Source: a virus
IMG/VR virus record: IMGVR_UViG_3300027909_000021
Reading direction: 5' to 3' (one strand)
DNA: 64,000 nucleotides
In this document: piece by piece, positions 1 to 64,000 of the stretch
How positions within the stretch are numbered: position 1 is the first letter of the stretch
How the letters are laid out: each line of letters begins with the position of its first letter
Made by a program: the position numbers and the translations under genes
The notes under the pieces: generated by a model
Databases searched by the model: none
The model's input: only the letters and a program-made list of their open reading frames with translations
Told to the model about the DNA's origin: nothing

Positions 1-125
1 GCACGGTACCGGGTCTCGGTCTTGGGCCCCGGTGCTGTGTAACCAGGCGCGTGACCGAGCACCCCGTAGGGGGGTGATGGCTTTGACCTGGGGAAATGGA
101 GATTTGATCATGGTATCGATCATCA
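1..125. repeat. Left copy of perfect 125-bp inverted repeat (partner 4309-4433); cut by window edge
   Basis: Base x is the complement of base 4434-x for x=1-125. The repeat carries a GGTACCGGG motif, an SD (GGAG) and the first five codons (MVSII) of the downstream gene. Confidence 0.95.
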
Positions 126-337
126 GATACGCCGTGGTCCAGTGGCGCGAAGTGGAGGTACCGGAAGGCGCCCTGGCTCCGTCGGGCCGCCGTCGGGCGG
201 ATGAGCTGGTATCGACACTGGGGGCCCTCGGGGTCCTGCACCGGACCCCCGGGTTCGGCTGGGTCGCAACGGACGGGGCGAATCTGGCTTGTGACAACGA
301 ATACGGCTATGACGACTACGTCGAATGGGTGGACTGA
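110..337 (+). CDS. hypothetical protein (75 aa), starts MVSII inside the inverted repeat
   Basis: ATG at 110 lies 6 nt after GGAG and is in frame with track ORF 32-337. Third codon positions are G/C-rich. Confidence 0.6.
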   Translation: MVSIIRYAVVQWREVEVPEGALAPSGRRRADELVSTLGALGVLHRTPGFGWVATDGANLACDNEYGYDDYVEWVD

Positions 338-467
338 CCTGCGGTAACGCGCCGCTTGCACGGTACCGGGTCCCGGTATGTGTCGGGTATCTGACACAAC
401 GTGGACGGTACCGGGTTCGCGACCTACGTTGGTCCCGGTGCCCCATTGGGGCAGCGAGGTCCCGTGC

Positions 468-531
468 GGTTCCTACGGTACCGGGTTCGATCTTGACCCC
501 GGTACCTAGGGATCTTGCACGGTGCAAGATC
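468..531 (+). promoter_or_regulatory. Conserved intergenic module: 17-mer GTTCCTACGGTACCGGG, 9-bp GGTACC hairpin (477-485/498-506), 21-bp palindrome GATCTTGCACGGTGCAAGATC (511-531)
   Basis: The same module recurs at 1313-1375, in both cases directly upstream of SD plus ATG. Confidence 0.7.
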
Positions 532-548
532 AGAACAGGAGTTTGATC

Positions 549-1313
549 ATGGCGACGAAGCGCGTGACCATCACCGACCCGGCCGAGGACGCCGCTCTGC
601 TGGCTGCGCGGGCCTACTACCACTCCGCCAACTACGGGGGATACGACAACTTTGTCACGGACGCCCTGCGGCGCGCCGGACACCCGGAGCTGGCCGACAT
701 GCGCACCCAGGGGCACCCGGTCACGCTGGACACGGCCGCACTGGGCGCGTGGCTGACCGGAGAACTCGCCGGGGTCCGCGTCACCGCCCCCGATGCGCAA
801 ACTTCGGTGGTGGCCGACGTGTTCTACCGCACCCTGAGGAGCCGCCAGTTGGCCGACTCGCTCTACACGAAGATTGTCGAGGGTGCCATCGGGTACACCG
901 TGGCGACTGTGACGCCCACCTTCGATTACGGGGCGCTGCTGACCAAGTACAACGGGGCGGGGGCCATGCCGACGGCGTCGGGCCAGCACGCGGCGGAGAT
1001 CGAGACGCAGCGCCGGGCCATGGTGGCGGCTTTCACCCTCGCCGCGGAAGCGGGGCACCTGTGCGGCTCGTTTGAGACGGTCCTGCGTGAGGCGGGGCTG
1101 GACAGCTACGGGCCGCCGCGGCAGGCGGAGGTCTCCACTGAGGTTGAGGGGTTCGGCACCATGACGGTAACCGTGCCGCTGAGCCGGTCGGGGCGCATCA
1201 CTGAGGAGTTGCTGCGGCAGTACCTGTACGACGGGGTGCGCGATGTCCTGTACAGCCGGATTCAGCTGGACACGGTGGCGGGGCTGCCGGAAGGTGCCCT
1301 GCGTACCGCGTAG
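549..1313 (+). CDS. hypothetical protein (254 aa)
   Basis: ATG at 549 follows AGGAG and is in frame with ORF 522-1313. GC3 is high. Confidence 0.75.
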   Translation: MATKRVTITDPAEDAALLAARAYYHSANYGGYDNFVTDALRRAGHPELADMRTQGHPVTLDTAALGAWLTGELAGVRVTAPDAQTSVVADVFYRTLRSRQLADSLYTKIVEGAIGYTVATVTPTFDYGALLTKYNGAGAMPTASGQHAAEIETQRRAMVAAFTLAAEAGHLCGSFETVLREAGLDSYGPPRQAEVSTEVEGFGTMTVTVPLSRSGRITEELLRQYLYDGVRDVLYSRIQLDTVAGLPEGALRTA

Positions 1314-1375
1314 TTCCTACGGTACCGGGAGTCACGGGGGCCCCGGTACCGGGGGATCTTGCACGGTGCAAGATC
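1313..1375 (+). promoter_or_regulatory. Second copy of the hairpin plus 21-bp palindrome module (hairpin 1321-1329/1342-1350; palindrome 1355-1375)
   Basis: The 17-mer and the 21-bp palindrome are identical to those in the 468-531 copy. Confidence 0.7.
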
Positions 1376-1378
1376 GGA

Positions 1379-1756
1379 ATGGGAGACATGACCATGAGCA
1401 ACACGCAGGCCACCGCAACCAAGTCCGCCGACGTCACGGCCCGCGAGGCAGAGATCGTCACTGCCGCGCTGGCCTGGGGCCGGGGCGCCGGCTCTTTCGG
1501 CGACTCGTACACGCAGGGCCGGGTCGTTGAGGCCCTGCGGGCAATCGGTCTCGGCGAGCACCTGCCGCGCGAGAGCGCCGAGGTGACCGTGCACGTGACC
1601 GGTACCGTGTCGGTTCGCTGCGATGCCGAGGGCAACTGGACGCAGGAAGGGGCCCTTCGGGCGCTGGAGTCGGCTATCTACGCCGGCCGCGTCATCCCCG
1701 AGGTGACCGAGGTCGAGACGACCGGGGCGCCCGGGGCCGAGACCCTCGCCGAGTGA
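1379..1756 (+). CDS. hypothetical protein (start may be ATG 1394)
   Basis: Track ORF. GGGAG at 1381-1385 favours the ATG at 1394. Confidence 0.7.
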   Translation: MGDMTMSNTQATATKSADVTAREAEIVTAALAWGRGAGSFGDSYTQGRVVEALRAIGLGEHLPRESAEVTVHVTGTVSVRCDAEGNWTQEGALRALESAIYAGRVIPEVTEVETTGAPGAETLAE

Positions 1757-1766
1757 GTCACCCACC

Positions 1767-1795
1767 GCAGGCCCCGGTACCGTACCGGGGCCTGC
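1767..1795. terminator. 29-nt perfect palindrome GCAGGCCCCGGTACCGTACCGGGGCCTGC (hairpin)
   Basis: 14-bp arms lie directly after the stop at 1756. There is no T-tract, so its role (terminator or operator) is uncertain. Confidence 0.5.
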
Positions 1796-1814
1796 GGTGT
1801 CTAGGGAGGTGATC

Positions 1815-2009
1815 GTGCAACCGGAAGAGATCATTGCCACAGCTCCCGGCGCCCTGTCTGTCGAGGTCCTCGGGTACGCCATGGAGCTGATCCGGCACGG
1901 TCGGGCCCTAGAGGCTGAACGGGTGCTGGCGCAGGCTCTAGGGTCTGGCCCGCACGCTAAAGCACTGGTGGCGTGGGAGATCAAGCGCAGGCTGGCCCTG
2001 CACAACTGA
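1815..2009 (+). CDS. hypothetical protein (64 aa)
   Basis: GTG at 1815 lies 6 nt after GGGAGG and is in frame with ORF 1797-2009. Confidence 0.6.
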   Translation: MQPEEIIATAPGALSVEVLGYAMELIRHGRALEAERVLAQALGSGPHAKALVAWEIKRRLALHN

Positions 2010-2017
2010 ATTAGGAC

Positions 2018-2058
2018 AAAGGCCCCGGTACCGTGAGGTTCCGGGGCCTTTTGTGTGT
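2018..2058 (+). terminator. Intrinsic terminator
   Basis: 11-bp stem AAAGGCCCCGG/CCGGGGCCTTT followed by TTTTGTGTG. Confidence 0.8.
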
Positions 2059-2280
2059 CTACTGGCCGGTGAGCCCCGTCCCAGTGGACCACGGGGCCCC
2101 GGAAACGGCCCTCGGAGCCACGCAGCGGGCCCAATGGGGCGTTACCCATACCCAGGTAACCCCCCGACATATGGATCATGTCCCGGAGGCTCTCAGCCGA
2201 TGTGTGAAAGAGTCGTTTCTCAGCTCGCCGGAAACCTCCCCCATTCGGCCCCCGTGGACCATGTCAATCAAGCTTTGATC

Positions 2281-2321
2281 AAAAAGAGGCCCGGCACCGC
2301 ATGATCACGGTACCGGGCCTC
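2281..2321 (-). terminator. Intrinsic terminator for the leftward genes
   Basis: On the minus strand, 13-bp stem GAGGCCCGGTACC/GGTGCCGGGCCTC (one mismatch) followed by TTTTT. Confidence 0.8.
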
Positions 2322-2334
2322 ATCCCCCGTGAGA

Positions 2335-2724
2335 TCATCCCGCGTCGGACAGCGACGACGCGGCAGCGCGCTCCGCGGCAGCCAGCGCCTCACCCCAGGT
2401 GTAGCCCTGGTCTTGCCACTCTTGGGCCACCAGGAAGTACTTGCAGGCGCCTACGGTCATCATGTCCGGGAACGCTGTCGCAACGGCAGCGATGCTGGTG
2501 ATTTGCCCGTGGTGCCGCGTCTCACCGGCAAGGTCCAAGGCGACCCCGACCAGGCACCCAGTGACACGCTGGGGCAAGTCCAGTGGGTACGGGTTTCCGT
2601 TACGATCGCGGTCACTCGCTTCGTACTGGCATACGCCCAAGCCGGACGGGTTGTACACGAAGTCGGGCCCCTGTGTGGCTACTGCCTGCGGCAACAGCTC
2701 CCGGGCCTGCGCAAGGTTGATCAT
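2335..2724 (-). CDS. hypothetical protein (129 aa)
   Basis: Internal ATG at 2724 (MINLAQAREL) is preceded by GGGAG. The longer track ORF 2335-2796 would read through the conserved upstream motif. Confidence 0.7.
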   Translation of the reverse strand: MINLAQARELLPQAVATQGPDFVYNPSGLGVCQYEASDRDRNGNPYPLDLPQRVTGCLVGVALDLAGETRHHGQITSIAAVATAFPDMMTVGACKYFLVAQEWQDQGYTWGEALAAAERAAASSLSDAG

Positions 2725-2749
2725 TGGTCTTGCTCCCTTCACCCGGTAC

Positions 2750-2773
2750 CGTACCGGATTCCAAGACACACAG
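2750..2773 (-). promoter_or_regulatory. 24-nt conserved motif (minus strand TGGAATCCGGTACGGTACCGGGTG), copy A
   Basis: Identical to 3614-3637. Both copies sit between a hairpin and GGGAG plus ATG of a leftward gene. Confidence 0.7.
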
Positions 2774-2808
2774 GGCCGCAAAGCCTTGTGTGCCAAGGAA
2801 ACCGTGCG

Positions 2809-3093
2809 TCACCAGTCCTGCGGCATGTCATGGTGGGCCCACTCGCCCGGTGTGATCCCCAGCGATGGCGCAAAGGCCAGCAACCCAACCACCTGCAAAC
2901 CGGCTTGCAATTGCGCCTCCTCCCGTGTCCCGGCCGTGACCTGCCTGCCTGGCCAACTGCCGGCGTTACGGCTGGCCCCGGTACCGACCGCGTGCCAGTG
3001 ACCCGGTACCGACCCGTGCTCGGCGCAGGCACATGGCCACACGTGCACCACCGAAGTCACGCCGTAAAACAGCTCCCGAACCTCCCGATACAT
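2809..3093 (-). CDS. hypothetical protein (94 aa)
   Basis: ATG at 3093 lies 2 nt after the upstream stop. GC3 is very high in this frame. It is part of the over-long track ORF 2809-3477. Confidence 0.6.
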   Translation of the reverse strand: MYREVRELFYGVTSVVHVWPCACAEHGSVPGHWHAVGTGASRNAGSWPGRQVTAGTREEAQLQAGLQVVGLLAFAPSLGITPGEWAHHDMPQDW

Positions 3094-3095
3094 CT

Positions 3096-3596
3096 TCACG
3101 AGCGTGTCCCGTACAGGTAGACCAGGGCCCCAGCGTCCCCCACGCCGTTGCCCTGGAACAACGGTACCCAAGCGCACGGCCACGGACCGCCGTCCTCGGT
3201 CGGGCACAGGTCGATGACGTCGCCGTCTGGCCACATGCCGCACGGCGGAACGTACCTCCAGGATCCATCGGTCCACATGCCCACGCAGGGGCCGGCATCC
3301 TGGCACAGCGGCACCGACAGCGGCCCGGCGTCCACGGCGGTACCGACCGGCCACGCCGCGGGGCTGCTGGCTTGGACCCACAGGCCGCTGTCGCCTACTT
3401 CGTCCACGCACGGCTGCGTTGGGCCCGCCATGGAGCATCTGGGCACTGGGCCCGGTACCGTGCACGTCTGCTGGCACGGCTGGGTTGCCTGCCGCCGGTC
3501 ACCGCAGGCAGCCAGCGCCACGATGCACGTAATGATGATCAGCGCGGACCACAGCAGCGTGAGCCATGGGCCGTTGCGGGTGTTCTGTCGCGTCAT
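3096..3596 (-). CDS. putative secreted Cys-rich lipoprotein (166 aa)
   Basis: Starts MTRQNTRNGPW. A hydrophobic helix is followed by the lipobox LAAC. The mature part has about 12 Cys. Confidence 0.65.
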   Translation of the reverse strand: MTRQNTRNGPWLTLLWSALIIITCIVALAACGDRRQATQPCQQTCTVPGPVPRCSMAGPTQPCVDEVGDSGLWVQASSPAAWPVGTAVDAGPLSVPLCQDAGPCVGMWTDGSWRYVPPCGMWPDGDVIDLCPTEDGGPWPCAWVPLFQGNGVGDAGALVYLYGTRS

Positions 3597-3613
3597 GATC
3601 TTCTCTCCCGTTC

Positions 3614-3637
3614 CACCCGGTACCGTACCGGATTCCA
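3614..3637 (-). promoter_or_regulatory. 24-nt conserved motif, copy B
   Basis: Identical to 2750-2773 and followed by GGGAG and the ATG at 3596. Confidence 0.7.
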
Positions 3638-3686
3638 CAGTGGGCAAAGATTCCTGGAATCGTTGCCCACCATGGGAATCGATGCG

Positions 3687-4022
3687 CTACGCGGCAGCGT
3701 CCGGGCAGTGGTCCCACAGGGCCATCCCTTGCGCCGCAAGGTCTTGGTGATGCGTCGTGGTCCGCGAATACCGGTGGCTGGGCGCCACCCACCGGCGCCC
3801 AGCCAATCGCCAGGCAATGGGGGTGACGTAGCTAAAGATCACATAGACCGGGGTGTCGCCGTCAAGGGCACGCAGAGCGAGGATGGCGTCCCCCGGCAGG
3901 CTGCCGATCGGTACCGCTAGCGGCGTGGGATACCAGTTGGCACTCATGTTGCCGATCTGGAAGCTACGCAGCGTCCCGATCAGGTCGATGATCCGCTTGC
4001 GGTTTTTGCTGCCGTAGGCCAC
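3687..4022 (-). CDS. hypothetical protein (111 aa)
   Basis: GTG at 4022 overlaps the upstream TAG by 1 nt. It lies within track ORF 3687-4043. Confidence 0.55.
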   Translation of the reverse strand: MAYGSKNRKRIIDLIGTLRSFQIGNMSANWYPTPLAVPIGSLPGDAILALRALDGDTPVYVIFSYVTPIAWRLAGRRWVAPSHRYSRTTTHHQDLAAQGMALWDHCPDAAA

Positions 4023-4324
4023 TACGCGAACACCTCCCGCCACGCCCAGCGCAGGGTGCCGTACGAGATGGTGCCATCGGCCAGGAAGCCGAGACGGACG
4101 GCGTCACCGCCGCTCAGGCCGAGGCGGAACATCCGTGAGAAGTCGCCGAGGGCCTGACCGGCGACGCAATGCCGACAATCTTCCATGATCAGCCCGTCCC
4201 AGTCGATGCGGTCACGCCAGCCCGGCGCCATCATGTCCAGCCAGAAACCGCCGACCACGACCCGGCGCCGAGCCTCGGCCGCCCTGGAGGCGATGTGCCA
4301 CTGCTCCGTGATGATCGATACCAT
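4022..4324 (-). CDS. hypothetical protein (100 aa), starts MVSII inside the inverted repeat
   Basis: ATG at 4324 is the mirror of ATG 110. The sequence diverges from the 110-337 gene after codon 5. Confidence 0.6.
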   Translation of the reverse strand: MVSIITEQWHIASRAAEARRRVVVGGFWLDMMAPGWRDRIDWDGLIMEDCRHCVAGQALGDFSRMFRLGLSGGDAVRLGFLADGTISYGTLRWAWREVFA

Positions 4325-4433
4325 GATCAAATCTCCATTTCCCCAGGTCAAAGCCATCACCCCCCTACGGGGTGCTCGGTCACGCGCCTGGTTACACAGC
4401 ACCGGGGCCCAAGACCGAGACCCGGTACCGTGC
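4309..4433. repeat. Right copy of the perfect 125-bp inverted repeat
   Basis: Exact reverse complement of 1-125. Confidence 0.95.
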
Positions 4434-4453
4434 AAACGGTGCGTTACCGCAGG

Positions 4454-4765
4454 TCACAGGCGCCAGTCCTCGCCGGTGGCCAGCCACCCCCGCGCCTGCT
4501 CGGGGGTCGGCTGGATGGGCGCCGGCGCAGGCAGGTTCGCGCCCAGCACCGGTGCCGTGATGACCGCAATCCGTAGCTCAGGGTGGGTCAACTCAGCGAT
4601 CCGCCGGACCGCCTCCAGGGCGGTCAGCTCCTCGCCCCCGCGCTCCAGGGCCTCGCAGGCGAGGTGCCACAGGCACTCGCCACAGGTCACGACACCCATG
4701 TTGGTGCTGGTGGGGCCGGCCGCGGTGCAGCAGGACATGCCGGGGATCCGCTCCGCGTGAACCAT
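4454..4765 (-). CDS. hypothetical Cys-containing protein (103 aa)
   Basis: ATG at 4765 lies in the context GGGAGACCTGATCATG and is in frame with ORF 4454-4900. Confidence 0.65.
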   Translation of the reverse strand: MVHAERIPGMSCCTAAGPTSTNMGVVTCGECLWHLACEALERGGEELTALEAVRRIAELTHPELRIAVITAPVLGANLPAPAPIQPTPEQARGWLATGEDWRL

Positions 4766-5239
4766 GATCAGGTCTCCCGTTCCCCCCGGTTGCCCAGGGT
4801 TGTCTCTGCGGGCGTAGGCGCCCGCGAACCCCCTGAGCCTAGCCCCACTGGTCCACTGGCCCAAGGGTCTGTCGGGTATCCGACACCGACCGGGGTACAC
4901 TGGGCCGTGACCAGGGGGAACCCCAGTCGATCAAGGTTCACGGGTACAGTCCGAGCAAAATGGACACAAGGTACATAGGGGACCAAGGGGACACGATCAT
5001 GAACCCGGGTAGGGCCCAGTAACCCACACCCACCCCAGACCCACAGACCCCCAGGCACCCGACAAACCCGAACAAGCCACCCAGAACCCAGGGACAGCCC
5101 CTCCCTGCATCTGTGTGTCTGGATCTTGTTTCAGTGTTCCTTTTCTATGTTTCTGGTTTCTGGGGTTGCTGTAAATTTGACCTTGGGTGTCTGGGTATCT
5201 GGATACTTTGTACTTTTTGTGACGTGAAAAAAGGTATGC
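4766..5239. promoter_or_regulatory. 474-bp divergent non-coding region
   Basis: No ORF here has coding-like GC3. It is C/A-rich over 5010-5100 and switches to G/T-rich over 5100-5230. It separates a leftward gene from a rightward gene. Confidence 0.6.
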
Positions 5240-5647
5240 ATGTTGGGGGCTGTGGTGTCGTCGTATCCGTGGGTGTCGGGTGCTGCCCAGGTGTATGAGG
5301 ATCCGGGGCCGGCGTTTGGGACGGTGGCTGCGGCGGTGACACGGCAGCTGCGGGATCTGCCGCATGAGGTCCGCGATGAGGACATTGAGCGGGACAAGGC
5401 TGGGCATCGGGGGCTGTTCCTCGCCGAGCTGCGGGGGATCTTGGACCGGTGCAACCAGGGCGACCCCGACGATCCCCGCTGGGACGAGCTGCGGCTGCGT
5501 ACCTTGGACCGGTTTGCGAAACTTGCCCGGATCTATGAACCGGATGCGGTGTCGGGGAAGTCGGGGCCGGGGAATCCGAAGGATCTGGCGTCGGCGGCTG
5601 CGGCGGCTTTGGACGAGCTGGAGGCGAGCCGCGCTGAGGTCCGGTGA
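5240..5647 (+). CDS. hypothetical protein (135 aa)
   Basis: Track ORF with coding-like GC3. Confidence 0.7.
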   Translation: MLGAVVSSYPWVSGAAQVYEDPGPAFGTVAAAVTRQLRDLPHEVRDEDIERDKAGHRGLFLAELRGILDRCNQGDPDDPRWDELRLRTLDRFAKLARIYEPDAVSGKSGPGNPKDLASAAAAALDELEASRAEVR

Positions 5648-5658
5648 CCGGACCCTCG

Positions 5659-5941
5659 CCAAGATCAGGTACTGATCCCACCAAGATCAGGTACTGGGTA
5701 CTGTGCGCGGATGACGGCTGAGCTGCTGTTTTGCAAGATCAGTACCTCAAGTACCCAGTACCTCACTTTTATTCTTTACACGCGTGCGCGCGTACCCCTA
5801 GATACTTTTTAACTCCTATGAACTCTTTGAAAATGAGGTACTGTCGGTACTTTAGGTGCTTGTTCCTGGTGGAGGCCCATTTTTCATCAGTACCTATGGA
5901 TCTATGGGGGGTTGGGCTGGGTACTTGAGGTACTGATCTTG
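5659..5941. repeat. Iteron cluster: at least 11 GGTACT/AGTACC hexamers, 16-bp direct repeat CCAAGATCAGGTACTG (5659-5674, 5681-5696), 23-bp inverted repeat (5734-5756 / 5919-5941) flanking an AT-rich core
   Basis: Read directly from the sequence. The local GC drop over 5757-5900 is conspicuous. Confidence 0.85.
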
Positions 5942-5954
5942 GGATAATGGGGGG

Positions 5955-6146
5955 ATGACCGATGGGGCACTGGTTGCCGGTGGGCACTGGGACGAGGTAC
6001 ATAGGGATGAAGACAGCCGTTACGACGGAGAACTGGAGGCGATCTGGGAAGCCTGGACATACCACCGCCGAGTGGTGACTCAGCGGTTCCTTGAACTCGA
6101 TGACCCCGAGGGGGACAGAGGTCCAAATGGGCAGGTCATGGTATGA
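5955..6146 (+). CDS. hypothetical protein (63 aa)
   Basis: Track ORF. GGGGGG lies upstream of the ATG. Confidence 0.55.
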   Translation: MTDGALVAGGHWDEVHRDEDSRYDGELEAIWEAWTYHRRVVTQRFLELDDPEGDRGPNGQVMV

Positions 6147-6185
6147 TCGTCCCGATGGGACAACTGATCTTGAGAGGGGTGCCCC

Positions 6186-6356
6186 ATGAACAACTTGGTT
6201 CGCGTGGAGAAGAGCCGAGGCCGCATCAGCCTCGGCCGCGCCGTGCCGGGCCTCGCGCCGGGCGACCTATTTGAGGTCACCCTCGACGACGACGGAACGA
6301 TCTACCTGACACCCGTAAACACCGTCAAGAAACCGGCGAAAAGGAATGAAACGTGA
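6186..6356 (+). CDS. SpoVT/AbrB-fold (MazE-like) DNA-binding protein (56 aa)
   Basis: MNNLVRVEKSRGRISLGRAVPGLAPGDLFEVTLDDDGTIYLTPV fits the looped-hinge-helix pattern (basic strand, PGD, short strand, DG). The ORF is below the track size cutoff. Confidence 0.65.
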   Translation: MNNLVRVEKSRGRISLGRAVPGLAPGDLFEVTLDDDGTIYLTPVNTVKKPAKRNET

Positions 6357-6457
6357 AGTGGTTAGGGGGCATGGCCCTACCGTTCGCGGTGGCACTCATC
6401 GCGATAGCCGCCGCACTCATCGCCGTCAACGTCCTCGTCACGCAGTGTGGGGCCTGA
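6353..6457 (+). CDS. small hydrophobic peptide (34 aa)
   Basis: GTG overlaps the AbrB-like stop (GTGA). Sequence is VKWLGGMALPFAVALIAIAAALIAVNVLVTQCGA. GC3 in this frame is much higher than in overlapping track ORF 6346-6621. Confidence 0.5.
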   Translation: MKWLGGMALPFAVALIAIAAALIAVNVLVTQCGA

Positions 6458-6477
6458 CAGCCCTATGCGCCCCCGCC

Positions 6478-6621
6478 GTGGCGCCGTTGACCCTCTGCGT
6501 CGCCGTACTCAGCGGCCCCCTCGGTCCGAGCGTCACCACATCGGGAACCGCCGCGCCTATCATCTTGGGTTTCTTGCTACTGGCCTACACAGTCGGGAGC
6601 CTGCGGTGGATCCGTAAGTAA
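6478..6621 (+). CDS. small membrane protein (47 aa, two hydrophobic segments)
   Basis: GTG at 6478 lies within the frame of ORF 6346-6621. The start is uncertain. Confidence 0.4.
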   Translation: MAPLTLCVAVLSGPLGPSVTTSGTAAPIILGFLLLAYTVGSLRWIRK

Positions 6622-6636
6622 CGAAAGGGGCAGACT

Positions 6637-6945
6637 ATGCCAATTCCCTTCATCACGTACTGGCGAGCGTTCGCCAGGACCGACACCGACACCAAGCAGG
6701 AACCACGTCCCCATTGGGTCTGGGTGGCGGACTGGAAGATCCACCTGTACGACGGCGCGGACCCAATCAACGTGTTCGGTGCTTACTCGCATGTCCAAGG
6801 CGGACACTATGTGTTCGGAGCCCAGCGGCCTCCGGAAGGCGATTCCCGGTGGCCGCAGGAGTACATCAAGGCCCGGTTTGAGCGCGGGAGTGTCCGTGGG
6901 ATCACCTCGCACAACTGGCGCCCGGAAGATCTGGGGGTCTGGTGA
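6637..6945 (+). CDS. hypothetical protein (102 aa)
   Basis: Track ORF. AAAGGGG lies upstream of the ATG. Confidence 0.7.
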   Translation: MPIPFITYWRAFARTDTDTKQEPRPHWVWVADWKIHLYDGADPINVFGAYSHVQGGHYVFGAQRPPEGDSRWPQEYIKARFERGSVRGITSHNWRPEDLGVW

Positions 6946-7508
6946 GCTGGCGAGCAGAAGTTGACCATTCAACGATTTGGCTTTATCCGGACAACAGCGA
7001 CGAACCATATCGACTTAGTCCCGACGAAGCCTGGGACCTGGGTGACAGTCTGATCATCAGCGCCGGGCAGGTGTGGCAGCAAGACACCGGTCAGCCCTGG
7101 AACCCCGACTGGCCGGCCGCAGTTACCGCCCCCAGTGACCAAGAGTGGCTTGACGAACGGGCCACCGGGGTGCTGTTCACCGACGATCAGCTGTCTGACC
7201 TGCGGACCCTGGCGCAGCAGCGGGGCATGACCGTGGCCCGGATGGTCCGTGAGGAACTACTGGCCAGCTTGGCGTCTTCCACCTGGGGTGACCACGATGT
7301 GACCTCCCGCGACCCCGACGTGGCCCGGTCAGCCGATGTGGATGTTGCCCAAGACGCCGAAGGTGAAGATCGCAATGCCGATACCGATCCAGCCGTTCCA
7401 GAACCGGAACCGGACACCGAGCCCGTCCATGACACACATGGCGGTGGCGATCAAATAAAGGACGATAGCCAGCATCGGCGTTGGGTCCTTCCCGGTGATG
7501 TCCAATGA
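6942..7508 (+). CDS. hypothetical protein with RHH-like segment and acidic tail
   Basis: GTGA overlap at the 5' end and ATGA overlap at the 3' end. LSDLRTLAQQRGMTVARMVREELLASL resembles a ribbon-helix-helix. Confidence 0.6.
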   Translation: MSWRAEVDHSTIWLYPDNSDEPYRLSPDEAWDLGDSLIISAGQVWQQDTGQPWNPDWPAAVTAPSDQEWLDERATGVLFTDDQLSDLRTLAQQRGMTVARMVREELLASLASSTWGDHDVTSRDPDVARSADVDVAQDAEGEDRNADTDPAVPEPEPDTEPVHDTHGGGDQIKDDSQHRRWVLPGDVQ

Positions 7509-7963
7509 GCCCGGGTGTACCCAAGTTCCGGATTGTCGTAACCGGCGACCGACATTGGGGGGAGCCAACCCAGGTGTACAACGCCCTGCGTCATTGCTTG
7601 GCCGAGCAGCAGCAGTTTCTGCTGGGGGTGGGTGACTGTCCCACCGGTGCGGACCTGATGGCCAAGTTGTGGGGGGCGAAGTATCTGCGTTTCCCGGTGA
7701 CTCAGTTCAATGCTGGGTGGGTCTATTGGGACTATCAGGGGCAGCGCGCAGCGGCTGGGCCGATCCGGAACGGATTCATGATCGACATGTTCCGGCCCGC
7801 GCTCGTCCTGGCGTTCATCACCCCGGGGTCACGGGGGACAGTCAACTGCGCCAATTATGCCGAATCTCAGGGGATCGAGGTTCGTAGGTTCTTTGGAAGG
7901 AGGGGGAGAGTCTCTGATGAACCTGGGGGAGTTCCGCAGGAAAACCAAGGACTTGCCCGATGA
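7505..7963 (+). CDS. DUF2493 / YspA-type SLOG domain protein
   Basis: The pattern RIVVTGDRHW...GDCPTGADLMA..W...AGPIRN..M....P.LVLAF..PGSRGT.NC matches the DUF2493 signature recalled from memory. Confidence 0.65.
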   Translation: MSPGVPKFRIVVTGDRHWGEPTQVYNALRHCLAEQQQFLLGVGDCPTGADLMAKLWGAKYLRFPVTQFNAGWVYWDYQGQRAAAGPIRNGFMIDMFRPALVLAFITPGSRGTVNCANYAESQGIEVRRFFGRRGRVSDEPGGVPQENQGLAR

Positions 7964-8138
7964 CACTGATCTTTTGGGCGACGCGGGTGACATGGAGGCA
8001 TGTGAACTGGATTCATCGCTGTACCTGCCGCCGACGTTGGAGCATCCTCCCGCGGTGCTTGTGCGCCTCGGGCAGGCGGTCACCATCATGCTTGACGTGG
8101 ATGCCCGCCTTGATGCGGCGCGGAGGTGGTATTACTGA
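7917..8138 (+). CDS. hypothetical protein (73 aa)
   Basis: ATG at 7917 follows GGAAGGAGGGGGAG. Confidence 0.6.
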   Translation: MNLGEFRRKTKDLPDDTDLLGDAGDMEACELDSSLYLPPTLEHPPAVLVRLGQAVTIMLDVDARLDAARRWYY

Positions 8139-8365
8139 TGGCCCGGTTACCGAGTGACATGTACATCATCAACCAGGTCGGCGATGACGTGGTGCTCTGG
8201 GAGGAGGGTCTGGAGACGGAGATCGTCCGGTTCGACCCACTGAATGCTGATGCCACCGCCCGCGCCCAGAAGGTCATCTACGACTCACCGTTGTTGTCCG
8301 ACGAGGACAAGTGCTTCGCACACTTCTGGTCCGGCTACTTCTACGCCTGTGCCAGGGTTTCCTAG
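8138..8365 (+). CDS. hypothetical protein (75 aa)
   Basis: TGATG overlap with the upstream stop. Confidence 0.6.
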   Translation: MARLPSDMYIINQVGDDVVLWEEGLETEIVRFDPLNADATARAQKVIYDSPLLSDEDKCFAHFWSGYFYACARVS

Positions 8366-8371
8366 AGCATC

Positions 8372-8635
8372 TTGCGACCCCAGTGGTGCACGCGTACCAT
8401 TGGGGTCGTGAGTGACTTGGTGCAGAAGAAGCGGACAGAATGGCGCCGTCATGCCATGCGTAACCTGCGTGAGCTGGAGATGCTCGCTGAGCAGCTGCGG
8501 GCCAGGCTCGAAGCCGAACCGGAACTCAACCTCGGCGACCTTGTTCACGAGTCCAGCGACCTGATCTCATTCGCGACGACAGTCGTTACCTACGTCGACC
8601 GCGATGGGGCCCTCCTGGAAGCGGGTGTCGAATGA
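8372..8635 (+). CDS. hypothetical protein (alternative start GTG 8408)
   Basis: Track ORF. Confidence 0.55.
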   Translation: MRPQWCTRTIGVVSDLVQKKRTEWRRHAMRNLRELEMLAEQLRARLEAEPELNLGDLVHESSDLISFATTVVTYVDRDGALLEAGVE

Positions 8636-8931
8636 TCGACGAAAGTACCCGAGATCGCATAGAAGCGGTCATCCTGCGGTCCCAGCATGACGGCGTGAAC
8701 ATGTGGGACGCGTTGGACCGGGCGGGCCTGATAGTTACCTCGCAGCAGACCTACGTGCTGTGGGCCAGGTGCCTGGAGCAGCTCAGGACGAACGTCGAGC
8801 TTCAGACGGTCCACAACCTGGTCCAGCTGGGCGGGGGACAGAACACGCCCATGGACGCAGTCAGAGGCGTACTTACATACATCGATTTCTGCTTGAGGCA
8901 GTACCAGCACCAAGCGAGGGAACGACTATGA
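8632..8931 (+). CDS. hypothetical protein (99 aa)
   Basis: ATGA overlap with the upstream gene. Confidence 0.65.
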   Translation: MIDESTRDRIEAVILRSQHDGVNMWDALDRAGLIVTSQQTYVLWARCLEQLRTNVELQTVHNLVQLGGGQNTPMDAVRGVLTYIDFCLRQYQHQARERL

Positions 8932-9167
8932 CCCACGACAGATTCGCAGCATTTTGGCTCGCCATGCTCTGGAACGCCGCCCGCATCGGCTGGCCCCGGA
9001 TCAAAGCCTTCTACATCGAACAGATCCGGCGCTACGTCGACCGCTACTACCGCATCGGACGCCACTCCACCCGAGCCCAGGGGCTCCTGCACGGACGCTG
9101 GGCCATGGACATCGTCGCGAGCCTGCGCGGCCAGCGAGACCTGCACAGCCACCGGATCCCGGCATGA
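8928..9167 (+). CDS. hypothetical protein (79 aa)
   Basis: ATGA overlap; internal start of track ORF 8703-9167. Confidence 0.6.
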   Translation: MTHDRFAAFWLAMLWNAARIGWPRIKAFYIEQIRRYVDRYYRIGRHSTRAQGLLHGRWAMDIVASLRGQRDLHSHRIPA

Positions 9168-9328
9168 CCTGGAAACGCCGGGCGGAACCGGAATGCCAGC
9201 GATGCGGGGACGAAGGGGCCGAACTGTGCCCCGAATGCCTGCGGTTCCTGTGCGACGGATGCTTAGACAACCACGAGCACATCTGGAGAGGGGGAAAAGA
9301 TGGCCGCGACCAAAAGCGATCTACGTGA
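9164..9328 (+). CDS. small Cys-rich zinc-ribbon-like protein (54 aa)
   Basis: ATGA overlap. Contains CQRCG..CPEC..CDGC..H.H. Confidence 0.55.
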   Translation: MTWKRRAEPECQRCGDEGAELCPECLRFLCDGCLDNHEHIWRGGKDGRDQKRST

Positions 9329-9551
9329 CTGGTTCATCAAGGGCCGGTTCAGTGCCCAAGCCCCCTACGGGTACATGGTGATCGTCTGCGACATGTTCGA
9401 CTGGACCGACTACCCGGTCTACGTGGTGTCCCGCGAGGCCGCGCAGGCAGTCGTCGCTAGCCGGGGATCCATGGAGAAGGTCATGGAGGTTTATGACTTG
9501 GACATGGACATGGAGACCCAGTTGGCCGAGTACCGGGCCTGGCATCTATGA
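9300..9551 (+). CDS. hypothetical protein (83 aa)
   Basis: Track ORF. Confidence 0.65.
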   Translation: MAATKSDLRDWFIKGRFSAQAPYGYMVIVCDMFDWTDYPVYVVSREAAQAVVASRGSMEKVMEVYDLDMDMETQLAEYRAWHL

Positions 9552-9724
9552 GATACCGCTGCGGATGCTGCCTGCTGTCGGCGACGGCCAAGTACAAGGT
9601 GGCCTGGTGCTGCGTGCACAAGATGTACGAGTGTCGAAGCTGCTGGGAGCATGCGCACCCCAACGCCACAGAAGACACCTGGGGCATGAACTGCGAGGAG
9701 GTGCTGGGTGCCGACGAAGTCTAA
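9548..9724 (+). CDS. small Cys-rich protein (58 aa)
   Basis: ATGA overlap. Sequence begins MRYRCGCCLLSATAKYKVAWCCVHKMYECRSCWEHAH. Below the track cutoff. Confidence 0.5.
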   Translation: MRYRCGCCLLSATAKYKVAWCCVHKMYECRSCWEHAHPNATEDTWGMNCEEVLGADEV

Positions 9725-10061
9725 GCAGACACTTCTCCCCGCGGACCCCGACGATCTGGTCTGTGACACATGCCCGGAGCGGTTCCCGTACAAGGGTGAC
9801 ACGTATCGGACATTCGAGGCGGCGCGGGTCAAAGGCTGGCACATCTACCAGCACATCGTGGCCACCTACACCCGGGCCGGGGACCCCGCCGGGGTGGTCC
9901 GCAACATAGACACCCGGATCTTGTGCCCGCAGTGCGTGGGAACACCCCGCTCCCAGCTGCCGGCGGCACCGACGGTTCTGGAGGGCCAAGCGGACATCCT
10001 CGAAGCCCTGGCGGTGACAGCGGAAGAGGAGAAAAAACCACCAGAAAAGGGGACCAACTGA
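9708..10061 (+). CDS. zinc-ribbon protein (CDTC...CPQC), 117 aa
   Basis: Track ORF. Confidence 0.6.
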   Translation: MPTKSKQTLLPADPDDLVCDTCPERFPYKGDTYRTFEAARVKGWHIYQHIVATYTRAGDPAGVVRNIDTRILCPQCVGTPRSQLPAAPTVLEGQADILEALAVTAEEEKKPPEKGTN

Positions 10062-10372
10062 TGAACTATGCCGATCAGGCCCGTCGGTTCTTTGACCTGG
10101 AACAACAGGAGCAGATCGCCATCGACTGGCGGACCGATTTCCTCATGTCCTTGGCGGTACGTGAGCTGGAGAAAAGGATGAGGCACTACCCCAAGAACAT
10201 GCAGGCGGACTACACCGGTCACCTGGAACAGCTACATCGGGACCTGTGTGACGAGGACCTCCTGCGAACTAGGCACATCGGTATGCAGCGGCATTATCTG
10301 CGCCTGGCGCAGGCGTACGCCATTGAAGCCCAGCGTCTAGGCCACGTCGAAACGGGGGCCGTGTTCGCATGA
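10061..10372 (+). CDS. hypothetical protein (103 aa)
   Basis: TGATG overlap; internal start of ORF 9923-10372. Confidence 0.6.
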   Translation: MNYADQARRFFDLEQQEQIAIDWRTDFLMSLAVRELEKRMRHYPKNMQADYTGHLEQLHRDLCDEDLLRTRHIGMQRHYLRLAQAYAIEAQRLGHVETGAVFA

Positions 10373-10557
10373 GCAATCGGGCCAAGGGCCTTCTGGTCAG
10401 GATCTGGGAACGCCTCGTCGACGGCCCCAAGTGCCCCAACTGTGGCCATGACACCGCAATCCACGACGAGGGCCGATGCCTCGGCTCCGTCGAAGAACGG
10501 GGAATGCACGTCCGCTGGTGTGGCTGCACCAGTCTGCGCAAAGGAGAGGGCCAATGA
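10369..10557 (+). CDS. small Cys/His protein (62 aa)
   Basis: ATGA overlap. Contains CPNCGH...C...C.C. Confidence 0.6.
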   Translation: MSNRAKGLLVRIWERLVDGPKCPNCGHDTAIHDEGRCLGSVEERGMHVRWCGCTSLRKGEGQ

Positions 10558-10949
10558 ACACGCTAAACAATAACGAGATCGACCTGACAGCCCACGCCTA
10601 CCTGGTCGAAGAGGAAAACAGCGCCAATCAGGCGCGGCGGTTCCATGAGGCCGAAGCCAAAAGGTACGGCCGTATCCGGGATGCGGCGCGGGCACGGCTG
10701 GACAAGCTGATGGGCGTCCACACCGTTGGCGTGGTCAACGGCGTGCAGGTGATCCGCAAGACCCTGTCGGATCAGTTCGCCCACGCCAGGTTCCGTAACC
10801 GGTATCCACAGCTGTACGCCGACTACCTGGTGCCGAAGCTGGAGTACGTGTTGGACATGGATCGGTTGAACAAGGAGTTGCCACAGATCGTCGCCGAGTT
10901 CTCGACGCTGCGGTGGACGAACAACTCGGATGTGTTGGACCAGTCCTAG
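10554..10949 (+). CDS. hypothetical protein (131 aa), coiled-coil N-terminus
   Basis: ATGA overlap; internal start of ORF 10476-10949. Confidence 0.6.
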   Translation: MNTLNNNEIDLTAHAYLVEEENSANQARRFHEAEAKRYGRIRDAARARLDKLMGVHTVGVVNGVQVIRKTLSDQFAHARFRNRYPQLYADYLVPKLEYVLDMDRLNKELPQIVAEFSTLRWTNNSDVLDQS

Positions 10950-11098
10950 TGACTTACCTTGTCGCGTGTGTCGGCACGGTCCTGTGGATGTTGGGACTGG
11001 TCGTTTTTCTGCGGGGGTTCAAAGTGTTTCGGGTGCGCAGCGTGAGGCAGGGGAAGGACAGTGCCCAGGTCGCATCGCAAGACGAACGTGGCGGGTAA
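10949..11098 (+). CDS. small membrane protein (49 aa)
   Basis: TAGTG overlap. Contains the hydrophobic segment VTYLVACVGTVLWMLGLVVFL. Confidence 0.45.
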   Translation: MTYLVACVGTVLWMLGLVVFLRGFKVFRVRSVRQGKDSAQVASQDERGG

Positions 11099-11426
11099 GC
11101 GTTCTGGAATGATCAAGAAGCAGGTCGACAAGGCAACCAAAGGTATCCGGTCGGTCCGCGCGGAGCTGTCGCAGCAACGAGGTCACATCTACCTATCCGG
11201 CACCTACACCGACCCCCCCAAGCCTGGCAGGACCCGGGGGCCACTGAGCGCCGGCGAGATCGAACAGATCCGACAGTTGAAGGCGGCCGGACTCAGCCAT
11301 GAGGCGGTTGCCCTCCGGCTGGGGGTCAACACGGGCACCATCACCCGGGCCTGTTCCAAGCATCAGATTCCTAGTGTCCGCAAGGCGCAGGGGGGCCGCG
11401 GGAAGAAAAGCACCGAGAAGGAGTGA
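11061..11426 (+). CDS. helix-turn-helix DNA-binding protein
   Basis: The C-terminal segment LSHEAVALRLGVNTGTITRACSKH is HTH-like. The start is uncertain (ATG 11109 is possible). Confidence 0.55.
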   Translation: MPRSHRKTNVAGKRSGMIKKQVDKATKGIRSVRAELSQQRGHIYLSGTYTDPPKPGRTRGPLSAGEIEQIRQLKAAGLSHEAVALRLGVNTGTITRACSKHQIPSVRKAQGGRGKKSTEKE

Positions 11427-11629
11427 CCATGGAAGAAACCTTGGGCAGGCGCCTGGTGCGCACCCTTAACGGAGTGCGGATCCATCGGGCGACGTGCCAG
11501 TGGGCCAAGCCCGGCCATGTACGTACCTGGCACTGGGCGGATACCGTGTCCGACCGGGCCCTGTTGGCGGAGATAGAGGGTATGGGCATGAAGCCGTGCA
11601 AAGAGTGCAAGCCGCTGGAGAACTTGTAG
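11423..11629 (+). CDS. hypothetical protein (68 aa)
   Basis: Track ORF. Confidence 0.55.
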   Translation: MTMEETLGRRLVRTLNGVRIHRATCQWAKPGHVRTWHWADTVSDRALLAEIEGMGMKPCKECKPLENL

Positions 11630-11836
11630 ATGATCACCCCTGGGCCATGGGAGATGTGGCCGCACCCCACCGTTCGCGGGTCCTACATCCTGGTAGGGCC
11701 ACTCGGCGACGGGGCCGACCGTCACACCGTGGCCCAGGTGCTCATCTGCGACGACGGCACGCATCCGGATCGGGCGAAAGACGATGCCAGGTTCATCGTC
11801 GAGACCGTGAATGCCGCTAGAGGGGAAAGCCAATGA
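11630..11836 (+). CDS. hypothetical protein (68 aa)
   Basis: Track ORF, abutting the upstream stop. Confidence 0.6.
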   Translation: MITPGPWEMWPHPTVRGSYILVGPLGDGADRHTVAQVLICDDGTHPDRAKDDARFIVETVNAARGESQ

Positions 11837-12051
11837 ATGATCACGCTGAGACCACGCTACGCGTTGTCCGCGGTGGCATCGCCGACTTCGACGAGGCCCT
11901 GCGGTGGGCCCTGGTCGTCAAGGCCGACCAGTTCGCCACAGCCACCATGCTCCGCTTCGAGCTGGAGCAGTATCTCGTCATCTCCGACGACACCACCGAG
12001 CCGCTGTACCAGTGGAACGCTCTGGTGTCCGGGCTTGTGGAGGAGATGTGA
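11833..12051 (+). CDS. hypothetical protein (72 aa)
   Basis: ATGA overlap. Confidence 0.6.
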   Translation: MNDHAETTLRVVRGGIADFDEALRWALVVKADQFATATMLRFELEQYLVISDDTTEPLYQWNALVSGLVEEM

Positions 12052-12320
12052 GCATCGAAGAGGTCCAGCGGTTGCGTGAGCGCGTCGCCGAGTTGGAGCA
12101 GCAGCTGGCCGAGGTGGGACAATGGACCGGGCGTCACGTGATCGATCTGCGAGCCGACGGGTTCACGATCATGCACCCGCTGTCGTGCCGCCCGAACCTG
12201 TTTGACTGCATCTACAACCATGAGGCGGCCGAGCTGGAGTCCGCCGATCACGAACTGGGCCGGTGGTACTGCACGCTGGACGAGGCCACTTCTACCTTGC
12301 GGATCGAGGAGCGGGCGTGA
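12048..12320 (+). CDS. hypothetical protein (90 aa)
   Basis: GTGA overlap; internal start of ORF 11904-12320. Confidence 0.55.
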   Translation: MSIEEVQRLRERVAELEQQLAEVGQWTGRHVIDLRADGFTIMHPLSCRPNLFDCIYNHEAAELESADHELGRWYCTLDEATSTLRIEERA

Positions 12321-12322
12321 CC

Positions 12323-12418
12323 ATGTCGCAGTGGGGTTCGATCCTGGTGGCCGCCGGGGGCGCCATCATGGTGATCTTCGGGCTAGTACTGATCTGGGTC
12401 CTCTGGAAACAACAGTGA
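12323..12418 (+). CDS. small membrane peptide (31 aa)
   Basis: MSQWGSILVAAGGAIMVIFGLVLIWVLWKQQ. High GC3. GTGA overlap with the next gene. Confidence 0.45.
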   Translation: MSQWGSILVAAGGAIMVIFGLVLIWVLWKQQ

Positions 12419-12651
12419 CCACAATTGACCGGCGGGTACGCACAGAACGGTACATCGAATACTGGGTGCCCGCCGGGGCCAGCGCCAAAGACATGAGCAC
12501 CATCATCAGGGAGGCGACCCGGGACTACGCAGATCAGTACGACTGGGCCTGGAACCCGGATTTCATGCCGGACGCCGACGACTGGTTCACGGTCCATCCT
12601 CACGACGAGCACGTAATTGTCAGGATAAAATGCCCCGATGAGGCGTCCTAG
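12415..12651 (+). CDS. hypothetical protein (78 aa)
   Basis: GTGA overlap; internal start of ORF 12202-12651. Confidence 0.55.
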   Translation: MTTIDRRVRTERYIEYWVPAGASAKDMSTIIREATRDYADQYDWAWNPDFMPDADDWFTVHPHDEHVIVRIKCPDEAS

Positions 12652-13219
12652 TGGAGTTTGCAAAGACTGCTGGGCCGAGTATCTTCGAGCCCTGGATGAC
12701 GACCCGTTCGCAGTGATGCCCCGGTGGAGGCCCGCACCCGAGCCGGGGCCTCGCTGTGTTACCCACGCACGTGCCGAAAAGGCCCGCCGTAGCGCCCGTA
12801 CACACGCGTTGAAGGTCGAGGCGGGGTTCGGGATACCAGCCGACGTCTACTGGGCTCTGTACGAGTTCCAGGGGGGCCGCTGCGCCATCCTGGGGTGCCG
12901 GGCCACCGGCAAAACCCGACGCCTAGCCGTCGACCATGACCACAAATGCTGCCCAGGCCGGACAAGCTGTGGCAAATGTGTCAGGGGCCTGCTGTGCAAC
13001 CCGCACAACGAGATGTTCGGCCGCAACGGCGACGACCCGAACGTGTTCATGGACATGGCCGACTACCTGCGGTTCCCGGCATACCTGCGATACCTGTGGG
13101 TCCAGCAGGGCCGCGAGGTGCCCACATCTCGGGTACTGCGGGACCTCGCGGCCAAGCAGACCCGGGATTCGTTCGCACTGGAGCGTGGAGATGGGCAAGG
13201 AACGCAGGCACCGGCGTAA
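12638..13219 (+). CDS. recombination endonuclease VII family protein
   Basis: GGRCAILGC....LAVDHDHKCC......CVRGLLCNPHN matches the Endonuclease_7 signature. Confidence 0.8.
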   Translation: MRRPSGVCKDCWAEYLRALDDDPFAVMPRWRPAPEPGPRCVTHARAEKARRSARTHALKVEAGFGIPADVYWALYEFQGGRCAILGCRATGKTRRLAVDHDHKCCPGRTSCGKCVRGLLCNPHNEMFGRNGDDPNVFMDMADYLRFPAYLRYLWVQQGREVPTSRVLRDLAAKQTRDSFALERGDGQGTQAPA

Positions 13220-13634
13220 CCATCCGCCATACCCCATGGAGCAGTGCTGGCACTGCCAGCGAGACAGGGTCCACTGCCGGTCGAAGATCCGGTTTTCCAG
13301 CTGGGTCGAGGCCGACCAGTGGGTCACCGAGTTCAATGAGGAGCGGGCGTACACCGACACGGTGTGGCGCTACTACTGCGACTGGTGCGACGGCTGGCAC
13401 ATGTACCAACCCACCGACAAAGAGGGCCTGCGGCAGGTGGAACGGATGCGGCGCAAGTGGCTACTACAGCGCCGTACGCAGACTGAACAACTGAATCGCT
13501 ACGCCGGCCCCGGAGCTGTTGAGAAGCAGCGAGGCACCGTACGCCGATATCGGGAACACACCAGTGCGGTAGAGCCCGTTAGCGGACAAGGTGTAGGTGC
13601 GGCTGGTGACGACGAGATCAAAGTCGAACCCTGA
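13191..13634 (+). CDS. Cys-rich hypothetical protein (147 aa)
   Basis: ATG at 13191 follows GGAG. Contains CWHC...C and CDWCDGWH. The 3' 170 nt overlap a convergent gene and show low GC3. Confidence 0.55.
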   Translation: MGKERRHRRNHPPYPMEQCWHCQRDRVHCRSKIRFSSWVEADQWVTEFNEERAYTDTVWRYYCDWCDGWHMYQPTDKEGLRQVERMRRKWLLQRRTQTEQLNRYAGPGAVEKQRGTVRRYREHTSAVEPVSGQGVGAAGDDEIKVEP

Positions 13635-13814
13635 TGGGATCGCTACCGTCACCGTCCTGGCCACACCTCCCGACAGCGTCAAAGCGGCCCACGTATACCC
13701 GTCGTTGCCCGCCACGTTGCCATTGGCCACATCCATAGCGATCCCCGGCGTCGTCGTGTCTGCCGTCACCGCAAACCGGGAGATCGGATACACCGGCAAA
13801 ACAGTCCTAGGCAT
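13464..13814 (-). CDS. hypothetical beta-rich protein (116 aa)
   Basis: Track ORF with high GC3 throughout. Confidence 0.7.
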   Translation of the reverse strand: MPRTVLPVYPISRFAVTADTTTPGIAMDVANGNVAGNDGYTWAALTLSGGVARTVTVAIPSGFDFDLVVTSRTYTLSANGLYRTGVFPISAYGASLLLNSSGAGVAIQLFSLRTAL

Positions 13815-14166
13815 CGGCGTTCACCCGCCTGGAACGGCGGCGACGCTGATACTTGCCCCTGTTCGGGTGCGGCGGCAGCTTCGCCTTGTCCTCCACCAAC
13901 AGATGCAGAGGCAGGTCGGTGCCTTTACGCAACTCGTCGACCAGAAAACGGGCTCGTCGGGCCACCCACCACTGGTCCCGGTCAGAGATCGTCACCTGGA
14001 AGTTGAGCGTGCCCAAGTTCATGCCCGACAGCCAGGCGTTGCGATAGAACTGAGGCGTCTCGGTCACCAAGCGCTTGAGCACCGGCCTGACCTGGTTCGC
14101 CCAGATCGTCAGTTGGTCATGGTTCGTGGTGGTGATCTGCCACGTGAACCGGCGATGAGTCCACAC
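13807..14166 (-). CDS. hypothetical protein (119 aa)
   Basis: Track ORF, directly downstream of the lysin. Confidence 0.65.
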   Translation of the reverse strand: MWTHRRFTWQITTTNHDQLTIWANQVRPVLKRLVTETPQFYRNAWLSGMNLGTLNFQVTISDRDQWWVARRARFLVDELRKGTDLPLHLLVEDKAKLPPHPNRGKYQRRRRSRRVNADA

Positions 14167-14168
14167 AG

Positions 14169-14897
14169 TTACGCCTCCGGCGCAGGATTCCAGACGATGG
14201 TTCCCGCAGTGCTAAAGGTGCTCGTCGCCGGGAACGTGGCACCACCGCCGCCACTTGACTGGTTCAGCAGCTGCTGAACCATCTGCTGCAACGTGGCCAC
14301 CTCGGCGGCCAGGTCAGTCACCTGCTGTGCAGTGGCTAGTCCCGGCAGCAACCGTAGACCCGAACGTAATTCGCCGCCCTTGTCCAGCAAGATGCCGTGG
14401 GAACTGGGCTGGTTAGCGTCCTGGTACTGCCACGGGGCTGCACGTAGGAACGACTTCTCCTCTTCGGTGAAGCTCATGAAACCCTCCAAATTCCAGGGTG
14501 TACTAGTGTCGCTGACCGGCGCATCCAGAACAGAGATGTGCACGTGGTTTTTGTGCATATCGGAGGAGCCGGTGTATGCCCTCCACGTCCAGGCGTCTGA
14601 GCCCGACGTGTCGAAGGTCCGAGAGTTACTGATGACATATTTGATCCGTTCGTCACGGTTGACCCGCAGTACCTCAGCAAATTTGTACGAGTCAAACCCG
14701 TGCGCCGGGTCGTGGGTCAAATCCAGAGCCGTGACCATCTCCGAGCCGACCCCGGACACGCTGTGTGGACAATGATCGGAGGTCGTCGAATGATTAGTGT
14801 CACAGATGGTTCCGTCGGCACCCTTACCACGATTCGGGGCAAGGGTGTTGACCTGGTCCCGCAGGACCAGAAGCGACTCCATCACGCGCCAGGCCAT
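14169..14897 (-). CDS. endolysin, zinc DD/LD-peptidase (M15/VanY-like) N-terminal domain
   Basis: The pattern SDH.PH ... DLTHD ... H.H.S is typical of Hedgehog/DD-peptidase-fold lysins. It is adjacent to a holin-like gene with an ATGA overlap. Confidence 0.7.
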   Translation of the reverse strand: MAWRVMESLLVLRDQVNTLAPNRGKGADGTICDTNHSTTSDHCPHSVSGVGSEMVTALDLTHDPAHGFDSYKFAEVLRVNRDERIKYVISNSRTFDTSGSDAWTWRAYTGSSDMHKNHVHISVLDAPVSDTSTPWNLEGFMSFTEEEKSFLRAAPWQYQDANQPSSHGILLDKGGELRSGLRLLPGLATAQQVTDLAAEVATLQQMVQQLLNQSSGGGGATFPATSTFSTAGTIVWNPAPEA

Positions 14898-15280
14898 CAG
14901 ACCTCCATGTTCGGCAGCTTCGAGTCGGGGGGGATCAATGCCGCCAGCGTCACGTTCGTTCGGTGGGCCAGGTCCAACTGTTCACGCATCTGTTGGCGTT
15001 CCAAAACGGCCTGGGCACGTTCTAGGGCCATCTGTGCACGCAGTGCCTCATTGTTGCCGTTGGCCAGTTCTTTTACTTGTCCCAGCTGTTCGGACGAGAC
15101 CGCGTTGTTCTTGTAGTTCTGGGCGGCGCTGAACCCGAGGGCGCCCAGGATCAGCACCCCGAGGCTGGCGATGGCGCCTAGTTCCTGACCGAGCGCGACC
15201 AGGAGTACCAGTGTGGTGCACAAAATTGCTACGAGGGTCACGAAATGCCAGCCGTTGAGCTTGTCCATAATCCCTCGCAT
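14897..15280 (-). CDS. holin-like membrane protein
   Basis: Two hydrophobic helices followed by a coiled-coil tail, immediately upstream of the lysin. Confidence 0.55.
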   Translation of the reverse strand: MRGIMDKLNGWHFVTLVAILCTTLVLLVALGQELGAIASLGVLILGALGFSAAQNYKNNAVSSEQLGQVKELANGNNEALRAQMALERAQAVLERQQMREQLDLAHRTNVTLAALIPPDSKLPNMEV

Positions 15281-15319
15281 TCCCCGATCATGTCATATTT
15301 GTATCTTTTTATCCAGGTT

Positions 15320-16030
15320 CTACAGGGTGCGCCAGACCCGCAGCGCTGAACCGATCCGGACCACGATCGCTGACGCGTCCACCGCGTTCTGGCACGCCTG
15401 GACTTGGAGGTTGCCCGCCGTGCCACCCATCGTCAGCCGCCCGTGAGCGTGGATGTAGACCGAGTTGGCCGTGCCCGTGCCCGACGTTCCGAAGGCGATG
15501 AACCCAGCCGACGCCGTCTGCACCGGCCCGAACACGCCGTCACCGACCCCGGCGGCGATAGTCAATGCAGGACCGATGGCTCCCCAGCGGGCGTTGGTGA
15601 CACCGGCAGGCCACGTGAACGCCAGGCGGCAGTCCGAGGCAGTCGTTGCGTCGATGAAAAAGTCGAGTTCGAATCGAAACGTCCCGGCCGTTGGCAGCGG
15701 ACACACTAGTGCGGTCACGTTTTGAAGCGCGATCGACGAGGCGGCCAGGGTCTGATCCCCTGTCACCTCCACCTCGATGTTCAGTGCCCGGTGGTAGAGA
15801 CTGATCCAATTCGCCGTGTTCCAGATGTCGACCCGGTCCACATCGGCCAGCGCTGACGCCTCGTTCTCGTTCGGTGCTGGGTTGCGGGCGGTCCGATCCG
15901 CTTCGGAGGCATACCGCTGCCACAGCCGGTTTTCCATGACGCCGTCCCAGGACACCTGCGCCGACGGCAGGTTCGCCGGGTCGGCGCCCTGCTGCTCCGG
16001 AATGCCCTGGTTGGCACTGTTGACAGGCAT
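15320..16030 (-). CDS. minor tail / fibre-like protein
   Basis: Gly/Thr/Ala-rich beta protein at the distal end of the tail block. Confidence 0.55.
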   Translation of the reverse strand: MPVNSANQGIPEQQGADPANLPSAQVSWDGVMENRLWQRYASEADRTARNPAPNENEASALADVDRVDIWNTANWISLYHRALNIEVEVTGDQTLAASSIALQNVTALVCPLPTAGTFRFELDFFIDATTASDCRLAFTWPAGVTNARWGAIGPALTIAAGVGDGVFGPVQTASAGFIAFGTSGTGTANSVYIHAHGRLTMGGTAGNLQVQACQNAVDASAIVVRIGSALRVWRTL

Positions 16031-16038
16031 GGGTTCTC

Positions 16039-16596
16039 CTAGGGAAGCGCAAGCCGGGTGGCGGTGAGTCTGCCGAAAAAGTTCAAGGTCGGTTGAGTGC
16101 CGGTATACAAGACGGTCGAAGTGATCGTTTCACCGACAGCCATCAGTGGCATCAGCACCGAGACGCTGAAGGTGGAGGCGGGGACGAGGGCACCGGTGTT
16201 CTGTGACTCGCGGTAGGCGACCTCGGCGCCGGCGCGTAGCACTGCATAACGTACCGACGTGACGTTTCCGGACAGGTTGCCCGAATGCTGGGAGGTCACC
16301 AGGTACGTCCCGGCAACCTGCACGGTCAGCAAGGTTGGCGAGCCGATGTTGAACATGGTGGAACGGTCGTAGACGACGGTGTTGTAGGTCAAGGTGGTGG
16401 TGACACCGGTGGCGATCGACTGGCTGGCGGCGTTACGGACCGCCGCCGCGGGTGGCTGGGTGGCCAGGTCGGCGTTGGCCCACACCGTCGACAGGGCTGT
16501 TTCGATCCCGATCGAGTAGTCCTGGAGGTCGGCCAGGGTGATGGTCTCGGGTTCGCAGGGGAACGGAATGCCGAAGACCTCGGTGACGTCACCCAT
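16039..16596 (-). CDS. minor tail protein (fibre paralog)
   Basis: N-terminal GIPFPCEPETITLADLQDYSIGIETAL module is shared with its neighbours. Confidence 0.55.
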   Translation of the reverse strand: MGDVTEVFGIPFPCEPETITLADLQDYSIGIETALSTVWANADLATQPPAAAVRNAASQSIATGVTTTLTYNTVVYDRSTMFNIGSPTLLTVQVAGTYLVTSQHSGNLSGNVTSVRYAVLRAGAEVAYRESQNTGALVPASTFSVSVLMPLMAVGETITSTVLYTGTQPTLNFFGRLTATRLALP

Positions 16597-17247
16597 CTAG
16601 ATCACCAGCCCCGATCCCAGATAGATGTACCACAGCCGCCATGCCCCAATGGGAATGACGATGGTGCTAGACGTATTAGCATGCGCAAACCCGGCCCCAA
16701 TACGAACCATGTTGGCCTCTACTTTCACCAGTCCCGTCACTTCGATGGAACCGTCGCCGCCGGCTGCCGAATGCTCATATTCGGTGGCCTTATACACCTC
16801 GTCGGCGGTGGTGGCGATGTTGGCGATACCGTCAATGCGGTCAACGGCATATAGCAGCAGGGTCCGCTGGGTGTTGTTGTTTGGTGTGGCCACTGTGTAC
16901 TTCACGGTGGAGCCAGCCAGGTAGATCCCCGGCGGCCACACGAATGAGACAGGGAAAGAAGCAGTTGCAGCGAAGCCGTTGGCTTGCACCGCCAAGCTGC
17001 CGCCGTCGGTGAGCAGATCCGCCCCCGTGTAGCCGTCTGGTAGTACGGTGCCTGCCGCGTTGGTGACGGTGACGGCACCCACGTTGGTGGCACTCCACCA
17101 CCAGCGGCCCAGGTAGTCGTTAAGCGCGGTGTTGATCCCTGACAGGGCGGCGTCGATAGCTTCAGCGTTGCACTGCAAGGACAGGGCGACGGCCGCGGGG
17201 TCATCCGCCGACAGGCATGTCTGTCCGTGCGTTCCTACGTTGGTCAT
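16597..17247 (-). CDS. minor tail protein (fibre paralog)
   Basis: N-terminal CLSADDPAAVALSLQCNAEAIDAAL module. Confidence 0.55.
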   Translation of the reverse strand: MTNVGTHGQTCLSADDPAAVALSLQCNAEAIDAALSGINTALNDYLGRWWWSATNVGAVTVTNAAGTVLPDGYTGADLLTDGGSLAVQANGFAATASFPVSFVWPPGIYLAGSTVKYTVATPNNNTQRTLLLYAVDRIDGIANIATTADEVYKATEYEHSAAGGDGSIEVTGLVKVEANMVRIGAGFAHANTSSTIVIPIGAWRLWYIYLGSGLVI

Positions 17248-17849
17248 GGCAGATCACTGAGCCAGGCCAGCCCAAGTTCCACAGTGTCGATCCGTACGAC
17301 ATCGTTTGTGAACCCGTTGATGTTCACGTTCATGCTCAGCGAGTCGCCTGCTGTGAATCGCATGACCCCCAGCGCCGACGACTGCTGAAGTTGGTTCACG
17401 GCACCATCGACAAACACGATACGAGGTTCCATGTTGTTGTCTGCGGCAATGGCCAAACTGAAAGTCAGATCCTCCTGGAGCAATGCGTTAGGACCGGCCG
17501 CGGTCGCAGTGCCTTCCATGTACATCCACACCGCGTACAACCCGCTGGTGTTGATGACCACCGTGTTGGTGTCCGCAGTCAAATTCACCATGTTGTCGGT
17601 GTTGACCACGACAGTGTCAAACGGTGCGGGGGTCTCCTCGCTACCCGAAGTTTCGATTATCGAGAAGGGTGTTGTGGTGCGTACCCACACCATGGGAATG
17701 GTCGTGTCGGTGCGAGCCACCACCGCATCCAGAAGGTTCAGCTGAACCTCAGTGGCTTCAGCGATGGCACACAAGGTGTCACCGATGTCGCAGGGGTCGT
17801 CGGCCCCCTCCACGACGGGGATCTGGTAGATCGGGGTGCACGTCGTCAT
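17244..17849 (-). CDS. minor tail protein (fibre paralog)
   Basis: ATGA-coupled start at 17849. N-terminal IPVVEGADDPCDIGDTLCAIAEATEVQL module. Confidence 0.55.
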   Translation of the reverse strand: MTTCTPIYQIPVVEGADDPCDIGDTLCAIAEATEVQLNLLDAVVARTDTTIPMVWVRTTTPFSIIETSGSEETPAPFDTVVVNTDNMVNLTADTNTVVINTSGLYAVWMYMEGTATAAGPNALLQEDLTFSLAIAADNNMEPRIVFVDGAVNQLQQSSALGVMRFTAGDSLSMNVNINGFTNDVVRIDTVELGLAWLSDLP

Positions 17850-18331
17850 TGGGTGTACTCCTGCGCCTGCCACTGCACCTCGGCCGTGAACGAAGCCGAC
17901 GGCCCGAAGATGAACATGGTGAACCCGGTGGTGGTGACGTTGATGGCTCGGGCGTGCCAGTTGGCGGTGGCGCCGGCACCGGAGTTGATGTTCCCCGAGA
18001 CGGCTGGCACCCGGGTAAACGGCCGGGCAAAAGTGACCGCCGTGGTGGCGCTAGTCACCGCGGCTACTGTCATGCTCACCGAACCCGCCTGATACGTCGG
18101 GCCGGTAGTTCCTACGCCGTCACTAGACGTTTTGCCGAAGATCAACCACGTTTGATCCTGGCGGAGCACGGCCACCGAGTCGCCGATGACAGGCGCATAT
18201 GACCCCAGCGCGTGTCCGGGCATCAGCGTGCCCTGGACGTTGACAACTACCGGCGCCACGCTGGCGATGACGCCGATACGCAGCCGGTCGTCGGGTGGCA
18301 AGGCTTCGGTGATCGCCTCGGGCAGTGTCAT
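17846..18331 (-). CDS. minor tail protein
   Basis: Track ORF in the tail block. Confidence 0.55.
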   Translation of the reverse strand: MTLPEAITEALPPDDRLRIGVIASVAPVVVNVQGTLMPGHALGSYAPVIGDSVAVLRQDQTWLIFGKTSSDGVGTTGPTYQAGSVSMTVAAVTSATTAVTFARPFTRVPAVSGNINSGAGATANWHARAINVTTTGFTMFIFGPSASFTAEVQWQAQEYTQ

Positions 18332-19459
18332 CTATTCCACCAGGAGGCCAAGCACCTGGGCCCGGCCGACGACGACCATGGGCGAAAGGTCCAAAGGAAT
18401 GGTGAAACCAGACACAACCTGAATAATGCCCGACTTGCCCCTTGCGTTCAAGGTCACGACGTCGCCCAGCTCCAAAGCTGCATCGACCGGCTGGCTCCAC
18501 GACCATGCATCATTGATCGAGATCGACATCCGCAAAGCCTCGTCGGCCGCGGTCTGCGCCGCCCCCTGTGTCGCCGGGGTCTGAAGGTTGATCGTTTTGT
18601 GCCGCAACCCGAAGTTACCCAGCACATATGTTGGGCTTGCGGGGTTTAGATCCTGTGCCAGTGCGTACACCGGCGGCGAACCATCGGCTCGTTCCCCCGT
18701 GACGGTGATGCTGTTGTGGGCGCTGACGCGGTCGCGTGACGCCGAACCTTGGATCAAGCCGCCCGGACCTTCCGACAGTGTCACCAACGACGGGGCATCG
18801 ACGGCAAACGGATACCGGCGCAGCACGAAGTCCCCATTCGCCAGCGCAAACCACACGCAACCAGCCGCGGTGGCCATCTCATCTAGCGCCCCGGCTCGGT
18901 CTGACTCCCAGGTCAGCTGCGGAACCAGCAGCGGCACCTGATCGCTGATCCCGAACGAGGCGTCCCGCACCCCTTCGGATACCAGCCGGACAAACTCGGC
19001 ATGCACGGTCGCCCCGGCGTTGGAGTTTTCTGGTCGCAAAAATGATGCGTCGAGGACCTCGTTGGCCCGGTCCATGCCCAGCAGTTCGAACTGCCCGTCC
19101 GGGCCAAGGTCGACGTCGTGGATACGGCCGGTGAAAACTACCCACCGATACGCCGAGCCGTCGGCGAATTGGATGCCCCGCCACACCCGGATGCGGTTGC
19201 CGTACGGCGCCAGCAGGTCGTCGATGTCGAACGGGTACAGCGTCTCATCCAAGATCAAGCTCAGTTGCCGGGTGACCCGGTTACCCAACGTCGCCGACAC
19301 CGAGCCGCCCAGAAACTGCAACCCGCCGTTGTCGCCCACCCGGTCGGCGGGGATCGGCAAGACCGCCCCGGCCCCGTCGAGCACCTCCACCAGCACATAC
19401 GAGGTGTGTGGGGTCGCCAGCGCCTGGCGGTATGTGGCATCTAGTCCACCGGCGAGCAT
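18332..19459 (-). CDS. minor tail protein (Tal/baseplate-hub position)
   Basis: Second gene after the tape measure; 375 aa. Confidence 0.55.
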   Translation of the reverse strand: MLAGGLDATYRQALATPHTSYVLVEVLDGAGAVLPIPADRVGDNGGLQFLGGSVSATLGNRVTRQLSLILDETLYPFDIDDLLAPYGNRIRVWRGIQFADGSAYRWVVFTGRIHDVDLGPDGQFELLGMDRANEVLDASFLRPENSNAGATVHAEFVRLVSEGVRDASFGISDQVPLLVPQLTWESDRAGALDEMATAAGCVWFALANGDFVLRRYPFAVDAPSLVTLSEGPGGLIQGSASRDRVSAHNSITVTGERADGSPPVYALAQDLNPASPTYVLGNFGLRHKTINLQTPATQGAAQTAADEALRMSISINDAWSWSQPVDAALELGDVVTLNARGKSGIIQVVSGFTIPLDLSPMVVVGRAQVLGLLVE

Positions 19460-21096
19460 CAGTCACCCGCCAAAGTTTCATCCCAGTCCACTTCGCCGGC
19501 GTTGAGCGCAGCCCAAGAGGCGTAGTCGGAGTTGACCTCGTCCCAGTCACGTTCCACCGTGTCCGGGATCGGGGTGTCGGTGGAGGCTCGGCCCCGCAGC
19601 AAGTCGGCGTAGGTGAGCCCGGCAGCGATCAGCGCATCCCAGGTGGGGTAGATGTCACACAGGTCCCTGACCCGTGTGCCACAGACGCCGGTAGTGGGAC
19701 CGGAAGGACGGGCCACCTCCCCGTGTGGCAGGGTGACAACGCGGGGCTGGACCCGGTGGTCGGACACCGGCCGGGTTTCGACCATGTTTCCTACCGACAT
19801 GTACCGGTCGTCGATGCCGTGCTCGGCCGGGCCACGTAGCAGCAGGGGACTGCCGGGCACGTTCAAGGTACGCAACGCGTCCCGGTCGGCGAACGTCTTC
19901 GAAGCGACAGTCAGCTGGGACGTCACGGCCTGACGGGCTCGGTTGACGACAATCGGATACCGAGCGTTGACCGGGAGGAAGGCGCCAGTGACCGCCGGGA
20001 ACTCCTCGTCCGCCATATTGCCGAAGAAGATCCCCTGAGTGGGTACACAATTTGGGTCGATTGGCGCATCGAACAGCAAAGTCACATCGTTACAAGGCCG
20101 CACCGGATCACCGAGACGGAAGCTGCCGGAGCTGGGAACCACCAGGTCGTTGGAGCAGGTCTCCATCGTCTCCAGGTCAGCGCACGGGTCGTACACGTAC
20201 AAGTTGTCCCAGGCGAACACGACCGTGCCGTTGGTGTTGCCGCCTTCGCGTCGGGTGTTCAAAGTGAACGGGTTGGCGGTAGGCACCGACGAGTCGGTGA
20301 CGCTGAGCATCCAGTCGGGTTCGGGGTCGGTGGTGCGCCACACCTTGCACCGGATCTGGCTGCCCCACACCTCCAGTTTCAGCGTCCACGTCATCCCCGC
20401 AGCGTGGGTGCCAGAGGCCACGGTAGTTGCCAGGATGGCGAAGGCACCCCCGGCGGTGCGGGCCAGGTTCACCGTCACCACGCCCGCGGTAGAGATCAGG
20501 ACCTGGCAGCGGTAGTTGTTGTTGGCGTCGGTGAAGCGGGCGTTCAGTTCCGCCGACAGGGAAGCACCTGTCGGCAGCACCGGCACCGTCAGTTCTGCCG
20601 ACATTCCATAGTTCGAGGTGGTCGGGGTGAGGATCGACCGGCGGAAGTTGCCGGTGTCGGTGACGGTCTGGGTGGCCCTGGTGCCATTCACGTCGTAGTC
20701 GCCGGGCACGGTGCCACCGGAGAGGACGTACGTCTGCCCAGCGATCAGTCCCGATTCGACGGTTCCCCACGAGTCCACCAGAACCCGGGTGTAGCTGTCC
20801 GCGGCGATCAACGCCGCCGGCTGTGTCACCAGGTCCCCGGCGGCGTCGATGGCCTGGGTGCAGTAGTAGACGCAGCGGTCCAGTTGGGCTTCGGTGTCCC
20901 AGAAGATGCCATAGCCACACGACAGGGTCAAAAAGTCGCCGTCGAAGCAGACATAGGGACGCAGGGGTGTCCGTTCACCGGTCAGGCAGTCGACCCGGTA
21001 GACGGCGGCGCCGGTGGCCCAGCCCACGTCTGCCCAGTTGACCTCGACCCGGGTGTATGCGGGGGCCGGGTAGAGCAGGGTCGAGATCGCAGGCAC
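19459..21096 (-). CDS. minor tail protein (distal-tail position)
   Basis: First gene after the tape measure; 545 aa. Confidence 0.55.
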   Translation of the reverse strand: MPAISTLLYPAPAYTRVEVNWADVGWATGAAVYRVDCLTGERTPLRPYVCFDGDFLTLSCGYGIFWDTEAQLDRCVYYCTQAIDAAGDLVTQPAALIAADSYTRVLVDSWGTVESGLIAGQTYVLSGGTVPGDYDVNGTRATQTVTDTGNFRRSILTPTTSNYGMSAELTVPVLPTGASLSAELNARFTDANNNYRCQVLISTAGVVTVNLARTAGGAFAILATTVASGTHAAGMTWTLKLEVWGSQIRCKVWRTTDPEPDWMLSVTDSSVPTANPFTLNTRREGGNTNGTVVFAWDNLYVYDPCADLETMETCSNDLVVPSSGSFRLGDPVRPCNDVTLLFDAPIDPNCVPTQGIFFGNMADEEFPAVTGAFLPVNARYPIVVNRARQAVTSQLTVASKTFADRDALRTLNVPGSPLLLRGPAEHGIDDRYMSVGNMVETRPVSDHRVQPRVVTLPHGEVARPSGPTTGVCGTRVRDLCDIYPTWDALIAAGLTYADLLRGRASTDTPIPDTVERDWDEVNSDYASWAALNAGEVDWDETLAGD

Positions 21097-21097
21097 G

Positions 21098-22957
21098 TCA
21101 GCTCCTTGCTCCGGTGGACAGGCTGCGGGCCGTACGCTGATTGGCGCGGGTGATGCGGTAGTCGGTGCGGGCGTCGAGTTGCTCGTTGCCGACGTACACG
21201 TTGACGATGGTGCCTTCGGGCTGCATTACGTCTCGCATCCCGGCGTCGGCGAGGATGGCCCGGTTGCGGCTGATGGTGTTGGCCGGGTCGAGGATGGCCT
21301 CATTGTTGTGGACCATGGCTAGGCCGTCGTGGGGGACGATGCCGCCGCCAGCGAATCCGCCTGCCCATTGCGCGGCTTTACCAAGGGCGCCAAGCGGATT
21401 GCCGATGTGATTGTTGATCCAGTTAATCGCGTCGATGATCTTGGACAGCTTGTTCACCATCTGGATCACAAACCCCAGCGCGATCTCAAAAGCCTTAGCG
21501 ATCAGCTTCGCCAGTTTCACCATGTTCTCCAGGGCATGAGAACCCTCGGGACTTTTCACCCACGCGGTGAACCGATTGATCGCATTGGTCAAGATGGTCA
21601 GGAAGTCCTTGCCGCCGGTTTGCAGCCGGGAAAACAGTGCCGCGAACAAGCCAATCAGCGCTTTCACCAAACCCCAGATGACACTCAGGGCAGAGATGCC
21701 GATGCGCAGCCACTGCTCGAACCGGCCGTCGGTGATCGCCCCCATGATCCAGGCGGCGAATTCGCCAAGGAAGTCGCCGAACTTGTTCAGCAGTTCCACC
21801 ACCACCGGCAGGGCGGCATTCGCCATGGCCCCCAGTGCCACCAGTAGCTGCACCAATACGTCGGAGTTGGTCCGGATGAAGTCGGCGACGGTGAACAACA
21901 TGTCCCGGATCATGTTGATCATCTCTGGCTGCGCAAACGCCCGCATGATTGATGCGATCAGACTGCCCAACGAGTTGGCGACCGCGGCGAAACCCTCGGT
22001 GAGTTTGCCCAGCGTCGCCTTCAGCGTTGGTCCAAGCTGCTTGAGGATCGGGTCGAAAAACTGTTGCTGGACGATGTCACGCAACGCGGCGAACTCGGCG
22101 CGGAAAGGCCGCAGAACCGACACCAGTTGGCGCATCACCGGCGGCAGCTTCTTGAACCCTTCGATGAACTTCTTTGGGTCCTTCTCAAACACCAGACCCA
22201 TGGCGTCGCCAAGGTCTTTGAGCGCCACGATCAGCGGCATGATCACCGCGAGCAGCACCGTCAGTGCTGCCGGGATCAGCAGGGCCAAGTTCAGCAGGGC
22301 CGCAAACGGCGCCAAGGCCACCGTCAGCGCGAAGAACAACACACCCAAAGCCGCGGACAGGGCGGCCACCACGACGACCATGGTGGCCACGGCGGGGGCG
22401 GCAGCGATCAGCTCCGCGGCAGCGGCGGCTAGGGCGGCGCCGATCCTCGTGAACCCCAAAGCCAGTGTGGATTGCACCCGGGCGAGGTCCCCGCCGACAC
22501 CGATGAAAGTTTTGAACCCCTCGACGGCGAGTCCCACGACACCCTGGAACACCAGGTCAATGCCGTGGATGAGACTGAACATGCCCCTGGTGAGGCGACC
22601 GATGCTTCGAAACACCGCCCCGACACGCAGAGCGAAGTTGCCGAACAGACGGGTGAGGATGAAGTTACCCCTGGCCAACCGGTCGAAGGCAGAACGTAGA
22701 CCGCCCTGTTTGTCGATGCGATCACGCAGGTCGTCGATCCAGCGGCCGAGGGTGGCAAACCGGGTCCGCAGGATCGGGAATCGAGAGCCGATACCGTCGT
22801 CGAGGCCGTCGCTGATCTTTTGCCCGGCGATTTTGGCCCTGCGGTTTCCGTCCTTGCCGACGGCATCGAGAATGGTTTTAAGCTGCGGGGCGATCTCTCG
22901 GGCAAACGGCTTCGTGTCCGCATGGACCTCGATGAAAGCCTCGCCCAGAGTCGTCAC
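21098..22957 (-). CDS. tape measure protein
   Basis: 619 aa, Ala/Leu/Gly-rich with several hydrophobic helices. Lies downstream of the chaperone pair. Confidence 0.8.
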   Translation of the reverse strand: MTTLGEAFIEVHADTKPFAREIAPQLKTILDAVGKDGNRRAKIAGQKISDGLDDGIGSRFPILRTRFATLGRWIDDLRDRIDKQGGLRSAFDRLARGNFILTRLFGNFALRVGAVFRSIGRLTRGMFSLIHGIDLVFQGVVGLAVEGFKTFIGVGGDLARVQSTLALGFTRIGAALAAAAAELIAAAPAVATMVVVVAALSAALGVLFFALTVALAPFAALLNLALLIPAALTVLLAVIMPLIVALKDLGDAMGLVFEKDPKKFIEGFKKLPPVMRQLVSVLRPFRAEFAALRDIVQQQFFDPILKQLGPTLKATLGKLTEGFAAVANSLGSLIASIMRAFAQPEMINMIRDMLFTVADFIRTNSDVLVQLLVALGAMANAALPVVVELLNKFGDFLGEFAAWIMGAITDGRFEQWLRIGISALSVIWGLVKALIGLFAALFSRLQTGGKDFLTILTNAINRFTAWVKSPEGSHALENMVKLAKLIAKAFEIALGFVIQMVNKLSKIIDAINWINNHIGNPLGALGKAAQWAGGFAGGGIVPHDGLAMVHNNEAILDPANTISRNRAILADAGMRDVMQPEGTIVNVYVGNEQLDARTDYRITRANQRTARSLSTGARS

Positions 22958-22989
22958 AAGAGAATCATAGGGGCCAAAACGGACAAAGG

Positions 22990-23583
22990 CTACCGTGCTG
23001 CCCGCAATGCGGCGAGGAACGCTTCGGTGTTGGCGACCTCGTCGAAGTTCCTACTCTCCTGCGGCGGCGGCTGAGTCAGAGCCCTACTCCAGTCGGCCGC
23101 CTGTTGGGGCTTCGGGCCCTTAAGGATCAGATCAATCATGGTGCTATAGGCCCCGTCCAGCCAGTATCCCAACGGCATCCCCCACGGGTACACGCCCATG
23201 CGGGCCATCTCGCCACCAACCGATTCCCAGTTACGCCGAACCGAGTAACACAGTCGCAACGCGATCCACCAAGACCGCCCCGACACAGCCTCGATCAGAT
23301 CCAAGATCGCCTGCTCCAGGTCGGCGTCACCGGCGTGACCCGCGACGATCATATGGTTGACAGCGAACACCGCATCGGGACCCGCCAGTCCCGGAAACAG
23401 GGCCTCATAGTCGATCGGATCCGCCAACAGCAGCTCCAGCCAGCCCGCCGCGTCCATCCCCGGAACGTGAAACGACCGGTCTCCGAAAGTCACATCGGCA
23501 CCCCAGGATCGCAGCGAAGCCACCGGATCCGGGTTGATCGGATTCAGGTTGATGACCTGCGGCTGGGTCGACCTACCGGGCAC
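22990..23583 (-). CDS. tail assembly chaperone, downstream ORF (T-like)
   Basis: Overlaps the end of 23573-23962. It is in the +1 frame relative to that gene, and the frame is open across the KKK-coding AAGAAGAAG run. Confidence 0.55.
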   Translation of the reverse strand: MPGRSTQPQVINLNPINPDPVASLRSWGADVTFGDRSFHVPGMDAAGWLELLLADPIDYEALFPGLAGPDAVFAVNHMIVAGHAGDADLEQAILDLIEAVSGRSWWIALRLCYSVRRNWESVGGEMARMGVYPWGMPLGYWLDGAYSTMIDLILKGPKPQQAADWSRALTQPPPQESRNFDEVANTEAFLAALRAAR

Positions 23584-23962
23584 GGACCGCCTTCTTCTTC
23601 GGCGCAGCGGCCTTCTTGTTCTCCGGCACCAGGTCCTTGACGAAGCTGGAGATCTCGGTCAGGTCCAGGTTCCCGGCCAGCATCTGCATCAGCAGAAACT
23701 CGCGATCCTCTTCGGACACCACCATGAACCCGAGCATGTCGAGAAACTTGGCCATCACGTCCAGGCCACTGGCCATGGCGCGGGATTCTTCGGCGGTCAG
23801 TTCCCGTTCTTCGTCTTCTTCGGTGTCGGGCATCACAGCCAAGGCGCCGGACAGCATCTGGCGCATCCGGTGGATGAGCACCATCTGGGTGTCGTTGAAC
23901 TGCTTGAAGACGATCTCACGACCGAGGATCGTTACCGGCAGAACCTTCGCTTTCTCGGCCAT
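23573..23962 (-). CDS. tail assembly chaperone (G-like)
   Basis: 129 aa, acidic with a basic tail, immediately upstream of the tape measure region. Confidence 0.65.
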   Translation of the reverse strand: MAEKAKVLPVTILGREIVFKQFNDTQMVLIHRMRQMLSGALAVMPDTEEDEERELTAEESRAMASGLDVMAKFLDMLGFMVVSEEDREFLLMQMLAGNLDLTEISSFVKDLVPENKKAAAPKKKAVRAR

Positions 23963-23974
23963 AGCTGGACAATA

Positions 23975-24451
23975 TCACGCCCGGGTGTAAACCTTGAACC
24001 CCAGCTCGCGACCCCAATACCGCAAAGGCACCGTCAGATAGCGGGTCCCCTTCATCCCCGGGTGACGCACCGAAGCCAGCATGACCTTGCCCCTGTACGG
24101 GCCCGACTTGGTCACCAGATCCCGCGGAGCCTTGTCCCAGTAGAACGACAGCATCCGCTTATGCTTGGGCCGGATCACATGCCTGCGGGCCCCCTGATGC
24201 ACCACCAGGGCATATCGCAGCGAGGACCCGACCCTGGCCATGACCTGGAACTGACCTTGGACCTTCAGCTGGGTGCCGATACTGGCCCGCAGTGTGCCAC
24301 CGGGGGGTTCGCCCCGCCCCGGTTTGCGTACCGGCGCACCGACCTTCGCGTCATGTTCAATCAGTCGCGCCGTCCGCGCCACGTGCCGCATCGCCAGCTG
24401 CCTCGCCCACAGGTTCGACTTCTGGCGGTCCAGCTTCAAACGATTGGCCAC
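23975..24451 (-). CDS. HK97 gp10-like head-tail / tail-terminator family protein
   Basis: GTG at 24451 follows GAGGA. The pattern AK..AP..TG.L..SI is gp10-like. GC3 supports this frame over 24357-24451. Confidence 0.55.
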   Translation of the reverse strand: MANRLKLDRQKSNLWARQLAMRHVARTARLIEHDAKVGAPVRKPGRGEPPGGTLRASIGTQLKVQGQFQVMARVGSSLRYALVVHQGARRHVIRPKHKRMLSFYWDKAPRDLVTKSGPYRGKVMLASVRHPGMKGTRYLTVPLRYWGRELGFKVYTRA

Positions 24452-24647
24452 GCCGTCCTCGCTTCTTGACCCGCTCCGCAGCCCCCGCCACGGCCTGTTC
24501 CACATGCTCCTCGAACCTGCCGAGCAGTTCCAGGTAGCCCATCCGCTGAAGTTCGGCTTGGCGCATGTTCCCTTCAAGCAGCACCGCGCGACCCACGTCC
24601 TGCGCCCCGAAGCTGTCATGCGGCATCGTCACCCGATACCAATTCAT
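24357..24647 (-). CDS. head-tail connector-region protein
   Basis: Track ORF with an ATGA-type junction to the upstream gene. The last ~95 nt overlap the next gene and have low GC3. Confidence 0.5.
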   Translation of the reverse strand: MNWYRVTMPHDSFGAQDVGRAVLLEGNMRQAELQRMGYLELLGRFEEHVEQAVAGAAERVKKRGRRGQSFEAGPPEVEPVGEAAGDAARGADGATD

Positions 24648-25162
24648 GTCGCCCTCCCGTACAAGTCAGCGTGGATTGTCACCGTGGACCCGGCGCAGCC
24701 ACCCTCTGTCGACACTGCCCGCCAGTCGCCGTACATCACCGACGATTTGTCTCGCTGACTGATGAAGCAGCAGATGGCGGCCATCATCGTCGCCCGATCG
24801 TTGAGCAGGTCCGTGTTCAACTCATCCCACATGCCCTGGTCTGGTAGCACTTGCAACGTACCAATCGGGGCACATCGCCACATGGATAGCTCAAATTCGA
24901 CCGCCATAGGCTGGGCACATGTCACCGACAGCGCCGCCGGGGTCGGAGCCCCCCACGACGGATACGTCCGGACCACCCGCACGAAGGCGGCGCCCAGGCA
25001 ACATTCGTCGATGGTCTGAGATGCCAGAGGCTGTCCGTCGGTTCCTGTCCGGAATCCCACTACCTCCGGGGGCTTGGGGTTCGCCAACGCCTCATTCGCC
25101 AGACACGTCATCAGCAGCTGCGCCACCGGCAGCACTCGACGATCAGGATAGGTAACCGGCAT
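24644..25162 (-). CDS. head-tail connector-region protein
   Basis: Track ORF, assigned by position. Confidence 0.55.
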   Translation of the reverse strand: MPVTYPDRRVLPVAQLLMTCLANEALANPKPPEVVGFRTGTDGQPLASQTIDECCLGAAFVRVVRTYPSWGAPTPAALSVTCAQPMAVEFELSMWRCAPIGTLQVLPDQGMWDELNTDLLNDRATMMAAICCFISQRDKSSVMYGDWRAVSTEGGCAGSTVTIHADLYGRAT

Positions 25163-25168
25163 AGGTCC

Positions 25169-25945
25169 TCATGGGGTTGTCGTCATGTACGGGCCAATAA
25201 CCTCCGGCGAGATGATCCGCAGGCGCCCGGTCAGTCGATGCGGATTCGCCGCCACGATGACCTGATCCACCGAGGCGACACCGGTCAAGCCCCGGTCTAG
25301 CAGCTGGTCGATGTCTACACCGTCGAAGGTGGTGCCCTGTCGGGTCAACGTCACGATCCGGGTCGGGATGGCGCACGCCTCACCGCGGCACATACGAGCC
25401 CATTCGCAGGCGTACGTCCCGGCGGCGGCGAGGATGTAGGTGGGCACGGCGGTGCCGCGGCCGTAGGTGACGCTGAATGTGTCGGTGCCGGAGTCTTTGT
25501 CGAAGTCCTGGCTCCGGGGCCAGCAGTTACCGTCGGTGCGGATGAGCCAACGGGCGTCGTCGACTCGGTATGCCGCAGGATTGATGACAACACCGTCGAC
25601 TGTCACGGTCGTTACGGAAGCTACCGGCCCCGGCAGGTACACCTTGCACCGTGCCCCGCAGGTACAAAAGTTACCGCAGGCACAATTGAACCATTCGCCA
25701 CCGTAGATATACGGGATCCAGGTACCGTTGTGCCAGGTGTATCCGGCGGCGTCGTCGTCGCACGGCCACCGGCCACAGGGGCGCACGGTGATCGAACAGA
25801 TGCCGTATTGGCGACCAGTCGCGGCCCACAGGATAAACGTCGCAGCGTCGGCTGCGGCCTGCTGCTCCGCCACCGTCAACTCGGCCCAAAAGTCCGCGCA
25901 GCAGTCGATGCTGTCGGAGATGTCCCAAGCGCACGGTGCGGCCAT
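25169..25945 (-). CDS. head-tail adaptor-region protein (Cys-rich)
   Basis: Track ORF, assigned by position. Confidence 0.55.
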   Translation of the reverse strand: MAAPCAWDISDSIDCCADFWAELTVAEQQAAADAATFILWAATGRQYGICSITVRPCGRWPCDDDAAGYTWHNGTWIPYIYGGEWFNCACGNFCTCGARCKVYLPGPVASVTTVTVDGVVINPAAYRVDDARWLIRTDGNCWPRSQDFDKDSGTDTFSVTYGRGTAVPTYILAAAGTYACEWARMCRGEACAIPTRIVTLTRQGTTFDGVDIDQLLDRGLTGVASVDQVIVAANPHRLTGRLRIISPEVIGPYMTTTP

Positions 25946-25980
25946 GGGAGCAGTTTAGCCCCCATGAGCCGCATTTGTCC

Positions 25981-26220
25981 CTATCGCTTGAGGATGCCCT
26001 GGTCGAGGAGCGCCTGGCGGACGGCGGCGTCTTTAGCTTCAAGGATCTTGCGTAGAGCCGTGGTCAACTCGGCACCGTCCTTGCAGTTGTCGACCAGGAA
26101 CTGGGCCAGCTCAGCGAAGGGACGCGAGTACCGCTGGGCGTCTTCGGATAGGTGCTCGTAGTTGAACAGGCCCCGGAAGTGCTGAACCCCCGGGTGCCTG
26201 TCGGTAGCGATATTCAGCAT
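25981..26220 (-). CDS. hypothetical protein (79 aa)
   Basis: Internal ATG at 26220 of ORF 25981-26349 avoids overlapping the upstream gene. Confidence 0.5.
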   Translation of the reverse strand: MLNIATDRHPGVQHFRGLFNYEHLSEDAQRYSRPFAELAQFLVDNCKDGAELTTALRKILEAKDAAVRQALLDQGILKR

Positions 26221-26230
26221 GAATCGGATA

Positions 26231-26782
26231 CTACGGGACGTGTACGACAGCCTGTGCCAGGTCGGTGGGGACCGACACGTCCGACACGGTGATCGTGTAC
26301 AGGCCGTTGTTCGGATACGTATGGTTCGAGCTGCCAGACTCAGCCGCACCCGCAGTCGTAGTACCGTCGCCCCAGTCGATGTTCACCGTGCCCGCCGAAC
26401 CCACATTCGCGTACGTGAGCGTAGTCGCCAGCGGGTTACCGCCGACGTTGGTGGCGAAGACACTGATCGTCGGCTGGGCTGCCGAGCTGGGACACGTGTT
26501 CACGTTCTGCACGATCGCCGTGCCGTTGGTGACATTGAACGTGATGTTCGTCCCCGCGACATACCCGGACACCAGGTCCGTGCCACCGCGGCGCAGGAAC
26601 AGCGAACCGGCGCCGAACGACTCCTCCGGAACCACCAGAGCGAACCCGGAACCCGGCGACGCGGCGGTGTTGACCCGCAGGTTGCCACGGTTTCCGGCGG
26701 CCATCCAGCAGAGGACCCGCTGAGCAATGGCAGGAAGCTGAGAGTAATTCTCAGCCGTAATTGTCAGGCTTCCCCCGGCCAT
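26231..26782 (-). CDS. PKD/Ig-like domain protein (virion decoration?)
   Basis: NIDWGDGTTTAGAAESGSSNHTYPNNGLYTITVSDV is a classic PKD-repeat signature. Confidence 0.65.
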   Translation of the reverse strand: MAGGSLTITAENYSQLPAIAQRVLCWMAAGNRGNLRVNTAASPGSGFALVVPEESFGAGSLFLRRGGTDLVSGYVAGTNITFNVTNGTAIVQNVNTCPSSAAQPTISVFATNVGGNPLATTLTYANVGSAGTVNIDWGDGTTTAGAAESGSSNHTYPNNGLYTITVSDVSVPTDLAQAVVHVP

Positions 26783-26794
26783 ATGTGGGCCTCC

Positions 26795-27748
26795 TTACGT
26801 GATCGGTGTCGAAGCGGCGGCGTAGGTAACGCCGGACTCATTGGTGGGTTTGTATGTAGGCGCGTACGAAGCCGGGGCCGCATACGTGTGGATCACCGTT
26901 GGGCCGACTGTTACCAGTTCCGGGGGACCCGCGTCGCCCCAAGTGACATACCCGGGAACGATCGGCGACCCGTCGCGAGTTGGCAACGTCAATGTGCCTT
27001 GCAGGGCGCCTGTATCGGCGAACGCCAAGGCTGCCGGGGACAGGTCGGTGCAGTCACACTGGAAGAACGGAGGCGGCAAGGTCGTCAGGATGACTTCCTT
27101 GAACCGGGTTGATGCGTATGAAGCCAGTAGCGGCATGGGCACACCGAGCGTGGCCGCAGCGGCGGACTTCACCACATTGAACGGGCCGACACCCCACGGG
27201 CTGTTACGCACCGCGATGGCCTGGACGACAAAGCTCGCCAGGTCATTCTGATATGTGACATCGCCCATCGTGCCTTCTTTCACCCAGGCGTACAGGGTGT
27301 ATCCGAAGAACTCCGACCCGTCATCGGGGCAGGCCGCTTCGTCGCAGACATCCGCGATCCGGGTCCAGCCTTCCAAGGAGAAGTTCGACAGGTTCGCCGC
27401 ACCATAGTCACGGCCATAGCCGACCTGCTGCGGCGGTGTCGCATCGTTGAGGATGACCGTGTCACCGGTGAGGAACGGGATGACGCCCGGGTTCACGTCG
27501 TTGAACGTCAACGTCAGGTTCAGCCACTTCACCTTTGGTGGCGTGGTGATCGCGGAACAGAACTCACCCTCGCCGTTTTCGAAGAACCACTCCTCGCGGT
27601 CCTTGTATTCGGTGGTCTCTTCGATGCTGACGATGCAGTTGTCGGTGAACACCGAGCATCCGTCGTCCACGCGGATACCGCATCGGTCCAGCCGTACAAG
27701 CCGGACGCCGGTGAGCTTGTACTGGATGAAGCTCTGGTTGACGCTCAC
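26795..27748 (-). CDS. major tail (tube) protein with C-terminal Ig-like extension
   Basis: 317 aa. Its position between the head genes and the connectors, and its composition, fit a tube protein. Assigned mainly by synteny. Confidence 0.55.
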   Translation of the reverse strand: MSVNQSFIQYKLTGVRLVRLDRCGIRVDDGCSVFTDNCIVSIEETTEYKDREEWFFENGEGEFCSAITTPPKVKWLNLTLTFNDVNPGVIPFLTGDTVILNDATPPQQVGYGRDYGAANLSNFSLEGWTRIADVCDEAACPDDGSEFFGYTLYAWVKEGTMGDVTYQNDLASFVVQAIAVRNSPWGVGPFNVVKSAAAATLGVPMPLLASYASTRFKEVILTTLPPPFFQCDCTDLSPAALAFADTGALQGTLTLPTRDGSPIVPGYVTWGDAGPPELVTVGPTVIHTYAAPASYAPTYKPTNESGVTYAAASTPIT

Positions 27749-28011
27749 TCCTCTTCCTCCACTACCGGCTCAACGGCCACCTTGCGGGGACGGCCACCCT
27801 TCTTCTTCGGCGCCGGCTCATCCTTGACTTCCTCGGCAAGCTCCGGGAAAGCCTTGGCATGGACCTCGTCCGGCACGATGAGACTGAACCCGAACAGCCC
27901 ATCGGAGCTGGTGGCTACCACCGAAGCCGGGAGACCCAGCTCCTGCGCGGCTTTCAGCAAGGCCCGGATCGGCTCAGCTGCCTCGTTCTGGGGCACGTGT
28001 ACAACAGCCAT
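27745..28011 (-). CDS. small protein with AT-hook-like KKGGRPRK and acidic tail
   Basis: ATG at 28011 follows GGAGACGTG; internal start of ORF 27745-28071. Confidence 0.55.
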   Translation of the reverse strand: MAVVHVPQNEAAEPIRALLKAAQELGLPASVVATSSDGLFGFSLIVPDEVHAKAFPELAEEVKDEPAPKKKGGRPRKVAVEPVVEEEE

Positions 28012-28019
28012 CACGTCTC

Positions 28020-28880
28020 CTAGCAGCAGGCTTCGATGTTGGCGAGGACGGCGAGGGTCAGGCACTCCCACGTGACGATGTAGGTGCGCTCCGCGAACCG
28101 ATGGATCTGGTTCGTGGTCTTATTGATCGAGTCCGCCCACGGCGTCACGAACGGCTCCGGCTGGGAAAAAACCGTCACCGGGCCGGTCATGTAGATCCAG
28201 CGGTGCGCGGCGTCAGCGGGAGCCACGTCGGTAGGGCCGTAGCCCTGGTAGTTACCGATGGAGATCCGGGTTCCGGTGTTTGTCACCCAGCGGGAACCGT
28301 CACGTTCGGCTAGGTGTCCGTTGGCCAGCTGGCCCATCGCCTTCAGCGGTATGTGCAAGACCCCAGGTAGCCCGTACAGGGCTCCGTAGGCTCCTTCGAG
28401 GGCCTGGACAGCGTTGACCAGGTTGTCGGTTGTCGGGGTTGGCACGGTGACCGTGCCCGCCGCTGTCGACAGTCCAGGCGCCTGGCCCACCAGACCCCGG
28501 GACATGATCGACTCGACGACTCGCTGCTCACCGGCACGTAGTTTCTCGATGACAAAACGCCGGGTGTACTCGTCGGGGCTTTCTCCGTTCGGACCGGCGG
28601 TGATAGCGCCACATTCCATACCCGACAGCACCACAAACGGGTCCCCGATGACCGTGGTGTAGGCCCCCACCAGCGACGCTGCCTTCGACGCCGGTTCGCA
28701 TGCCACCGCATACCCGGTGGGCAAGGCGCAGTACGGCGTCTGGAACTCAATGCCGAACACCGAACCGTGCTCGGACAGGGGCACCATGTTGGCCACCGCG
28801 AAAAGCCCATACGGCGCTAGACCCGCATCCGGCCCGGGGCGGGATACGAAGTCGCGAGCGTTCGCGGACATTACGGGCAT
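28020..28880 (-). CDS. HK97-fold capsid-like protein (286 aa)
   Basis: Length and sequence pattern resemble the Phage_capsid family. Judged by eye only. Confidence 0.45.
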   Translation of the reverse strand: MPVMSANARDFVSRPGPDAGLAPYGLFAVANMVPLSEHGSVFGIEFQTPYCALPTGYAVACEPASKAASLVGAYTTVIGDPFVVLSGMECGAITAGPNGESPDEYTRRFVIEKLRAGEQRVVESIMSRGLVGQAPGLSTAAGTVTVPTPTTDNLVNAVQALEGAYGALYGLPGVLHIPLKAMGQLANGHLAERDGSRWVTNTGTRISIGNYQGYGPTDVAPADAAHRWIYMTGPVTVFSQPEPFVTPWADSINKTTNQIHRFAERTYIVTWECLTLAVLANIEACC

Positions 28881-28883
28881 GTG

Positions 28884-29183
28884 TTAATCCACCCAGACCG
28901 AGATGTCACCAACGGCCGTAGTAGCCACCAGCAGCGTGATGCCGTTGGTGACCCGAATCGGCGACGGCAGCACAAACATCAGCGGCGAATCGTTCGCGGC
29001 GGTAGTCGTCGTCTCCGAAAACAAGATCGTTCCCGTAGACGTGGTCGCGTTGTCGAACAAAGTGACCGTGTGCGCCCCGGCGGCTGCCGGGTTCACGGTG
29101 AAACCAAGCAGCTTCACCCCAGGCACGGCGGTCACCACGACATTCGTCGCGATAGCACCAGCCACACTCTTGACGTTGGCCAT
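28884..29183 (-). CDS. small beta protein, paralog of 29192-29494
   Basis: Shares the pattern MAN...V......G.........FDNATT..G..LF.......N with its neighbour. Confidence 0.6.
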   Translation of the reverse strand: MANVKSVAGAIATNVVVTAVPGVKLLGFTVNPAAAGAHTVTLFDNATTSTGTILFSETTTTAANDSPLMFVLPSPIRVTNGITLLVATTAVGDISVWVD

Positions 29184-29191
29184 CGTGTCTC

Positions 29192-29494
29192 CTAGGCGAG
29201 CTGGACCGCGCCGGCGGCACCGGCGGCGGAAGCGTTGATAGTGACGCCGTTAACGGCTTCCAAGACCACCGGCAGCACGAAAGTCTTCGTCACACCGGCG
29301 GCCATTGTGGACGCGAACAAGACCATCCCCGAGTTCGTGGTCGCGTTGTCGAACACGCGATACGTGGTGACACCCGCGCCACCGGTGAATACGAACCCGG
29401 TGACCGAGACAGGCACCCCCGATACGACGACGTTGCCGTTGGCGCCGGAATACAACTTCGCCCGCACCACGGTCCCGTTGAGCTGATTTGCCAT
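29192..29494 (-). CDS. small beta protein, paralog of 28884-29183
   Basis: Shares the same sequence pattern as 28884-29183. Confidence 0.6.
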   Translation of the reverse strand: MANQLNGTVVRAKLYSGANGNVVVSGVPVSVTGFVFTGGAGVTTYRVFDNATTNSGMVLFASTMAAGVTKTFVLPVVLEAVNGVTINASAAGAAGAVQLA

Positions 29495-29551
29495 GAGAAG
29501 TTCTCCTCAAGGGAAGGAGGGCCCAGGTTTCCCTGGGCCCCCGGGGGCCTG

Positions 29552-31318
29552 TTACGGGTTGGTGCAGTCGATTTCGCGCTGGGCACCGGTGCTACCGGTC
29601 GGGCAGATGTTGATCGAGTAGACCCGGCTCAGCGGGCACATCCGCATCATGGCCCAGCCTGTCTCGGTGAACAGCTGTGTCAGCTGGTTCGTCGCCAGCT
29701 TCGTCGAGTCGTAGATCGCGTTCAGGGTGATCACGTCGTTGACCGCCCGAACCCAGGTACCTGTCGGGTAGACCAGGAACTTGACGCCGGTCGGGAACTG
29801 GAGGATCGGGGTTGCCGAACCAGGCGCCAGCGCCGCACCACCGATGACATCGGTCGGGGCGAAAGCGTCCTGCCAGTCGTAGACCCACTGAACCCGGGCA
29901 CCCCGGTCGGAGAACCAACCGGCAATCATCGAGTCAGACACGCTCTGGCGGGCCAGTGCGTCGCCACCGTTCTGGCGGCCCAGGTCAGCACGGAACTGGG
30001 CCAGGACCCACCACGGGAACACGACTTCCAGCGTCGCCTTACGCTGCATACGCAGGCGGTACTTGATGTCGACGATCGCCATCTCCACCGCGGCCAGCAG
30101 CTGGGTGGTGACCGAACCGTCGGAAGTCCACGGGTCGTTCGCCTGGAGGGTGACCGGAGTCGAACCGGCGACCACAGCTGCGATCTGAAGCGAGTTGATC
30201 TGGTGCGCGGACGCGATCATCGCCGCCTGCGTCCAGGTCCGCACGAACTCCGGGTAGCCGCGGTTCTGGAGGATGTTGCCGGTGATGCACAGGCCGGTGA
30301 CACCGAGACGGTCGTCCACAAACGACGGGCACGGGATCTCGATGCAGGACTTCGTCGTTCCCGAGATGACCTGGGCCTCGCTCAGGTTGAAGAACCCGCT
30401 GCCGCCGCCGAAGACGCCGGTGAAGTCGATGCCCTGGTTGTGGCGGATGCCGCCCCGGCGGGCCTGGACCTCGGGGGTGTCGAACAGGCCGTCGTTGGAA
30501 CCCTGGAAGCAGGTGTCGTACAGGGTTTCCGACGGGGCGCACCAGCCAACGGCGGCGATGTGCGCGTCAGTGCCGTCGTCGCCCGCTTCGATTGCCTTGC
30601 GGGACAGTTCGACAGCGCGGCGCAGGTTGCCGCCCGGCAGCCGGGTTTCGTCTACGACCCGCTGGAGAACGAGGTCGTCCTCGTCCACGCCGAAGACGCT
30701 TAGTTCCTTCGGGTAGTCGCGGGTGATCTGGGCAACCGGGTAGTACACCGGCTCCGACGCGGTGCGCAAAGCGCCGAGGGTGGCGAAGGTGCGGATCTTC
30801 GCCAAGAACGCCTTGGACAGGTCGTCGAGACCCTTCAGTTCCTGGCCTGCGGCGAAGCCTTCGACGTTGCCTGCGGCGTACATCTTGCCGAAGACTTCGG
30901 TGCCCTTCGGAGCGACTTCGCCTTCGATGACCGAACCCTTGGCGACGTCTCCGACGCGGGGGGTGCCGTTGGAGGCGTACTTGCCCTTGCCCTTGTCGTC
31001 GGCCTCGTCGGCCTCGCCGTCATCGCTCGCGTCTTCGCCCTCTTCCTCCTCGGAGGCAGGTGGCTTGGAGGCGAGAGCGGCGTGGCTGGCCATCCGGTTG
31101 GCTGCCGTCGCGCGACCTTTGATCTCGCTGTCGGCGTCCTCGGTGAACTTGTGCAAGCTGTCTAGGCGGTCCAGGTTCTCCGGCGTCTGGAGGGACTTGT
31201 CGGCCTCCATCGACGAATACAGGGCGTTGTGTTCGGCAATGGCGGTTTCCGCCATCTGGGTGAGCGCGGACTCCGTGAAGACACTCAGGTCCTCAGGAAC
31301 AGCGAAGATCGTCGGCAT
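29552..31318 (-). CDS. major capsid protein candidate with N-terminal scaffold-like/acidic region (588 aa)
   Basis: ATG at 31318 follows GGAG. It has a coiled-coil region, then an acidic stretch, then a large C-terminal domain containing GWCAPSE. Confidence 0.6.
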   Translation of the reverse strand: MPTIFAVPEDLSVFTESALTQMAETAIAEHNALYSSMEADKSLQTPENLDRLDSLHKFTEDADSEIKGRATAANRMASHAALASKPPASEEEEGEDASDDGEADEADDKGKGKYASNGTPRVGDVAKGSVIEGEVAPKGTEVFGKMYAAGNVEGFAAGQELKGLDDLSKAFLAKIRTFATLGALRTASEPVYYPVAQITRDYPKELSVFGVDEDDLVLQRVVDETRLPGGNLRRAVELSRKAIEAGDDGTDAHIAAVGWCAPSETLYDTCFQGSNDGLFDTPEVQARRGGIRHNQGIDFTGVFGGGSGFFNLSEAQVISGTTKSCIEIPCPSFVDDRLGVTGLCITGNILQNRGYPEFVRTWTQAAMIASAHQINSLQIAAVVAGSTPVTLQANDPWTSDGSVTTQLLAAVEMAIVDIKYRLRMQRKATLEVVFPWWVLAQFRADLGRQNGGDALARQSVSDSMIAGWFSDRGARVQWVYDWQDAFAPTDVIGGAALAPGSATPILQFPTGVKFLVYPTGTWVRAVNDVITLNAIYDSTKLATNQLTQLFTETGWAMMRMCPLSRVYSINICPTGSTGAQREIDCTNP

Positions 31319-31489
31319 TACAGGCTCCATGGGATGAAGGAAATGTTCACTTCTCCCGTGTGCGGCCCCAGCCCGTCCATGCGGGTGACGCGGCCCCAGC
31401 CTGTCCGTCGCGATCAACAATAAGGGTACTTACGACATGTGTCTAGTTTGTCCGTGACGAATCGGACACCATGGGGTAAGGTCATCCAA

Positions 31490-31717
31490 ATGGAGCAGAG
31501 GCCAGGAACTGTGTCACAGGTCGTCCGCCGGGACCTTCTCACCCCCGGCGAAGTCGCTCGTATCCTGCGCGTCGACCCGAAGACCGTCACCCGATGGGCA
31601 ACCCAGGGACGCATTCAGTCCGTGCGGACCCCTGGCGGGCACCGTCGTTTCTATGCCGCCGAGATCATGGGCATCGCCGAAGGCGGACTGCCGTGGTCAA
31701 AAAGGACCCAGTCGTAA
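31490..31717 (+). CDS. BldC-like MerR/excisionase-family HTH protein
   Basis: LLTPGEVARILRVDPKTVTRWATQGRIQSVRTPGGHRRFYAAEI closely matches the BldC/excisionase HTH pattern as recalled. It is oriented opposite to the surrounding head genes. GTG 31439 is an alternative start. Confidence 0.7.
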   Translation: MEQRPGTVSQVVRRDLLTPGEVARILRVDPKTVTRWATQGRIQSVRTPGGHRRFYAAEIMGIAEGGLPWSKRTQS

Positions 31718-31720
31718 ATA

Positions 31721-31747
31721 GACCCCCGGCGGTCGAGGCCGGGGGTC
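31721..31747. terminator. Bidirectional hairpin GACCCCCGGC/GCCGGGGGTC
   Basis: 10-bp perfect stem with a 7-nt loop, lying between convergent genes. Confidence 0.65.
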
Positions 31748-31771
31748 TGCTCCCATGACGAAATCATCTGT

Positions 31772-31966
31772 TCACGGCGACGGAATGATTTCATCAAGCA
31801 GTTCGTCGAAGTGACCATCGTGTACGGCGGCTGCGAACGCACGCACCTCTGCGGCGGTCACCTTCACCGAGCCCGTGCCGGTGGTCGTCGACAGCGTCAG
31901 TTCGCCGCCGACGGATTCCAGCTCGATGCAGGCGCCGTTGTCGCACCGGAGCGTCGACTTCGTCAC
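31772..31966 (-). CDS. DUF397-like protein
   Basis: C.NGACIE...... then V.AF..AV.DGHFD fits DUF397. Confidence 0.55.
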   Translation of the reverse strand: MTKSTLRCDNGACIELESVGGELTLSTTTGTGSVKVTAAEVRAFAAAVHDGHFDELLDEIIPSP

Positions 31967-31997
31967 AGATCCTCCTCGGGTCCTACTCGTCGCGCGA

Positions 31998-32246
31998 TCA
32001 TACCTTCGAGGTGTAGTTACCCCCGAGTACGACGCCCATGGGGAAATCGTCTTCCGTGCGGGCCCCCTCTACCCGCGCAGCAGGATTGATAAGTCGCCGC
32101 TGGGCGGCAGCAAGTCCCACAACTTCCTCGGTGACACCATTGAAGTAGGTGACCACGTAGACCTGATCTGGATCTGGTTGCCTCGTAGCGTCTTCCAGCG
32201 ACATAGCCGCGTCGCCCCCTGAACTGTCACCGTTTCCACAGCACAT
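31998..32246 (-). CDS. hypothetical protein (82 aa)
   Basis: Track ORF. Confidence 0.55.
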   Translation of the reverse strand: MCCGNGDSSGGDAAMSLEDATRQPDPDQVYVVTYFNGVTEEVVGLAAAQRRLINPAARVEGARTEDDFPMGVVLGGNYTSKV

Positions 32247-32257
32247 ATCTTCTCCTC

Positions 32258-33427
32258 TTACAGCTTTGCGTGGGCCGCGAACCGCTGGGCCACCTGATGA
32301 CGCTGTTCGAGGGACAGCAGCGGACGGCGCTCCAGAAGCGCAGCAGCTACGTCGGGGCAGCCACAGTCTTCTTCGGGGGCAACCTCTTCTACTTCTTCGT
32401 CGCCCGCGAAGTCCTCGTCGCCGTCAAATTCCTGACCGGGACCCAACGCCGCGATGAGACAGGTGATCTCGTCGTCTTCGGATTCGATGATGAAGTCTTC
32501 GTCGATGTTGAACTCGGCGACACCTTCACCGTCGGAGTAGATCAGGTACTGCTCTTCCCCGGAGGCGGTGATGGCGTAGCCGGGACGGTTGACCCCCAAA
32601 GCAGCGACCAGCTCCAGCCCGCCGCCAATACGTCGCCAGTCACCCGACAGCGGGGATCGACGCAGCTTCTGGGCCAGTTCCTCATCGGCTCCGGGTACAA
32701 GAGAACCGGCAACCCACACTCCGTACGCATCTTCACCGGCACGGACGACGGCAGCGGCGGTGCCAGTGTTGTCGTAGTGGGCTTTGACTCGTTCGACGAG
32801 GTTCCAGGTGGTGTCGGCGTGGCCGGTGTCGACGGTGAGGACGCCGGTGTCAAGGACGCCGCCGTCGTTCGTCTTGGTTGATCCCGCATGGAAGTCAGCG
32901 TAGGCCCGCTTGGACCGGGGGACGGTGATGCAGGTATTGGCGAAGGTCAGATGGCACGAGCCGAACAGGGCCAGGTGACCGTAGACGCGCCCGTCGGGGG
33001 TGATGGTGACCTTGGTCGGGCCTTTGAGCTTCGGGTCGGCGAACCACGCCTTCGGTGGGTTCAGCGGGGCAGCACCAGCCACCAGGCTCATCTCCTCGTA
33101 CGATCCGGACAATCTATCGAGAATAGTAGCCATCTTCGCCTTATCGGCGGAAGGGATGTTTCCCGAGTTCAGCCGGGCCTTGGCGTTGTTGACCGCGTTG
33201 CGGAACACGGTGAGTTTGCCGTTGACCGGCATCGCGATGGGGAACTTGTAATTGGTCTTCAGCTGTGGATCACCGCCGACCCACAGGAACCCCCGGGCAT
33301 ACTTGGACATGTTGTCCCCGGCCCAGGCGTCTAGCGCTGCCCGAGCCCGCCCCTCGTCCCAGCTGGCGGTAGATGTGGGTAGCCCACTCCAGCCGGAGGC
33401 GCGTACGCCGAACTCTTCCATCGTCAC
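32258..33427 (-). CDS. capsid maturation protease candidate with acidic C-terminal tail
   Basis: Its position is upstream of the capsid gene. It contains ITPDGRVYGHLALFGSCH and LELVAALGVNRPGYA, which are S78-like. It shares an N-terminal module with the 1353-aa protein. Confidence 0.5.
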   Translation of the reverse strand: MTMEEFGVRASGWSGLPTSTASWDEGRARAALDAWAGDNMSKYARGFLWVGGDPQLKTNYKFPIAMPVNGKLTVFRNAVNNAKARLNSGNIPSADKAKMATILDRLSGSYEEMSLVAGAAPLNPPKAWFADPKLKGPTKVTITPDGRVYGHLALFGSCHLTFANTCITVPRSKRAYADFHAGSTKTNDGGVLDTGVLTVDTGHADTTWNLVERVKAHYDNTGTAAAVVRAGEDAYGVWVAGSLVPGADEELAQKLRRSPLSGDWRRIGGGLELVAALGVNRPGYAITASGEEQYLIYSDGEGVAEFNIDEDFIIESEDDEITCLIAALGPGQEFDGDEDFAGDEEVEEVAPEEDCGCPDVAAALLERRPLLSLEQRHQVAQRFAAHAKL

Positions 33428-33460
33428 CCCCTATGGTCCCCATGGGGCATAATGGGCCTC

Positions 33461-33619
33461 ATGGCAGAAGAGAAACCCCCGAGAAAGATCGTAAGCGAGA
33501 CGTTCGTGGACGAAAAGGGCAACGTCGTCGACAGCGCTGCCAAGGCCGTCCAGATCGAGGTTGTCGAAGAACTTCCCGACGGCCGCCATCTATCCCACAT
33601 CATCGTTAAACATAAGTGA
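33461..33619 (+). CDS. possible small reverse-oriented gene (52 aa)
   Basis: An ATG ORF in an otherwise empty 178-nt gap, with moderate GC3 and a weak SD. Below the track cutoff. Confidence 0.35.
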   Translation: MAEEKPPRKIVSETFVDEKGNVVDSAAKAVQIEVVEELPDGRHLSHIIVKHK

Positions 33620-36600
33620 GCGGACCCCGCAGTCGAATCAGTTCCTTCTGTTTCTCGGCGATGTCCGGGAACAACAAGTCCAGGATCTGGGTGCGGCCGG
33701 GGAACAAGTCGCGGAAGTACACATGTACCCGCCCACCCATCCCCTGGGGAGCCGTGCCGATCGGCCCACGTAGATACATGTCTGTCGACTCGGCGAAATC
33801 TTCACCCCACGACGACTTGCCGTAATCCGACACCCCCCACACGACCTCGCGACTTGAAGCACCGCGGGTCTTGCTAGGCGGCATACGTACCCCGTCCCAC
33901 TGCCAGCCGATGGGGAAGGGGACATGTGAGTCGCGTTCCACCCGGGCCTGCCACGTCTGACTCTTAGAACCGATACCTTGCGGCCTGGCGTCCACAGAGT
34001 CCACGTTGTGCCCGAATTCGTGGTTGGCCAGCCGTCGGGTGCCCTCGAATCCTGTGCGGACCCCTGGCTTCCAGAACCGCATGATCCCATCGCCTGACGA
34101 TGCCGCGCCCACGTGGTCGGGGTTGCCGAAGCGTTTCTTCCAGTAGTCGTCGTCGGGGCTGTTGCCCTGCATCCAGGCGTAGGCACGCAGATACTTGTCG
34201 CCGCCGGGCAGACCTCGGTGGATGGATTCCAGGTGATCGGCCACCTCATCGGCCATCACATCGGGGCCGTCTTCGATCAGATAACTGATTCCGTTGCGGC
34301 GGATCAGGCGACCGTGCGCCACGTGGTAGCCGCCGCTGGTGTTATCGGAGTCGAAGGTGAGGTTTTCCACCGGGACACCCAACGGGCCGGTGTCTTCGGT
34401 GAGAATGTCGTCCCAGGTGTTGCTGTAGGTACCAGAGACGGCCCGTGGGTTACGAGTGCGTCCCTGGGAGACTGCCTGCCGGTGCTCACGGTCGGCACGT
34501 TCCACCCGCTCGGGGTAAGCCTTGAGCCTCTTGCGCCGGTCGGCTAGATCCGTCAGACGCTTACGGTCCCTTATGTCGTAACGAATGATGCGCAAGATGT
34601 TCTCGCGCAACTCGTCATCTGACCACTTGGGATCGTGGGTGCCACCGAGCCGCTGAATACCGGCGAACGTGGCGATGAGTTCGCTACGGTTCATGGTCCG
34701 CAGTCGCTGCACAGCTTTGTCTTCGTCGTCGACCTTGCTAAAGAATTCCAGGTTTTCCCGGTTGCGGGCTTCTCGCCGTTCCTTGAGTACTTCGCTGGTG
34801 GTCTTCTTGACGGCGCCTTCGCGGATTGCTTTCGAATTCAGTCGGTTACCCACCGTACGCTCTCGGATACTGATCCGGATGTCACCGACGGTGCCCCGCA
34901 CTGGCACATGGTAGGACCGGGCCAGGTCTTTCAGCTGCTGACCCCGGACGTTGGCCAGGATCGCGTCGGCTTCGTCGCGGGTCTTCGCCTGGTCCAGTTC
35001 ACCCCGGACGTCGTCGAGAGTCTTTGGTGTCTTCTTGGCGACGGTGGTCTTTTTCTCCGGCACCTTGGTTTCGCCCTTGATCCCCAGGTGGTCTTTGCCT
35101 TTCTGAGTCAGGTTGCCGTCGGAGTCCAGGTAGCCTTCGCGTTCGAGAACCTTGCGGGAGGCTGGGTGCGCCTTACCGCCGTCCCGGATGTCTTCCAGTC
35201 CGCGCTGCTGGGAGTCAGTGAGCTTGTGTTCCTTCGGTTCGCCGGTCTTCTTGCGAACCACCACCGTCTTCTTCTCTGGGGCTTTGGTCGTAGTCTTCTT
35301 GGCTTGCGGCTCTTCGGACTCGTGGCCTTTCAGCGACTCGCGGCCCTTGTCGGTGATGTGGTAGCGGCCCCGGCCGCGCCGTTCCAGCAGTCCCCGTTCC
35401 ACCAGGTCGTCGACTTGCTCCTTGGCGCCGGGGGCCATCTTCGACTTGATCAGACCTTCGTCGCCGGAGTCGCGGACGCTACGCAGCGTCAACCGTTCCG
35501 ACACCGACGGAGCCTTGGTTTCCGGGGCCTTCTTCTCTGGGGTCTTCTTCTCCGGCGCCTTGGTCGCAGTCTTCTTGGCGACGACTTTCTTCTCCGGGGC
35601 CTTGGTACCCACTCGGCTTTCGAGATCGTCGATGTCCCGCTGGAGCGCTTCGCGCTCTTCCAGCAGATCCTTGTGCCGCTTGCTGTCCTTGCCGCCACGC
35701 TGCTCGGAATTGGAGATCATGGTGTTGATCTGCTTCAACTCCTGGCGGCGCTGCTTTAGCTCTTCCCGGTCGGCGTCACTGCCCCCGGTCTTCTCCGGAG
35801 CTTTGGTCTCTGGCTTCTTCTTCGCGACGATGGTCTTCTTGCGGCCTTCTTCGTCGTGGGCGATCTCACGGACCCGGCTGTCGCGTTCCTTGGTCCGTTC
35901 GTCTTTGCGACGCTGCGCCTGCTCGGCCTCGCCGGTCTTGCTCAGGCGGTGAATGATCTCAGTCTCGACGTCGTCGCGGGTGTCGTCGTCGAGGCGGGTA
36001 CCGCCCATCTTGTTGTTGATCTTGTTGATCTCGTCGTCGGACAACCCACCCAAATACCGCTTCTGACGCTGCCGGTTCAACCTGCGCAACGCCGCCACGT
36101 GATCATCGGTGTCCTTGACTTTCTTCACCGCGACTGGAGCGACAGAACCCTTATCCGGACTGGCTTTTTTGACCACCCGGGTACGACCGCCTCGCTTGGT
36201 CGCCGACCCCCCGCCACGCTTGGCAATCCCCCGAACCGCTTGCTCCGGACTCCTGTACCCCTTCTCGCCCTTCTTGGGCGGGTACACCCACTTCGACCCG
36301 ACTTTGATCCGACCGTGAGCATCATGCTTCGGAACATCGACCCACTCGCCAGCGTGATCGTTTTTGCGCCGGTCGCGGGGATGCTTGGCCTCGGTGTAGC
36401 GACCTCGGAACTCTTGCAACGCGGCGTCAAACGCGGCCAGATAGGCGTCGTACTCATCGCCTCCGGGATCCTGTGGGGGCGGCCCGGAGGCTTGCTGAGC
36501 TGCGGCCTGCCGATCCCATGGCGCGATCACCGACGGGTCGTTGAACTCGCTGGCCAGCTCCTCATAGATCTCGGTGATAACGGTGCGCAGTTTGCCTTTT

Positions 36601-37667
36601 TGCTCATCCGGGATCGCCGGAAGACCACCGTGGGCATCCTGCAACAGCGCAGCCGCCGCGTACACGGCGTGGTAGATCAGGTATGGCTTGTCGTCGATGA
36701 TGTCGCCCCACGGCAGCCGGTAACCACTGCGTCCGATCAGCGGATCGTTGGGGGAATCGGCGATCCACAGGAACATCTTCGCCATCTTCGCCGGGTCGCC
36801 GTTTGCCCACGCCTCGATCCGCTTCGCGGCGTCGTCGGCGTCGAACAGGGCCTCCCGGGGGGCGATGGGGGCGCCACGCCAGCCGCCCGGGTTGACTGCG
36901 AAAGTAGCACCAGAGGCAACTATCGCAGCATCGGGCCGGGTGACCTTGATCCGCAGGTCGGCGAACGCGGGGACGGACACCAGGGTCGCGGCCCGCTGCC
37001 GGCCGCGCAGCATGTCGGCAACCGTCTCCCCGGACAGGGCGTTCTTCTTCAGGACCGCCGTGTAGCTGTCCAGATCCACGCTTGGACCGGTGACTCCGTG
37101 TTCCAGTTCGTGCACAGCCCGGTTGACCTGGGGGACGATGGTCGGGTCGAGGAAGTACCCGTGGGCCCACACGACCCGCTTGCCGTCGACATCGCGTTCC
37201 TTGGCGTCTTCGATGACACCGACGACCACGGCCCCGTTGTGGCCCATGCCGGAGTGTTCCTGCCACCGGAACGGCTGCGGGAACGTCTGGTACTTCAGGG
37301 TGTCGCGGGGGAACCGGCGCCGATCACCGGTCGCCTGTTCGATCGCGGCGAGGGGACCTTCCCAGGTGATCGGGCTGTAGGTGCCCATCGACGCAATCAG
37401 GTAGTCGATAGCCAACGAGTGAGCACTCTTGTGCGCATTGCGACCGGGCCATTCGCCGGTGGCCAGCTTGTGCAGGTTGGCGCAGAAACCCTTCTGCATG
37501 CGCTTAGGGATCCCGTGACGCCGGGCAAACGCTAGGCACCGGTCGAAGTCGCCGGGGGAACCCCAGCCGATCTGTGCGGCGCCTTTACCGGCAATGTCGC
37601 TTTTGATCAGCTGCGGCGGGATACGCGTGGTCACCGTGTTGTCCACGTACACGTCGACTGTCATCAC
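33606..37667 (-). CDS. 1353-aa multidomain head-associated protein: protease-like N-terminus, Lys-rich KAPEKK repeat/linker, C-terminal HEFGH zincin-like domain
   Basis: A single uninterrupted ORF between the MuF and protease genes. Domains were read from the translation. Confidence 0.8.
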   Translation of the reverse strand: MMTVDVYVDNTVTTRIPPQLIKSDIAGKGAAQIGWGSPGDFDRCLAFARRHGIPKRMQKGFCANLHKLATGEWPGRNAHKSAHSLAIDYLIASMGTYSPITWEGPLAAIEQATGDRRRFPRDTLKYQTFPQPFRWQEHSGMGHNGAVVVGVIEDAKERDVDGKRVVWAHGYFLDPTIVPQVNRAVHELEHGVTGPSVDLDSYTAVLKKNALSGETVADMLRGRQRAATLVSVPAFADLRIKVTRPDAAIVASGATFAVNPGGWRGAPIAPREALFDADDAAKRIEAWANGDPAKMAKMFLWIADSPNDPLIGRSGYRLPWGDIIDDKPYLIYHAVYAAAALLQDAHGGLPAIPDEQKGKLRTVITEIYEELASEFNDPSVIAPWDRQAAAQQASGPPPQDPGGDEYDAYLAAFDAALQEFRGRYTEAKHPRDRRKNDHAGEWVDVPKHDAHGRIKVGSKWVYPPKKGEKGYRSPEQAVRGIAKRGGGSATKRGGRTRVVKKASPDKGSVAPVAVKKVKDTDDHVAALRRLNRQRQKRYLGGLSDDEINKINNKMGGTRLDDDTRDDVETEIIHRLSKTGEAEQAQRRKDERTKERDSRVREIAHDEEGRKKTIVAKKKPETKAPEKTGGSDADREELKQRRQELKQINTMISNSEQRGGKDSKRHKDLLEEREALQRDIDDLESRVGTKAPEKKVVAKKTATKAPEKKTPEKKAPETKAPSVSERLTLRSVRDSGDEGLIKSKMAPGAKEQVDDLVERGLLERRGRGRYHITDKGRESLKGHESEEPQAKKTTTKAPEKKTVVVRKKTGEPKEHKLTDSQQRGLEDIRDGGKAHPASRKVLEREGYLDSDGNLTQKGKDHLGIKGETKVPEKKTTVAKKTPKTLDDVRGELDQAKTRDEADAILANVRGQQLKDLARSYHVPVRGTVGDIRISIRERTVGNRLNSKAIREGAVKKTTSEVLKERREARNRENLEFFSKVDDEDKAVQRLRTMNRSELIATFAGIQRLGGTHDPKWSDDELRENILRIIRYDIRDRKRLTDLADRRKRLKAYPERVERADREHRQAVSQGRTRNPRAVSGTYSNTWDDILTEDTGPLGVPVENLTFDSDNTSGGYHVAHGRLIRRNGISYLIEDGPDVMADEVADHLESIHRGLPGGDKYLRAYAWMQGNSPDDDYWKKRFGNPDHVGAASSGDGIMRFWKPGVRTGFEGTRRLANHEFGHNVDSVDARPQGIGSKSQTWQARVERDSHVPFPIGWQWDGVRMPPSKTRGASSREVVWGVSDYGKSSWGEDFAESTDMYLRGPIGTAPQGMGGRVHVYFRDLFPGRTQILDLLFPDIAEKQKELIRLRGPLTYV

Positions 37668-37993
37668 GGCCCCAAGAACTCGGTGTCGCGGACCTCGGCC
37701 CAGGCGATGCAGTCCTGGCGGAACTCGGCGGCCAGTTGCTTCAACTCGAACTGCATCGCAGGTGCGTTGTGATCATCGAATTCCAGGCACCAGCAGGCGT
37801 TCTGCCAAGGATCGGTGGGTGACGACAGCCAATGGCCATGGATGGTCGGAGTGTCAAAGGATTCCGAACCCCAGCCGTCACCGATTGGGCCGAGGCCGTT
37901 GGTGAACAGCAGGTGGGTCAGCTTGTGGAATCGGGACCATTCGGCCTGGCTGAGCTTGTCGTCGGAGTTACCAATCGACACGTAGACGATCAT
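37664..37993 (-). CDS. hypothetical protein (109 aa)
   Basis: ATG at 37993 follows GGAGG, with an ATGA overlap onto the MuF stop. Confidence 0.6.
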   Translation of the reverse strand: MIVYVSIGNSDDKLSQAEWSRFHKLTHLLFTNGLGPIGDGWGSESFDTPTIHGHWLSSPTDPWQNACWCLEFDDHNAPAMQFELKQLAAEFRQDCIAWAEVRDTEFLGP

Positions 37994-38673
37994 GGTTCCT
38001 CCACTACGGCGGCGGTGCACCGGCAGTTGATCACTTGCTCGGGCGGTCCAGTTTTGTCACCAGGGTACAAAAGTGGACTGTCCCCCACAATGAAGGGCGA
38101 AAGGAGCGCAACGATTTGCCCGTCGGCCTGTCGGTGGTCGACCCTAGTGTGGGAGTCATGAGTAGCGATCCACTTCTTGGCCAGGGACTGACCGAGCTGC
38201 GCCTGCTGCGCAACCGCGCCGCCAAACCAACCCGCGTTCAGGGCACCATTTACCTCTGTGACGGCAATAGTCTGAGCCCGATTACGCCACTGCTCGGACC
38301 CGGAGGCATCCAATATCTGGTCGATGACCTGCGCGATGGCCTTGGTGGACTGGCCCTTGTCGTGCCCCTCAATCAGCTCCCGGCGCACATCCTCGAAGAC
38401 CTCATCCGGTATACGAACGAGCAGGTTGCGCACACGGTCGAGGTGGCTGCGTACCTCACTCGACGTGGAGAACCCTTCCCCGCCAACAGCGTTACGTTCA
38501 AGCCAGGTGACGAGGGTGTCGATCTCACCTCGCCAGAAGTCGTCGGCGAACCGGACCCCGTCGGGGCTTGGCTGCTCGGTTCCGTTGCGGAAGACGAACC
38601 GGTGTACCCGTTTGAGCCAGCGGCCGAAAGCGGCAAGGACTAGCGCGGCGAAGGCGGCCTCCAGCCCGGTCAC
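37990..38673 (-). CDS. MuF / SPP1 gp7-like head morphogenesis protein
   Basis: Contains RAQTIAVTEVNGALNAG, W.ATHDSHTRVDHRQADGQ and the C-terminal INCRC. The start has a GTGA overlap with the portal stop. Confidence 0.8.
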   Translation of the reverse strand: MTGLEAAFAALVLAAFGRWLKRVHRFVFRNGTEQPSPDGVRFADDFWRGEIDTLVTWLERNAVGGEGFSTSSEVRSHLDRVRNLLVRIPDEVFEDVRRELIEGHDKGQSTKAIAQVIDQILDASGSEQWRNRAQTIAVTEVNGALNAGWFGGAVAQQAQLGQSLAKKWIATHDSHTRVDHRQADGQIVALLSPFIVGDSPLLYPGDKTGPPEQVINCRCTAAVVEEP

Positions 38674-40580
38674 AGTAGCTGCTCCAGCTCCAGCCTGCCG
38701 CGCATGATGCGAACCTCGTGGGCCCACTGGTGAGTGATCAAGTCCACGCAGTAGTCCATCAAGGCGGTACGGATGTCGTCGGCGTTGACGGGGACCTCCT
38801 GGTCCCGCAGCGCCCTGGCCAGATGTCCGAACCCGGAGGCCAGCAAGGCGCGGGCGTGCTCGGGATCTTGGACGTGCGAGGACAGGTAGATCTCGTCCCA
38901 GGGGATGGACTTGAACTGGGCGCCGCCGGGCTTAGCCTTCAGGGTCTTGCCGACCCGCTCCAGGGCCTGACGGACCTGAAGGTCAGCCACGGCCAGCAGA
39001 GCCACCTGATGCGGGGACGACAGGGCGGCAGTGACCGCCTGGGGTGTGCGGTTCTGGGTGCCGGGGGTGGCGTTGTTTGGCGCGTTGGGCAGGGTGGAGC
39101 GCCGCGGCTGCTGACCCGGGTTGAGGTCTTTGAGGGTCCGCTGCGGCGGTGGCGGCGACGGTGGGCGCCCGGCGATCCCCTGCGGCCCGCCCGGCTGACC
39201 GGGCATGATCTGGTCGGGGGCCACCGACTTCAGCTTCAGGCCAGCCTTGTCTCGCAACTCCTTGATTTGGATCATGTTGCCGTCGGACAGCAGCAGTTTC
39301 ACCGCCAGGTTGCGCTGGTATTCCTCATCGCTGGGTGCGGCAGTGTCGGGCAGATCGGCCGCCTTGAGGACCTCGTCAGAACTGACGTAACCCTGCTGCG
39401 CCAGTTCCAAGGTCTCCTTCAACCGGTTCGGCCGGGTAACCAGGCTGGCGGTGTCGAACCAGTACTTGTAGCGCTCGGGGCTTTTGCCCATGAGTTTCAG
39501 GGCGGGCTTGAGGTAATTCTCGGTGAGTGCGTTGCACATCCTCGTCATGATGGGCTTGACGACAGTGTCGATAGTGGACTGTTCAATGGCGGGACCATTC
39601 CAATGGTTCGCATCGCCCATGCCGGTGATGATTTCGGGGGCGATGTCCATACCATTGGCGATCGAGGTGCGGCATTCGGCGCGTAGCGCAGCCGCCTGTT
39701 CGGACAGGACGGAACCGAAGATGATCGGTTCTTTGATCTTGTCGGCCAGGTCCCCGGGAACTTCGATCATCGTAGGAATCAGCTGACTAGCGTCACCGAA
39801 CTCTTTCAGGTTGCGCCGCGCCGTATCCAACATCCGCTGCATGAACCCCTCGATGCCCGCCGCATAATCGTCCTGGGCAGGAAAGTCGAGTTCCTTGGGC
39901 AACGGCCACACGCCGCCGGAAGCCAGGCGACTACGGGCCTGGGCCAAGATGTATTGGCTGAGAATTTCCAGCTCGACCAGGGTGGTGATCAGTGACCGGG
40001 CAGGACTGTAGGCGCAGATGGATTCCTGTGCCGCCGGGTTCCAGGTGCGAAACACCAGGTCGCGGCCTTCGCGCAATTCGTATCGACGGTCACCGAAGTT
40101 ATAGGCGAACTGGCGGATCGGCTGGCCGCCAGGGTAGGCGAAGAAGTCCTCCATGCGGATCAGCTCGTTGTACTGCACGACGAACCACTTGTCGGAATCT
40201 TCAACTTCCAGCGCCACCGTCCAGTATTCGCCAGACACCATGGTCGCTGTCCCGGCCAGATTTTGCAGCTCCGGCTGTTTCTCCGGGCCACCCATGACCG
40301 TATAGGCGAGTTTGCCTACCGGATTACCAGGCTTGACCTCTTTGGACACTTGACCCCGGTCGTCGACTTCGGCGACATAGATGCGACACCGCGAGCAGCA
40401 CGAGCCGATGTAGTTGGCAGCCTTGGCAAATTCGGGCACACAGTTGTATAGCCGCCACAGTTCGGCCTGCCACGCGGTGTCTAGTGAGGGGTATTGCGAC
40501 CAGACGGGCATCGACAAGTCGACAGCCGCCGCCGATGCGATCAGGCTGCGACTTTTGTTCTTGCTGTTGCCCCAGGCCAT
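38670..40580 (-). CDS. portal protein
   Basis: 636 aa, lying between terminase and MuF. Confidence 0.8.
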   Translation of the reverse strand: MAWGNSKNKSRSLIASAAAVDLSMPVWSQYPSLDTAWQAELWRLYNCVPEFAKAANYIGSCCSRCRIYVAEVDDRGQVSKEVKPGNPVGKLAYTVMGGPEKQPELQNLAGTATMVSGEYWTVALEVEDSDKWFVVQYNELIRMEDFFAYPGGQPIRQFAYNFGDRRYELREGRDLVFRTWNPAAQESICAYSPARSLITTLVELEILSQYILAQARSRLASGGVWPLPKELDFPAQDDYAAGIEGFMQRMLDTARRNLKEFGDASQLIPTMIEVPGDLADKIKEPIIFGSVLSEQAAALRAECRTSIANGMDIAPEIITGMGDANHWNGPAIEQSTIDTVVKPIMTRMCNALTENYLKPALKLMGKSPERYKYWFDTASLVTRPNRLKETLELAQQGYVSSDEVLKAADLPDTAAPSDEEYQRNLAVKLLLSDGNMIQIKELRDKAGLKLKSVAPDQIMPGQPGGPQGIAGRPPSPPPPQRTLKDLNPGQQPRRSTLPNAPNNATPGTQNRTPQAVTAALSSPHQVALLAVADLQVRQALERVGKTLKAKPGGAQFKSIPWDEIYLSSHVQDPEHARALLASGFGHLARALRDQEVPVNADDIRTALMDYCVDLITHQWAHEVRIMRGRLELEQLL

Positions 40581-40587
40581 ACGGTCC

Positions 40588-40911
40588 TCAGATCTTGCCG
40601 TGGTTGTGGTTCAGCCGTCCTCCGGCGTGCGCCACCGACCAGGCAGCCAGTCCATAAACCCACCAAAAGCTGGTGCCCATGATCGGAAACCAGGCGACCG
40701 CGGTGACTGGCCACGCCGTCCACCAGCCGCAACACCATGGACATTTGATCCACTGCGACAGCAGGCTGGTGTATCCGATCCGTTTACGCAGCCGTTCTCG
40801 CTGGCGGTCCCAGACGTCGTCTTCGGCGATGAGCCGGGCAATCCGGGCATTGGCTCCATGTGCCAGCGCGAGGCTTAGCACAAGTACGGCAATAGTGGCA
40901 AGATCCGGCAC
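40588..40911 (-). CDS. DUF1360-like membrane protein
   Basis: RIARLIAEDDVWDR ... CPWCCGWW sits between hydrophobic helices. Confidence 0.5.
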   Translation of the reverse strand: MPDLATIAVLVLSLALAHGANARIARLIAEDDVWDRQRERLRKRIGYTSLLSQWIKCPWCCGWWTAWPVTAVAWFPIMGTSFWWVYGLAAWSVAHAGGRLNHNHGKI

Positions 40912-41083
40912 AAGCCCATGATATGGGGAAACCGGACATCAAAGCTACAGGGTGTACGGTGGGGCAACTCGGTGATAGCCGCCCGGGTGCAAGCTGCTGG
41001 CCAGACATCGAGGCAAGAACCCGTCGGCACCGCGCTGGATGGCTGGGCGCGGGTCTGTCTAGGTGTGACGGGTCGCCAGCAGC

Positions 41084-42622
41084 TCACCACCGGGTGAAGT
41101 CGTAACCGACACCCAGGCCCTGATCGTGGCGGTTGTCGTGGCTGTAGACGTACGGATCGACGACCTTGGCCCGTTTACGTTCGTTTAGCATGTGCCACCG
41201 GCAGCCGTGGACCATGCCGTCGAGACGGTCCGGGGATTCCCTGTGCGAGTCCCAGCTGATGAACCCAGTCAACTGGTCTTCGAGGCGCTGGAATCGGCCG
41301 ACGAGATGGAACCGGTGCTGCTGGGAACGCATGGCGACAGGTTCGGCTCGGGTCTTCTTGCCGAGTTTCGCGTCGACTGGTTCCAGCGGTGGACTGGTGT
41401 CCATCGGCGCTTCGCCGAGTTTTTGCAGCTCGATCCATGCGTCGCAGAACACTTGGTGCACCCACGATTTGCCAACGTTCGCCTCGTAGATGACCTTGTG
41501 GGCGCCCCACTTCAACATGACGCGCCAGGCGTGCAGGGCGGCTGGGCGCCCGGCGGCCTGAATGGACTCGTCGGCGAGGACCCACAGATGGTCGTCCACC
41601 GTCCGGGCGACCACTACGACACCCATCTCGTCATGGTTGTCGCCGGATCGTCGCCTGTACGCCGAATCGACCACATTGCCCTGATCGTCTACCTGAGCGG
41701 GGTCCACCCCGACAACGATGGAGATGACCCGCAGATCCGGCGGGATCTGCTCAACCCGAGCCGATTCCAGGTCAGCGGCGGAGAACAGGGCACCGTCTTC
41801 GAGTTCCAAGACTTCGCCGTACAGCTCCTGGCGGCCGATCGCGGTGCCTTCGTAACGCTTCTTCAGCTCCCGGGCGGTGTAGGCGGACAGGGACCGGTTT
41901 TCGAAGGTGGCTCCGCGGGCGATGCGGATGGCGTCGGCGATCTCCAGGTTGTCCGACTGGGACTCGGCGAGGAACCGGCGCAGCAGGGGACTATTGGCCT
42001 TGGGGGTAGTGGTGACAAAGATCCGGGGATGGTCCCCCTCGACGTCCACGCGCAACGCCGGAACGATGCCCTCGTCGTAGGAGGCCATGGCGACCGGCCA
42101 CTTGATGAGTTCGTCCAGCCACGCCGAGGCAAGGTTGTGACCTCGACCAACGTCGGCGTCGTCGGCGCCTTCACAGTGCAGCTTGACCCCGTTGGCGAAC
42201 ATGATCATAGGTCGGGGGCTCTGGCGGTACTTGTAGTCGATGTCGCGCAGCAGGCCGCGGCGGGTCAAGGCGTTCAGAACCCCAGAGTCCCCTTCGACGC
42301 AGATGTTCTTGGCGTCGGCGAGAGTCTCCGCGACGATCAGATGCTCGGTGGGGATACCCCCCTTAGACAGTGGATGCAGGATCGCCCGTTCGACGATCCA
42401 CTCGGCGCCCGCCCGGGTCTTGCCCCAGCCGCGGCCGGCCAGGGCCAGGAAGACGAACCAGTTACCGGGCGGCGGCACCTGCGTCGGCCGTGATTCCCAC
42501 CACCAGGCCCCCCGGACGATTTCCTCCAGGACGTCGGCGTCCAGTGAGTGCAGCCAGGTTTCCCGGTCGGCCTTCGGTAGGCAGGCGAACCGTTCCTTGA
42601 GGCTCATCTTGGTGGTGTCCAT
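41084..42622 (-). CDS. terminase large subunit
   Basis: Walker A GRGWGKTRAG and a C-terminal nuclease-like half. It is the first gene of the late block. Confidence 0.85.
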   Translation of the reverse strand: MDTTKMSLKERFACLPKADRETWLHSLDADVLEEIVRGAWWWESRPTQVPPPGNWFVFLALAGRGWGKTRAGAEWIVERAILHPLSKGGIPTEHLIVAETLADAKNICVEGDSGVLNALTRRGLLRDIDYKYRQSPRPMIMFANGVKLHCEGADDADVGRGHNLASAWLDELIKWPVAMASYDEGIVPALRVDVEGDHPRIFVTTTPKANSPLLRRFLAESQSDNLEIADAIRIARGATFENRSLSAYTARELKKRYEGTAIGRQELYGEVLELEDGALFSAADLESARVEQIPPDLRVISIVVGVDPAQVDDQGNVVDSAYRRRSGDNHDEMGVVVVARTVDDHLWVLADESIQAAGRPAALHAWRVMLKWGAHKVIYEANVGKSWVHQVFCDAWIELQKLGEAPMDTSPPLEPVDAKLGKKTRAEPVAMRSQQHRFHLVGRFQRLEDQLTGFISWDSHRESPDRLDGMVHGCRWHMLNERKRAKVVDPYVYSHDNRHDQGLGVGYDFTRW

Positions 42623-42829
42623 ATGTCCGAAATAGTACGGGCCTGGTATTTATGGGCGCAATGATTCGCAGTTGCAGGCACCCAGGCCCCTGTGTACATT
42701 GGGACTCGCGCAAGATGCGGCGAGGTGGCCAGACGATCCAGTGAGCTGGATTCGCGGGGTGGACAGCTGGTGCCGGGTTGTAGAAGCGCGGGGCCTGGTG
42801 GAGTTCTCTCCTGTTCGCCACCGGGCCAA

Positions 42830-42901
42830 CGGATACAAGGCCCGGGGTGGGCCACCTGCTTTGGGAGCAGGACATGCGGGGTTCGACACCCTGGTATCCG
42901 A
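42830..42901 (+). tRNA. tRNA-Pro(TGG)
   Basis: Canonical 72-nt cloverleaf. Acceptor CGGATAC/GTATCCG, anticodon loop TTTGGGA, T arm CGGGG-TTCGACA-CCCTG. Confidence 0.85.
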
Positions 42902-42906
42902 CGCAA

Positions 42907-42978
42907 CGCGGTGAGGTGCAGCGGTCGCACAGAGGGCTCATAATCCTCCGTTAGCCGGTTCGACTCCGGTCACCGCCA
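42907..42978 (+). tRNA. tRNA-Met(CAT), initiator-like (1:72 C-C mismatch, A73)
   Basis: 72-nt cloverleaf. Anticodon loop CTCATAA and anticodon stem GAGGG/TCCTC. Confidence 0.75.
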
Positions 42979-42998
42979 CGTATTGACAATTTCATAGC

Positions 42999-43136
42999 GG
43001 TGGTCGGTGCATGGAGGTTCGGTTACTTCAAGCTCTATTGGCAGAGCGTTTCTCTTGTAAAGAAATGGTTCTGGGTTCAAGTCCCAGGAAGATCCGGGAA
43101 ACCGGAAACCCCGCGCCTTGCTCTTCCTCGGCCACC
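42999..43136 (+). ncRNA. Y-RNA-like unit 1 (closing helices plus embedded Thr-like cloverleaf)
   Basis: Helix A is 42999-43006/43129-43136 and helix B is 43015-43022/43111-43118. The loops carry GTGCAT and CTCTTCCT. Inside are a D arm, an anticodon arm (CTTGTAA), a T arm and a GAAA hairpin. Confidence 0.55.
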
Positions 43137-43260
43137 ACTCATGCCCCTGTTGAGTCTTCCTGGCACCAGTTTCTAGAGCTGGACCTCATGGCAGTCCTCG
43201 GCTGAAACCTTCTAGGAGGTGCGCGTCGAATCGCGTGAGGGGCTCGAATACAACTACATA

Positions 43261-43379
43261 CGTTCCAGGTGCATTTGGTTTCGGGTACTTCGCGAGTTCG
43301 ATTCTCGCACCCTCCACCACTTGGGGGGTGGCCCATGGCGGGCAATCTAAATCCCGCGACCGCCTCTTCCTCTGGAACG
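43261..43379 (+). ncRNA. Y-RNA-like unit 2 (YrlA-like permuted tRNA mimic)
   Basis: Helix A is 43261-43268/43372-43379 and helix B is 43277-43285/43353-43361. The T arm is GCGAG-TTCGATT-CTCGC. The acceptor-like hairpin is 43309-43329. Confidence 0.6.
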
Positions 43380-43433
43380 CAAGCTTTCAATCGTCTTCCG
43401 GGACTGATTGACTTTTGAAAACTGAATACGTGC

Positions 43434-43507
43434 GCCCCAGGTGCATAGACTCCGGTTACTTCACTATCACGCTGAGAAAACACCGTGGTCGATTCTTCCT
43501 CTGGGGC
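43434..43507 (+). ncRNA. Y-RNA-like unit 3 (short, no tRNA-like domain)
   Basis: Helix A is 43434-43440/43501-43507 and helix B is 43448-43456/43482-43490. It has the same GTGCAT and TTCTTCCT loops. Confidence 0.55.
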
Positions 43508-43517
43508 TCAAGGCACC

Positions 43518-43665
43518 GTTGCCCGGTGCATTCGACTCCGGTTACTTCAATCCTTTTTGGTAGGGGATGTACCTGGTTCGACTCCAGGCTTGGCCACTCC
43601 TGGCCAAGTAGCTCATCGGATAGAGCGCCTAGAAATACACCGTGGTCACCTCTTCCTCGGGCAAC
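43518..43665 (+). ncRNA. Y-RNA-like unit 4 (YrlA-like permuted tRNA mimic)
   Basis: Helix A is 43518-43525/43658-43665 and helix B is 43534-43542/43639-43647. The T arm is CCTGG-TTCGACT-CCAGG. The acceptor hairpin is CTTGGCC-ACTCCT-GGCCAAG, followed by TA and the D arm GCTC-ATCGGATA-GAGC. Confidence 0.65.
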
Positions 43666-43674
43666 ACACACTTG

Positions 43675-43705
43675 GGCCCCGTCTTTGGACGGGGCCTTTC
43701 TGTTT
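43675..43705 (+). terminator. Intrinsic terminator ending the ncRNA cluster
   Basis: GGCCCCGTC-TTTG-GACGGGGCC followed by TTTCTGTTT. Confidence 0.8.
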
Positions 43706-43729
43706 CACAAAGGAGAGGAGATAGACCGA

Positions 43730-43996
43730 ATGCGGGTAACCAGCAAAAGCATGGCTGAACTGATAGACGCTCTTGACCCCAATGGGACCCGGGTGGGAAA
43801 CGTCAGCTTCAGCTACCGAGTGGCCATGGGCAACAGGGTCCTGGAGACGGAGTTCAACTACGGCCGAGCCCTTGGCTTGACCATTACTACCTGGTCCAGC
43901 GGCTGGTTGATTCGTGACGTTGCCGTCCGAATCGAAGGAGTCGAGCGGGACATCTGCAAGGTCCTTTTGCGGATCGATTACTTGTTCGTCGAGTAA
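43730..43996 (+). CDS. hypothetical protein (88 aa)
   Basis: ATG follows AAAGGAGAGGAG; internal start of ORF 43415-43996. Confidence 0.7.
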   Translation: MRVTSKSMAELIDALDPNGTRVGNVSFSYRVAMGNRVLETEFNYGRALGLTITTWSSGWLIRDVAVRIEGVERDICKVLLRIDYLFVE

Positions 43997-44011
43997 AAGG
44001 AGAATAAGAAA

Positions 44012-44221
44012 ATGGACATCAGCAAATCGGTTAGGAAGGCGGTTGAGCTAGGCACTCTCCGATCCCAGATATCTGCTGTGGAAGAGATGCTCAAGGTGGC
44101 TGATGATCAACTGTCCGGCGACCTGACGACCCAGATGGTCCGCAACGTCATGGCCACGGCCAAGGAGGAATACCTTGCCAAGGTCCAGCAGTGGGCCGAC
44201 CAGAACCGAAAGGAGAAGTGA
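44012..44221 (+). CDS. hypothetical coiled-coil protein (69 aa)
   Basis: Track ORF. AAGGAG lies upstream, and the ORF abuts the rsr start. Confidence 0.65.
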   Translation: MDISKSVRKAVELGTLRSQISAVEEMLKVADDQLSGDLTTQMVRNVMATAKEEYLAKVQQWADQNRKEK

Positions 44222-45844
44222 ATGGCAGGCAAGTTCAATAAGCAGAGCAACCTACAGCGCACGAAGCCTTCAACGCCGGTCCGCACGACCTCGGTCGCAC
44301 CGGACACCGTCACCAATGAGGGTGCGGTCGGCTGGTCGCGGGACCCGAAGTCGGAGCTGTTCCTGCTGGGCGTGGCCAACTTCGTCTCCGAGGACACCTT
44401 CTACGAGGACAAACTGCTGCGTGACAAGCGCTACGACATGCTCGTGACGCAGATCGCGGCCAACGATCCGGCGTGGCTGGAGGGCTTCTTCCCGTGGCTG
44501 CGGTTCGAGGCGAACATGCGCTCGGCCCCGGTCATCGGTGCAGCCATCGCGGCCAAGTCCATGCTCGGCACCAAGGCTCCCGGTGGCCGTCGGATCGTCG
44601 CTGGGTCACTGGGTCGCGCGGACGAGCCAGGCGAGTTCCTGGCGTACTGGATCTCGCGGTGGGGTGACAAGCTGCCCAAGCCGGTCAAGCGTGGCCTGGC
44701 CGACGCGATCGTACGGCTCTACACCCAGCGGAACCTGCTCAAGTACGACATCTCGGGTAAGGGTCTGCGGTTCGCCAACGTGATCAACCTGGTGCACCCG
44801 TCCCCGGCTACGCCGGAGCAGCGTGAGCTGTTCAAGTTCGCGCTGGAGCGGGCGTACAAGGACAACGTGGAGATGCCGGAGTCGCTGAAGGTCGCCAAGG
44901 CGGAGAACGCGTTCCGCAAGGAGATCGCGCAGGCGACGTTCGACTGGGATCACTTCTTCGTCCGGACCGACCGGTCCAACGTCCTGAAGGCTGCGGGTCT
45001 GACGTGGCAGGACTTCCTGCCGCGCGTGCCGGAGCGTTATAAGACGGCGGCGTGGGAGACCCTGATCCCGACGATGGGCTTCCAGGCGCTGCTGACGAAC
45101 CTGCGTAACTTCGACGAGGCGGGGATCTCGCCTGCGGCCCGCAAGCTGGTCACCGACCGGCTCTCGGACCCAGACAAGGTCGCCAAGTCGAAGATGTTCC
45201 CGTTCCGGTTCCTGGTGGCGCACCGTAACGTGCGTTCCCTGAACTGGGGTCCGGCGCTGGAGACGGCTCTGGACGCTTCGCTGGCGAACGTGCCAGAGCT
45301 GCCGGGTCGCACGCTGATTCTGGTGGACCGGTCCGGCTCCATGAACTCGACGATCACGTCCACGCCGAACAAAAAGTCTTGGCGTGACGCGGTGGCCGGT
45401 GTCCGGCTGTCGGAGCTGGCGTCGATCTTCGGTTCGGCTCTGGCGCTGCGTAACATCGGCTCGTCCACCCTGGTCGAGTTCGGTGGCACGTCGCGGGAGA
45501 TCCACTTGCGCAAGGGCGATTCGCTGCTGCGTACGGCGAACCAGAAGTTCACCGGCGACATGGGTGGCACGTATCTGGCGATGGCGGCCCGGAGGCACTT
45601 CAAGGGCCACGACCGGGTCATCGTGATCACCGATGAGCAGTACCACGACGGTGCGGCGGGTTCGGTGGTCCCGGCCAACGTCCCGGTCTACACGTTCAAC
45701 CTGGCGGGCTACTCGGCCGCTGGCGGCATCTCGGGTCAGTCCAACCGGCACACCTTCGGTGGCCTGACGGACAAGGCTTTCAAGCTGATCCCGATGCTGG
45801 AGGCGGCACAGTCGCAGCGGTGGCCGTGGGAGACCGAGGAGTAG
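44222..45844 (+). CDS. rsr: Ro60 ortholog: TROVE domain plus vWA domain
   Basis: 540 aa. It has TROVE-like N-terminal repeats, then LLTNLRNF, MFPFRFL, the MIDAS motif LVDRSGSM, GGT and ITDEQ. This is collinear with human Ro60 LLRNLGKM / IHPFHIL / VDVSASM / GGTD / FTDNE. Confidence 0.85.
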   Translation: MAGKFNKQSNLQRTKPSTPVRTTSVAPDTVTNEGAVGWSRDPKSELFLLGVANFVSEDTFYEDKLLRDKRYDMLVTQIAANDPAWLEGFFPWLRFEANMRSAPVIGAAIAAKSMLGTKAPGGRRIVAGSLGRADEPGEFLAYWISRWGDKLPKPVKRGLADAIVRLYTQRNLLKYDISGKGLRFANVINLVHPSPATPEQRELFKFALERAYKDNVEMPESLKVAKAENAFRKEIAQATFDWDHFFVRTDRSNVLKAAGLTWQDFLPRVPERYKTAAWETLIPTMGFQALLTNLRNFDEAGISPAARKLVTDRLSDPDKVAKSKMFPFRFLVAHRNVRSLNWGPALETALDASLANVPELPGRTLILVDRSGSMNSTITSTPNKKSWRDAVAGVRLSELASIFGSALALRNIGSSTLVEFGGTSREIHLRKGDSLLRTANQKFTGDMGGTYLAMAARRHFKGHDRVIVITDEQYHDGAAGSVVPANVPVYTFNLAGYSAAGGISGQSNRHTFGGLTDKAFKLIPMLEAAQSQRWPWETEE

Positions 45845-45897
45845 CCGATTTGCGCGGGTATTCCTTGCTTATACGTCACTGGGCGATAGGGGGCCGG

Positions 45898-46188
45898 GTG
45901 ACATATCACGTGGAGTTGTGGCAGCAGCCGCTGTGGCGCCGAGCCGTGGCTACCGCGTATCACTGGTACGACATGCGGGTCTTCAAGGTGCCGGGGTTCA
46001 AGATTGTCGAGGGTCTGCTGCTGTGGTGGCAGACGCGTGGTGGTGATCTGGAGATTCCCCTATGCGCCAAGCAAGATCTGCGCTGCTATCGGTTGACCCG
46101 CAAGGGTCGCCGGGATCTGGCCACCGTCGAGGTGGATCAGGAGACCTATCGCCGGCTGGCGAAGGGTTTGGAGCTGCCTTCTGGTTAA
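45898..46188 (+). CDS. hypothetical protein (start uncertain; track ORF begins at 45820)
   Basis: Track ORF. Confidence 0.45.
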   Translation: MTYHVELWQQPLWRRAVATAYHWYDMRVFKVPGFKIVEGLLLWWQTRGGDLEIPLCAKQDLRCYRLTRKGRRDLATVEVDQETYRRLAKGLELPSG

Positions 46189-46197
46189 GTGTTTGGC

Positions 46198-46235
46198 GGT
46201 GACGGGTCCCAGCGTGTACAGTGGGACCTGTCACC
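46198..46235 (+). other. 13-bp stem-loop GGTGACGGGTCCC/GGGACCTGTCACC
   Basis: One G-T pair and a 12-nt loop, with no T-tract. It sits at the start of a ~200-nt non-coding stretch before tRNA-Trp. Confidence 0.6.
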
Positions 46236-46394
46236 AGGACCCACGACTTCTCACCAGCAGGAGGGATCAGGGGTGGTCCCGGGCAGTCGTCGCGTGGCGC
46301 GACCCTGCGGACAGCCACGAAGCGAGGAGGAGCCCTGTAGGGGGTACCTGCTCTGCCAGTCGCCCGGCACTGGTCTCGCAAAAGCCGGGCACCT

Positions 46395-46467
46395 TCGGAC
46401 ATAGCTCAACTGGAAGAGCACCCGTCTCCAAAGCGGGTGGTTGGGGGTTCGAGTCCCTCTGTCCGGG
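46395..46467 (+). tRNA. tRNA-Trp(CCA)
   Basis: 73-nt cloverleaf with anticodon loop CTCCAAA. Strongly resembles E. coli tRNA-Trp in the D and anticodon arms. Confidence 0.85.
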
Positions 46468-46609
46468 CGAGGAAGCCAGGGACGCCTGGTGGAATCAGGT
46501 GGATGAAGGCACCCGATATGTCGTGCTGCGACAGTCGACCAAACAGCGGTGAGGGCAGTGGGGCTAAGACTGTCGACGAGATTCCCGGCCCCCGCCGGAG
46601 TCCACTTCA

Positions 46610-46682
46610 GGGTCCATAGCTCAGACGGAAGAGCGCCCGGTTGAAACCCGGGAGGTCCCAGGTTCGAATCCTGGTGTTCCCA
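46610..46682 (+). tRNA. tRNA-Phe(GAA), acceptor stem with two mismatches
   Basis: Anticodon loop TTGAAAC and T arm CCAGG-TTCGAAT-CCTGG. Acceptor GGGTCCA/TGTTCCC has 4:69 T-T and 5:68 C-T. Confidence 0.6.
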
Positions 46683-46807
46683 CGTAAGGCCAGAGACAGG
46701 TACAACCAGGGGGCGTTAACGCCGACGCTAGACGGCGAAGGACGGCCTTGAGATACGGTCTTGTCGTAAGTAGCCGTACCTGCGCCCCCTGCACCAAACT
46801 GAATCTT

Positions 46808-46890
46808 GGAGAGTGAACCGGGCGGGGCCCGGGGCCGTCTCGAAAACGGTTAGATCCGTAAGGGTTGGGGTTCGAGACCTCCGCTCTCCG
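46808..46890 (+). tRNA. tRNA-Ser(CGA), type II
   Basis: Acceptor GGAGAGT/GCTCTCC, anticodon loop CTCGAAA and a 15-nt variable arm. The D arm is atypical and the T stem has 4 bp. Confidence 0.65.
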
Positions 46891-46895
46891 CGCCA

Positions 46896-46968
46896 GGACC
46901 TGTGGCCAAACGGCAAAGGCGCCCGATCCAAACTCGGGATTTTGGGGGTTCGACTCCCTCCAGGTCTA
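46896..46968 (+). tRNA. type I tRNA with anticodon loop TCCAAAC (C33; reads CAA if numbered canonically)
   Basis: Otherwise a regular 73-nt cloverleaf with A73. Confidence 0.55.
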
Positions 46969-46971
46969 CTT

Positions 46972-47043
46972 GGCTCGATAGCTCAACGGCAGAGCACCAC
47001 CTTGTCAAGGTGGGAGGTGGGGGTTCAAATCCCCTTCGAGTCG
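46972..47043 (+). tRNA. tRNA-Asp(GTC)
   Basis: 72-nt cloverleaf with anticodon loop TTGTCAA. Confidence 0.85.
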
Positions 47044-47143
47044 CGGCGGAGTTAAAGCAGTCGCCACAGGAGTATCCACCTGTGGAAAGAGGCCAAGGGT
47101 CTCGCTATAGGGGGGCCTCTCCCTGAGCCCTGCTCCACCACAT

Positions 47144-47214
47144 TCACCCATAGTGCAACGGCAGCACGGCACGCTCTGGACGTGCAGATCGTGGTTCGAA
47201 TCCATGTGGGTGAG
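47144..47214 (+). tRNA. tRNA-Gln(CTG)
   Basis: 71-nt cloverleaf with a U1-A72 pair and anticodon loop CTCTGGA. Confidence 0.85.
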
Positions 47215-47288
47215 CGCAGCAGATGGCCCCCGTTGGCCCGAGGGGGAGGAAGGCACGCTGTATCGGGCCCTAAAGCAAAGGAGAAGAC

Positions 47289-47456
47289 ATGGCGGCGAAG
47301 CATCGCAAGCCCGGTGACTGGCGGGCCGTTGCCTCCGCCCGCGCCCACGTTCTTCGGATCCTGGTGCGGGGGCACGGACTGACAAACACCCCGGGGATGA
47401 ACGAAACCGGCAGCGCCGCCTACCGGCGGCTGGCGGAAAAGCTGAAGAAGAACTAG
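47289..47456 (+). CDS. small basic protein (55 aa) inside the tRNA array
   Basis: AAAGGAGAAGAC precedes the ATG. Sequence is MAAKHRKPGDWRAVASARAHVLRILVRGHGLTNTPGMNETGSAAYRRLAEKLKKN. Below the track cutoff. Confidence 0.55.
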   Translation: MAAKHRKPGDWRAVASARAHVLRILVRGHGLTNTPGMNETGSAAYRRLAEKLKKN

Positions 47457-47525
47457 CGCGGGCCTTTCGGGGCACCCCAGCGGCGGGACGAGGCCGGATC
47501 ATGCCCGGTAAGTGGAAGCCGCCTT

Positions 47526-47598
47526 TGCTCCATGGCGCAGTTGGCAGCGCAGCTCACTGTTAATGAGATGGTCGCAAGTTCGAATCTTGCTGGAGCAG
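47526..47598 (+). tRNA. tRNA-Asn(GTT)
   Basis: 73-nt cloverleaf with anticodon loop CTGTTAA. Confidence 0.85.
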
Positions 47599-47728
47599 CG
47601 AGATGGAGAGAGTAAGCAAACGTCGTGAGGCGTGCCCGGACCCTAGGGATTGCGAGTCGCTTATGCCTGCCCAGGGGCAGCCCAGCGCTAAGACTCAACC
47701 GGACCTGGGCGACTCTCTTCATCTTGGA

Positions 47729-47801
47729 GCACCTATAGCTCAACTGGAAGAGCAGCTGTCTTACAAGCAGCGGGTTCGAGGTTCGAGTCCTCGTGGGTGT
47801 A
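47729..47801 (+). tRNA. tRNA-Val(TAC)
   Basis: 73-nt cloverleaf with anticodon loop CTTACAA. Confidence 0.85.
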
Positions 47802-47883
47802 CGGCAACGAGGTGGGTCGGGGAGCCTGAAAGCGTCCGGCCGGTCGCCCGTGGAGCGAATCCAAGCCCACCTCGTAGCTGAAT

Positions 47884-47955
47884 GGGTCGGTAGCTCAGAG
47901 GTAGAGCAGGGGACTCTTAATCCCTGTGCCGGGGGTTCGATACCCTCTCGACCCA
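47884..47955 (+). tRNA. tRNA-Lys(CTT)
   Basis: 72-nt cloverleaf with anticodon loop CTCTTAA. Confidence 0.85.
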
Positions 47956-48070
47956 CGGTTCGACACGTTCTTGAAAGGGTGGGTTTCTGCCTAGAGAGTG
48001 TCGTTCAAGGGAGGGGATGGGCGACCCCGGTTAAAGCCAGGGGCAACGTCCAAGTGAACCTCCCGGGCCT

Positions 48071-48144
48071 GTCCTCGTGGCGGAATTGGCATACGCGCTG
48101 GATTCAGAATCCAGTTTCTGGGAGTTCGACTCTCCCCGAGGATA
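48071..48144 (+). tRNA. tRNA-Leu(CAG)-like lacking the long variable arm
   Basis: The D arm and anticodon arm TGGCGGAATTGGCATACGCGCTGGATTCAG closely resemble E. coli tRNA-Leu(CAG), and A73 is present. The variable region is only TTTCT. Confidence 0.65.
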
Positions 48145-48149
48145 CGAAC

Positions 48150-48221
48150 GTGGATGTGGTGTCAACGGCAACACACCTGTCTTCCAAACAGGGGTTCAGG
48201 GTTCGAGTCCCTGCATCCGCA
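48150..48221 (+). tRNA. tRNA-Gly(TCC)
   Basis: 72-nt cloverleaf with anticodon loop CTTCCAA. Confidence 0.85.
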
Positions 48222-48225
48222 CGGA

Positions 48226-48386
48226 AGGGGCGTAGCTCAGTCTGGCTAGAGCAACGGACCCCCACCTGATACGGGGTAGTTGACCGTGGCCGCCTCTGTT
48301 GGACCGAGCGCCGCACGCGGGACGTACGCCGAAAGGCTCCAGGGTGGGGCATCCGCGTGTCGCAGGTTCGAATCCTGCCGCCCCTT
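48226..48386 (+). ncRNA. tRNA-like RNA with a 93-nt insertion in place of the anticodon loop
   Basis: The acceptor AGGGGCG/CGCCCCT, D arm GCTC-AGTCTGGCTA-GAGC and T arm GCAGG-TTCGAAT-CCTGC are all perfect. The anticodon stem ACGGA/TCCGC continues into CCCCACC(48260-48266)/GGTGGGG(48343-48349). Confidence 0.55.
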
Positions 48387-48391
48387 TCTCC

Positions 48392-48464
48392 AGCGTCATG
48401 GCGCAGTGGATAGCGCTCCAGCTTCCGAAGCTGGCGGTCGCGGGTTCGAATCCCGCTGACGCTA
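48392..48464 (+). tRNA. tRNA-Arg(CCG)
   Basis: 73-nt cloverleaf with anticodon loop TTCCGAA. Confidence 0.85.
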
Positions 48465-48465
48465 C

Positions 48466-48544
48466 TAGGGGGAAGGACCTGGTGGTCCGGCCGGTCTGTA
48501 AAACCGGTGCTCGCGCATGGTGGGTTCGATCCCCACTCCCCTAA
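48466..48544 (+). tRNA. tRNA-Tyr(GTA), type II
   Basis: Anticodon loop CTGTAAA, a 12-nt variable arm and T arm GTGGG-TTCGATC-CCCAC. It has a T1-A72 pair and a compact D arm. Confidence 0.7.
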
Positions 48545-48545
48545 C

Positions 48546-48630
48546 GGAGAGGTGCCAGAGCGGCAATGGGACGGGTTGCTAACCCGTAGCCCGGGTGATA
48601 CCGGCGCAGGTTCGATCCCTGCTCTCTCCG
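48546..48630 (+). tRNA. tRNA-Ser(GCT), type II
   Basis: Acceptor GGAGAGG/TCTCTCC, anticodon loop TTGCTAA and a long variable arm. Confidence 0.8.
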
Positions 48631-48633
48631 CAA

Positions 48634-48706
48634 GGCCCTATAGCTCAGCGGATAGAGCAGTGGTTTACGGAACCACGTGCCGCAGGTTCGAATCCTGCTA
48701 GGGTCA
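48634..48706 (+). tRNA. tRNA-Arg(ACG)
   Basis: 73-nt cloverleaf with anticodon loop TTACGGA. Confidence 0.85.
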
Positions 48707-48707
48707 C

Positions 48708-48780
48708 GGCGTCATAGATCAACTGGTAGATCACCTGGTTCTCAGCCAGGAGGGTCGGGGTTCGAGCCCCCGTGACGCTA
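48708..48780 (+). tRNA. tRNA-Glu(CTC)
   Basis: 73-nt cloverleaf with anticodon loop TTCTCAG. Confidence 0.8.
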
Positions 48781-48781
48781 C

Positions 48782-48856
48782 GCCTCCGTAGCTCAGTCTG
48801 GTCAGAGCGGCTGCCTTGTAAGCAGTTGGTCCGGGGTTCGAATCCTCGTGGAGGCC
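48782..48856 (+). tRNA. tRNA-Thr(TGT)
   Basis: 75-nt cloverleaf with anticodon loop CTTGTAA. Confidence 0.85.
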
Positions 48857-48860
48857 CGAA

Positions 48861-48932
48861 GGCCCCGTAGCCGAGTGGTTGAGGCACCAGCCTGCAAAGC
48901 TGGCTACGTCGGTTCAAATCCGGCCGGGGCCT
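48861..48932 (+). tRNA. tRNA-Cys(GCA)
   Basis: 72-nt cloverleaf with anticodon loop CTGCAAA and U73. Confidence 0.85.
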
Positions 48933-48935
48933 CTG

Positions 48936-48999
48936 GGGCCTACACGGTGCCAAGCCCGGATTTGACCGGGTATGGAGGGTTCGATTCCCTCTAGGTCCA
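48936..48999 (+). tRNA. aberrant tRNA-Gln(TTG)-like (64 nt): vestigial D arm, 6- or 8-nt anticodon loop
   Basis: The acceptor GGGCCTA/TAGGTCC and T arm GAGGG-TTCGATT-CCCTC are good. Only ~12 nt lie between the acceptor and the anticodon stem. The anticodon arm is CCCGG-ATTTGA-CCGGG. Confidence 0.45.
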
Positions 49000-49000
49000 C

Positions 49001-49073
49001 GATCCAGTATCCCAATCGGCCGGGGGCGGGACTTTTAATCCCAGGCATGTGGGTTCGAGTCCCACCTGGATCA
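49001..49073 (+). tRNA. tRNA-Lys(TTT)
   Basis: 73-nt cloverleaf with anticodon loop CTTTTAA. Confidence 0.8.
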
Positions 49074-49074
49074 C

Positions 49075-49146
49075 GGAGCCGTGGAGTAATGGCAGCTCAC
49101 CTGCCCTTCAAGCAGGACGGTGCGGGTTCAAATCCCGTCGGCTCTA
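49075..49146 (+). tRNA. tRNA-Glu(TTC) with C33; CCA encoded (49147-49149)
   Basis: 72-nt cloverleaf with anticodon loop CCTTCAA. Confidence 0.75.
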
Positions 49147-49240
49147 CCAGGCGTTAGGTACCGCGGCCCCAGTGGGGTATGGTGGACACGAACAAGGGAG
49201 GCAAGTAACACCAGAGAAAACTTGATCCCGGGAGAAGATC

Positions 49241-49951
49241 ATGGTGAGAGACGCCGACCGCAACCGACAACGGTGGCGGCAACGACGAAACGAATGGGAC
49301 GCCGCGCACCCCATCTGCGCAGACTGCTCAAACACCACCAACCTCAAAGTGGTATGGCGGGGCGAAGGACCCAAACCGTTCCGATCAATGCTGGAAGCGT
49401 TCCGCTGCAACCAAGAATACCGAGACCGGATCCTCGCGCAGTGTGTCAACCTGTGTTACACCTGCTGGCTGGCAACCCGGACCCGCAATCCACACGGCGG
49501 CGGCGCAGCCGGAATCGCCCACTGCAAATGCGCCCCGTGCGTAGACAAGCGCCGAGAGTACAACCGCATCAGCGGGCGCGCACGGCACAAGCGGCTGCAA
49601 GAACGCCGCGAACGGCTCATCGAGAAAGGCGTCGAACCGGGCCCCTACCGCAAGGCCAAGAAGGACCGCAACTCAAACGCCTGGAGCAAGACAGAGCCGG
49701 GACGCGAGTGGCGCCACTCACGGCGACACGACGCGAAACAAGCCTGGCTGGCCGGACGTACCTGCGTCGAGTGCGGTACGGCGGACAAGATCCGCTGTAC
49801 CTGGATCGACCCGCCGGGACCGTTGCCGTCGACTGCACGAATTTGGGCGTGTGGGAAGAAAATGCAGGCGAAATACCTCGAAAAATGTCACACCCTGTGT
49901 GTTTGCTGTCTACGCACGAGGAGCTGGACCACGAGGAGAGAAGGCCAATGA
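49241..49951 (+). CDS. Cys-rich protein with two repeated zinc-binding-like modules (236 aa)
   Basis: GGGAGAAGATC precedes the ATG. The modules C.DC...W..GP.P.....C..LC..C occur twice. Confidence 0.65.
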   Translation: MVRDADRNRQRWRQRRNEWDAAHPICADCSNTTNLKVVWRGEGPKPFRSMLEAFRCNQEYRDRILAQCVNLCYTCWLATRTRNPHGGGAAGIAHCKCAPCVDKRREYNRISGRARHKRLQERRERLIEKGVEPGPYRKAKKDRNSNAWSKTEPGREWRHSRRHDAKQAWLAGRTCVECGTADKIRCTWIDPPGPLPSTARIWACGKKMQAKYLEKCHTLCVCCLRTRSWTTRREGQ

Positions 49952-50949
49952 GCGGCGAGAACTACATCAACCACATCGCGCTGGTACTGGATGCATCCGG
50001 GTCCATGAGCGGGCACCGGCGGTCGGTGATCACCGTCGCCGACAACCTGATGGCGCACCTGGCAAGGCGGTCACAGGAAATGGACCAGGAGACCAGGGTC
50101 ACCGTCTACGTGTTCAGCGACACGGTGAAATGTGCCATCTACGACAAGGACGTGCTGCGTCTGCCGTCGATTGCCACCCTGTACACCGGCGGCGGGATGA
50201 CGGCGCTGATCGACGCCACCGTGCAGTCGATATTGGACCTGGAGCAGACGGCGCAGCTGTACGGCGACCATTCGTTCCTGACGTACGTGCTGACCGACGG
50301 GCAGGAGAACCGCAGCCACAAGTTCAATGCCACCTTGCTGCGGGATCGGCTGGACAGGGCGCCGGAGAACTGGACGTTTGGCGCGTTCGTCCCGGATGCG
50401 CAGGGCGTGTTCGAGGCGAAGCGGTTTGGGTTCCCGGCGGGCAACATCGCCGTGTGGGACACCACGTCGCAGCAGGGTGTAGAAGACGTCGGCAAGCTGA
50501 TCACCGACACCGTCAACAGCTACATGACCGCCCGTGCCTCCGGTATCCGGGGTACCCGCAGCTTGTTCTCCACGGGTGCCGACGCGGTCAACGCGAAGAC
50601 GGTGGCGAAGCTGGCGCCGATGAAGGCGGGCTCGTACTTCTTGGTGCCGGTCCCGAAGGATGCGGTCATCAAGGAGTTCGTGGAGGCGACCGGTAACCAG
50701 TACAGGATCGGCCAGGCGTACTACCAGCTGATGAAGATCGAAACGATCCAGGGCAACAAGGCGCTGGCGGTGGTCGAGAAGGCCACGGCGAAGGTGTTCA
50801 CTGGCACCGGTGTCCGCGGCATGATCGGCCTGTCGGATCTGACGGTGCGGGTGAAGCCGAACCACAACCCGGAGTACGACATCTTCGTTCAGTCGACCAG
50901 CGTCAACCGCAAGTTGATCGCGGGCACGAAGGTGTTGATCCTGCCATGA
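49948..50949 (+). CDS. von Willebrand factor A (vWA) domain protein (333 aa)
   Basis: ATGA-coupled start. MIDAS motif LDASGSM ... GGMTAL ... LTDGQEN. The first ~830 nt of track ORF 49120-50949 are spurious. Confidence 0.8.
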   Translation: MSGENYINHIALVLDASGSMSGHRRSVITVADNLMAHLARRSQEMDQETRVTVYVFSDTVKCAIYDKDVLRLPSIATLYTGGGMTALIDATVQSILDLEQTAQLYGDHSFLTYVLTDGQENRSHKFNATLLRDRLDRAPENWTFGAFVPDAQGVFEAKRFGFPAGNIAVWDTTSQQGVEDVGKLITDTVNSYMTARASGIRGTRSLFSTGADAVNAKTVAKLAPMKAGSYFLVPVPKDAVIKEFVEATGNQYRIGQAYYQLMKIETIQGNKALAVVEKATAKVFTGTGVRGMIGLSDLTVRVKPNHNPEYDIFVQSTSVNRKLIAGTKVLILP

Positions 50950-51188
50950 GCAGCACATCTAGCCCGACCCAGTATCTACTGGAGCAAGTCATCGAGAGGG
51001 CCACGCTGGAGTACAAGGCCAGCGCCGAGTCTGGCTTCGGGGGACCGCCTCACTGTACGGCAACCGAGAACACTCAGGAATTCATTCAAACCATTCCGGC
51101 CGTGGGTGTGGATCTTCTGCTGCACCTCGCGGTGCTGGAGATCGCGGCATGGCGTTTGGCGTACCCGGATGAGATGTCAAGCCACTAA
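50946..51188 (+). CDS. hypothetical protein (80 aa)
   Basis: ATGA overlap. Confidence 0.6.
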   Translation: MSSTSSPTQYLLEQVIERATLEYKASAESGFGGPPHCTATENTQEFIQTIPAVGVDLLLHLAVLEIAAWRLAYPDEMSSH

Positions 51189-51212
51189 CGTCCCAGTGGT
51201 ACTATTGGGACC

Positions 51213-51362
51213 ATGAAATCAATCGTCCTAGAAGTCGTGGCGGTGGCGCCCGACGACTACGACTCCCAGGATCTCGTGGACATGATCAGCGAGATCCTGG
51301 CGATGGTCGAGATGAACGACAGCGTCAAGGTGATCAAGGAGGGGGCGATCGATGGCCGGTGA
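51213..51362 (+). CDS. small acidic protein (49 aa)
   Basis: ATG ORF with high GC3. Below the track cutoff. Confidence 0.45.
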   Translation: MKSIVLEVVAVAPDDYDSQDLVDMISEILAMVEMNDSVKVIKEGAIDGR

Positions 51363-51741
51363 CCTGTGGGTCCTGAAGGGGTCCGGCCAGGTGCTGGAGA
51401 ACGTGCACCAGCCGGGACAATGCGCCGGCTACTGGTGCACGATCCACCGGCCGATGCCAGGCCCTTGGCGGGACTGGCCGATGAGGTTCATCGCGAACGT
51501 CGTCATGGTGCGCACATGCCCTCATGGCATTGCCCATCCGGCGGTCGAGGATGTGATCAATCTTCTGGCCTATTCCGATCACGACTGCGACGGATGTGAC
51601 TGTGGAGCCGATGTCTGGGTGAGAGGACAGGGTGGGTTGTTTGGAGAAGGCGGCACAGGGCTCGAACCCGCCGGATGGGATGTTGATCCAGATCTGGATG
51701 CCCGACCGGGACCTGGGGATGAAACTGGTCCATTGGCTTGA
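51352..51741 (+). CDS. Cys/His-rich hypothetical protein
   Basis: Track ORF. Confidence 0.55.
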   Translation: MAGDLWVLKGSGQVLENVHQPGQCAGYWCTIHRPMPGPWRDWPMRFIANVVMVRTCPHGIAHPAVEDVINLLAYSDHDCDGCDCGADVWVRGQGGLFGEGGTGLEPAGWDVDPDLDARPGPGDETGPLA

Positions 51742-51880
51742 GCGCAACATCGGGTTCTACGACGTACCGGAGCTGGCGGAGTGGTATCACCCCCACGGCT
51801 ACATCATGGACATCTCGCCGGCTCCCGTCAGAGAACAGGACGAATCGTTCCACTGGCGCCAACCGGGAAGGCCCACGTGA
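51632..51880 (+). CDS. hypothetical protein (start may be ATG 51680)
   Basis: Track ORF. Confidence 0.5.
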   Translation: MGCLEKAAQGSNPPDGMLIQIWMPDRDLGMKLVHWLERNIGFYDVPELAEWYHPHGYIMDISPAPVREQDESFHWRQPGRPT

Positions 51881-52062
51881 TGACTGAGCAGCAACGCAAC
51901 ACCCCGGTCGTGATCATCTCGGTAGACGAGGATCTGGACGGACTACGGGCTGAGGCGGAGCGGCTTACCTCGAAGGTTCAGTGGATCACTGTTTCGCCGG
52001 ACAGGTTCGCCGAGCTGATGACCATGCTGCGCCAGAGGAAAGGACATGGCAATGAGCCATAG
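51880..52062 (+). CDS. hypothetical protein (60 aa)
   Basis: TGATG overlap; internal start of ORF 51781-52062. Confidence 0.55.
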   Translation: MTEQQRNTPVVIISVDEDLDGLRAEAERLTSKVQWITVSPDRFAELMTMLRQRKGHGNEP

Positions 52063-52100
52063 GTAAGCCGGGAGATACCCGGCAACTATGGGGAGTTGCC

Positions 52101-52475
52101 ATGTCACATACGGACAAAACGCGCCCCGAGTGGGTGCAGTTCCGTGATCCGCTGAACCGGCAGTTCATGAAGGAAGTCCACGATCATCGCGATGGCGCCT
52201 GCGACTTAGACGATTGGCTCCAGTCCAGGTGCGAATGGGTCCCATACTCCGAGTGGTATCACTGCTACCTCAACCATCCGTACTACCGGGCCTGGCACCG
52301 CGAGTTCCGCGAGCGCCAGCGCCGAGGCCACCGGCTCAATCAGTGGCGAATGGCTCGTGCCGCCTGGCGGCGCCAACGTTCCCAGCTGATTTCTGGCGAA
52401 CTTGACCCCGACGGGCTGCTGATTCCCCAGCACAAGCAGTACAACTCCTGGAAACAGGAGAGCTGGTACGACTAA
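52101..52475 (+). CDS. hypothetical protein (124 aa; MSHTDKTRPEWVQ N-terminus)
   Basis: Track ORF. Confidence 0.7.
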   Translation: MSHTDKTRPEWVQFRDPLNRQFMKEVHDHRDGACDLDDWLQSRCEWVPYSEWYHCYLNHPYYRAWHREFRERQRRGHRLNQWRMARAAWRRQRSQLISGELDPDGLLIPQHKQYNSWKQESWYD

Positions 52476-52486
52476 AGGAGAAGACA

Positions 52487-52786
52487 ATGGCCGCTCTAGT
52501 GGAGGCCGGGTTCGGGCGTCAGGTGGCCATGCTGGTGGCGGGGGTCATCAACAGCCACCTCATGACCTGTAACGGAGATCCCTGCGACGGGTGCTGCCCG
52601 CTGTGCTGCGCCCCCTGTTCAGCGCTGTTGTGGTTTCGGACCAACACCCAGGCCCGATTGCAACTGGCGTACTGGTTCCAAGAGTGGGACACCGGCTGGG
52701 ATTGGTGCCTACCAGACGGGCAGATTGCCTGGACGATGATCGACAAGCACTGGCAACACCAGTGCCCTGCATGTGGGGATGTGTGA
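52487..52786 (+). CDS. Cys-rich hypothetical protein (99 aa)
   Basis: Track ORF. AAAGGAGAAGAC lies upstream. Confidence 0.65.
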   Translation: MAALVEAGFGRQVAMLVAGVINSHLMTCNGDPCDGCCPLCCAPCSALLWFRTNTQARLQLAYWFQEWDTGWDWCLPDGQIAWTMIDKHWQHQCPACGDV

Positions 52787-52789
52787 CCG

Positions 52790-53026
52790 ATGACCTCGAA
52801 TGATCGGCTGGTGAAGCTGACGGTCCTGCTGACCCCAAAGGCGTACGACGCACTGGTTCTAGGTGCGCAGGCAGCCGGGTGCTCGAAGACCGACTTCGTG
52901 AACGCGTCGCTGCTCAAGACCGAGGAGCTGATGCGGGGGCTGTCGTTCCGGCTGCCCTGGTGGCTGCGCTGGCTGCCGATCAACCCGTACTTGAAGCTGG
53001 AGCCCGTGACTCGCGACGACGAATAG
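52790..53026 (+). CDS. ribbon-helix-helix (CopG/Arc-like) protein
   Basis: VKLTVLLTPKAYDALVLGAQAAGCSKTDFVNASL fits a strand-helix-helix. Confidence 0.55.
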   Translation: MTSNDRLVKLTVLLTPKAYDALVLGAQAAGCSKTDFVNASLLKTEELMRGLSFRLPWWLRWLPINPYLKLEPVTRDDE

Positions 53027-53103
53027 TTGCGGGCTCCAGCTGCCATCGCGCCTAGCGCCCGTGTAGTACACTGGGGACAGTGGGGCAAAGGGACGCCCCA
53101 AGA

Positions 53104-53304
53104 ATGGAGAGTCCAGTGGTGAAGGTCTACATCTTCGCCGGATTCATGACGGTCCTGGCGATTACCGGACTGGCCTGGTTGATCATCGCCAGGTTCGGGC
53201 TGGCAATCTTCCGGACCAAGAAGAAGGAGAAGAATGACCAAGCGACTCCGGTTACCGATCCTCGCCGCAATCGCGGCGGCGATGGTCCTGGCTTCTGGGT
53301 GTAG
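53104..53304 (+). CDS. small membrane protein
   Basis: A hydrophobic helix followed by KKKEK. It overlaps the next gene. Confidence 0.4.
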   Translation: MESPVVKVYIFAGFMTVLAITGLAWLIIARFGLAIFRTKKKEKNDQATPVTDPRRNRGGDGPGFWV

Positions 53305-54199
53305 CACTATCGCGGAACCCGACAAGGTGGGCTTGTACTACATGGAGGGTCCCAGCGACGGCTACGCGTTCAAGAAGTGCATCGAGCCCGGCAAGACCGG
53401 ACCAGCGGAGTGGAACAACTCGGTCGTGTACCTGCCGACGAACCTGCGGACGTGGAACATCGCGCCCGACGGCGGGGACACGGGGGCGGCTGTGGTGGTG
53501 TCCACCCAGCCGGAGACGAACCAGCCTTCCGGTGTCCAGGTGAAGGTCTGGTCGACGACCAGCTTCTACTTGAACACCTTCTGTGATGGGGATGGCGGCA
53601 TCGTCAAGTCGTTCTGGGAGAACATCGGCCGGCGATATGCTGCCGATGGGGATGCGGGCTGGCGCAACATGCTGGTCCAGGTCCTCGTCCCGGCGTTGGA
53701 GAAGGCCACCCAGGACGTGGTTCGCGGGTACACGGCCGATGCGCTCGTCGGCAATGTCGGCGGCGTACGTGCCGAGGCCCAGACCAAGATCAGCAGCCAG
53801 TTCACCGCGGAACTGAAGCGGCTGTCCGGCGGGGACTACTTCTGTGGGCCCGGGTTCAACCGGGCGCAGAAGGAATGCCCCCAGATCGAGATGATCATCC
53901 GCGACGTGGACTACGCCGACCCGGGAATCCAGGACGCGCGTAACGCCAAGCAGAAGGCCATCGAGCTGGCTGCGGCGAAGGTTGCCGAGGCGGAAGGTAA
54001 CGCCAGGGCCGCCCTGGCGCAGGCGTCGGGCGAACTGGCCGCCGCGCAGAAGCGTGGCGCTTTGTACGAGAACAAGGCGTGGGTTCAATTGCAGCTGGCG
54101 GAGAAGCAGTTGGCAGCAGTCGAGGCATGCGCCAAGAGCCAGTCGTGCATCATCAACATGGGCAGTGGCAGCAACCTGCTGCTGACCCCGCAGAAGTAG
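53234..54199 (+). CDS. lipoprotein with SPFH/Band-7-like domain and coiled-coil tail
   Basis: Signal peptide with the lipobox LASGC. The central region and the Ala/Gln-rich coiled coil are typical of the prohibitin/HflK family (judged by eye). Confidence 0.6.
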   Translation: MTKRLRLPILAAIAAAMVLASGCSTIAEPDKVGLYYMEGPSDGYAFKKCIEPGKTGPAEWNNSVVYLPTNLRTWNIAPDGGDTGAAVVVSTQPETNQPSGVQVKVWSTTSFYLNTFCDGDGGIVKSFWENIGRRYAADGDAGWRNMLVQVLVPALEKATQDVVRGYTADALVGNVGGVRAEAQTKISSQFTAELKRLSGGDYFCGPGFNRAQKECPQIEMIIRDVDYADPGIQDARNAKQKAIELAAAKVAEAEGNARAALAQASGELAAAQKRGALYENKAWVQLQLAEKQLAAVEACAKSQSCIINMGSGSNLLLTPQK

Positions 54200-54240
54200 A
54201 CCCCTGCCGGGGTCGTGGGACGTTCAGCCCGGCAGGAATC

Positions 54241-54276
54241 GAAGGCCCCTGGTTACCGCATGCGCCGGGGGCCTTC
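54241..54276 (+). terminator. Hairpin GAAGGCCCC/GGGGCCTTC
   Basis: 9-bp stem with an 18-nt loop. A smaller hairpin lies at 54199-54214. Confidence 0.5.
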
Positions 54277-54303
54277 ACTTATGCCACGGGGTACAGTGGG
54301 ACC

Positions 54304-54525
54304 ATGAACGGGTCGCAGAAGTGGCCGACGGCAGAGGAGCTACGTCCCCGAGGCGTGTGGGAAAGGCTTCAGGGGTGGTGGGGCCCAGCTGACTACGACC
54401 CAGCCCCCCGCGCTGAGCCAGTTTCCTGGGGTCCCCTCCGCGAAGTGGTCTACGAGACAATCAATAGATCCGAAGGGGTGAGGGACGCATGGCCGAAGGT
54501 GACTGGCACAAGATCGGTGATCTAG
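54304..54525 (+). CDS. hypothetical protein (73 aa)
   Basis: Internal ATG of ORF 54079-54525. Confidence 0.45.
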   Translation: MNGSQKWPTAEELRPRGVWERLQGWWGPADYDPAPRAEPVSWGPLREVVYETINRSEGVRDAWPKVTGTRSVI

Positions 54526-54713
54526 AACCTTTCATGGAGACACTGCACGGGCCCAACGTGACACGGTCCTGTATCGACTGTGGACGTAGATGCTACAGCG
54601 TGCCAAGTTGCCCCGACCCCCGCTGCACGACCTGCGCCACAACGTTCCGCGGGGCGCTGCCGGGACCGGAGCGACTAGCTTTGCGAACAAAGTTCCCCCG
54701 GGCCCGCGGCTAG
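54489..54713 (+). CDS. Cys-rich hypothetical protein (74 aa)
   Basis: Track ORF. Confidence 0.5.
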   Translation: MAEGDWHKIGDLEPFMETLHGPNVTRSCIDCGRRCYSVPSCPDPRCTTCATTFRGALPGPERLALRTKFPRARG

Positions 54714-54946
54714 TCCAAGCTTTCGTCGTTGGGAACGTCAATTCCCTTGGCGCGTAGGGCGTCCACTAGGACCCTGGTGTATTTGGCGGCGGCCAGACGC
54801 TGCGAGTTGACCATTGTGTGTGTCTCGTCAGCGGTCGCCTGGACCTGCCGGATCGCTTTGATGATCGCTATAGCGGCGGCAGTCACCGCGGTGATCAGCG
54901 TCCCCGCGGCACCCAGAACCAGGGCAATGTCTTGACCGCTCATCAT
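54710..54946 (-). CDS. small membrane protein (78 aa)
   Basis: ATGATGA junction with the upstream gene. It has one hydrophobic helix. Confidence 0.55.
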   Translation of the reverse strand: MMSGQDIALVLGAAGTLITAVTAAAIAIIKAIRQVQATADETHTMVNSQRLAAAKYTRVLVDALRAKGIDVPNDESLD

Positions 54947-55257
54947 GTGATCCGCACCGTCCCAGGCGCTTCGAGCACGGGGACCTCCGGCGCGTCGGTG
55001 ATCCTGATCCACATTATGTAGGTACCGACCGCCAGAACAAAACCACCGGCCGGGCCGATGAGAAGCCGGGCGTAGTAGGCGGTACCTGCGGTTTCCCATG
55101 ACGCGGCATGCCAATCGGGGCCCGCGGGGTCTACGCCCGGCGCCTTGAATGCTACCTCGACCACATCAGCGGTCGGGTTGTAGATGGCCCCGTTCACCGT
55201 CGCCAAGATCCTCGATCTGACGAATACGGTGGATAGGTCCGAGATGACGGCACTCAT
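54943..55257 (-). CDS. hypothetical protein (104 aa)
   Basis: Track ORF. Confidence 0.6.
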   Translation of the reverse strand: MSAVISDLSTVFVRSRILATVNGAIYNPTADVVEVAFKAPGVDPAGPDWHAASWETAGTAYYARLLIGPAGGFVLAVGTYIMWIRITDAPEVPVLEAPGTVRIT

Positions 55258-56051
55258 CGACAGTCCTCCTCTGGTGTCACGGCGGACCAGTTTGTATCAG
55301 GATCGGATGCAAACCAGCCGGTGGTGACACCGTCGGCCCGCCATCCGGTGGTCGGGGTCTGGGCACACCACACGACATCCGCGGGGGTCGGTGGCTGTGG
55401 GGGCAGGAACTGCACCTCGACGCCCGCCATGACCCACGTCTGCCCGCCCGGCGACGACATACCGATGGTGTAGGCGCCAGACGCTCCCACGGTGGCGTAG
55501 TAGGAGTAATGCACCGAGTTGGCGCCGATGTGAAAGTCACCGAGGCCACTTTCGGTGGCACCCAGCAGCGGTGCCCGGGTGGCCGGGTCGATGGATGACA
55601 CGTCGACCGAGCACCAGCTCAGTACCGAGCCCGGACCGACAGTGTTGATCACTGCCGACGGCAGCCCGGCTCCGTTTTTGACCGCGTTGATCGCCGGGAC
55701 TGCGGCCAGGAACGCCCCGCTGGAAGCAAGGTAGTGCTCGACGACCATGCCGTGGCGGCTGGGGGCGGCGGTGCCCGCGGAGGTGATGGCGTACGGCGCC
55801 GGGTTTCCGACGACGGTGCAGGTGTCGATGCGGGCGTATCCGTTGAACCCGCCGGGGGCTGCGGTGTTGGCGGTGTTGTACACCTGAGCACCGCCAGAGG
55901 TGGCCCCGGACGGGTTACCGGTGTCCCAGGTCGTCAACTTGATGATGATGACATCCCCGGCAACGGGGGTGGGCACCATCACCGGTGTGGACAAGGCGGC
56001 GATGTTAACGGCGGCAGAGTAGACCGGGTAGACGGCTACGGGGATCGGCAT
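55254..56051 (-). CDS. beta-rich hypothetical protein (265 aa)
   Basis: Track ORF with high GC3. Confidence 0.65.
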   Translation of the reverse strand: MPIPVAVYPVYSAAVNIAALSTPVMVPTPVAGDVIIIKLTTWDTGNPSGATSGGAQVYNTANTAAPGGFNGYARIDTCTVVGNPAPYAITSAGTAAPSRHGMVVEHYLASSGAFLAAVPAINAVKNGAGLPSAVINTVGPGSVLSWCSVDVSSIDPATRAPLLGATESGLGDFHIGANSVHYSYYATVGASGAYTIGMSSPGGQTWVMAGVEVQFLPPQPPTPADVVWCAQTPTTGWRADGVTTGWFASDPDTNWSAVTPEEDCR

Positions 56052-56151
56052 CCGGCCCCCCGGCGATCGGTGGCGCGCCCGAAGAACGCTCCTTTAGTTC
56101 CAGGATGTGCCAAAGGTAGCAGCTGGTTCAGGTTGGTCTCAAGTGTCCGAT

Positions 56152-56337
56152 TTACTGGTCGAACTGACCGTCTTTGATCGCGGCGATGAACGTGGCCCAC
56201 TCATCCCGACTGAACCAGATGACATCGGCGGGCATGTGGCTGTTACGTACGCCGACGTGCTCGGCTTCGCTGCGCGGGTCGAAAGCCACCTCGACACATT
56301 CGCCGGCGGAACACCCCGTCGGCTTGATCCAGTTCAT
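56152..56337 (-). CDS. DUF397 domain protein
   Basis: CSAGECVEVAF......VGVRNS......FSRDEWATFIAAIKDGQFD is a clear DUF397 pattern. Confidence 0.75.
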   Translation of the reverse strand: MNWIKPTGCSAGECVEVAFDPRSEAEHVGVRNSHMPADVIWFSRDEWATFIAAIKDGQFDQ

Positions 56338-59087
56338 GGGCCCCCCTCTGTGATGTTGGTGCCTCCGATGATCCAGCCCTGTTTGACCCAGTCGGGGATG
56401 TACGTCTTGGTGTTGCTCTTGACGAGTCGCTCGTAGCCGAGCAGGGACCGCAGGCTGTCGGCGAATCGCCTCCGTCCCAGCGGGTAGGGGCCGACGTTTT
56501 CCTTGTGGTACACCACATACGCCTGATAGACGGGATTGAATTCACACCGCTGCCCGGGTGCCTTGACCAGCTCCCCGGCGTCGATCGAATCACCGACAAA
56601 CTGGGCCACCGGGTCAACGTCGCGCTTGTGGTCAGCAACCGCCTGCTTGACCTGGTTCGGTTCGACAAGGCGTCCGGCTACCCGGAAGGCGCACAGAGCC
56701 GAAACCAGCAGGTTGAAAATACCGTCAGCCTCCACGGCGGCAATCTTGCGACCGATGTTCGGCTCCGACAGCTGGCCTACCGAGCCGTCGTCGGAGAACT
56801 GGGTCACAAACGGCAGCGTCTTGACCCGCTTCCACACCGCGTCTTCGTCGCTGGCGAACTTTGGCAGGTGGTTGGTGGCAAGCCAGATGGTGCACTGCGG
56901 TTCCCACTCCTGCTGCTTCTCGTACAGGCTGCGGGTTTTCATCCGGTCCTTGCCGGTCAGACGCTTGAGCAACTCGTCGTCGAGCTGCGAGTCCTGGCTG
57001 GTTTCCGAGGTGGTAACAAAGCGTGCACCACGCAGCTCGTGCAGGCCCGGGGTGGCGGCGTCGTTGCCCGGGGGGCGTTTATGGAACGCCGAGGCCATGG
57101 CGGTGACACCGTAGTCACCGAAGATGTCTTGCATCATCTCGACGAACTGGCTCTTGCCGGTGCCCGGCAACCCGTGCAGGAGGAAGAAGGACCGCTGGTC
57201 GGCTTCGCCGGTGAGGGTGTATCCCAGCGCCCGCATCACGTAGTCGCGCTGTTCAAAGTCGGGTAGCAGTTCGGCGAGGAACTTCTCGGCCCGGGGGGCT
57301 ACCGCGTCCGGGTTGTAGCTACAGCCCATCACCTTGGTCAGCATGTACTTCGGGTCGTGGGGTAGGAATTGCAGGGTGACCACGTCGTAGACGCCGTTGC
57401 GCAGGTTCAGGTAGCGCGGGTCGGCGTCGAAGTCGTTGGCCGAGCAGGTGACATGCGACCGGATGATCTTCAGGGCGTTGTCGGGGCCGGTGTTGCGCAG
57501 CTTCTTCACGTGGGCGGTGTACGCCTTGGCGTACACGCTGCCCTCCTTGGTCATGGTCTGAGCTTCGGCGTCCATCTGTTCGGTCAAAGCTTCCCAGGCC
57601 ATCGACACTTGGGCCCCACCGGGATCCTCGTCCCAACGCATCCCGTCCCACACCCGCCACATCTTCTGCTCGGACACGTAGCGGATGCAGCAGCGGTTCT
57701 TGTCCAGGAATCGCACACAGGCGCCGGTCAAGGTGTAGTCGTGGACACCTTTGGGACGGGCCAAGGTCATCGTGGGAGACGCCCCCTTCACCGGACTGTC
57801 CACATTGGACGGAGTGTTGGGTAGCCCGGAGGCCCAGTCCTCGTGCCCATCGGTCACCGACGGCCGCAACCGATCCCCGTATCCTTGTGCCGCAAGGGCC
57901 TTGGTGGCCTCGGCAAAGTTGCCGTTGTGGTTGTAGTGCGCATACACGAAGAACTTGGACAGCGGCTCCTCGGTCGGCAGGCCAGTCGCCGACGACATCA
58001 CATACAGGCGATCAAGGGCCCCTCGTCCGGCATGTCCAGTGGTGGCACTGTGACCGTCTTTGCGATCTTTACCCGGACGGACCCAGTAGACGGTGTTCCC
58101 ACCGGTGTGGCTGTAGGTCCAGCCTGCGGGTCCAATGATATCGGCCCAGTCGGCTCGTTCGTTAAAGTCGTCTCCAGGGCGTACGCCAGTTCCAGCGGTG
58201 CGCGGCGCGGGGGCAGAGACACTTCGCTCACGAGGTTCCTCCTTCGGCATCTCATCCAGGATCTCGCGCATCGCCCGATGGATCAGGTTGCGGGCGTCCC
58301 AGGTGATGGTGGGGATCTGGCCGAGCTGTCCCGACAAGACCTCCCAGGACCGACCGGTCGAGTGAACGGTGCCACCGGTCGGGGCGACAATGACATAGCC
58401 GCCCTCGCCTCGGGTTTCGGCGAGGACTTTCACCTTGTCGTCGGGCTTGGCGACTAGCTCTTCGGCGGTTGCAGAGCGGCGAGCGATCTTGGTGTTGCCG
58501 GGGACCTCGTGGTCGCCGATGCGATACAGCAGATGGATGCCACCCGACGGGGTGATCTCGGTGTAGCCGAACTCGTCGGACAGCAGCACTGCGAACGCAT
58601 CGCCGACACCGAGGTCATCGCAGCGTTCCCCAATCGCCTGGATGGATTCGGCGGTGAAGGCGCGGCCTTCCAGCTCGGTCATCTCCAGATTGCCGGAGAC
58701 TTTGCCGCAGACGATGCCGATGCCATAGTTCGGGTTATCGGCCCACCAGCTCTGGACTGCGGAGACGAAGGGGCGCTCCTGCTGCCACACCTTCCACTCA
58801 ACGGCCGGACGCTTAGTCCCATCGGCCCGAATGGGGACAACAGAGCAACCATTTTCCGCCCAAATCCGGGCAGCCTGGGCAATTGACCCTTGGTCCCATT
58901 GGCCAGTGGATGGTAGTGTCACGTCGTTCCTCTCTGGTTGCGAGAGAGTCGAGCCACCGGGCCCGGATGTCCCCACATCGCGGGCCCGCTTCGCGCGCTC
59001 TGAGGCCAAAGGGTGTTCGTAGGCTACGCCGTGGATCGTCGGTTGCGCCAGGGGTTCGCCCAAGGTTACTGTTGGGTCAGTTGGCAT
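56334..59087 (-). CDS. bifunctional primase-polymerase / D5-P4-type SF3 helicase
   Basis: The N-terminal region is prim-pol-like. It has Walker A GLPGTGKS and a C-terminal primase-associated region. 917 aa. Confidence 0.8.
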   Translation of the reverse strand: MPTDPTVTLGEPLAQPTIHGVAYEHPLASERAKRARDVGTSGPGGSTLSQPERNDVTLPSTGQWDQGSIAQAARIWAENGCSVVPIRADGTKRPAVEWKVWQQERPFVSAVQSWWADNPNYGIGIVCGKVSGNLEMTELEGRAFTAESIQAIGERCDDLGVGDAFAVLLSDEFGYTEITPSGGIHLLYRIGDHEVPGNTKIARRSATAEELVAKPDDKVKVLAETRGEGGYVIVAPTGGTVHSTGRSWEVLSGQLGQIPTITWDARNLIHRAMREILDEMPKEEPRERSVSAPAPRTAGTGVRPGDDFNERADWADIIGPAGWTYSHTGGNTVYWVRPGKDRKDGHSATTGHAGRGALDRLYVMSSATGLPTEEPLSKFFVYAHYNHNGNFAEATKALAAQGYGDRLRPSVTDGHEDWASGLPNTPSNVDSPVKGASPTMTLARPKGVHDYTLTGACVRFLDKNRCCIRYVSEQKMWRVWDGMRWDEDPGGAQVSMAWEALTEQMDAEAQTMTKEGSVYAKAYTAHVKKLRNTGPDNALKIIRSHVTCSANDFDADPRYLNLRNGVYDVVTLQFLPHDPKYMLTKVMGCSYNPDAVAPRAEKFLAELLPDFEQRDYVMRALGYTLTGEADQRSFFLLHGLPGTGKSQFVEMMQDIFGDYGVTAMASAFHKRPPGNDAATPGLHELRGARFVTTSETSQDSQLDDELLKRLTGKDRMKTRSLYEKQQEWEPQCTIWLATNHLPKFASDEDAVWKRVKTLPFVTQFSDDGSVGQLSEPNIGRKIAAVEADGIFNLLVSALCAFRVAGRLVEPNQVKQAVADHKRDVDPVAQFVGDSIDAGELVKAPGQRCEFNPVYQAYVVYHKENVGPYPLGRRRFADSLRSLLGYERLVKSNTKTYIPDWVKQGWIIGGTNITEGGP

Positions 59088-59173
59088 GGACTCGGTAGGC
59101 CTGGGCCCATGGTCTTCTCCTTTCTAGGAAGCCCGGCCGGGTCCCCCGTTCTTCGGCCGGGCTTCTGAATGTC

Positions 59174-59344
59174 TTAGAGCCCCTTTGCCGCCAGCAGCAC
59201 CTTGATCTCACGCAACTCCACCAGGATCATTCCCAGCAGGGACAGCTGGCCCAGCGCCGCCGCCGTGTCGTCCGGCATCCCGGGCGTCTCGATGAGGTTC
59301 TGAAGCTTCTTCAGCTGCTCGATCATCTCATCCCGGCCGGCCAT
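59174..59344 (-). CDS. hypothetical protein (56 aa)
   Basis: TGATG-coupled to the upstream gene. Below the track cutoff. Confidence 0.5.
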   Translation of the reverse strand: MAGRDEMIEQLKKLQNLIETPGMPDDTAAALGQLSLLGMILVELREIKVLLAAKGL

Positions 59345-60141
59345 CAGAACGGCGGCTCATCGTTCTGGTAACCGCCCTGAGCATTGCGGCTACGGCTGAG
59401 GAAGGTACCGTCGCCCCGGTCGTCACGGCCACGGCCGGAGTACGGATCGCGGGCGTACGGGTCACGTCGCGGCGGGGGTTCGTCACGCTGCCGCCGGGTG
59501 TCGGTGTATCCGTCGTGCCGGTCGTAGCGCCGGTCATCATGCTGTCCGTAGTCGCGGGGACCACGGTCGTCGTAGCGGGGCCCGGGATCACGCTGAGACC
59601 GGTAACCGTCGTCACGCTGCCACTCCGGGCGAGCCTTGCGGGGGTCATACTCCTCCCGCTCCCGGAATGTCGCGGTCCATGGCGGCGGGGCCGAGATCGC
59701 CTTGAACTCCGGGTGGTCGTTGAGCCACTTGCGCCCCAGGTCCACGGCGTTGGTGTCGTGTTTCATCTCGTACACCGAGTACGGGCTCGACTTGTCCGAC
59801 GGGTCCTTTTGCTTCCAGATCAGCAGCAGGGTCTTGCCAACGGACCGCTTCAGTTCCTTGATGAGCAGTCCGGTCAGGATCATGGCCTGGGAGTACACGC
59901 GTCCTCGGGTGCCATCATCAGCATCCACGTCCAGGTCAACAATGGAAGCCCGCAGCGCATTGTTCGGCCACTCCTTACCGTTGCGAGTGACATAGCCCGT
60001 CGGGCAGAACTCTGTCACTACCGGGCTGATCTCGTCCCACAGCTTCACGATCAACAGATGGTTCTGGTGACTGCGGGGATCGAATAGCTCACCAGCCCCA
60101 CCGGATTCAAAGTCGTCGAAGTCGTCAGTTGGTTGCGTCAT
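59344..60141 (-). CDS. putative ssDNA-binding protein
   Basis: A globular N-terminal half, an R/D/G/Y-rich linker and the C-terminal tip NDEPPF typical of SSB tails. Confidence 0.5.
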   Translation of the reverse strand: MTQPTDDFDDFESGGAGELFDPRSHQNHLLIVKLWDEISPVVTEFCPTGYVTRNGKEWPNNALRASIVDLDVDADDGTRGRVYSQAMILTGLLIKELKRSVGKTLLLIWKQKDPSDKSSPYSVYEMKHDTNAVDLGRKWLNDHPEFKAISAPPPWTATFREREEYDPRKARPEWQRDDGYRSQRDPGPRYDDRGPRDYGQHDDRRYDRHDGYTDTRRQRDEPPPRRDPYARDPYSGRGRDDRGDGTFLSRSRNAQGGYQNDEPPF

Positions 60142-60350
60142 TGCTCTTCTCCCCCTTCTGGGTAGATTTCCACCCGAGTCGTGACTCTCCAGGGACGGTT
60201 ACTGTAGGCAAGCACTTCCCCGGATTCATTTACCGCCTCGACGTCGCCGCATCCTTCCTGGGTCTGCGTTCCCACCACGGCGGAGCCCTCGGTGCCCCAG
60301 CTTTCCGTTGGCTCGCCCCGGTAACCCTTAAGGGTTAGGTTAAACGTCAC
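60138..60350 (-). CDS. hypothetical protein (70 aa)
   Basis: Track ORF. Confidence 0.55.
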   Translation of the reverse strand: MTFNLTLKGYRGEPTESWGTEGSAVVGTQTQEGCGDVEAVNESGEVLAYSNRPWRVTTRVEIYPEGGEEQ

Positions 60351-60558
60351 CGGCCTTCCCCTTCAGTTTGTGCTCTCCGATGTGCTGTGCCGCACTGGTC
60401 CACATCATTGACTCAGTGCGAAAGCTGCCCCGCGAGTCGTTGTCGCAGCTGCACTGCCAGTGGAACCAGGTACCTCCGCTGCCATCACCAACGTAGGTAT
60501 CCGTTCGGTTGAAGAAGATGGTGAACCCGTCGTCGTCATGACGTCCCAGCGAGGTCAT
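60340..60558 (-). CDS. hypothetical protein (72 aa), paralog of 60555-60749
   Basis: ATGA-coupled internal start. Shares the motif W.C.CD ... H..EH with its neighbour. Confidence 0.55.
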   Translation of the reverse strand: MTSLGRHDDDGFTIFFNRTDTYVGDGSGGTWFHWQCSCDNDSRGSFRTESMMWTSAAQHIGEHKLKGKAGDV

Positions 60559-60749
60559 TGGTCTTCTTCTCCTTCGTGCATTGCCCGGTGCTCCTCCATG
60601 GCGGCTAACATCACTCGTTTCGAGGTGTACTCGTGAATTTGTGAGTCGCAGGTGCACATCCAGAGGAATTTGAGCGAGTGGCCCCGGCGGTAACCCCATT
60701 CCAGGTAAAAATCGTCACCCAGGTATTCACCTAACTGGTCAGTAATCAC
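60555..60749 (-). CDS. hypothetical protein (64 aa), paralog of 60340-60558
   Basis: GTGA-coupled start following AAGGAG. Confidence 0.55.
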   Translation of the reverse strand: MITDQLGEYLGDDFYLEWGYRRGHSLKFLWMCTCDSQIHEYTSKRVMLAAMEEHRAMHEGEEDQ

Positions 60750-61672
60750 TTCTTCTCCTTTCGTACCATTTTGTACCCAGCGCAGCCTTTGTCGGTGGCC
60801 GGGTCGTCGGCACCCATGGCCTTGTTGAACAGCGGGCAGTACTGGCACCACAGGAAGTCCGGTTTCGCGGGGACCCGGTCCCAGATCTCGGGGTGGTTCT
60901 TTATGTCCGACTTCTCCAGCCGGGCGGCCAGTCGGTACACCCTGGTCAGGGCCTCAATGGCAATTTCGGGGCGGTAGTCGTCGGCCCATACGTACATGTC
61001 GTCCAGGCGTCCGGAGCGGGGGACGAAGGCGAACGCCACCTTCGTGATGTTGTGCCCGGCGGCGTTGAGCCCGTACGCGTAGGAGTGGATCTGCGGCAGG
61101 TACGAGGCTCTCGGGCCGGTGTCGGGCAACTTGCGCATCACGTCGGGACTGGCGGACTTGATGTCGATGACAATTTCGCCATGAACCAGGTCGGCTTTGC
61201 CACGGATTTCGGGGGTGACCTGAACTGGGTGTTCGATCAGCCACTCGTGGCCGTCGCGTAGTTCGGCTTCTTTGGCGTATTTGCGGATGACTGCCTCTAG
61301 GCGGGTGTGGATGCTGGAGCCGACGAACGCCGCCCACGGGTCGCCCATGTTGTACCCGGTCACCCCAGCGATCTTGTAGGCGAGCCGCCGGTCACATTCG
61401 ACACCCAGATCTGATGGCCCCAGCGCCAGCTGCATCTTGCGTGGCGCGAACTCTTCATACATCCGCACCATGGTCATCAGTTCGGCTTTGATGTCGGCTG
61501 CCAACCCCCCCAGGGGCGCATCACCCGGGGCGGCAAACGGGTTCACCGACGCCGGAATGTCTTGCTCAGCTGGCATGCCGGTGACGCTACAGCTGGGGTG
61601 CGACAAGACCCCCCAGGCGGCCATCTTCTCGTCTAGGGGTCCGCGGCAAACGGCACAGGTCACCGGTTCCAT
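60746..61672 (-). CDS. Cas4/RecB-family PD-(D/E)XK exonuclease with Fe-S cysteines
   Basis: Contains GKADLV...IVIDIKS, QIHSYAY, an N-terminal ECDRR Cys and the C-terminal pattern CQYC......C. Confidence 0.7.
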   Translation of the reverse strand: MEPVTCAVCRGPLDEKMAAWGVLSHPSCSVTGMPAEQDIPASVNPFAAPGDAPLGGLAADIKAELMTMVRMYEEFAPRKMQLALGPSDLGVECDRRLAYKIAGVTGYNMGDPWAAFVGSSIHTRLEAVIRKYAKEAELRDGHEWLIEHPVQVTPEIRGKADLVHGEIVIDIKSASPDVMRKLPDTGPRASYLPQIHSYAYGLNAAGHNITKVAFAFVPRSGRLDDMYVWADDYRPEIAIEALTRVYRLAARLEKSDIKNHPEIWDRVPAKPDFLWCQYCPLFNKAMGADDPATDKGCAGYKMVRKEKK

Positions 61673-61851
61673 GCCCACCAGACATGCCAACGGCCCCACC
61701 GGTCGCGACCCGCATGCTCGCGAAAGCCATATCCCACATGGCCTTCGATATGCAGGGCCTCTTTCTCGCAGGCAACAGTGCCCCGGGGGCCACGTTTAGC
61801 GCAGCAGCGCAGGATGCGTTCCTGCGGCCGGCGGCGTCGAACGGAGATCAT
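61660..61851 (-). CDS. small Cys/His protein (63 aa)
   Basis: Internal ATG of ORF 61660-61914. Confidence 0.4.
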   Translation of the reverse strand: MISVRRRRPQERILRCCAKRGPRGTVACEKEALHIEGHVGYGFREHAGRDRWGRWHVWWAWNR

Positions 61852-61936
61852 GGCCTGATTATGCCGAAACGGTGAGACAAAAAGAGGCCCGCCGAGCCGT
61901 TGAATAGTCAACAACCCGGCGGGCCTTAGCGATGGT

Positions 61937-62119
61937 TCAGTTGTAGCAGTCGCAGGCGTGCATCGAGCAGCAGTGGGCGCAGCCGTTAGAGCAGTTGTAC
62001 CCGTCGCCGCGAGGCTGCTCCAGCTCCGCCTTCAGCCGGACAATCTCGTCTTCCAGCTGCTCGATCTTCTTCAGTCGGGCGTCGAACATGGCGCCCAGCA
62101 GCTCTTCGTCACTCTTCAT
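61937..62119 (-). CDS. coiled-coil plus Cys-cluster protein (60 aa)
   Basis: AGGAG precedes the ATG at 62119. The C-terminus is CSNGCAHCCSMHACDC. Confidence 0.55.
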   Translation of the reverse strand: MKSDEELLGAMFDARLKKIEQLEDEIVRLKAELEQPRGDGYNCSNGCAHCCSMHACDCYN

Positions 62120-62436
62120 GGTCTCTCCTGCACCTTCTGGTGTCGCCGCAGCAGGCCCGGCTCCAAGTTCAGCAGCTTGCGCCACCAGGACCGGTCGGCC
62201 AGCGCCTTGTCGATGCACCGTTCGCAGCCGACGTGGGAACAGTAGTGGCACTGCCCCTCGCAGCCGCACAGGTCGTGCGGCTCATACGGGTGCACGTCCA
62301 GGCAGTAAGCCAGCCCCCCGCAATGACCCGTGTACCCGTGCCGCCGGGCCCATTCCGAACCTGGCCAGTGTGGACAGTCGGCCCGATGATCCCAGTCTGG
62401 TCCCGCTGGGGTGAAGCAGTGCGGGCAGCTCTTCAT
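62116..62436 (-). CDS. Cys/His-rich protein (106 aa)
   Basis: ATGA-coupled internal start of ORF 62116-62682. Confidence 0.55.
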   Translation of the reverse strand: MKSCPHCFTPAGPDWDHRADCPHWPGSEWARRHGYTGHCGGLAYCLDVHPYEPHDLCGCEGQCHYCSHVGCERCIDKALADRSWWRKLLNLEPGLLRRHQKVQERP

Positions 62437-62570
62437 CTGGCTGCCCCCGGCATCCGCTTGTTGCACCACAGGCAAAAGTCGTGCTCCGGCCGGCCACACT
62501 GGTCCCGCTCCGGATCGGCCCACTCGGGCCGGTCGTCTCGCCATAGCCAACGCATCACCCGGGCTCTCAT
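62433..62570 (-). CDS. small zinc-ribbon-like protein (45 aa)
   Basis: ATGA-coupled at both ends with high GC3. Below the track cutoff. Confidence 0.45.
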   Translation of the reverse strand: MRARVMRWLWRDDRPEWADPERDQCGRPEHDFCLWCNKRMPGAAR

Positions 62571-62911
62571 GTGTCATCCCTGGGGTCGGTAGCTCCGAAG
62601 CCTTCCTCAATCGCCCGCATCTTGCGGGCCGCCGCCCCGAACTTCGCCTGGACGTCCAGAAACCGAGTCGACGGGGCGTCATTCCACCGGCTGATCATGT
62701 CTCTGGTGCCGGTGTCGGGGATGAGCCCCGCCAGGATCTTGCGGGCAGCTTCGAGGTCGCACCAGTCACCCGAGCGGGCCTTCGCCGCCATGTTCAAGGC
62801 GCGGGCGGCGCACACAGACCCGCCGGGGCCGAACGATGCGCCCTTGTGCCAGCCGAGTTCGGACATGATCCGCACTGCGACCTCGAAGTCTGAAGCTACC
62901 AAAGTCCTCAT
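62567..62911 (-). CDS. hypothetical protein (114 aa)
   Basis: AAAGGAG precedes the ATG at 62911. Confidence 0.6.
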   Translation of the reverse strand: MRTLVASDFEVAVRIMSELGWHKGASFGPGGSVCAARALNMAAKARSGDWCDLEAARKILAGLIPDTGTRDMISRWNDAPSTRFLDVQAKFGAAARKMRAIEEGFGATDPRDDT

Positions 62912-63231
62912 CGGATCTCCTTTACGGGGCCGATCTGCCACCGGGCGGTGTCCGCGCCGAATCTCGCGTTGGTCGGCTTCCATGTCACCCCGTCGGAACT
63001 CTGCCAGCCGTTCACGTCGATGTGGGCGGCGCAGGTCCACACCTCGTGGGGGACAGTTCCGGCGGTCCGGAACCGGCGTACGTGGGTGGCTGGGGCTCCG
63101 CACATGCATCCTCGGGCCCTGGCTTCGGCGTTGGATTCACGGAACCGTTTGTCGACCGCGGCTGTGTGCCAACGGCCCCACCGGTCGGAGCGGGAGGCAA
63201 ATATCTCCAGGAGCCATCTGCATAGTCTCAT
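62908..63231 (-). CDS. hypothetical protein (107 aa)
   Basis: Internal ATG at 63231 of ORF 62908-63327. Confidence 0.55.
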   Translation of the reverse strand: MRLCRWLLEIFASRSDRWGRWHTAAVDKRFRESNAEARARGCMCGAPATHVRRFRTAGTVPHEVWTCAAHIDVNGWQSSDGVTWKPTNARFGADTARWQIGPVKEIR

Positions 63232-63298
63232 CGCCTTTTTCTTCCCCTTTCCTGGGAAAAGCGTGGGTTCCAGGGCACCCCGGAACCCACGCTCTCGT

Positions 63299-63586
63299 CT
63301 ACTCGATGTTGATCTTCTCGACACCAATGGCCTGTAGATAGATGGTCAGATCCCACGGATGCGGAACCGACACACCCTTCTCCAGCAGTGACACCACGGC
63401 AAGGGTGGACTCCATCTGAAGGGCCACCTGCTTGGCGGTCATCCCGCGTTCCTCGCGGAACTTGCGGCATTCGGCCATGAAACTCAGCCACATCGGTGGG
63501 GCCTTGTCCCCCTTGTAAAGGGTGCGCCGGGGGGCATAGCTACGTCCGCTTGCACCGCCGCGAACCGGCTTACGGTCCGCGGTCAC
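63299..63586 (-). CDS. XRE-family helix-turn-helix regulator
   Basis: FREERGMTAKQVALQMESTLAVVSLLEKG is a typical XRE HTH. Confidence 0.65.
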   Translation of the reverse strand: MTADRKPVRGGASGRSYAPRRTLYKGDKAPPMWLSFMAECRKFREERGMTAKQVALQMESTLAVVSLLEKGVSVPHPWDLTIYLQAIGVEKINIE

Positions 63587-63921
63587 ACCGGCTCCGGGAA
63601 GGTCTCAGGGTGCTTGCCGCCCATCTTGTAGGACAAGATGGTGACCTTCTCGCCCAGCCGCCACGCATTCCACGCCTTGATGGTCATGGCGAGGACGATA
63701 GCGATCCCCCGGTGCCCGCGGTCCTTGCGTAGCCGCTTGAGAGCTTCGATCAGCTCGTAGATGGGGTCAGTGGCGTGCAGCCCCTGGCCGTCTTGAAGCC
63801 GGGCGAAAAACTCTTCCGCGTCGGAAGGCGCGAGGTCTTCGAACAGCCAGTGCACCAGCGCCAAGACGCTGGGGGGCAGCAGGTGATCGCCTCGCTGGTA
63901 TTCGCTGGTCATCGTCGACAC
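63583..63921 (-). CDS. hypothetical protein (112 aa)
   Basis: Track ORF. Confidence 0.6.
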   Translation of the reverse strand: MSTMTSEYQRGDHLLPPSVLALVHWLFEDLAPSDAEEFFARLQDGQGLHATDPIYELIEALKRLRKDRGHRGIAIVLAMTIKAWNAWRLGEKVTILSYKMGGKHPETFPEPV

Positions 63922-64000
63922 CAGGGTTCGGAACGTGTCGGGGTCTTCGTCGAAGAATCCGAGCAGGGTGGCGTTGGTGAACTGGCCACGCTTGGCGATC

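What the first reader, a model, noticed from the sequence alone, without database searches (positions are those of the whole stretch)
42830..50949. RNA island: tRNA array, Y-like RNAs, Ro60, Cys-rich protein and vWA protein as one rightward module
Everything from tRNA-Pro (42830) to the vWA gene (ends 50949) is on one strand. The module is transcribed divergently from the terminase operon. It contains about 23 tRNAs, four Y-like RNAs, rsr (TROVE plus vWA), a 55-aa basic ORF inside the array, and a translationally coupled pair made of a double zinc-module protein and a vWA protein. In bacteria Rsr/Y RNA works in RNA quality control, tethering PNPase, and often sits beside the RtcB repair genes. 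By inference, this phage module could survey, protect or recycle tRNAs during infection, for example against host anticodon nucleases. No ligase or kinase repair enzyme is visible in the window.
Basis: inference. Interest (0 to 1): 0.75.

Follow-up and report, generated by a model that had tools for sequence, protein, structure and literature searches.

The report
Phage Ro60/Y-RNA locus inside a tRNA array
An uncultivated soil actinophage carries a Ro60 (Rsr) gene with four tRNA-mimicking Y RNAs inside a 22-gene tRNA array; this layout is already seen in sequenced phages, and the two downstream proteins are travelling cargo, not proven partners.

Summary
All features from 42830 to 50949 are on the + strand, divergent from the large terminase subunit gene (TerL). 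They comprise 22 canonical tRNAs plus 2 odd tRNA-like elements, four Y-like RNAs, rsr (TROVE+vWA), a conserved 55-aa basic ORF, and an ATGA-overlapped Cys-rich/vWA gene pair. No RNA ligase or kinase was detected.

The core is a YrlA-class Ro60/Y RNA system, known in phages since 2014. A covariance model built here finds 124 such RNAs next to rsr in 90 sources, with strong covariation. Rsr inside large tRNA arrays recurs in sequenced phages (BRock, GiJojo, Atuin), often with an RNA ligase.

It is not one operon: a conserved strong terminator separates the Y RNAs from rsr.

The Cys-rich protein is a lineage-restricted tandem HNH derivative. Both modules have lost the catalytic histidine.

The vWA protein belongs to a large family (phrog_26613).
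- In phages it is often embedded in tRNA arrays, and 15 of 80 loci have Rsr within 10 kb.
- Only 4 of 80 Rsr loci carry it.
- It is a stand-alone gene in Streptomyces chromosomes without tRNAs (Rsr nearby in only 1 of 80 loci).

The "single tRNA-surveillance module" reading is therefore only partly supported. This is a new member of a known kind, of moderate interest.

The parts
41084..42622 (-). Terminase large subunit (TerL); left boundary, transcribed divergently from the island
   Evidence: Pfam Terminase_6N 2.2e-15; 82% aa identity to the L005 homologue
42830..42977 (+). tRNA-Pro(UGG) and tRNA-Met(CAU), first genes of the rightward unit that also holds the Y RNAs
   Evidence: ARAGORN. Rfam scores the tRNA-Met at 46.2 bits; tRNA-Pro was not listed by Rfam
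42997..43141 (+). Y RNA 1. An Rsr-binding stem encloses a native-order tRNA cloverleaf (D arm, anticodon-like arm with UGU, T arm, only a 4-bp acceptor)
   Evidence: Rfam tRNA 44.6 bits at 43026-43091. All 35 of 35 hand-drawn pairs are kept in both the window and L005, with compensatory changes in three stems. Model R2 finds the same type upstream of rsr in L159, L168 and L124
43261..43379 (+). Y RNA 2. T arm plus an 8-bp acceptor hairpin whose loop carries ..ACCA, then a small hairpin; YrlA-like
   Evidence: Fold z-score -3.3; R1 39.3 bits, full length; Rfam tmRNA and permuted-tmRNA tRNA-like-domain hits, and a weak YrlA hit
43434..43507 (+). Y RNA 3. Short, Rsr-binding module only, no tRNA-like domain (YrlB-like)
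   Evidence: Shares the 5' GGUGCAU..CGGUUACUUC and 3' UCUUCCUC motifs and the same stem/loop/stem fold
43518..43665 (+). Y RNA 4. Canonical YrlA type (T arm, acceptor hairpin, D arm, closed by the Rsr-binding stem)
   Evidence: Rfam YrlA 33 bits, below the gathering score of 69. R1 120.8 bits. Family covariation: 95.5% of cells paired against 68% in shuffles
43674..43707 (+). Intrinsic terminator ending the tRNA/Y RNA unit before the rsr genes
   Evidence: 10-bp stem, 8 GC pairs, T tail. An equivalent hairpin plus T run is present in L005, BRock and Kradal
43730..43996 (+). 88-aa ORF of unknown function; not conserved in L005
   Evidence: Called in the source metagenome; no family hits; no tblastn match in L005
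44012..44221 (+). 69-aa ORF abutting the rsr start (TGA then ATG); conserved in L005
   Evidence: 60% aa identity in L005; sequence; no family hits
44222..45844 (+). rsr: Ro60 orthologue (TROVE HEAT-repeat ring plus C-terminal vWA with a DxSxS MIDAS motif)
   Evidence: Pfam TROVE 4.4e-16 and VWA_2; phrog_850 7.4e-41; PDB 9L5Y/9KOP phage Ro60 1.7e-22. 48% identity to the BRock 'RNA-binding protein'. D369, S371 and S373 are invariant among 9 orthologues
45898..46188 (+). 96-aa ORF downstream of rsr (alternative starts at 45850 and 45820); function unknown
   Evidence: Gene calls of 96 and 112 aa in source contigs; no family hits
46395..49149 (+). Main tRNA array: 20 canonical tRNAs
   Evidence: ARAGORN and Rfam
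47289..47456 (+). 55-aa basic ORF embedded in the array
   Evidence: 69% aa identity in L005; translation; called in source contigs
48225..48388 (+). tRNA-like element with intact acceptor, D and T arms. The anticodon loop is replaced by a ~90-nt structured arm
   Evidence: Rfam tRNA 43.4 bits spanning 161 nt; sequence and fold; the insert has no homologue in any fetched locus
48936..49000 (+). tRNA-Gln(UUG)-like element with a reduced D arm
   Evidence: Read from the sequence; only weak Rfam hits; not called by ARAGORN
49241..49951 (+). 236-aa basic Cys-rich protein: two HNH-derived zinc modules with the catalytic His replaced by Trp (W39, W188)
   Evidence: phrog_4234 'HNH endonuclease' 3.3e-14 in two stretches. 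Weak tblastn hit to PegLeg gp96 HNH, which itself lies between tRNAs. Conserved Cys/Trp pattern. Only 4 homologues. AF2 pLDDT 75; Foldseek hits to HNH nucleases are not significant
49948..50949 (+). 333-aa vWA/MIDAS protein with a C-terminal beta-rich domain; member of phrog_26613
   Evidence: phrog_26613 2.5e-95. Pfam VWA 21.8 bits, just below the cut-off of 23.8. AF2 pLDDT 86; Foldseek finds integrin I and complement vWA domains. 3694 homologues. DxSxS..T..D is invariant or nearly so

Best explanation
The region is an accessory 'RNA island' of an uncultivated actinophage. It is built from separable units, not one operon.

Unit 1 (42830-43707) holds tRNA-Pro, tRNA-Met and four Y RNAs, and ends in a strong terminator.

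Unit 2 holds two small ORFs, rsr and one more ORF.

Unit 3 is a 20-tRNA array with an embedded 55-aa ORF and two aberrant tRNA-like genes.

Unit 4 is a catalytically dead tandem-HNH protein translationally coupled to a vWA/MIDAS protein.

Shown here:
- rsr is a Ro60 orthologue.
- The four RNAs belong to the YrlA/YrlB class of bacterial and phage Y RNAs. They share one Rsr-binding stem/internal-loop/stem module and differ in their tRNA-like effector modules.

Inferred from established Ro60 biology (Chen et al. 2014, PMC4201824; Thermus phage phiLo, PMC12135203): the Y RNAs bind the outer face of the Rsr ring, gate its cavity, and tether a host 3'-5' exonuclease (PNPase). Misfolded or damaged structured RNAs are then threaded and trimmed or degraded. 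The tRNA-like modules make the Y RNAs substrates or ligands of tRNA enzymes (RNase P, the CCA-adding enzyme).

The most likely reasons for the recurrent placement inside tRNA arrays are:
- shared tRNA ancestry,
- shared expression and processing,
- a role in turnover or quality control of the phage's own abundant structured RNAs.

The dead-HNH protein and the vWA protein are mobile cargo that often lodges in phage tRNA arrays. Their link to Rsr is statistical, not obligate.
For: Rsr identity.

Y RNA class:
- The four RNAs share a common fold.
- The GGTTACTTC motif lies upstream of Ro in BRock, GiJojo and Kradal. The degenerate form GG[TC]TAC[TC]TC lies near Rsr in 71 of 80 IMG/VR Rsr loci.
- Model R1 finds 124 full-length hits at E<1e-7, almost all directly upstream of rsr on the same strand.
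- Covariation: 95.5% of cells paired against 68% in shuffles and 40-50% in slid controls, with 611 double-change cells.

[quoted passage not shown] Phage Ro60 plus two upstream Y RNA-like sequences bind host PNPase.

Separate units: terminator, conserved in relatives.

Rsr in tRNA arrays.

Cargo nature of the vWA and Cys-rich proteins.
Against: - No expression, RNA end or binding data exist for this phage.
- The canonical GNCGAA motif of YrlA reads GUGCAU here. Rfam YrlA scores only 33 bits against a gathering score of 69.
- 60 of 80 Rsr loci have fewer than 3 tRNAs within 10 kb, so a tRNA-linked role is not general.
- The enrichment of the vWA gene near tRNAs and Rsr could reflect a real functional tie that I am discounting.
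- The loci are phylogenetically non-independent, and no formal control set was run.
Confidence: 0.6

Rival explanations
1. First reader's model. Everything from 42830 to 50949 is one integrated tRNA surveillance or repair module. Rsr/Y RNPs, the zinc-module protein and the vWA protein cooperate to protect or recycle phage and host tRNAs, for example against anticodon nucleases.
For: - The full synteny is kept in L005.
- The vWA gene is embedded in ~30-tRNA arrays downstream of Rsr in L016/L017 and L018. It lies 0.46 kb from Rsr in L020.
- It is flanked by Rnl1-type and Rnl2-type ligases, PNKP and RlaP in L007.
- It lies next to an RF-1-domain gene in L019.
- 15 of 80 vWA loci have Rsr within 10 kb, and 16 of 80 have a tRNA within 300 bp.
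- An RNA ligase lies in 9 of 80 Rsr loci, mostly (8 of the 9) those with big tRNA arrays.
Against: - Only 4 of 80 Rsr loci have the vWA gene.
- 37 of 80 vWA loci have no tRNA within 10 kb.
- 80 of 80 top Streptomyces chromosomal vWA loci lack tRNA arrays and have non-conserved neighbours; Rsr is present in 1 of 80.
- The upstream partner of the vWA gene is not conserved, and the Cys-rich family has only 4 members.
- A terminator lies between the Y RNAs and rsr.
- No ligase or kinase is present in the window.
- The vWA protein shows only generic similarity to the Rsr vWA domain.
Confidence: 0.17
2. Positional coincidence only. tRNA arrays and the divergent TerL-proximal intergenic region are insertion hot spots for accessory genes. 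Rsr/Y RNAs act on host RNA metabolism (for example by hijacking PNPase, as proposed for phage phiLo) with no functional relation to the neighbouring tRNAs.
For: - Most Rsr loci lack tRNA arrays.
- The array size differs sharply between close relatives: 22 tRNAs here against about 6 in L005.
- Arrays host unrelated cargo: an HNH gene between tRNAs in PegLeg; thioredoxin, a 'stress protein' and a CobT-like vWA protein in BRock and GiJojo.
- A TerL(-)|island|vWA layout recurs with variable filling.
- The phiLo paper proposes PNPase hijack.
Against: - Rsr sits inside arrays in at least three distinct actinophage groups. The tRNAs are almost all on the same strand as the query gene, as measured at the vWA loci.
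- The Y RNAs are themselves tRNA mimics, and in this window they appear to share a terminator-bounded unit with tRNA-Pro and tRNA-Met (inferred from the sequence and the single terminator).
- RNA ligase co-occurs in these arrays.
Confidence: 0.2
3. Decoy model. The Y RNAs soak up or sense host tRNA-targeting nucleases or tRNA-modifying enzymes, with Rsr stabilising them. Y1, which has a complete anticodon-like arm, is the main candidate.
For: - Y1 keeps a 7-nt anticodon-like loop (CUUGUAA) and stem through compensatory changes between the window and L005.
- The same native-order type recurs in L159, L168 and L124.
- YrlA RNAs are known substrates of tRNA enzymes.
Against: - The 'anticodon' differs among Y1-type RNAs, so no specific tRNA is mimicked.
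- The type is rare, seen in about 5 of 90 sources.
- There is no evidence of any cognate nuclease.
Confidence: 0.08

Closest known systems
Bacterial and phage Ro60 (Rsr) with YrlA/YrlB Y RNAs (Chen et al. 2014, RNA 20:1715; Rfam RF02553)
   Same: - A TROVE+vWA protein.
- Several Y RNAs encoded within 1.3 kb upstream on the same strand.
- At least one Y RNA has a permuted tRNA-like domain (T arm, acceptor hairpin, D arm).
- A long acceptor hairpin as in M. smegmatis YrlA; Y2 additionally carries an encoded ..ACCA in the hairpin loop.
- A short YrlB-like RNA is present (Y3).
   Different: - There are four RNAs rather than one or two.
- The Rsr-binding loop reads GUGCAU rather than GNCGAA.
- The Rfam score is below the gathering threshold.
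- One RNA (Y1) carries a native-order cloverleaf with an anticodon-like arm.
- There is no rtcBA operon and no RtcR.
Streptomyces phages BRock and GiJojo (Borockvirus-like) and Arthrobacter phage Atuin: 'Ro-like RNA binding protein' inside tRNA arrays
   Same: - Rsr is 42-48% identical.
- It is embedded in arrays of 23 to about 35 tRNAs on one strand.
- BRock has four Y RNAs with the GGTTACTTC motif and a terminator upstream of Ro.
- Small ORFs are interspersed.
   Different: - BRock and GiJojo end the array with an RNA ligase; the window has none.
- They lack the phrog_26613 vWA gene near Ro. GiJojo has a CobT-like vWA protein instead.
- There is no DNA-level similarity.
Thermus phage phiLo Ro60 with Yrl1/Yrl2 (NAR 2025, PDB 9KOP/9L5Y)
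   Same: A phage Ro60 with upstream Y RNA-like genes. Sequence match 1.7e-22. Proposed recruitment of host PNPase.
   Different: Two Y RNA-like sequences and, as far as reported, no tRNA array context. A distant host lineage.
Salmonella rsr-yrlBA-rtcBA RNA repair operon (Hughes et al. 2020, PMC7790460)
   Same: Rsr and Y RNAs are genomically tied to tRNA damage and repair biology.
   Different: No RtcB, RtcA or RtcR is present here. The setting is a phage, not a chromosome.
HNH endonucleases lodged in actinophage tRNA arrays (for example Mycobacterium phage PegLeg gp96)
   Same: A CxxC...CxxC zinc scaffold and a C-terminal HG..CxCxxC motif. Location at or inside a tRNA array.
   Different: The domain is duplicated in tandem. 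The catalytic His is replaced by Trp in both modules. The final His is replaced by Trp or Leu. Probably a binder, not a nuclease.
phrog_26613 vWA proteins (Myrna gp18, Kradal gp156, Streptomyces 'vWA domain-containing protein')
   Same: 39-59% identical full-length homologues of 333-363 aa, with a complete MIDAS motif.
   Different: None has a known function. Contexts range from tRNA arrays to a tailspike neighbourhood to solitary chromosomal genes.

Membership tests
Ro60/Rsr (TROVE + vWA) | TROVE (HEAT-repeat ring) domain | tested here: met
   Pfam PF05731 4.4e-16, 59.5 bits against a cut-off of 23. phrog_850 aligns over residues 21-539
Ro60/Rsr (TROVE + vWA) | C-terminal vWA domain with a MIDAS DxSxS motif | tested here: met
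   VWA_2 aligns over residues 364-472, at 19 bits (sub-threshold). D369, S371 and S373 are invariant in 9 orthologues
Ro60/Rsr (TROVE + vWA) | Homology to an experimentally solved Ro60 | tested here: met
   9L5Y/9KOP phage phiLo Ro60, E 1.7e-22. NCBIfam Rsr equivalog only 18 bits against a cut-off of 900, so this is not the enterobacterial equivalog
Ro60/Rsr (TROVE + vWA) | Binds Y RNA; ring threads RNA 3' ends | not testable with these tools
   Needs biochemistry
YrlA-class Y RNA (RF02553) | Encoded within about 4 kb of rsr on the same strand | tested here: met
   The RNAs lie 0.56-1.2 kb upstream on the + strand
YrlA-class Y RNA (RF02553) | 5' and 3' ends pair into a stem/internal-loop/stem module carrying the conserved Ro-binding 5' strand | tested here: met
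   All four RNAs and their L005 orthologues fold this way. The inner stem covaries across 120 distinct sequences
YrlA-class Y RNA (RF02553) | GNCGAA(N)G motif in the Ro-binding region | tested here: not met
   The window has GGUGCAU(N)G. BRock, Kradal and L018 have GGUGCGA(A/C)
YrlA-class Y RNA (RF02553) | tRNA-like domain: T arm, acceptor-like hairpin, D arm | tested here: met
   Y4 aligns to Rfam YrlA model positions 24-84. In 120 sequences the T, acceptor and D helices are 96-99% paired, with many compensatory changes. Y2 matches partly, Y3 lacks the domain, and Y1 has a native-order cloverleaf
YrlA-class Y RNA (RF02553) | Reaches the Rfam gathering score | tested here: not met
   Best hit 33 bits against 69. 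The custom model R1 gives 120.8 bits
Rsr-Rtc RNA repair operon | RtcB or another RNA ligase, and end-healing enzymes, adjacent | tested here: not met
   No Rnl1, Rnl2, PNKP, RlaP or CCA-adding homologue is found in the window. Pfam on 30 ORFs found none. RtcB itself was not queried by sequence
HNH endonuclease (His-Me finger) | Sequence and fold similarity to HNH families | tested here: met
   phrog_4234 3.3e-14 in two stretches. Each module has beta-beta-alpha elements in the AF2 model. The Foldseek top hits are HNH nucleases but are not significant
HNH endonuclease (His-Me finger) | Catalytic His (the 'DH' of the first strand) and the metal-ligand His/Asn | tested here: not met
   By eye against PegLeg gp96, the catalytic 'DH' dipeptide corresponds to VW in module 1 and TW in module 2 (His replaced by W39 and W188). 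The terminal His is replaced by W76 and L224. All are invariant in the 4 family members
vWA / MIDAS domain protein | Rossmann-like vWA fold with DxSxS...T...D | tested here: met
   AF2 pLDDT 86. Foldseek finds integrin I and complement vWA domains at E ~1e-7. S17, S19, T85 and D117 are invariant and D15 nearly so. Pfam VWA 21.8 bits against a cut-off of 23.8
Phage tRNA array | At least 10 co-oriented tRNA genes in tandem covering many amino acids | tested here: met
   22 tRNAs on the + strand cover 17 amino acids; Ala, His and Ile are missing

The most novel reading that the evidence does not exclude
The phrog_26613 vWA protein is an unrecognised protein component of phage tRNA and RNA-maintenance islands. 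It would work with Rsr/Y RNPs, or with RNA ligase/PNKP where Rsr is absent. The unusual Y RNA repertoire here would let the phage sense or buffer attacks on the tRNA pool. That repertoire comprises a native-order cloverleaf Y RNA with an anticodon-like arm, plus a separate tRNA-like gene whose anticodon loop is replaced by a 90-nt arm.
Probability: 0.15. Interest if true: 0.7.

Novelty: new member of a known kind. Interest (0 to 1): 0.4.

Why it matters
What phage Ro60/Y RNPs do is still unknown.

This locus and the survey around it give concrete, testable material:
- Rsr recurs inside large tRNA arrays of actinophages, sometimes with RNA ligases.
- Y RNA clusters of 4-6 genes, ended by their own terminator, are common.
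- A custom covariance model recovers these RNAs where Rfam's threshold misses them.
- Standard pipelines mis-annotate the tRNA-like domains of Y RNAs as tRNA genes.

The survey also flags a very large, highly conserved vWA family of unknown function. That family is enriched in phage tRNA arrays yet solitary in Streptomyces chromosomes.

None of this overturns current understanding. It extends a known system into a new lineage and narrows which neighbours deserve experiments.

Tried and rejected
- The 609-aa ORF at 49120-50949 as a single gene. Rejected by frame-specific GC3.
- The Cys-rich and vWA proteins as a conserved pair. Myrna gp17 is unrelated. Upstream neighbours of 64 vWA genes form no family.
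- The vWA protein as a paralogue of the Rsr vWA domain. hhalign probability is only 28%.
- Function of the vWA C-terminal domain. Foldseek against PDB and BFVD returned only generic vWA hits. The ArnAB/Sec23-24 and Ku80 matches have poor TM scores. PDB sequence searches for both proteins were empty.
- PADLOC defence models. No hits.
- A recurrent 'tRNA-Thr(UGU)' next to Rsr as a conserved feature. Rejected. ARAGORN calls inside Y RNAs carry many different 'anticodons' and mostly overlap YrlA-type hits.
- Homologues of the 90-nt insert in the tRNA-like element at 48225-48388. None found in roughly 180 loci.
- A near DNA relative among 50,697 phage records. None found.
- Burroughs & Aravind 2016 (NAR 44:8525) and two Wolin reviews could not be read. 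My mention of SPFH/Band-7 and TROVE as RNA-repair scaffolds rests on memory of that paper.
- Absence of Rsr in Myrna and Phabba cannot be claimed. Cluster C1 mycobacteriophage Ro proteins, known from the literature, were also not detected by that search.

Full report
**Source and setting.** The window has 63% G+C and a phage structural module on the - strand, ending with the portal gene (38670-40580) and TerL (41084-42622). No phage in INPHARED is similar at the DNA level. The identical genes occur on soil and rhizosphere metagenome contigs of up to 70.5 kb. Independent gene calls there match the gene models used here. The protein relatives are actinophages of Streptomyces, Arthrobacter, Gordonia and Mycobacterium.

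**Checking the observation.**
- ARAGORN finds 22 tRNAs, all on the + strand: Pro and Met at 42830-42977, and 20 more at 46395-49149.
- Rfam confirms 19 of them at gathering score and adds two items. One is a tRNA-like domain at 43026-43091. The other is a 161-nt 'tRNA' at 48226-48386.
- rsr (44222-45844) hits TROVE at 4.4e-16, VWA_2, phrog_850 at 7e-41, and the solved Ro60 of Thermus phage phiLo at 1.7e-22.
- Frame-specific GC3 shows that 49241-49951 and 49948-50949 are two genes and that the 609-aa ORF is spurious. The two genes overlap by ATGA.
- The 55-aa ORF at 47289-47456 is basic and 69% identical in a relative.
- No RNA ligase, PNKP, CCA-adding enzyme or RF-1 homologue was found in the window.
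A strong intrinsic terminator at 43674-43697 follows the fourth Y RNA, so the region is not a single operon.

**The Y RNAs.** The four RNAs share 5' GGUGCAU...CGGUUACUUC and 3' ...CUCUUCCUCGG sequences. All four, and their orthologues in the IMG/VR relative L005, fold the same way:
- an 8-9-bp closing stem;
- an asymmetric internal loop;
- a 4+4-bp inner stem;
- a variable module.

The variable modules differ:
- Y4 carries the YrlA arrangement (T arm, acceptor hairpin, D arm). It aligns to Rfam YrlA positions 24-84, but at only 33 bits against a gathering score of 69.
- Y2 has a T arm and an 8-bp acceptor hairpin with ACCA in its loop. This recalls M. smegmatis YrlA, which is cut by RNase P and CCA-tailed.
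- Y3 lacks a tRNA-like module.
- Y1 encloses a native-order cloverleaf with an anticodon-like arm (Rfam tRNA 44.6 bits). All 35 pairs are kept in L005, with compensatory changes in three stems.

The GGTTACTTC motif also lies upstream of Ro in BRock (which has four Y RNAs), GiJojo and Kradal.

I built a covariance model (R1) from six seeds. In 90 sources it finds 124 full-length matches at E<1e-7, nearly all immediately upstream of rsr on the same strand. On that alignment 95.5% of cells pair, against 68% in shuffles and 40-50% in slid controls, with 611 double-change cells. The alignment is fitted to the model, so these counts lean towards the structure.

A second model (R2), built for the Y1 type, finds the same architecture upstream of rsr in L159, L168 and L124, with different 'anticodons'.

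This places the RNAs firmly in the known YrlA/YrlB class. Chen et al. [quoted passage not shown] A 2025 study characterised a phage Ro60 with two upstream Y RNA-like sequences and host PNPase binding.

**Is it one module? The synteny test.**
- The closest relative, L005, has Rsr at 76%, TerL at 82% and vWA at 75% identity. It keeps the order TerL(-) | tRNA-Met, four Y RNAs, terminator, small ORFs, rsr, tRNAs, orf55, Cys-rich ORFs, vWA.
- L005 differs in two ways. It has only about 6 tRNAs, and its Cys-rich gene is split into two divergent one-module ORFs.
- Further out, Rsr sits inside arrays of 23 to about 35 tRNAs in BRock, GiJojo and Atuin. In BRock and GiJojo an RNA ligase lies at the array end.
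- Among 80 IMG/VR Rsr loci: 20 have at least 3 tRNAs within 10 kb, 12 have at least 10, 9 have an Rnl1-like ligase, and only 4 have the vWA gene.

**The vWA protein.**
- It matches phrog_26613 at 2.5e-95 and has 3694 homologues, typically about 334 aa and 57-60% identical.
- The AF2 model (pLDDT 86) shows an N-terminal MIDAS vWA domain and a C-terminal beta-rich domain. Foldseek recognises only the vWA part.
- Phage contexts are suggestive:
  - embedded in ~30-tRNA arrays downstream of Rsr (L016/L017, L018);
  - 0.46 kb from Rsr (L020);
  - between two RNA ligases and a PNKP (L007);
  - next to an RF-1-domain gene (L019);
  - 3.6 kb from the CCA-adding enzyme in Myrna.
- Across 80 IMG/VR vWA loci: 43 have at least 3 tRNAs within 10 kb, 16 have a tRNA within 300 bp, 12 have tRNAs on both sides within 1 kb, and 15 have Rsr. 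But 37 have no tRNA at all.
- In bacterial genomes the family has at least 587 matches. The top 80 are Streptomyces (and close-relative) genome loci with no tRNA arrays, Rsr in 1 of 80, and essentially no conserved neighbours.
- One 90%-identity cluster spans many species and is annotated only as 'vWA domain-containing protein'.
- The protein is therefore an autonomous, mobile gene that often lodges in phage tRNA arrays. An obligate partnership with Rsr is excluded. A facultative one is not.

**The Cys-rich protein.**
- It has only four homologues.
- It hits phrog_4234 'HNH endonuclease' twice.
- It weakly matches PegLeg gp96, an HNH gene that itself lies between tRNAs.
- Comparing the sequences by eye shows that the catalytic His is replaced by Trp in both modules and the terminal His by Trp or Leu. 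These changes are invariant in the family.
- The AF2 model (pLDDT 75) has beta-beta-alpha elements. Foldseek's top hits are HNH nucleases but are not significant.
- It is best read as a basic, inactivated tandem-HNH nucleic-acid binder that is specific to this lineage. It is not the conserved upstream neighbour of vWA genes.

**Mechanism.**
- Shown: an Rsr orthologue, and four structurally supported Y RNAs that appear, from the sequence, to share a terminator-bounded unit with two tRNAs.
- Inferred from established Ro60 biology: the Y RNAs dock on Rsr, gate its cavity and tether host PNPase to process structured RNA. The tRNA-like modules engage tRNA enzymes.
- Plausible but untested: this activity services the phage tRNA pool. 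The support is the recurrent array context and the ligase co-occurrence. The counter-evidence is that most Rsr loci lack arrays and that this phage lacks repair enzymes.

**Verdict.**
- The system is a new member of a known kind: a phage Ro60/YrlA locus in a tRNA array.
- Three modestly new details emerge: a native-order cloverleaf Y RNA subtype, a tRNA-like gene with a 90-nt arm in place of the anticodon loop, and the statistical affinity of a large unknown-function vWA family for phage tRNA arrays.

Noticed in passing
window 48225-48388: A tRNA-like gene with good acceptor (7 bp), D and T arms. Its anticodon loop is replaced by a ~90-nt structured arm. It is too short for a group I intron. 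Topologically it is the circular permutation of a YrlA RNA. The insert has no homologue in any fetched locus.
   Followed up: partly
window 48936-49000: A tRNA-Gln(UUG)-like element between tRNA-Cys and tRNA-Lys with a reduced D arm. ARAGORN misses it and Rfam tRNA scores it sub-threshold. It may be a degenerate or unconventional tRNA.
   Followed up: no
window 46935-47005, 48362-48421, 48606-48659, 49049-49103: The YrlA-type model R1 also scores junctions between adjacent tRNAs (the T arm of one, then the D arm of the next). This suggests a simple origin of permuted YrlA domains from tandem tRNA genes.
   Followed up: no
L004 7757-7906 (GiJojo gene 29); L014 4636-4778 (VanLee gene 125); L015 4044-4213 (CcrColossus tRNA-Gln); many IMG/VR loci about 100 nt upstream of rsr: Published annotations and ARAGORN call the tRNA-like domains of Y RNAs as ordinary tRNA genes with assorted anticodons. 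These calls overlap full-length Y RNA model hits.
   Followed up: partly
L181-L260 (Streptomyces genomes); window 49948-50949: The vWA protein has homologues of about 344 aa at 53-57% identity (up to ~60% by the tblastn panel) in hundreds of Streptomyces genomes. They are solitary genes with non-conserved neighbours, some seen to lie near chromosome ends. One 90%-identity cluster spans many species. Its function is unknown.
   Followed up: partly
window 53234-54199: An SPFH/Band-7 protein lies 2.3 kb downstream of the vWA gene (Pfam 23.5 bits against a cut-off of 23.6). It is conserved in L005. Band-7 homologues also lie near vWA genes in L006, L032, L034, L038 and L081. From memory of Burroughs & Aravind 2016, SPFH proteins have been proposed as RNA-repair scaffolds.
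   Followed up: no
window 46214-46233 and 48008-48070: A 20-nt stretch after rsr/orfC is identical in L005. It sits in a hairpin containing TGTACAGT. A 63-nt leader upstream of tRNA-Leu(CAG) is 90% identical in L005. Both may be promoter or processing signals for the array.
   Followed up: no
window ~43400-43425; L005 ~8850-8868 and ~9270-9290; L018 530-545, 688-700, 1005-1020, 1135-1150: A short motif (TTGAAAACTGAATAC, or CAACTGAA / CAACTACA) recurs about 8-12 nt before the 5' stem of several Y RNAs in different phages. It may be a promoter element or a processing site.
   Followed up: no
L007 6954-16973: A metagenomic phage contig carries the vWA gene between an Rnl1-type ligase, a second RNA ligase (PHA02142-like), a PNKP (kinase plus HAD phosphatase) and an RlaP nucleotidyltransferase. 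This is a compact RNA-repair cluster without tRNAs or Rsr.
   Followed up: partly
window 12638-13219; 56334-59087; 62567-63109: Other annotatable genes in the window are an endonuclease VII, a Prim-Pol/D5 primase-helicase and a DUF6197 protein.
   Followed up: no

What the first reader, a model, noticed from the sequence alone, without database searches (positions are those of the whole stretch)
42999..43705. Four tandem, covarying Y-RNA-like / tRNA-mimic RNAs directly upstream of a phage Ro60 (TROVE) gene
Four paralogous units share one architecture. (1) The closing helix A differs in sequence in every unit but is always complementary: GGTGGTCG/CGGCCACC, CGTTCCAG/CTGGAACG, GCCCCAG/CTGGGGC, GTTGCCCG/CGGGCAAC. 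(2) The asymmetric internal loop has invariant 5' GTGCAT and 3' (C/T)TCTTCCT. (3) Helix B shows compensatory changes: GACTCCGGT/ACCGTGGTC in units 3 and 4, GGTTTCGGG/CCCGCGACC in unit 2, GGTTCGG/CCGCGCC in unit 1. Each helix B keeps a T-G pair next to a pyrimidine-pyrimidine mismatch. (4) The apical domain varies. Units 2 and 4 carry a canonical T arm, then a 7-bp acceptor-like stem closed by a loop, then a D arm. That is a circularly permuted tRNA whose anticodon stem runs into helices B and A, which is the YrlA layout described for bacterial Y RNAs. Unit 3 has only a short apex (YrlB-like). Unit 1 holds a nearly complete Thr-like cloverleaf. The cluster ends in a clean intrinsic terminator 520 nt upstream of rsr. 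Several Y RNA genes next to rsr are known in bacteria. A four-member phage set with this loop signature is not something I recognise.
Basis: partly seen in the sequence, partly recalled or inferred. Interest (0 to 1): 0.9.

Follow-up and report, generated by a model that had tools for sequence, protein, structure and literature searches.

The report
Four phage Y RNAs beside Ro60
An uncultured actinobacterial phage carries four tandem small-RNA genes just upstream of its Ro60 (Rsr) gene that look like bacterial Y RNAs with tRNA-shaped heads: a known kind of RNA, here with an unusual protein-binding loop sequence and one unusual head design.

Summary
At 42999-43665 (+) there are four units with one plan: a variable closing helix A, an internal loop (5' GUGCAU, 3' YUCUUCCU), helix B with a conserved U-G pair and Y-Y mismatch, the motif UACUUC, and a variable apex. 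A strong terminator follows. A TROVE/vWA Rsr gene starts 517 nt after it.

Covariation is real. Across the four paralogs and their four orthologs in one related viral contig, 97% of cells pair and 10 of 17 pairs change on both sides. Ortholog pairs show 15 compensatory changes and no broken pair.

The same plan sits upstream of rsr in about 170 actinobacterial and actinophage loci: 1-4 units per bacterial locus, and up to about 7 in viral contigs. These are therefore divergent YrlA/YrlB-type Y RNAs. Tandem arrays are common, though unannotated or mis-called as tRNAs.

Three things are specific to this lineage:
- the loop code GUGCAU/CUCUUCCU replaces GUGCG(A/C)AG/YYGAUCU, so the CGAA core is missing;
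- unit 1 has a non-permuted tRNA-Thr-like cloverleaf head;
- a possible fifth cloverleaf-like RNA lies in the U1-U2 spacer.

Expression and Rsr binding are untested. Verdict: new variant of a known kind, moderate interest.

The parts
42830..42977 (+). tRNA-Pro(UGG) at 42830-42902 and tRNA-Met(CAU) at 42908-42977, 21 nt upstream of unit 1. Probably the same transcription unit (inferred).
   Evidence: ARAGORN. Rfam tRNA 26.9 and 46.2 bits. L003 has the tRNA-Met in the same place.
42999..43136 (+). Unit 1 (138 nt).
- Helix A: GGUGGUCG/CGGCCACC
- Loops: 5' GUGCAU, 3' GCUCUUCCU
- Helix B: GAGGUUCGG/CCGCGCCUU
- Head: a NON-permuted tRNA-Thr(UGU)-like cloverleaf at 43026-43091 (4-bp acceptor-like stem CUUC/GAAG, A at position 8), plus a GAAA-tetraloop hairpin at 43094-43105
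   Evidence: Against the L003 ortholog (1869-2004): 3 compensatory and 1 one-sided change, 0 broken pairs.
43143..43243 (+). Spacer element: a possible fifth, cloverleaf-like RNA with no Rsr-type loop. It has a 6-bp closing stem GCCCCU/AGGGGC, a long irregular arm, a 5-bp arm, and a T-arm-like hairpin GCGCG-UCGAAU-CGCGU next to the 3' strand of the closing stem.
   Evidence: RNAfold. L003 2011-2130 is only about 36% identical, yet it folds into the same kind of 4-way junction within 0.6 kcal/mol of its minimum free energy. No ARAGORN or Rfam call. Status unresolved.
43261..43379 (+). Unit 2 (119 nt).
- Helix A: CGUUCCAG/CUGGAACG
- Head: a circularly permuted tRNA
  - T arm at 43292-43308
  - 7-bp acceptor-like stem ACCCUCC/GGGGGGU (43309-43315 / 43323-43329), closed by the loop ACCACUU
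  - reduced D arm at 43331-43343
   Evidence: Rfam YrlA full-length match, 16.4 bits only. CM R1 63.9 bits, but this is a training sequence. Against L003 2149-2264: helix A U-A becomes C-G, 0 broken pairs.
43434..43507 (+). Unit 3 (74 nt).
- Helix A: GCCCCAG/CUGGGGC
- Helix B: GACUCCGGU/ACCGUGGUC
- Head: a short 31-nt apex with no tRNA features (YrlB-like)
   Evidence: The ortholog L003 2291-2400 keeps the core (3 compensatory changes, 0 broken pairs) but has a 68-nt apex.
43518..43665 (+). Unit 4 (148 nt).
- Helix A: GUUGCCCG/CGGGCAAC
- Helix B: GACUCCGGU/ACCGUGGUC
- Head: a YrlA-type permuted tRNA with a variable-arm hairpin, T arm CCUGG-UUCGACU-CCAGG, 7-bp acceptor-like stem CUUGGCC/GGCCAAG closed by a loop, and D arm GCUC-AUCGGAUA-GAGC
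   Evidence: Rfam YrlA 33 bits, E 4.4e-5, at 43565-43629. Folds. Against L003 2411-2556: 8 compensatory and 2 one-sided changes, 0 broken pairs.
43674..43707 (+). Intrinsic terminator that ends the RNA cluster: a 10-bp stem with 8 G-C pairs, a 4-nt loop, and a U tract.
   Evidence: Conserved in L003.
43730..44221 (+). Two small ORFs between the array and rsr: 88 aa at 43730-43996 and 69 aa at 44012-44221. The second ends directly at the rsr start codon and is conserved in L003. The first is not.
   Evidence: No Pfam, NCBIfam or PHROG match.
44222..45844 (+). Rsr/Ro60 ortholog (540 aa; TROVE plus vWA), the presumed protein partner of the four RNAs.
   Evidence: Pfam TROVE E 4e-16, weak VWA_2 match. 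PHROG 850 'RNA-binding protein', E 7e-41. Closest solved structure: Thermus phage phiLo Ro60, PDB 9KOP/9L5Y, E 1.7e-22. 48% identical to Streptomyces phage BRock Rsr and 76% to the L003 Rsr.

Best explanation
The four units are genes for phage Y RNAs, divergent relatives of the bacterial YrlA/YrlB family.

Inferred steps:
1. They are transcribed as one precursor, probably together with the tRNA-Pro and tRNA-Met just upstream. The transcript ends at the terminator at 43674-43707.
2. The precursor is cut into RNAs of about 75-150 nt.
3. Each RNA uses the shared module to bind the outer surface of the ring-shaped phage Rsr protein encoded 0.5 kb downstream. That module is helix A, the GUGCAU/YUCUUCCU internal loop, helix B with its U-G pair and Y-Y mismatch, and UACUUC.
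4. The variable apex is the effector end. Three of the four heads can form a tRNA elbow (GG in the D loop, UUC in the T loop). By analogy with characterised Y RNAs, they would tether Rsr to tRNA-binding or RNA-degrading host proteins such as PNPase, or gate access of other RNAs to the Rsr ring.
5. U2 and U4 have 7-bp acceptor-like stems. Like M. smegmatis YrlA, they may be nicked by RNase P.

Shown here: the architecture, its covariation, its conservation next to rsr, and its similarity to YrlA. Inferred: transcription, processing, Rsr binding and effector tethering.
For: - Architecture and paralog/ortholog covariation.
- Partner gene is TROVE/vWA and is related to phiLo Ro60, which binds two upstream Y-like RNAs (PMC12135203).
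- The same unit plan lies immediately upstream of rsr on the same strand in Streptomyces phages BRock (4 units) and GiJojo (5), in pSt2308, Alone3, Quantum (3), Arthrobacter phage Atuin, and Gordonia phages VanLee and Neville. It is also found in 80 actinobacterial rsr loci (1-4 units, mode 2) and 79 IMG/VR loci (0-7).
- A covariance model built only from the cores of the window and L003 units finds full-length matches upstream of rsr in Streptomyces (29.6 bits, E 8e-6), Micromonospora, BRock, Neville and other phages. It finds nothing else significant in the 64 kb window.
- Rfam YrlA gives specific sub-threshold hits to the U4 head (33 bits, E 4e-5) and to homologous units in nine phage loci (28-47 bits, several spanning model positions 1-114).
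- The published YrlA criteria are: within 4 kb of rsr on the same strand; YUAY before the V/T region; T, acceptor-stem-loop and D arms in permuted order (PMC4201824). All are met by U2 and U4.
- M. smegmatis has YrlA plus YrlB upstream of rsr, made from one precursor, and its 7-bp acceptor stem is cut by RNase P.
Against: - There is no expression or binding data.
- No unit reaches the Rfam YrlA gathering score (69 bits).
- The GNCGAAN0-1G / CGAA motif is absent. That motif was proposed as the Ro60 contact, and its mutation weakens phiLo Ro60 binding 3-4 fold. Here the sequence is GUGCAU.
- Of the phiLo Ro60 RNA-contact residues, only K141/K142 align to basic residues (K156/R157) in this Rsr, and that alignment has low identity.
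- A terminator and two ORFs separate the array from rsr.
- Only one orthologous locus exists (L003, re-found as L211, L291 and L306), so lineage-specific covariation rests on two genomes plus the paralogs.
Confidence: 0.8

Rival explanations
1. The units are tRNA-shaped decoys or sponges that act without Rsr. For example, they could soak up host anticodon nucleases, tRNA-modifying enzymes or RNase P during infection. On this view the shared stem/loop/stem module is only a stabilising or processing scaffold.
For: - Three heads are good tRNA mimics, and U1 keeps a complete 7-nt anticodon loop CUUGUAA that is identical in L003.
- A similar unit in L275 carries a Cys (GCA) anticodon loop.
- The array lies inside a tRNA-rich region with 22 tRNA genes.
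- The CGAA Ro60 motif is missing.
Against: - U3 has no tRNA-like head yet keeps the full conserved core.
- The core, not the head, is what is conserved across about 170 loci, and it is always next to rsr on the same strand.
- A decoy role does not explain sequence invariance in the internal loop.
Confidence: 0.08
2. The units act in cis as processing or regulatory structures of a tRNA/rsr operon transcript (leader, attenuator or RNase platform), not as stable trans-acting RNAs.
For: They lie between tRNA genes and rsr with short spacers. A strong terminator directly follows them and could be regulated.
Against: - There are four independent, closed, self-contained folds, each with its own covarying closing helix.
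- The homologous M. smegmatis RNAs are stable and bound by Rsr.
- No alternative terminator/antiterminator pairing is evident. The terminator is separated from U4 by 8 nt and is conserved as a simple hairpin.
Confidence: 0.06
3. The units are decaying tRNA pseudogenes or rearranged tRNA gene fragments with no function of their own.
For: ARAGORN and annotators call tRNAs inside homologous units: GiJojo tRNA-Arg(cct), Alone3 tRNA-Ser(gct), VanLee tRNA-Arg(tct). The U1 head scores as tRNA.
Against: - Between two phages whose Rsr proteins are 76% identical there are 15 compensatory changes and 0 broken pairs.
- The non-tRNA module is invariant in all units.
- The permuted arm order is conserved.
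- Those tRNA calls start at unit positions 3-8, so they misread helix A as an acceptor stem.
Confidence: 0.02

Closest known systems
YrlA / YrlB Y RNAs of bacteria (Rfam RF02553; S. Typhimurium and M. smegmatis; Chen et al. [quoted passage not shown]
   Same: - Encoded next to rsr on the same strand.
- Modular: a closing stem and internal loop (Ro60 module) plus an effector head.
- U2 and U4 heads are circularly permuted tRNAs (V region, T arm, acceptor stem closed by a loop, D arm), preceded by YUAY (here UUAC or GUAC).
- The U4 D-arm and T-arm sequences match the YrlA consensus.
- 7-bp acceptor-like stems, as in M. smegmatis YrlA.
- A short YrlB-like member (U3).
- Several members in tandem upstream of rsr.
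   Different: - The loop reads GUGCAU / YUCUUCCU. The Rfam consensus has CGAAUGC / ACUUGUC, and actinobacterial units have GUGCG(A/C)AG / YYGAUCU. The CGAA core is absent.
- Rfam scores are 16-33 bits against a gathering score of 69.
- There are four members plus a possible fifth element.
- One member (U1) has a non-permuted tRNA head.
Deinococcus radiodurans Yrn1 (and Yrn2)
   Same: U1 resembles Yrn1 in arm order: D-like arm, anticodon-like arm, then T arm. The tRNA-like part therefore joins the Ro60-binding stem through its acceptor side rather than its anticodon side (description). Several ncRNAs lie near rsr.
   Different: U1 has a complete cloverleaf with a 7-nt anticodon loop and a variable loop. 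Yrn1 has a 6-nt loop and no V arm. U1 shares its Ro60 module with the YrlA-type units of the same array. No sequence similarity to Yrn1 was tested.
Thermus phage phiLo Yrl1/Yrl2 with phiRo60 (PMC12135203; PDB 9KOP, 9L5Y)
   Same: A phage-encoded Ro60 with several Y-like RNAs directly upstream. phiRo60 is the closest solved relative of this Rsr (E 1.7e-22). The RNA module is stem / bulge / stem.
   Different: phiLo has two RNAs, defined by a CGAA motif and with no tRNA-like head described. This phage has four, tRNA-like and without CGAA. Binding and PNPase recruitment were shown for phiLo and have not been tested here.
Unannotated Y-RNA arrays of Streptomyces, Gordonia and Arthrobacter phages and of actinobacterial chromosomes
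   Same: Same unit plan: helix A, RUGC loop, helix B, UUACUUC, apex, helix B', 3' loop, helix A'. Same position relative to rsr. Same mix of short and YrlA-type members. 1-7 units per locus.
   Different: Each lineage has its own loop code. Most bacteria and viral contigs use GUGCG(A/C)AG + YYGAUCU, the BRock group uses GAUGCGUAG + UUUUCUAG, and the Quantum group uses GUGCGA + UUGGUUAAC. The GUGCAU + CUCUUCCU pair was found only in the window and in L003.
tmRNA and permuted tRNA genes
   Same: The U2 acceptor-like stem in the window has G3-U70, A73 and an encoded CCA, like tRNA-Ala and tmRNA (local Rfam tmRNA 3'-end match). The arm order is circularly permuted.
   Different: There is no mRNA-like part and no anticodon loop in U2 or U4. 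The G-U pair and the CCA are not conserved in L003. No evidence of circularisation or of a free 3' end.

Membership tests
YrlA-type bacterial/phage Y RNA (criteria of Chen et al. 2014) | Encoded within about 4 kb of a Ro60/Rsr (TROVE) gene, on the same strand | tested here: met
   The units lie at 42999-43665 (+) and rsr at 44222-45844 (+)..
YrlA-type bacterial/phage Y RNA (criteria of Chen et al. 2014) | GNCGAAN0-1G motif (CGAA core) near the 5' end, the proposed Ro60 contact | tested here: not met
   All four units read (C/A)GGUGCAU in that place, and L003 does the same. Related actinobacterial units read GUGCGAAG or GUGCGCAG. The motif here is therefore a two-base variant of the host-type motif and lacks CGAA.
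YrlA-type bacterial/phage Y RNA (criteria of Chen et al. 2014) | Conserved YUAY at the start of the V region, then T arm, acceptor-like stem-loop and D arm (a circularly permuted tRNA) | tested here: met
   - U2 and U4: met (UUAC or GUAC, then T, acceptor stem-loop and D arms).
- U1: not met. It has the motif, but its tRNA is not permuted.
- U3: not met. It has no tRNA-like head and is YrlB-like.
YrlA-type bacterial/phage Y RNA (criteria of Chen et al. 2014) | Nucleotides for the tRNA elbow and tertiary contacts (G18 G19, U54 U55 C56, U8/A14, 15:48 Levitt pair) | tested here: inconclusive
   Read from the sequence only.
- U4 has UAGCUC-AUCGGAUA-GAGC and UUCGACU. Its 15:48 pair would be U:A in the window and A:U in L003.
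- U2 has a 5-nt D loop, AUGGC.
- U1 has A instead of U8.
No 3D test was possible.
Rfam RF02553 (YrlA) | Covariance-model score at or above the gathering threshold (69 bits) | tested here: not met
   - U4 head: 33 bits (E 4.4e-5).
- U2, full length: 16.4 bits.
- No hit at gathering level.
- Homologous units in nine phage loci score 28-47 bits.
- Twenty actinobacterial rsr loci give no YrlA hit at gathering level either.
Y RNA in the functional sense | Stable small RNA bound by Ro60/Rsr in vivo | not testable with these tools
   Needs Northern blots or RNA-seq and Rsr immunoprecipitation or a gel-shift assay.
Canonical tRNA (for the U1 head) | 7-bp acceptor stem with a free 3' end, U8, and a full cloverleaf | tested here: not met
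   - The cloverleaf and the 7-nt anticodon loop (UGU) are present: Rfam tRNA 44.6 bits over model positions 4-67 only.
- The acceptor-like stem has 4 bp (5 in L003).
- Position 8 is A.
- Both ends run on into helix B.
- Default ARAGORN does not call it in the window.
tmRNA / tRNA-Ala-like acceptor (for the U2 head) | G3-U70, A73 and a CCA end, conserved | tested here: not met
   Present in the window (ACCCUCC-ACCA / GGGGGGU). L003 has G3-C70 and ACUCAU. There is no free 3' end without cleavage.

The most novel reading that the evidence does not exclude
This phage lineage may have re-coded the Ro60/Y RNA recognition interface. Both strands of the internal loop differ: GUGCAU/CUCUUCCU here, against GUGCG(A/C)AG/YYGAUCU in actinobacterial hosts and most phages. 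That could make its Rsr-Y RNA particles orthogonal to the host's. The lineage would then deploy a toolkit of interchangeable tRNA-shaped heads on that private handle:
- permuted tRNAs that RNase P can nick;
- a non-permuted tRNA-Thr mimic with a real anticodon loop;
- a minimal hairpin;
- perhaps a handle-less cloverleaf.
These heads would steer Rsr and a host nuclease toward, or shield it from, different tRNA-related targets during infection. In the window, U2 could even become an alanine-acceptor-like nicked RNA (G3-U70, A73, encoded CCA).
Probability: 0.15. Interest if true: 0.7.

Novelty: new variant of a known kind. Interest (0 to 1): 0.45.

Why it matters
Y RNAs are poorly understood. 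Their Ro60-binding code and the role of the tRNA-like head are still open questions, and only a few bacterial and one phage system have been studied experimentally.

This locus, together with the roughly 170 related loci found around it, offers three things:
- Y RNA genes in actinobacteria and their phages usually come as tandem sets built on one handle with swappable heads.
- There are natural loop-code variants, including one that lacks the CGAA core thought to be needed for Ro60 binding. These can be used directly in binding-specificity experiments.
- A member whose head is an ordinary (non-permuted) tRNA cloverleaf links the YrlA and Yrn1 designs in a single array.

It also has a practical use: phage annotation pipelines currently mis-call these RNAs as tRNAs or as tiny ORFs.

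Tried and rejected
- Megablast of the region against GenBank phages found no match. The phage is new; its TerL is at most 36% identical to known actinophage proteins.
- The loose pattern scan of IMG/VR, GGTGCAT-N5-14-GKTACTTC, gave only single hits on unrelated contigs, which I take as chance matches. Loci L004-L123 were ignored.
- The tighter scan returned 41 stretches. Only the L003 contig had more than one match. I folded seven of the single matches, and none shows the unit fold or the CUUCCU loop, so I take them as chance matches.
- Close-relative protein scans of IMG/VR and of the metagenomes found only the one contig (L003 = L211 = L291 = L306). R-scape-type statistics within the lineage are therefore not possible.
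- U2 as a tmRNA-like or alanine-accepting RNA is weakened, because the G3-U70 pair and the CCA are absent from L003.
- Permuted tRNA genes that mature into real tRNAs: rejected. U2 and U4 have no anticodon loop, and helix B runs on into helix A.
- The sigma-70 promoter scan found nothing in 42500-44300. This is uninformative for a high-GC actinophage.
- The spacer element could not be aligned between the two phages (36% identity; the alifold consensus was meaningless). Only single-sequence and constrained folds support a shared cloverleaf shape.
- Mapping the phiLo Ro60 RNA-contact residues gave one conserved basic pair only, and the alignment has too low an identity to bear weight.
- The supplementary tables of Chen et al. 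2014 (list of phage YrlA RNAs) and the two Wolin-lab reviews are not held. I could not check whether multi-copy phage arrays were tabulated there.
Full report
OBSERVATION

The region was read directly. Four units lie on the + strand:
- U1: 42999-43136
- U2: 43261-43379
- U3: 43434-43507
- U4: 43518-43665

Each has the same plan:
- an 8-bp closing helix A whose sequence differs in every unit;
- an invariant G-U closing pair;
- an internal loop with 5' GUGCAU and 3' (C/U)UCUUCCU;
- helix B of 8-10 bp, with an invariant CGG/CCG end, a U-G pair and a pyrimidine-pyrimidine mismatch;
- the motif (U/G)UACUUC;
- a variable apex.

I took helix A purely from motif-anchored positions (the 8 nt before GTGCAT and the 8 nt after CTTCCT). 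This gives 8, 8, 7 and 8 of 8 pairs. The pattern GGTGCAT-N5-30-TACTTC occurs four times in the window, all here, against 0.05 expected. RNAfold of each unit alone returns exactly this architecture, with z-scores of -1.7 to -3.1. A 10-bp G+C-rich terminator with a U tract follows at 43674-43707.

The ORF at 44222-45844 encodes a 540-aa TROVE protein with a weak vWA match. It belongs to PHROG 850, 'RNA-binding protein'. Its closest solved relative is the Ro60 of Thermus phage phiLo (E 1.7e-22).

The window is phage DNA. A T4-type large terminase lies at 41084-42622, there are 22 tRNA genes, and the only close relative is an IMG/VR viral contig.

HEADS

- U1 encloses a tRNA-like cloverleaf in normal arm order (D arm, anticodon arm with loop CUUGUAA, 5-nt variable loop, T arm). 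Rfam tRNA scores 44.6 bits over model positions 4-67. Its acceptor-like stem is only CUUC/GAAG, position 8 is A, and a GAAA-tetraloop hairpin follows before the chain returns to helix B.
- U2 and U4 have the YrlA layout: UACUUC, a variable arm (U4 only), a T arm, a 7-bp acceptor-like stem closed by a loop, then a D arm. The U4 head matches the Rfam YrlA consensus across T, acceptor and D (33 bits, E 4.4e-5). U2 gives a weak full-length match (16.4 bits).
- U3 has a 31-nt apex with no tRNA features.

COMPARATIVE EVIDENCE, CLOSE RANGE

One related contig exists: IMGVR_UViG_3300045391_003830, locus L003. Its Rsr is 76% identical. It has the same order: tRNA-Met, U1, spacer element, U2, U3, U4, terminator, small ORFs, rsr. 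Ortholog pairs give the following:

| Unit | Compensatory changes | One-sided changes | Broken pairs |
|---|---|---|---|
| U1 | 3 | 1 | 0 |
| U2 | 1 | 1 | 0 |
| U3 | 3 | 1 | 0 |
| U4 | 8 | 2 | 0 |

In U4 the whole acceptor-like stem is replaced by a different complementary sequence. In U1 the anticodon stem, the T stem and the tetraloop hairpin each carry a compensatory change, while the anticodon loop is unchanged.

I also made a core alignment of the eight units, defined by sequence anchors only, with the apex replaced by a linker (A2). On this alignment:
- 97.1% of cells pair, against 76.3% in shuffles;
- 10 of 17 pairs change on both sides;
- the covariation score is 0.639 against 0.240 (0 of 500 shuffles reach it);
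- slid controls pair at 36-51%.

COMPARATIVE EVIDENCE, LONG RANGE

The best GenBank phage relatives of the Rsr protein are Streptomyces phages BRock (48%), GiJojo, pSt2308, Alone3 and LuckySocke, then Arthrobacter phage Atuin, the Streptomyces Quantum-type phages, and Gordonia phages VanLee and Neville.

In all the ones I fetched, the non-coding stretch just upstream of rsr holds tandem units of the same plan, with lineage-specific loop sequences:
- BRock has four and GiJojo five: GAUGCG(U/C/A)AG ... UUACUUC ... UUUU(U)CUAG.
- Quantum has three: GUGCGA ... UUGGUUAAC.

A profile scan then fetched 80 actinobacterial rsr loci (Streptomyces, Kitasatospora, Micromonospora, Actinomadura and others) and 79 further IMG/VR loci. 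A simple scanner looked for RUGC, N4-18, NUACUUC and an adjacent closing helix of at least 6 bp. It found units upstream of rsr nearly everywhere:
- Bacteria: 5, 44, 28 and 3 loci with 1, 2, 3 and 4 units.
- Viral contigs: 0-7 units, mode 2.
- Unit lengths are bimodal, about 70-90 nt and about 130-150 nt. These correspond to short YrlB-like and long YrlA-like members.
- The dominant loop code is GUGCG(A/C)AG with YYGAUCU.
- GUGCAU with CUCUUCCU occurs only in the window and in L003.

A covariance model built only from the cores of the window and L003 units (R1) gives full-length matches to units upstream of rsr in Streptomyces (29.6 bits, E 8e-6; 24.6 bits), Micromonospora, BRock, Neville, pSt2308 and two IMG/VR phages. 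It finds nothing else significant in the 64 kb window. Rfam YrlA hits the long units of nine phage loci at 28-47 bits, several over the whole model. It never reaches the gathering score, and it does not reach it in 20 bacterial loci either.

WHAT IT IS

Chen et al. 2014 (PMC4201824) defined YrlA RNAs by:
- position (within 4 kb of rsr, same strand);
- a GNCGAAN0-1G motif near the 5' end;
- YUAY before the V region;
- a permuted tRNA head (T, acceptor stem-loop, D).

They found such RNAs in 254 bacteria and 22 phages. They also showed that M. smegmatis has YrlA and YrlB upstream of rsr, made from one precursor, both bound by Rsr, and that its 7-bp acceptor stem is cut by RNase P and receives CCA. 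Thermus phage phiLo has two Y-like RNAs upstream of its Ro60, and these bind it and host PNPase (PMC12135203).

The four units fit this family in position, modular design, YUAY and (for U2 and U4) head layout. They fail the CGAA motif and the Rfam threshold. I therefore file them as divergent YrlA/YrlB-type Y RNAs, meaning a variant rather than a canonical member.

HOW IT MOST LIKELY WORKS

Everything here is inferred unless marked otherwise.
1. One precursor is transcribed from the intergenic region downstream of the divergently oriented terminase gene. It runs through tRNA-Pro and tRNA-Met and ends at the terminator.
2. Processing yields four RNAs, perhaps five.
3. The invariant handle docks on the phage Rsr ring.
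4. The heads, three of which can form a tRNA elbow, recruit or block tRNA-binding or RNA-degrading host factors. PNPase is the precedent.
5. U2 and U4 may be nicked by RNase P, as in M. smegmatis.

What is shown is the conserved handle. Both loop strands differ from the host-type code, which suggests co-evolution with the protein. The only protein-side hint is that phiLo contact residues K141/K142 align with K156/R157, and K156 is nearly invariant in the phage Rsr alignment. That alignment has low identity.

RIVALS

- Rsr-independent tRNA decoys. These would not explain U3, or why the handle rather than the head is the conserved part next to rsr.
- Cis-acting leader or processing structures. 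The units are four closed, independently covarying folds, and the homologous RNAs are known to be stable.
- tRNA pseudogenes. There are 15 compensatory changes and no broken pair. The tRNA calls inside homologous units start at unit positions 3-8, so they misread helix A as an acceptor stem.

WHAT IS NEW

- The loop code lacks CGAA.
- The U1 design is a complete, non-permuted tRNA-Thr-like cloverleaf plus a GNRA hairpin on a YrlA-type handle. This echoes the Yrn1 arm order described for Deinococcus. It recurs with a Cys anticodon loop in a different phage lineage (L275 1698-1833).
- A cloverleaf-like element without a handle lies in the U1-U2 spacer. It is conserved in shape but not in sequence and remains unresolved.
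- More generally, tandem Y RNA sets are the rule in actinobacteria and their phages, and they are largely unannotated. I found no paper in the held library that describes them beyond YrlA/YrlB.

The four-member count itself is not exceptional.

VERDICT

This is a new variant of a known kind.

Noticed in passing
window 43143-43243 (L003 2011-2130): The 124-nt spacer between U1 and U2 holds a strongly folded, cloverleaf-like element: a closing stem, a long arm, a 5-bp arm, and a T-arm-like hairpin that abuts the 3' strand of the closing stem. It lacks the Rsr-type loop. The L003 counterpart is about 36% identical but can adopt the same 4-way junction. The flanks ACTCAYG and ACAACTACATACG are conserved.
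   Followed up: partly
window 43309-43329: The acceptor-like stem of U2 carries G3-U70, A73 and an encoded CCA, which is the tRNA-Ala/tmRNA acceptor signature. Rfam gives a local match to the tmRNA 3' end. L003 has G-C and ACUCAU instead, so the feature is not conserved.
   Followed up: yes
L002 3763-3837; L125 2277-2350; L128 2138-2209; L129 1876-2286: GenBank records of actinophages annotate tRNAs inside Y-RNA-like units upstream of rsr: GiJojo tRNA-Arg(cct), Alone3 tRNA-Ser(gct), VanLee tRNA-Arg(tct). Neville has tiny CDS (gp88-90) over such units. ARAGORN reproduces these tRNA calls by reading helix A as an acceptor stem.
   Followed up: partly
L275 1698-1833: An IMG/VR phage from another lineage (loop AUGCGUAG / UCUUUCU) has a U1-like unit: a non-permuted tRNA-like head with anticodon loop CUGCAAA (Cys) plus a GCAA-tetraloop hairpin.
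   Followed up: partly
window 44012-44221 and 43730-43996: A 69-aa ORF ends directly at the rsr start codon and is conserved in L003 (2800-2997). The 88-aa ORF before it is replaced by a different small ORF in L003. Neither has any family match.
   Followed up: partly
L001 6073-6236; L125 4470-4702: Sub-threshold Rfam manA-RNA matches (49.7 and 47.8 bits; gathering score 55.2) lie between tRNA-Lys genes downstream of rsr in Streptomyces phages BRock and Alone3.
   Followed up: no
L272 about 1550-2453: A second viral contig from the same metagenome as L003 (3300045391) carries about 6-7 tandem units upstream of its rsr, the largest array seen.
   Followed up: no
window 42830-42902: The tRNA-Pro(UGG) just upstream of the array scores only 26.9 bits with Rfam tRNA (gathering score 29), although ARAGORN calls it.
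   Followed up: no
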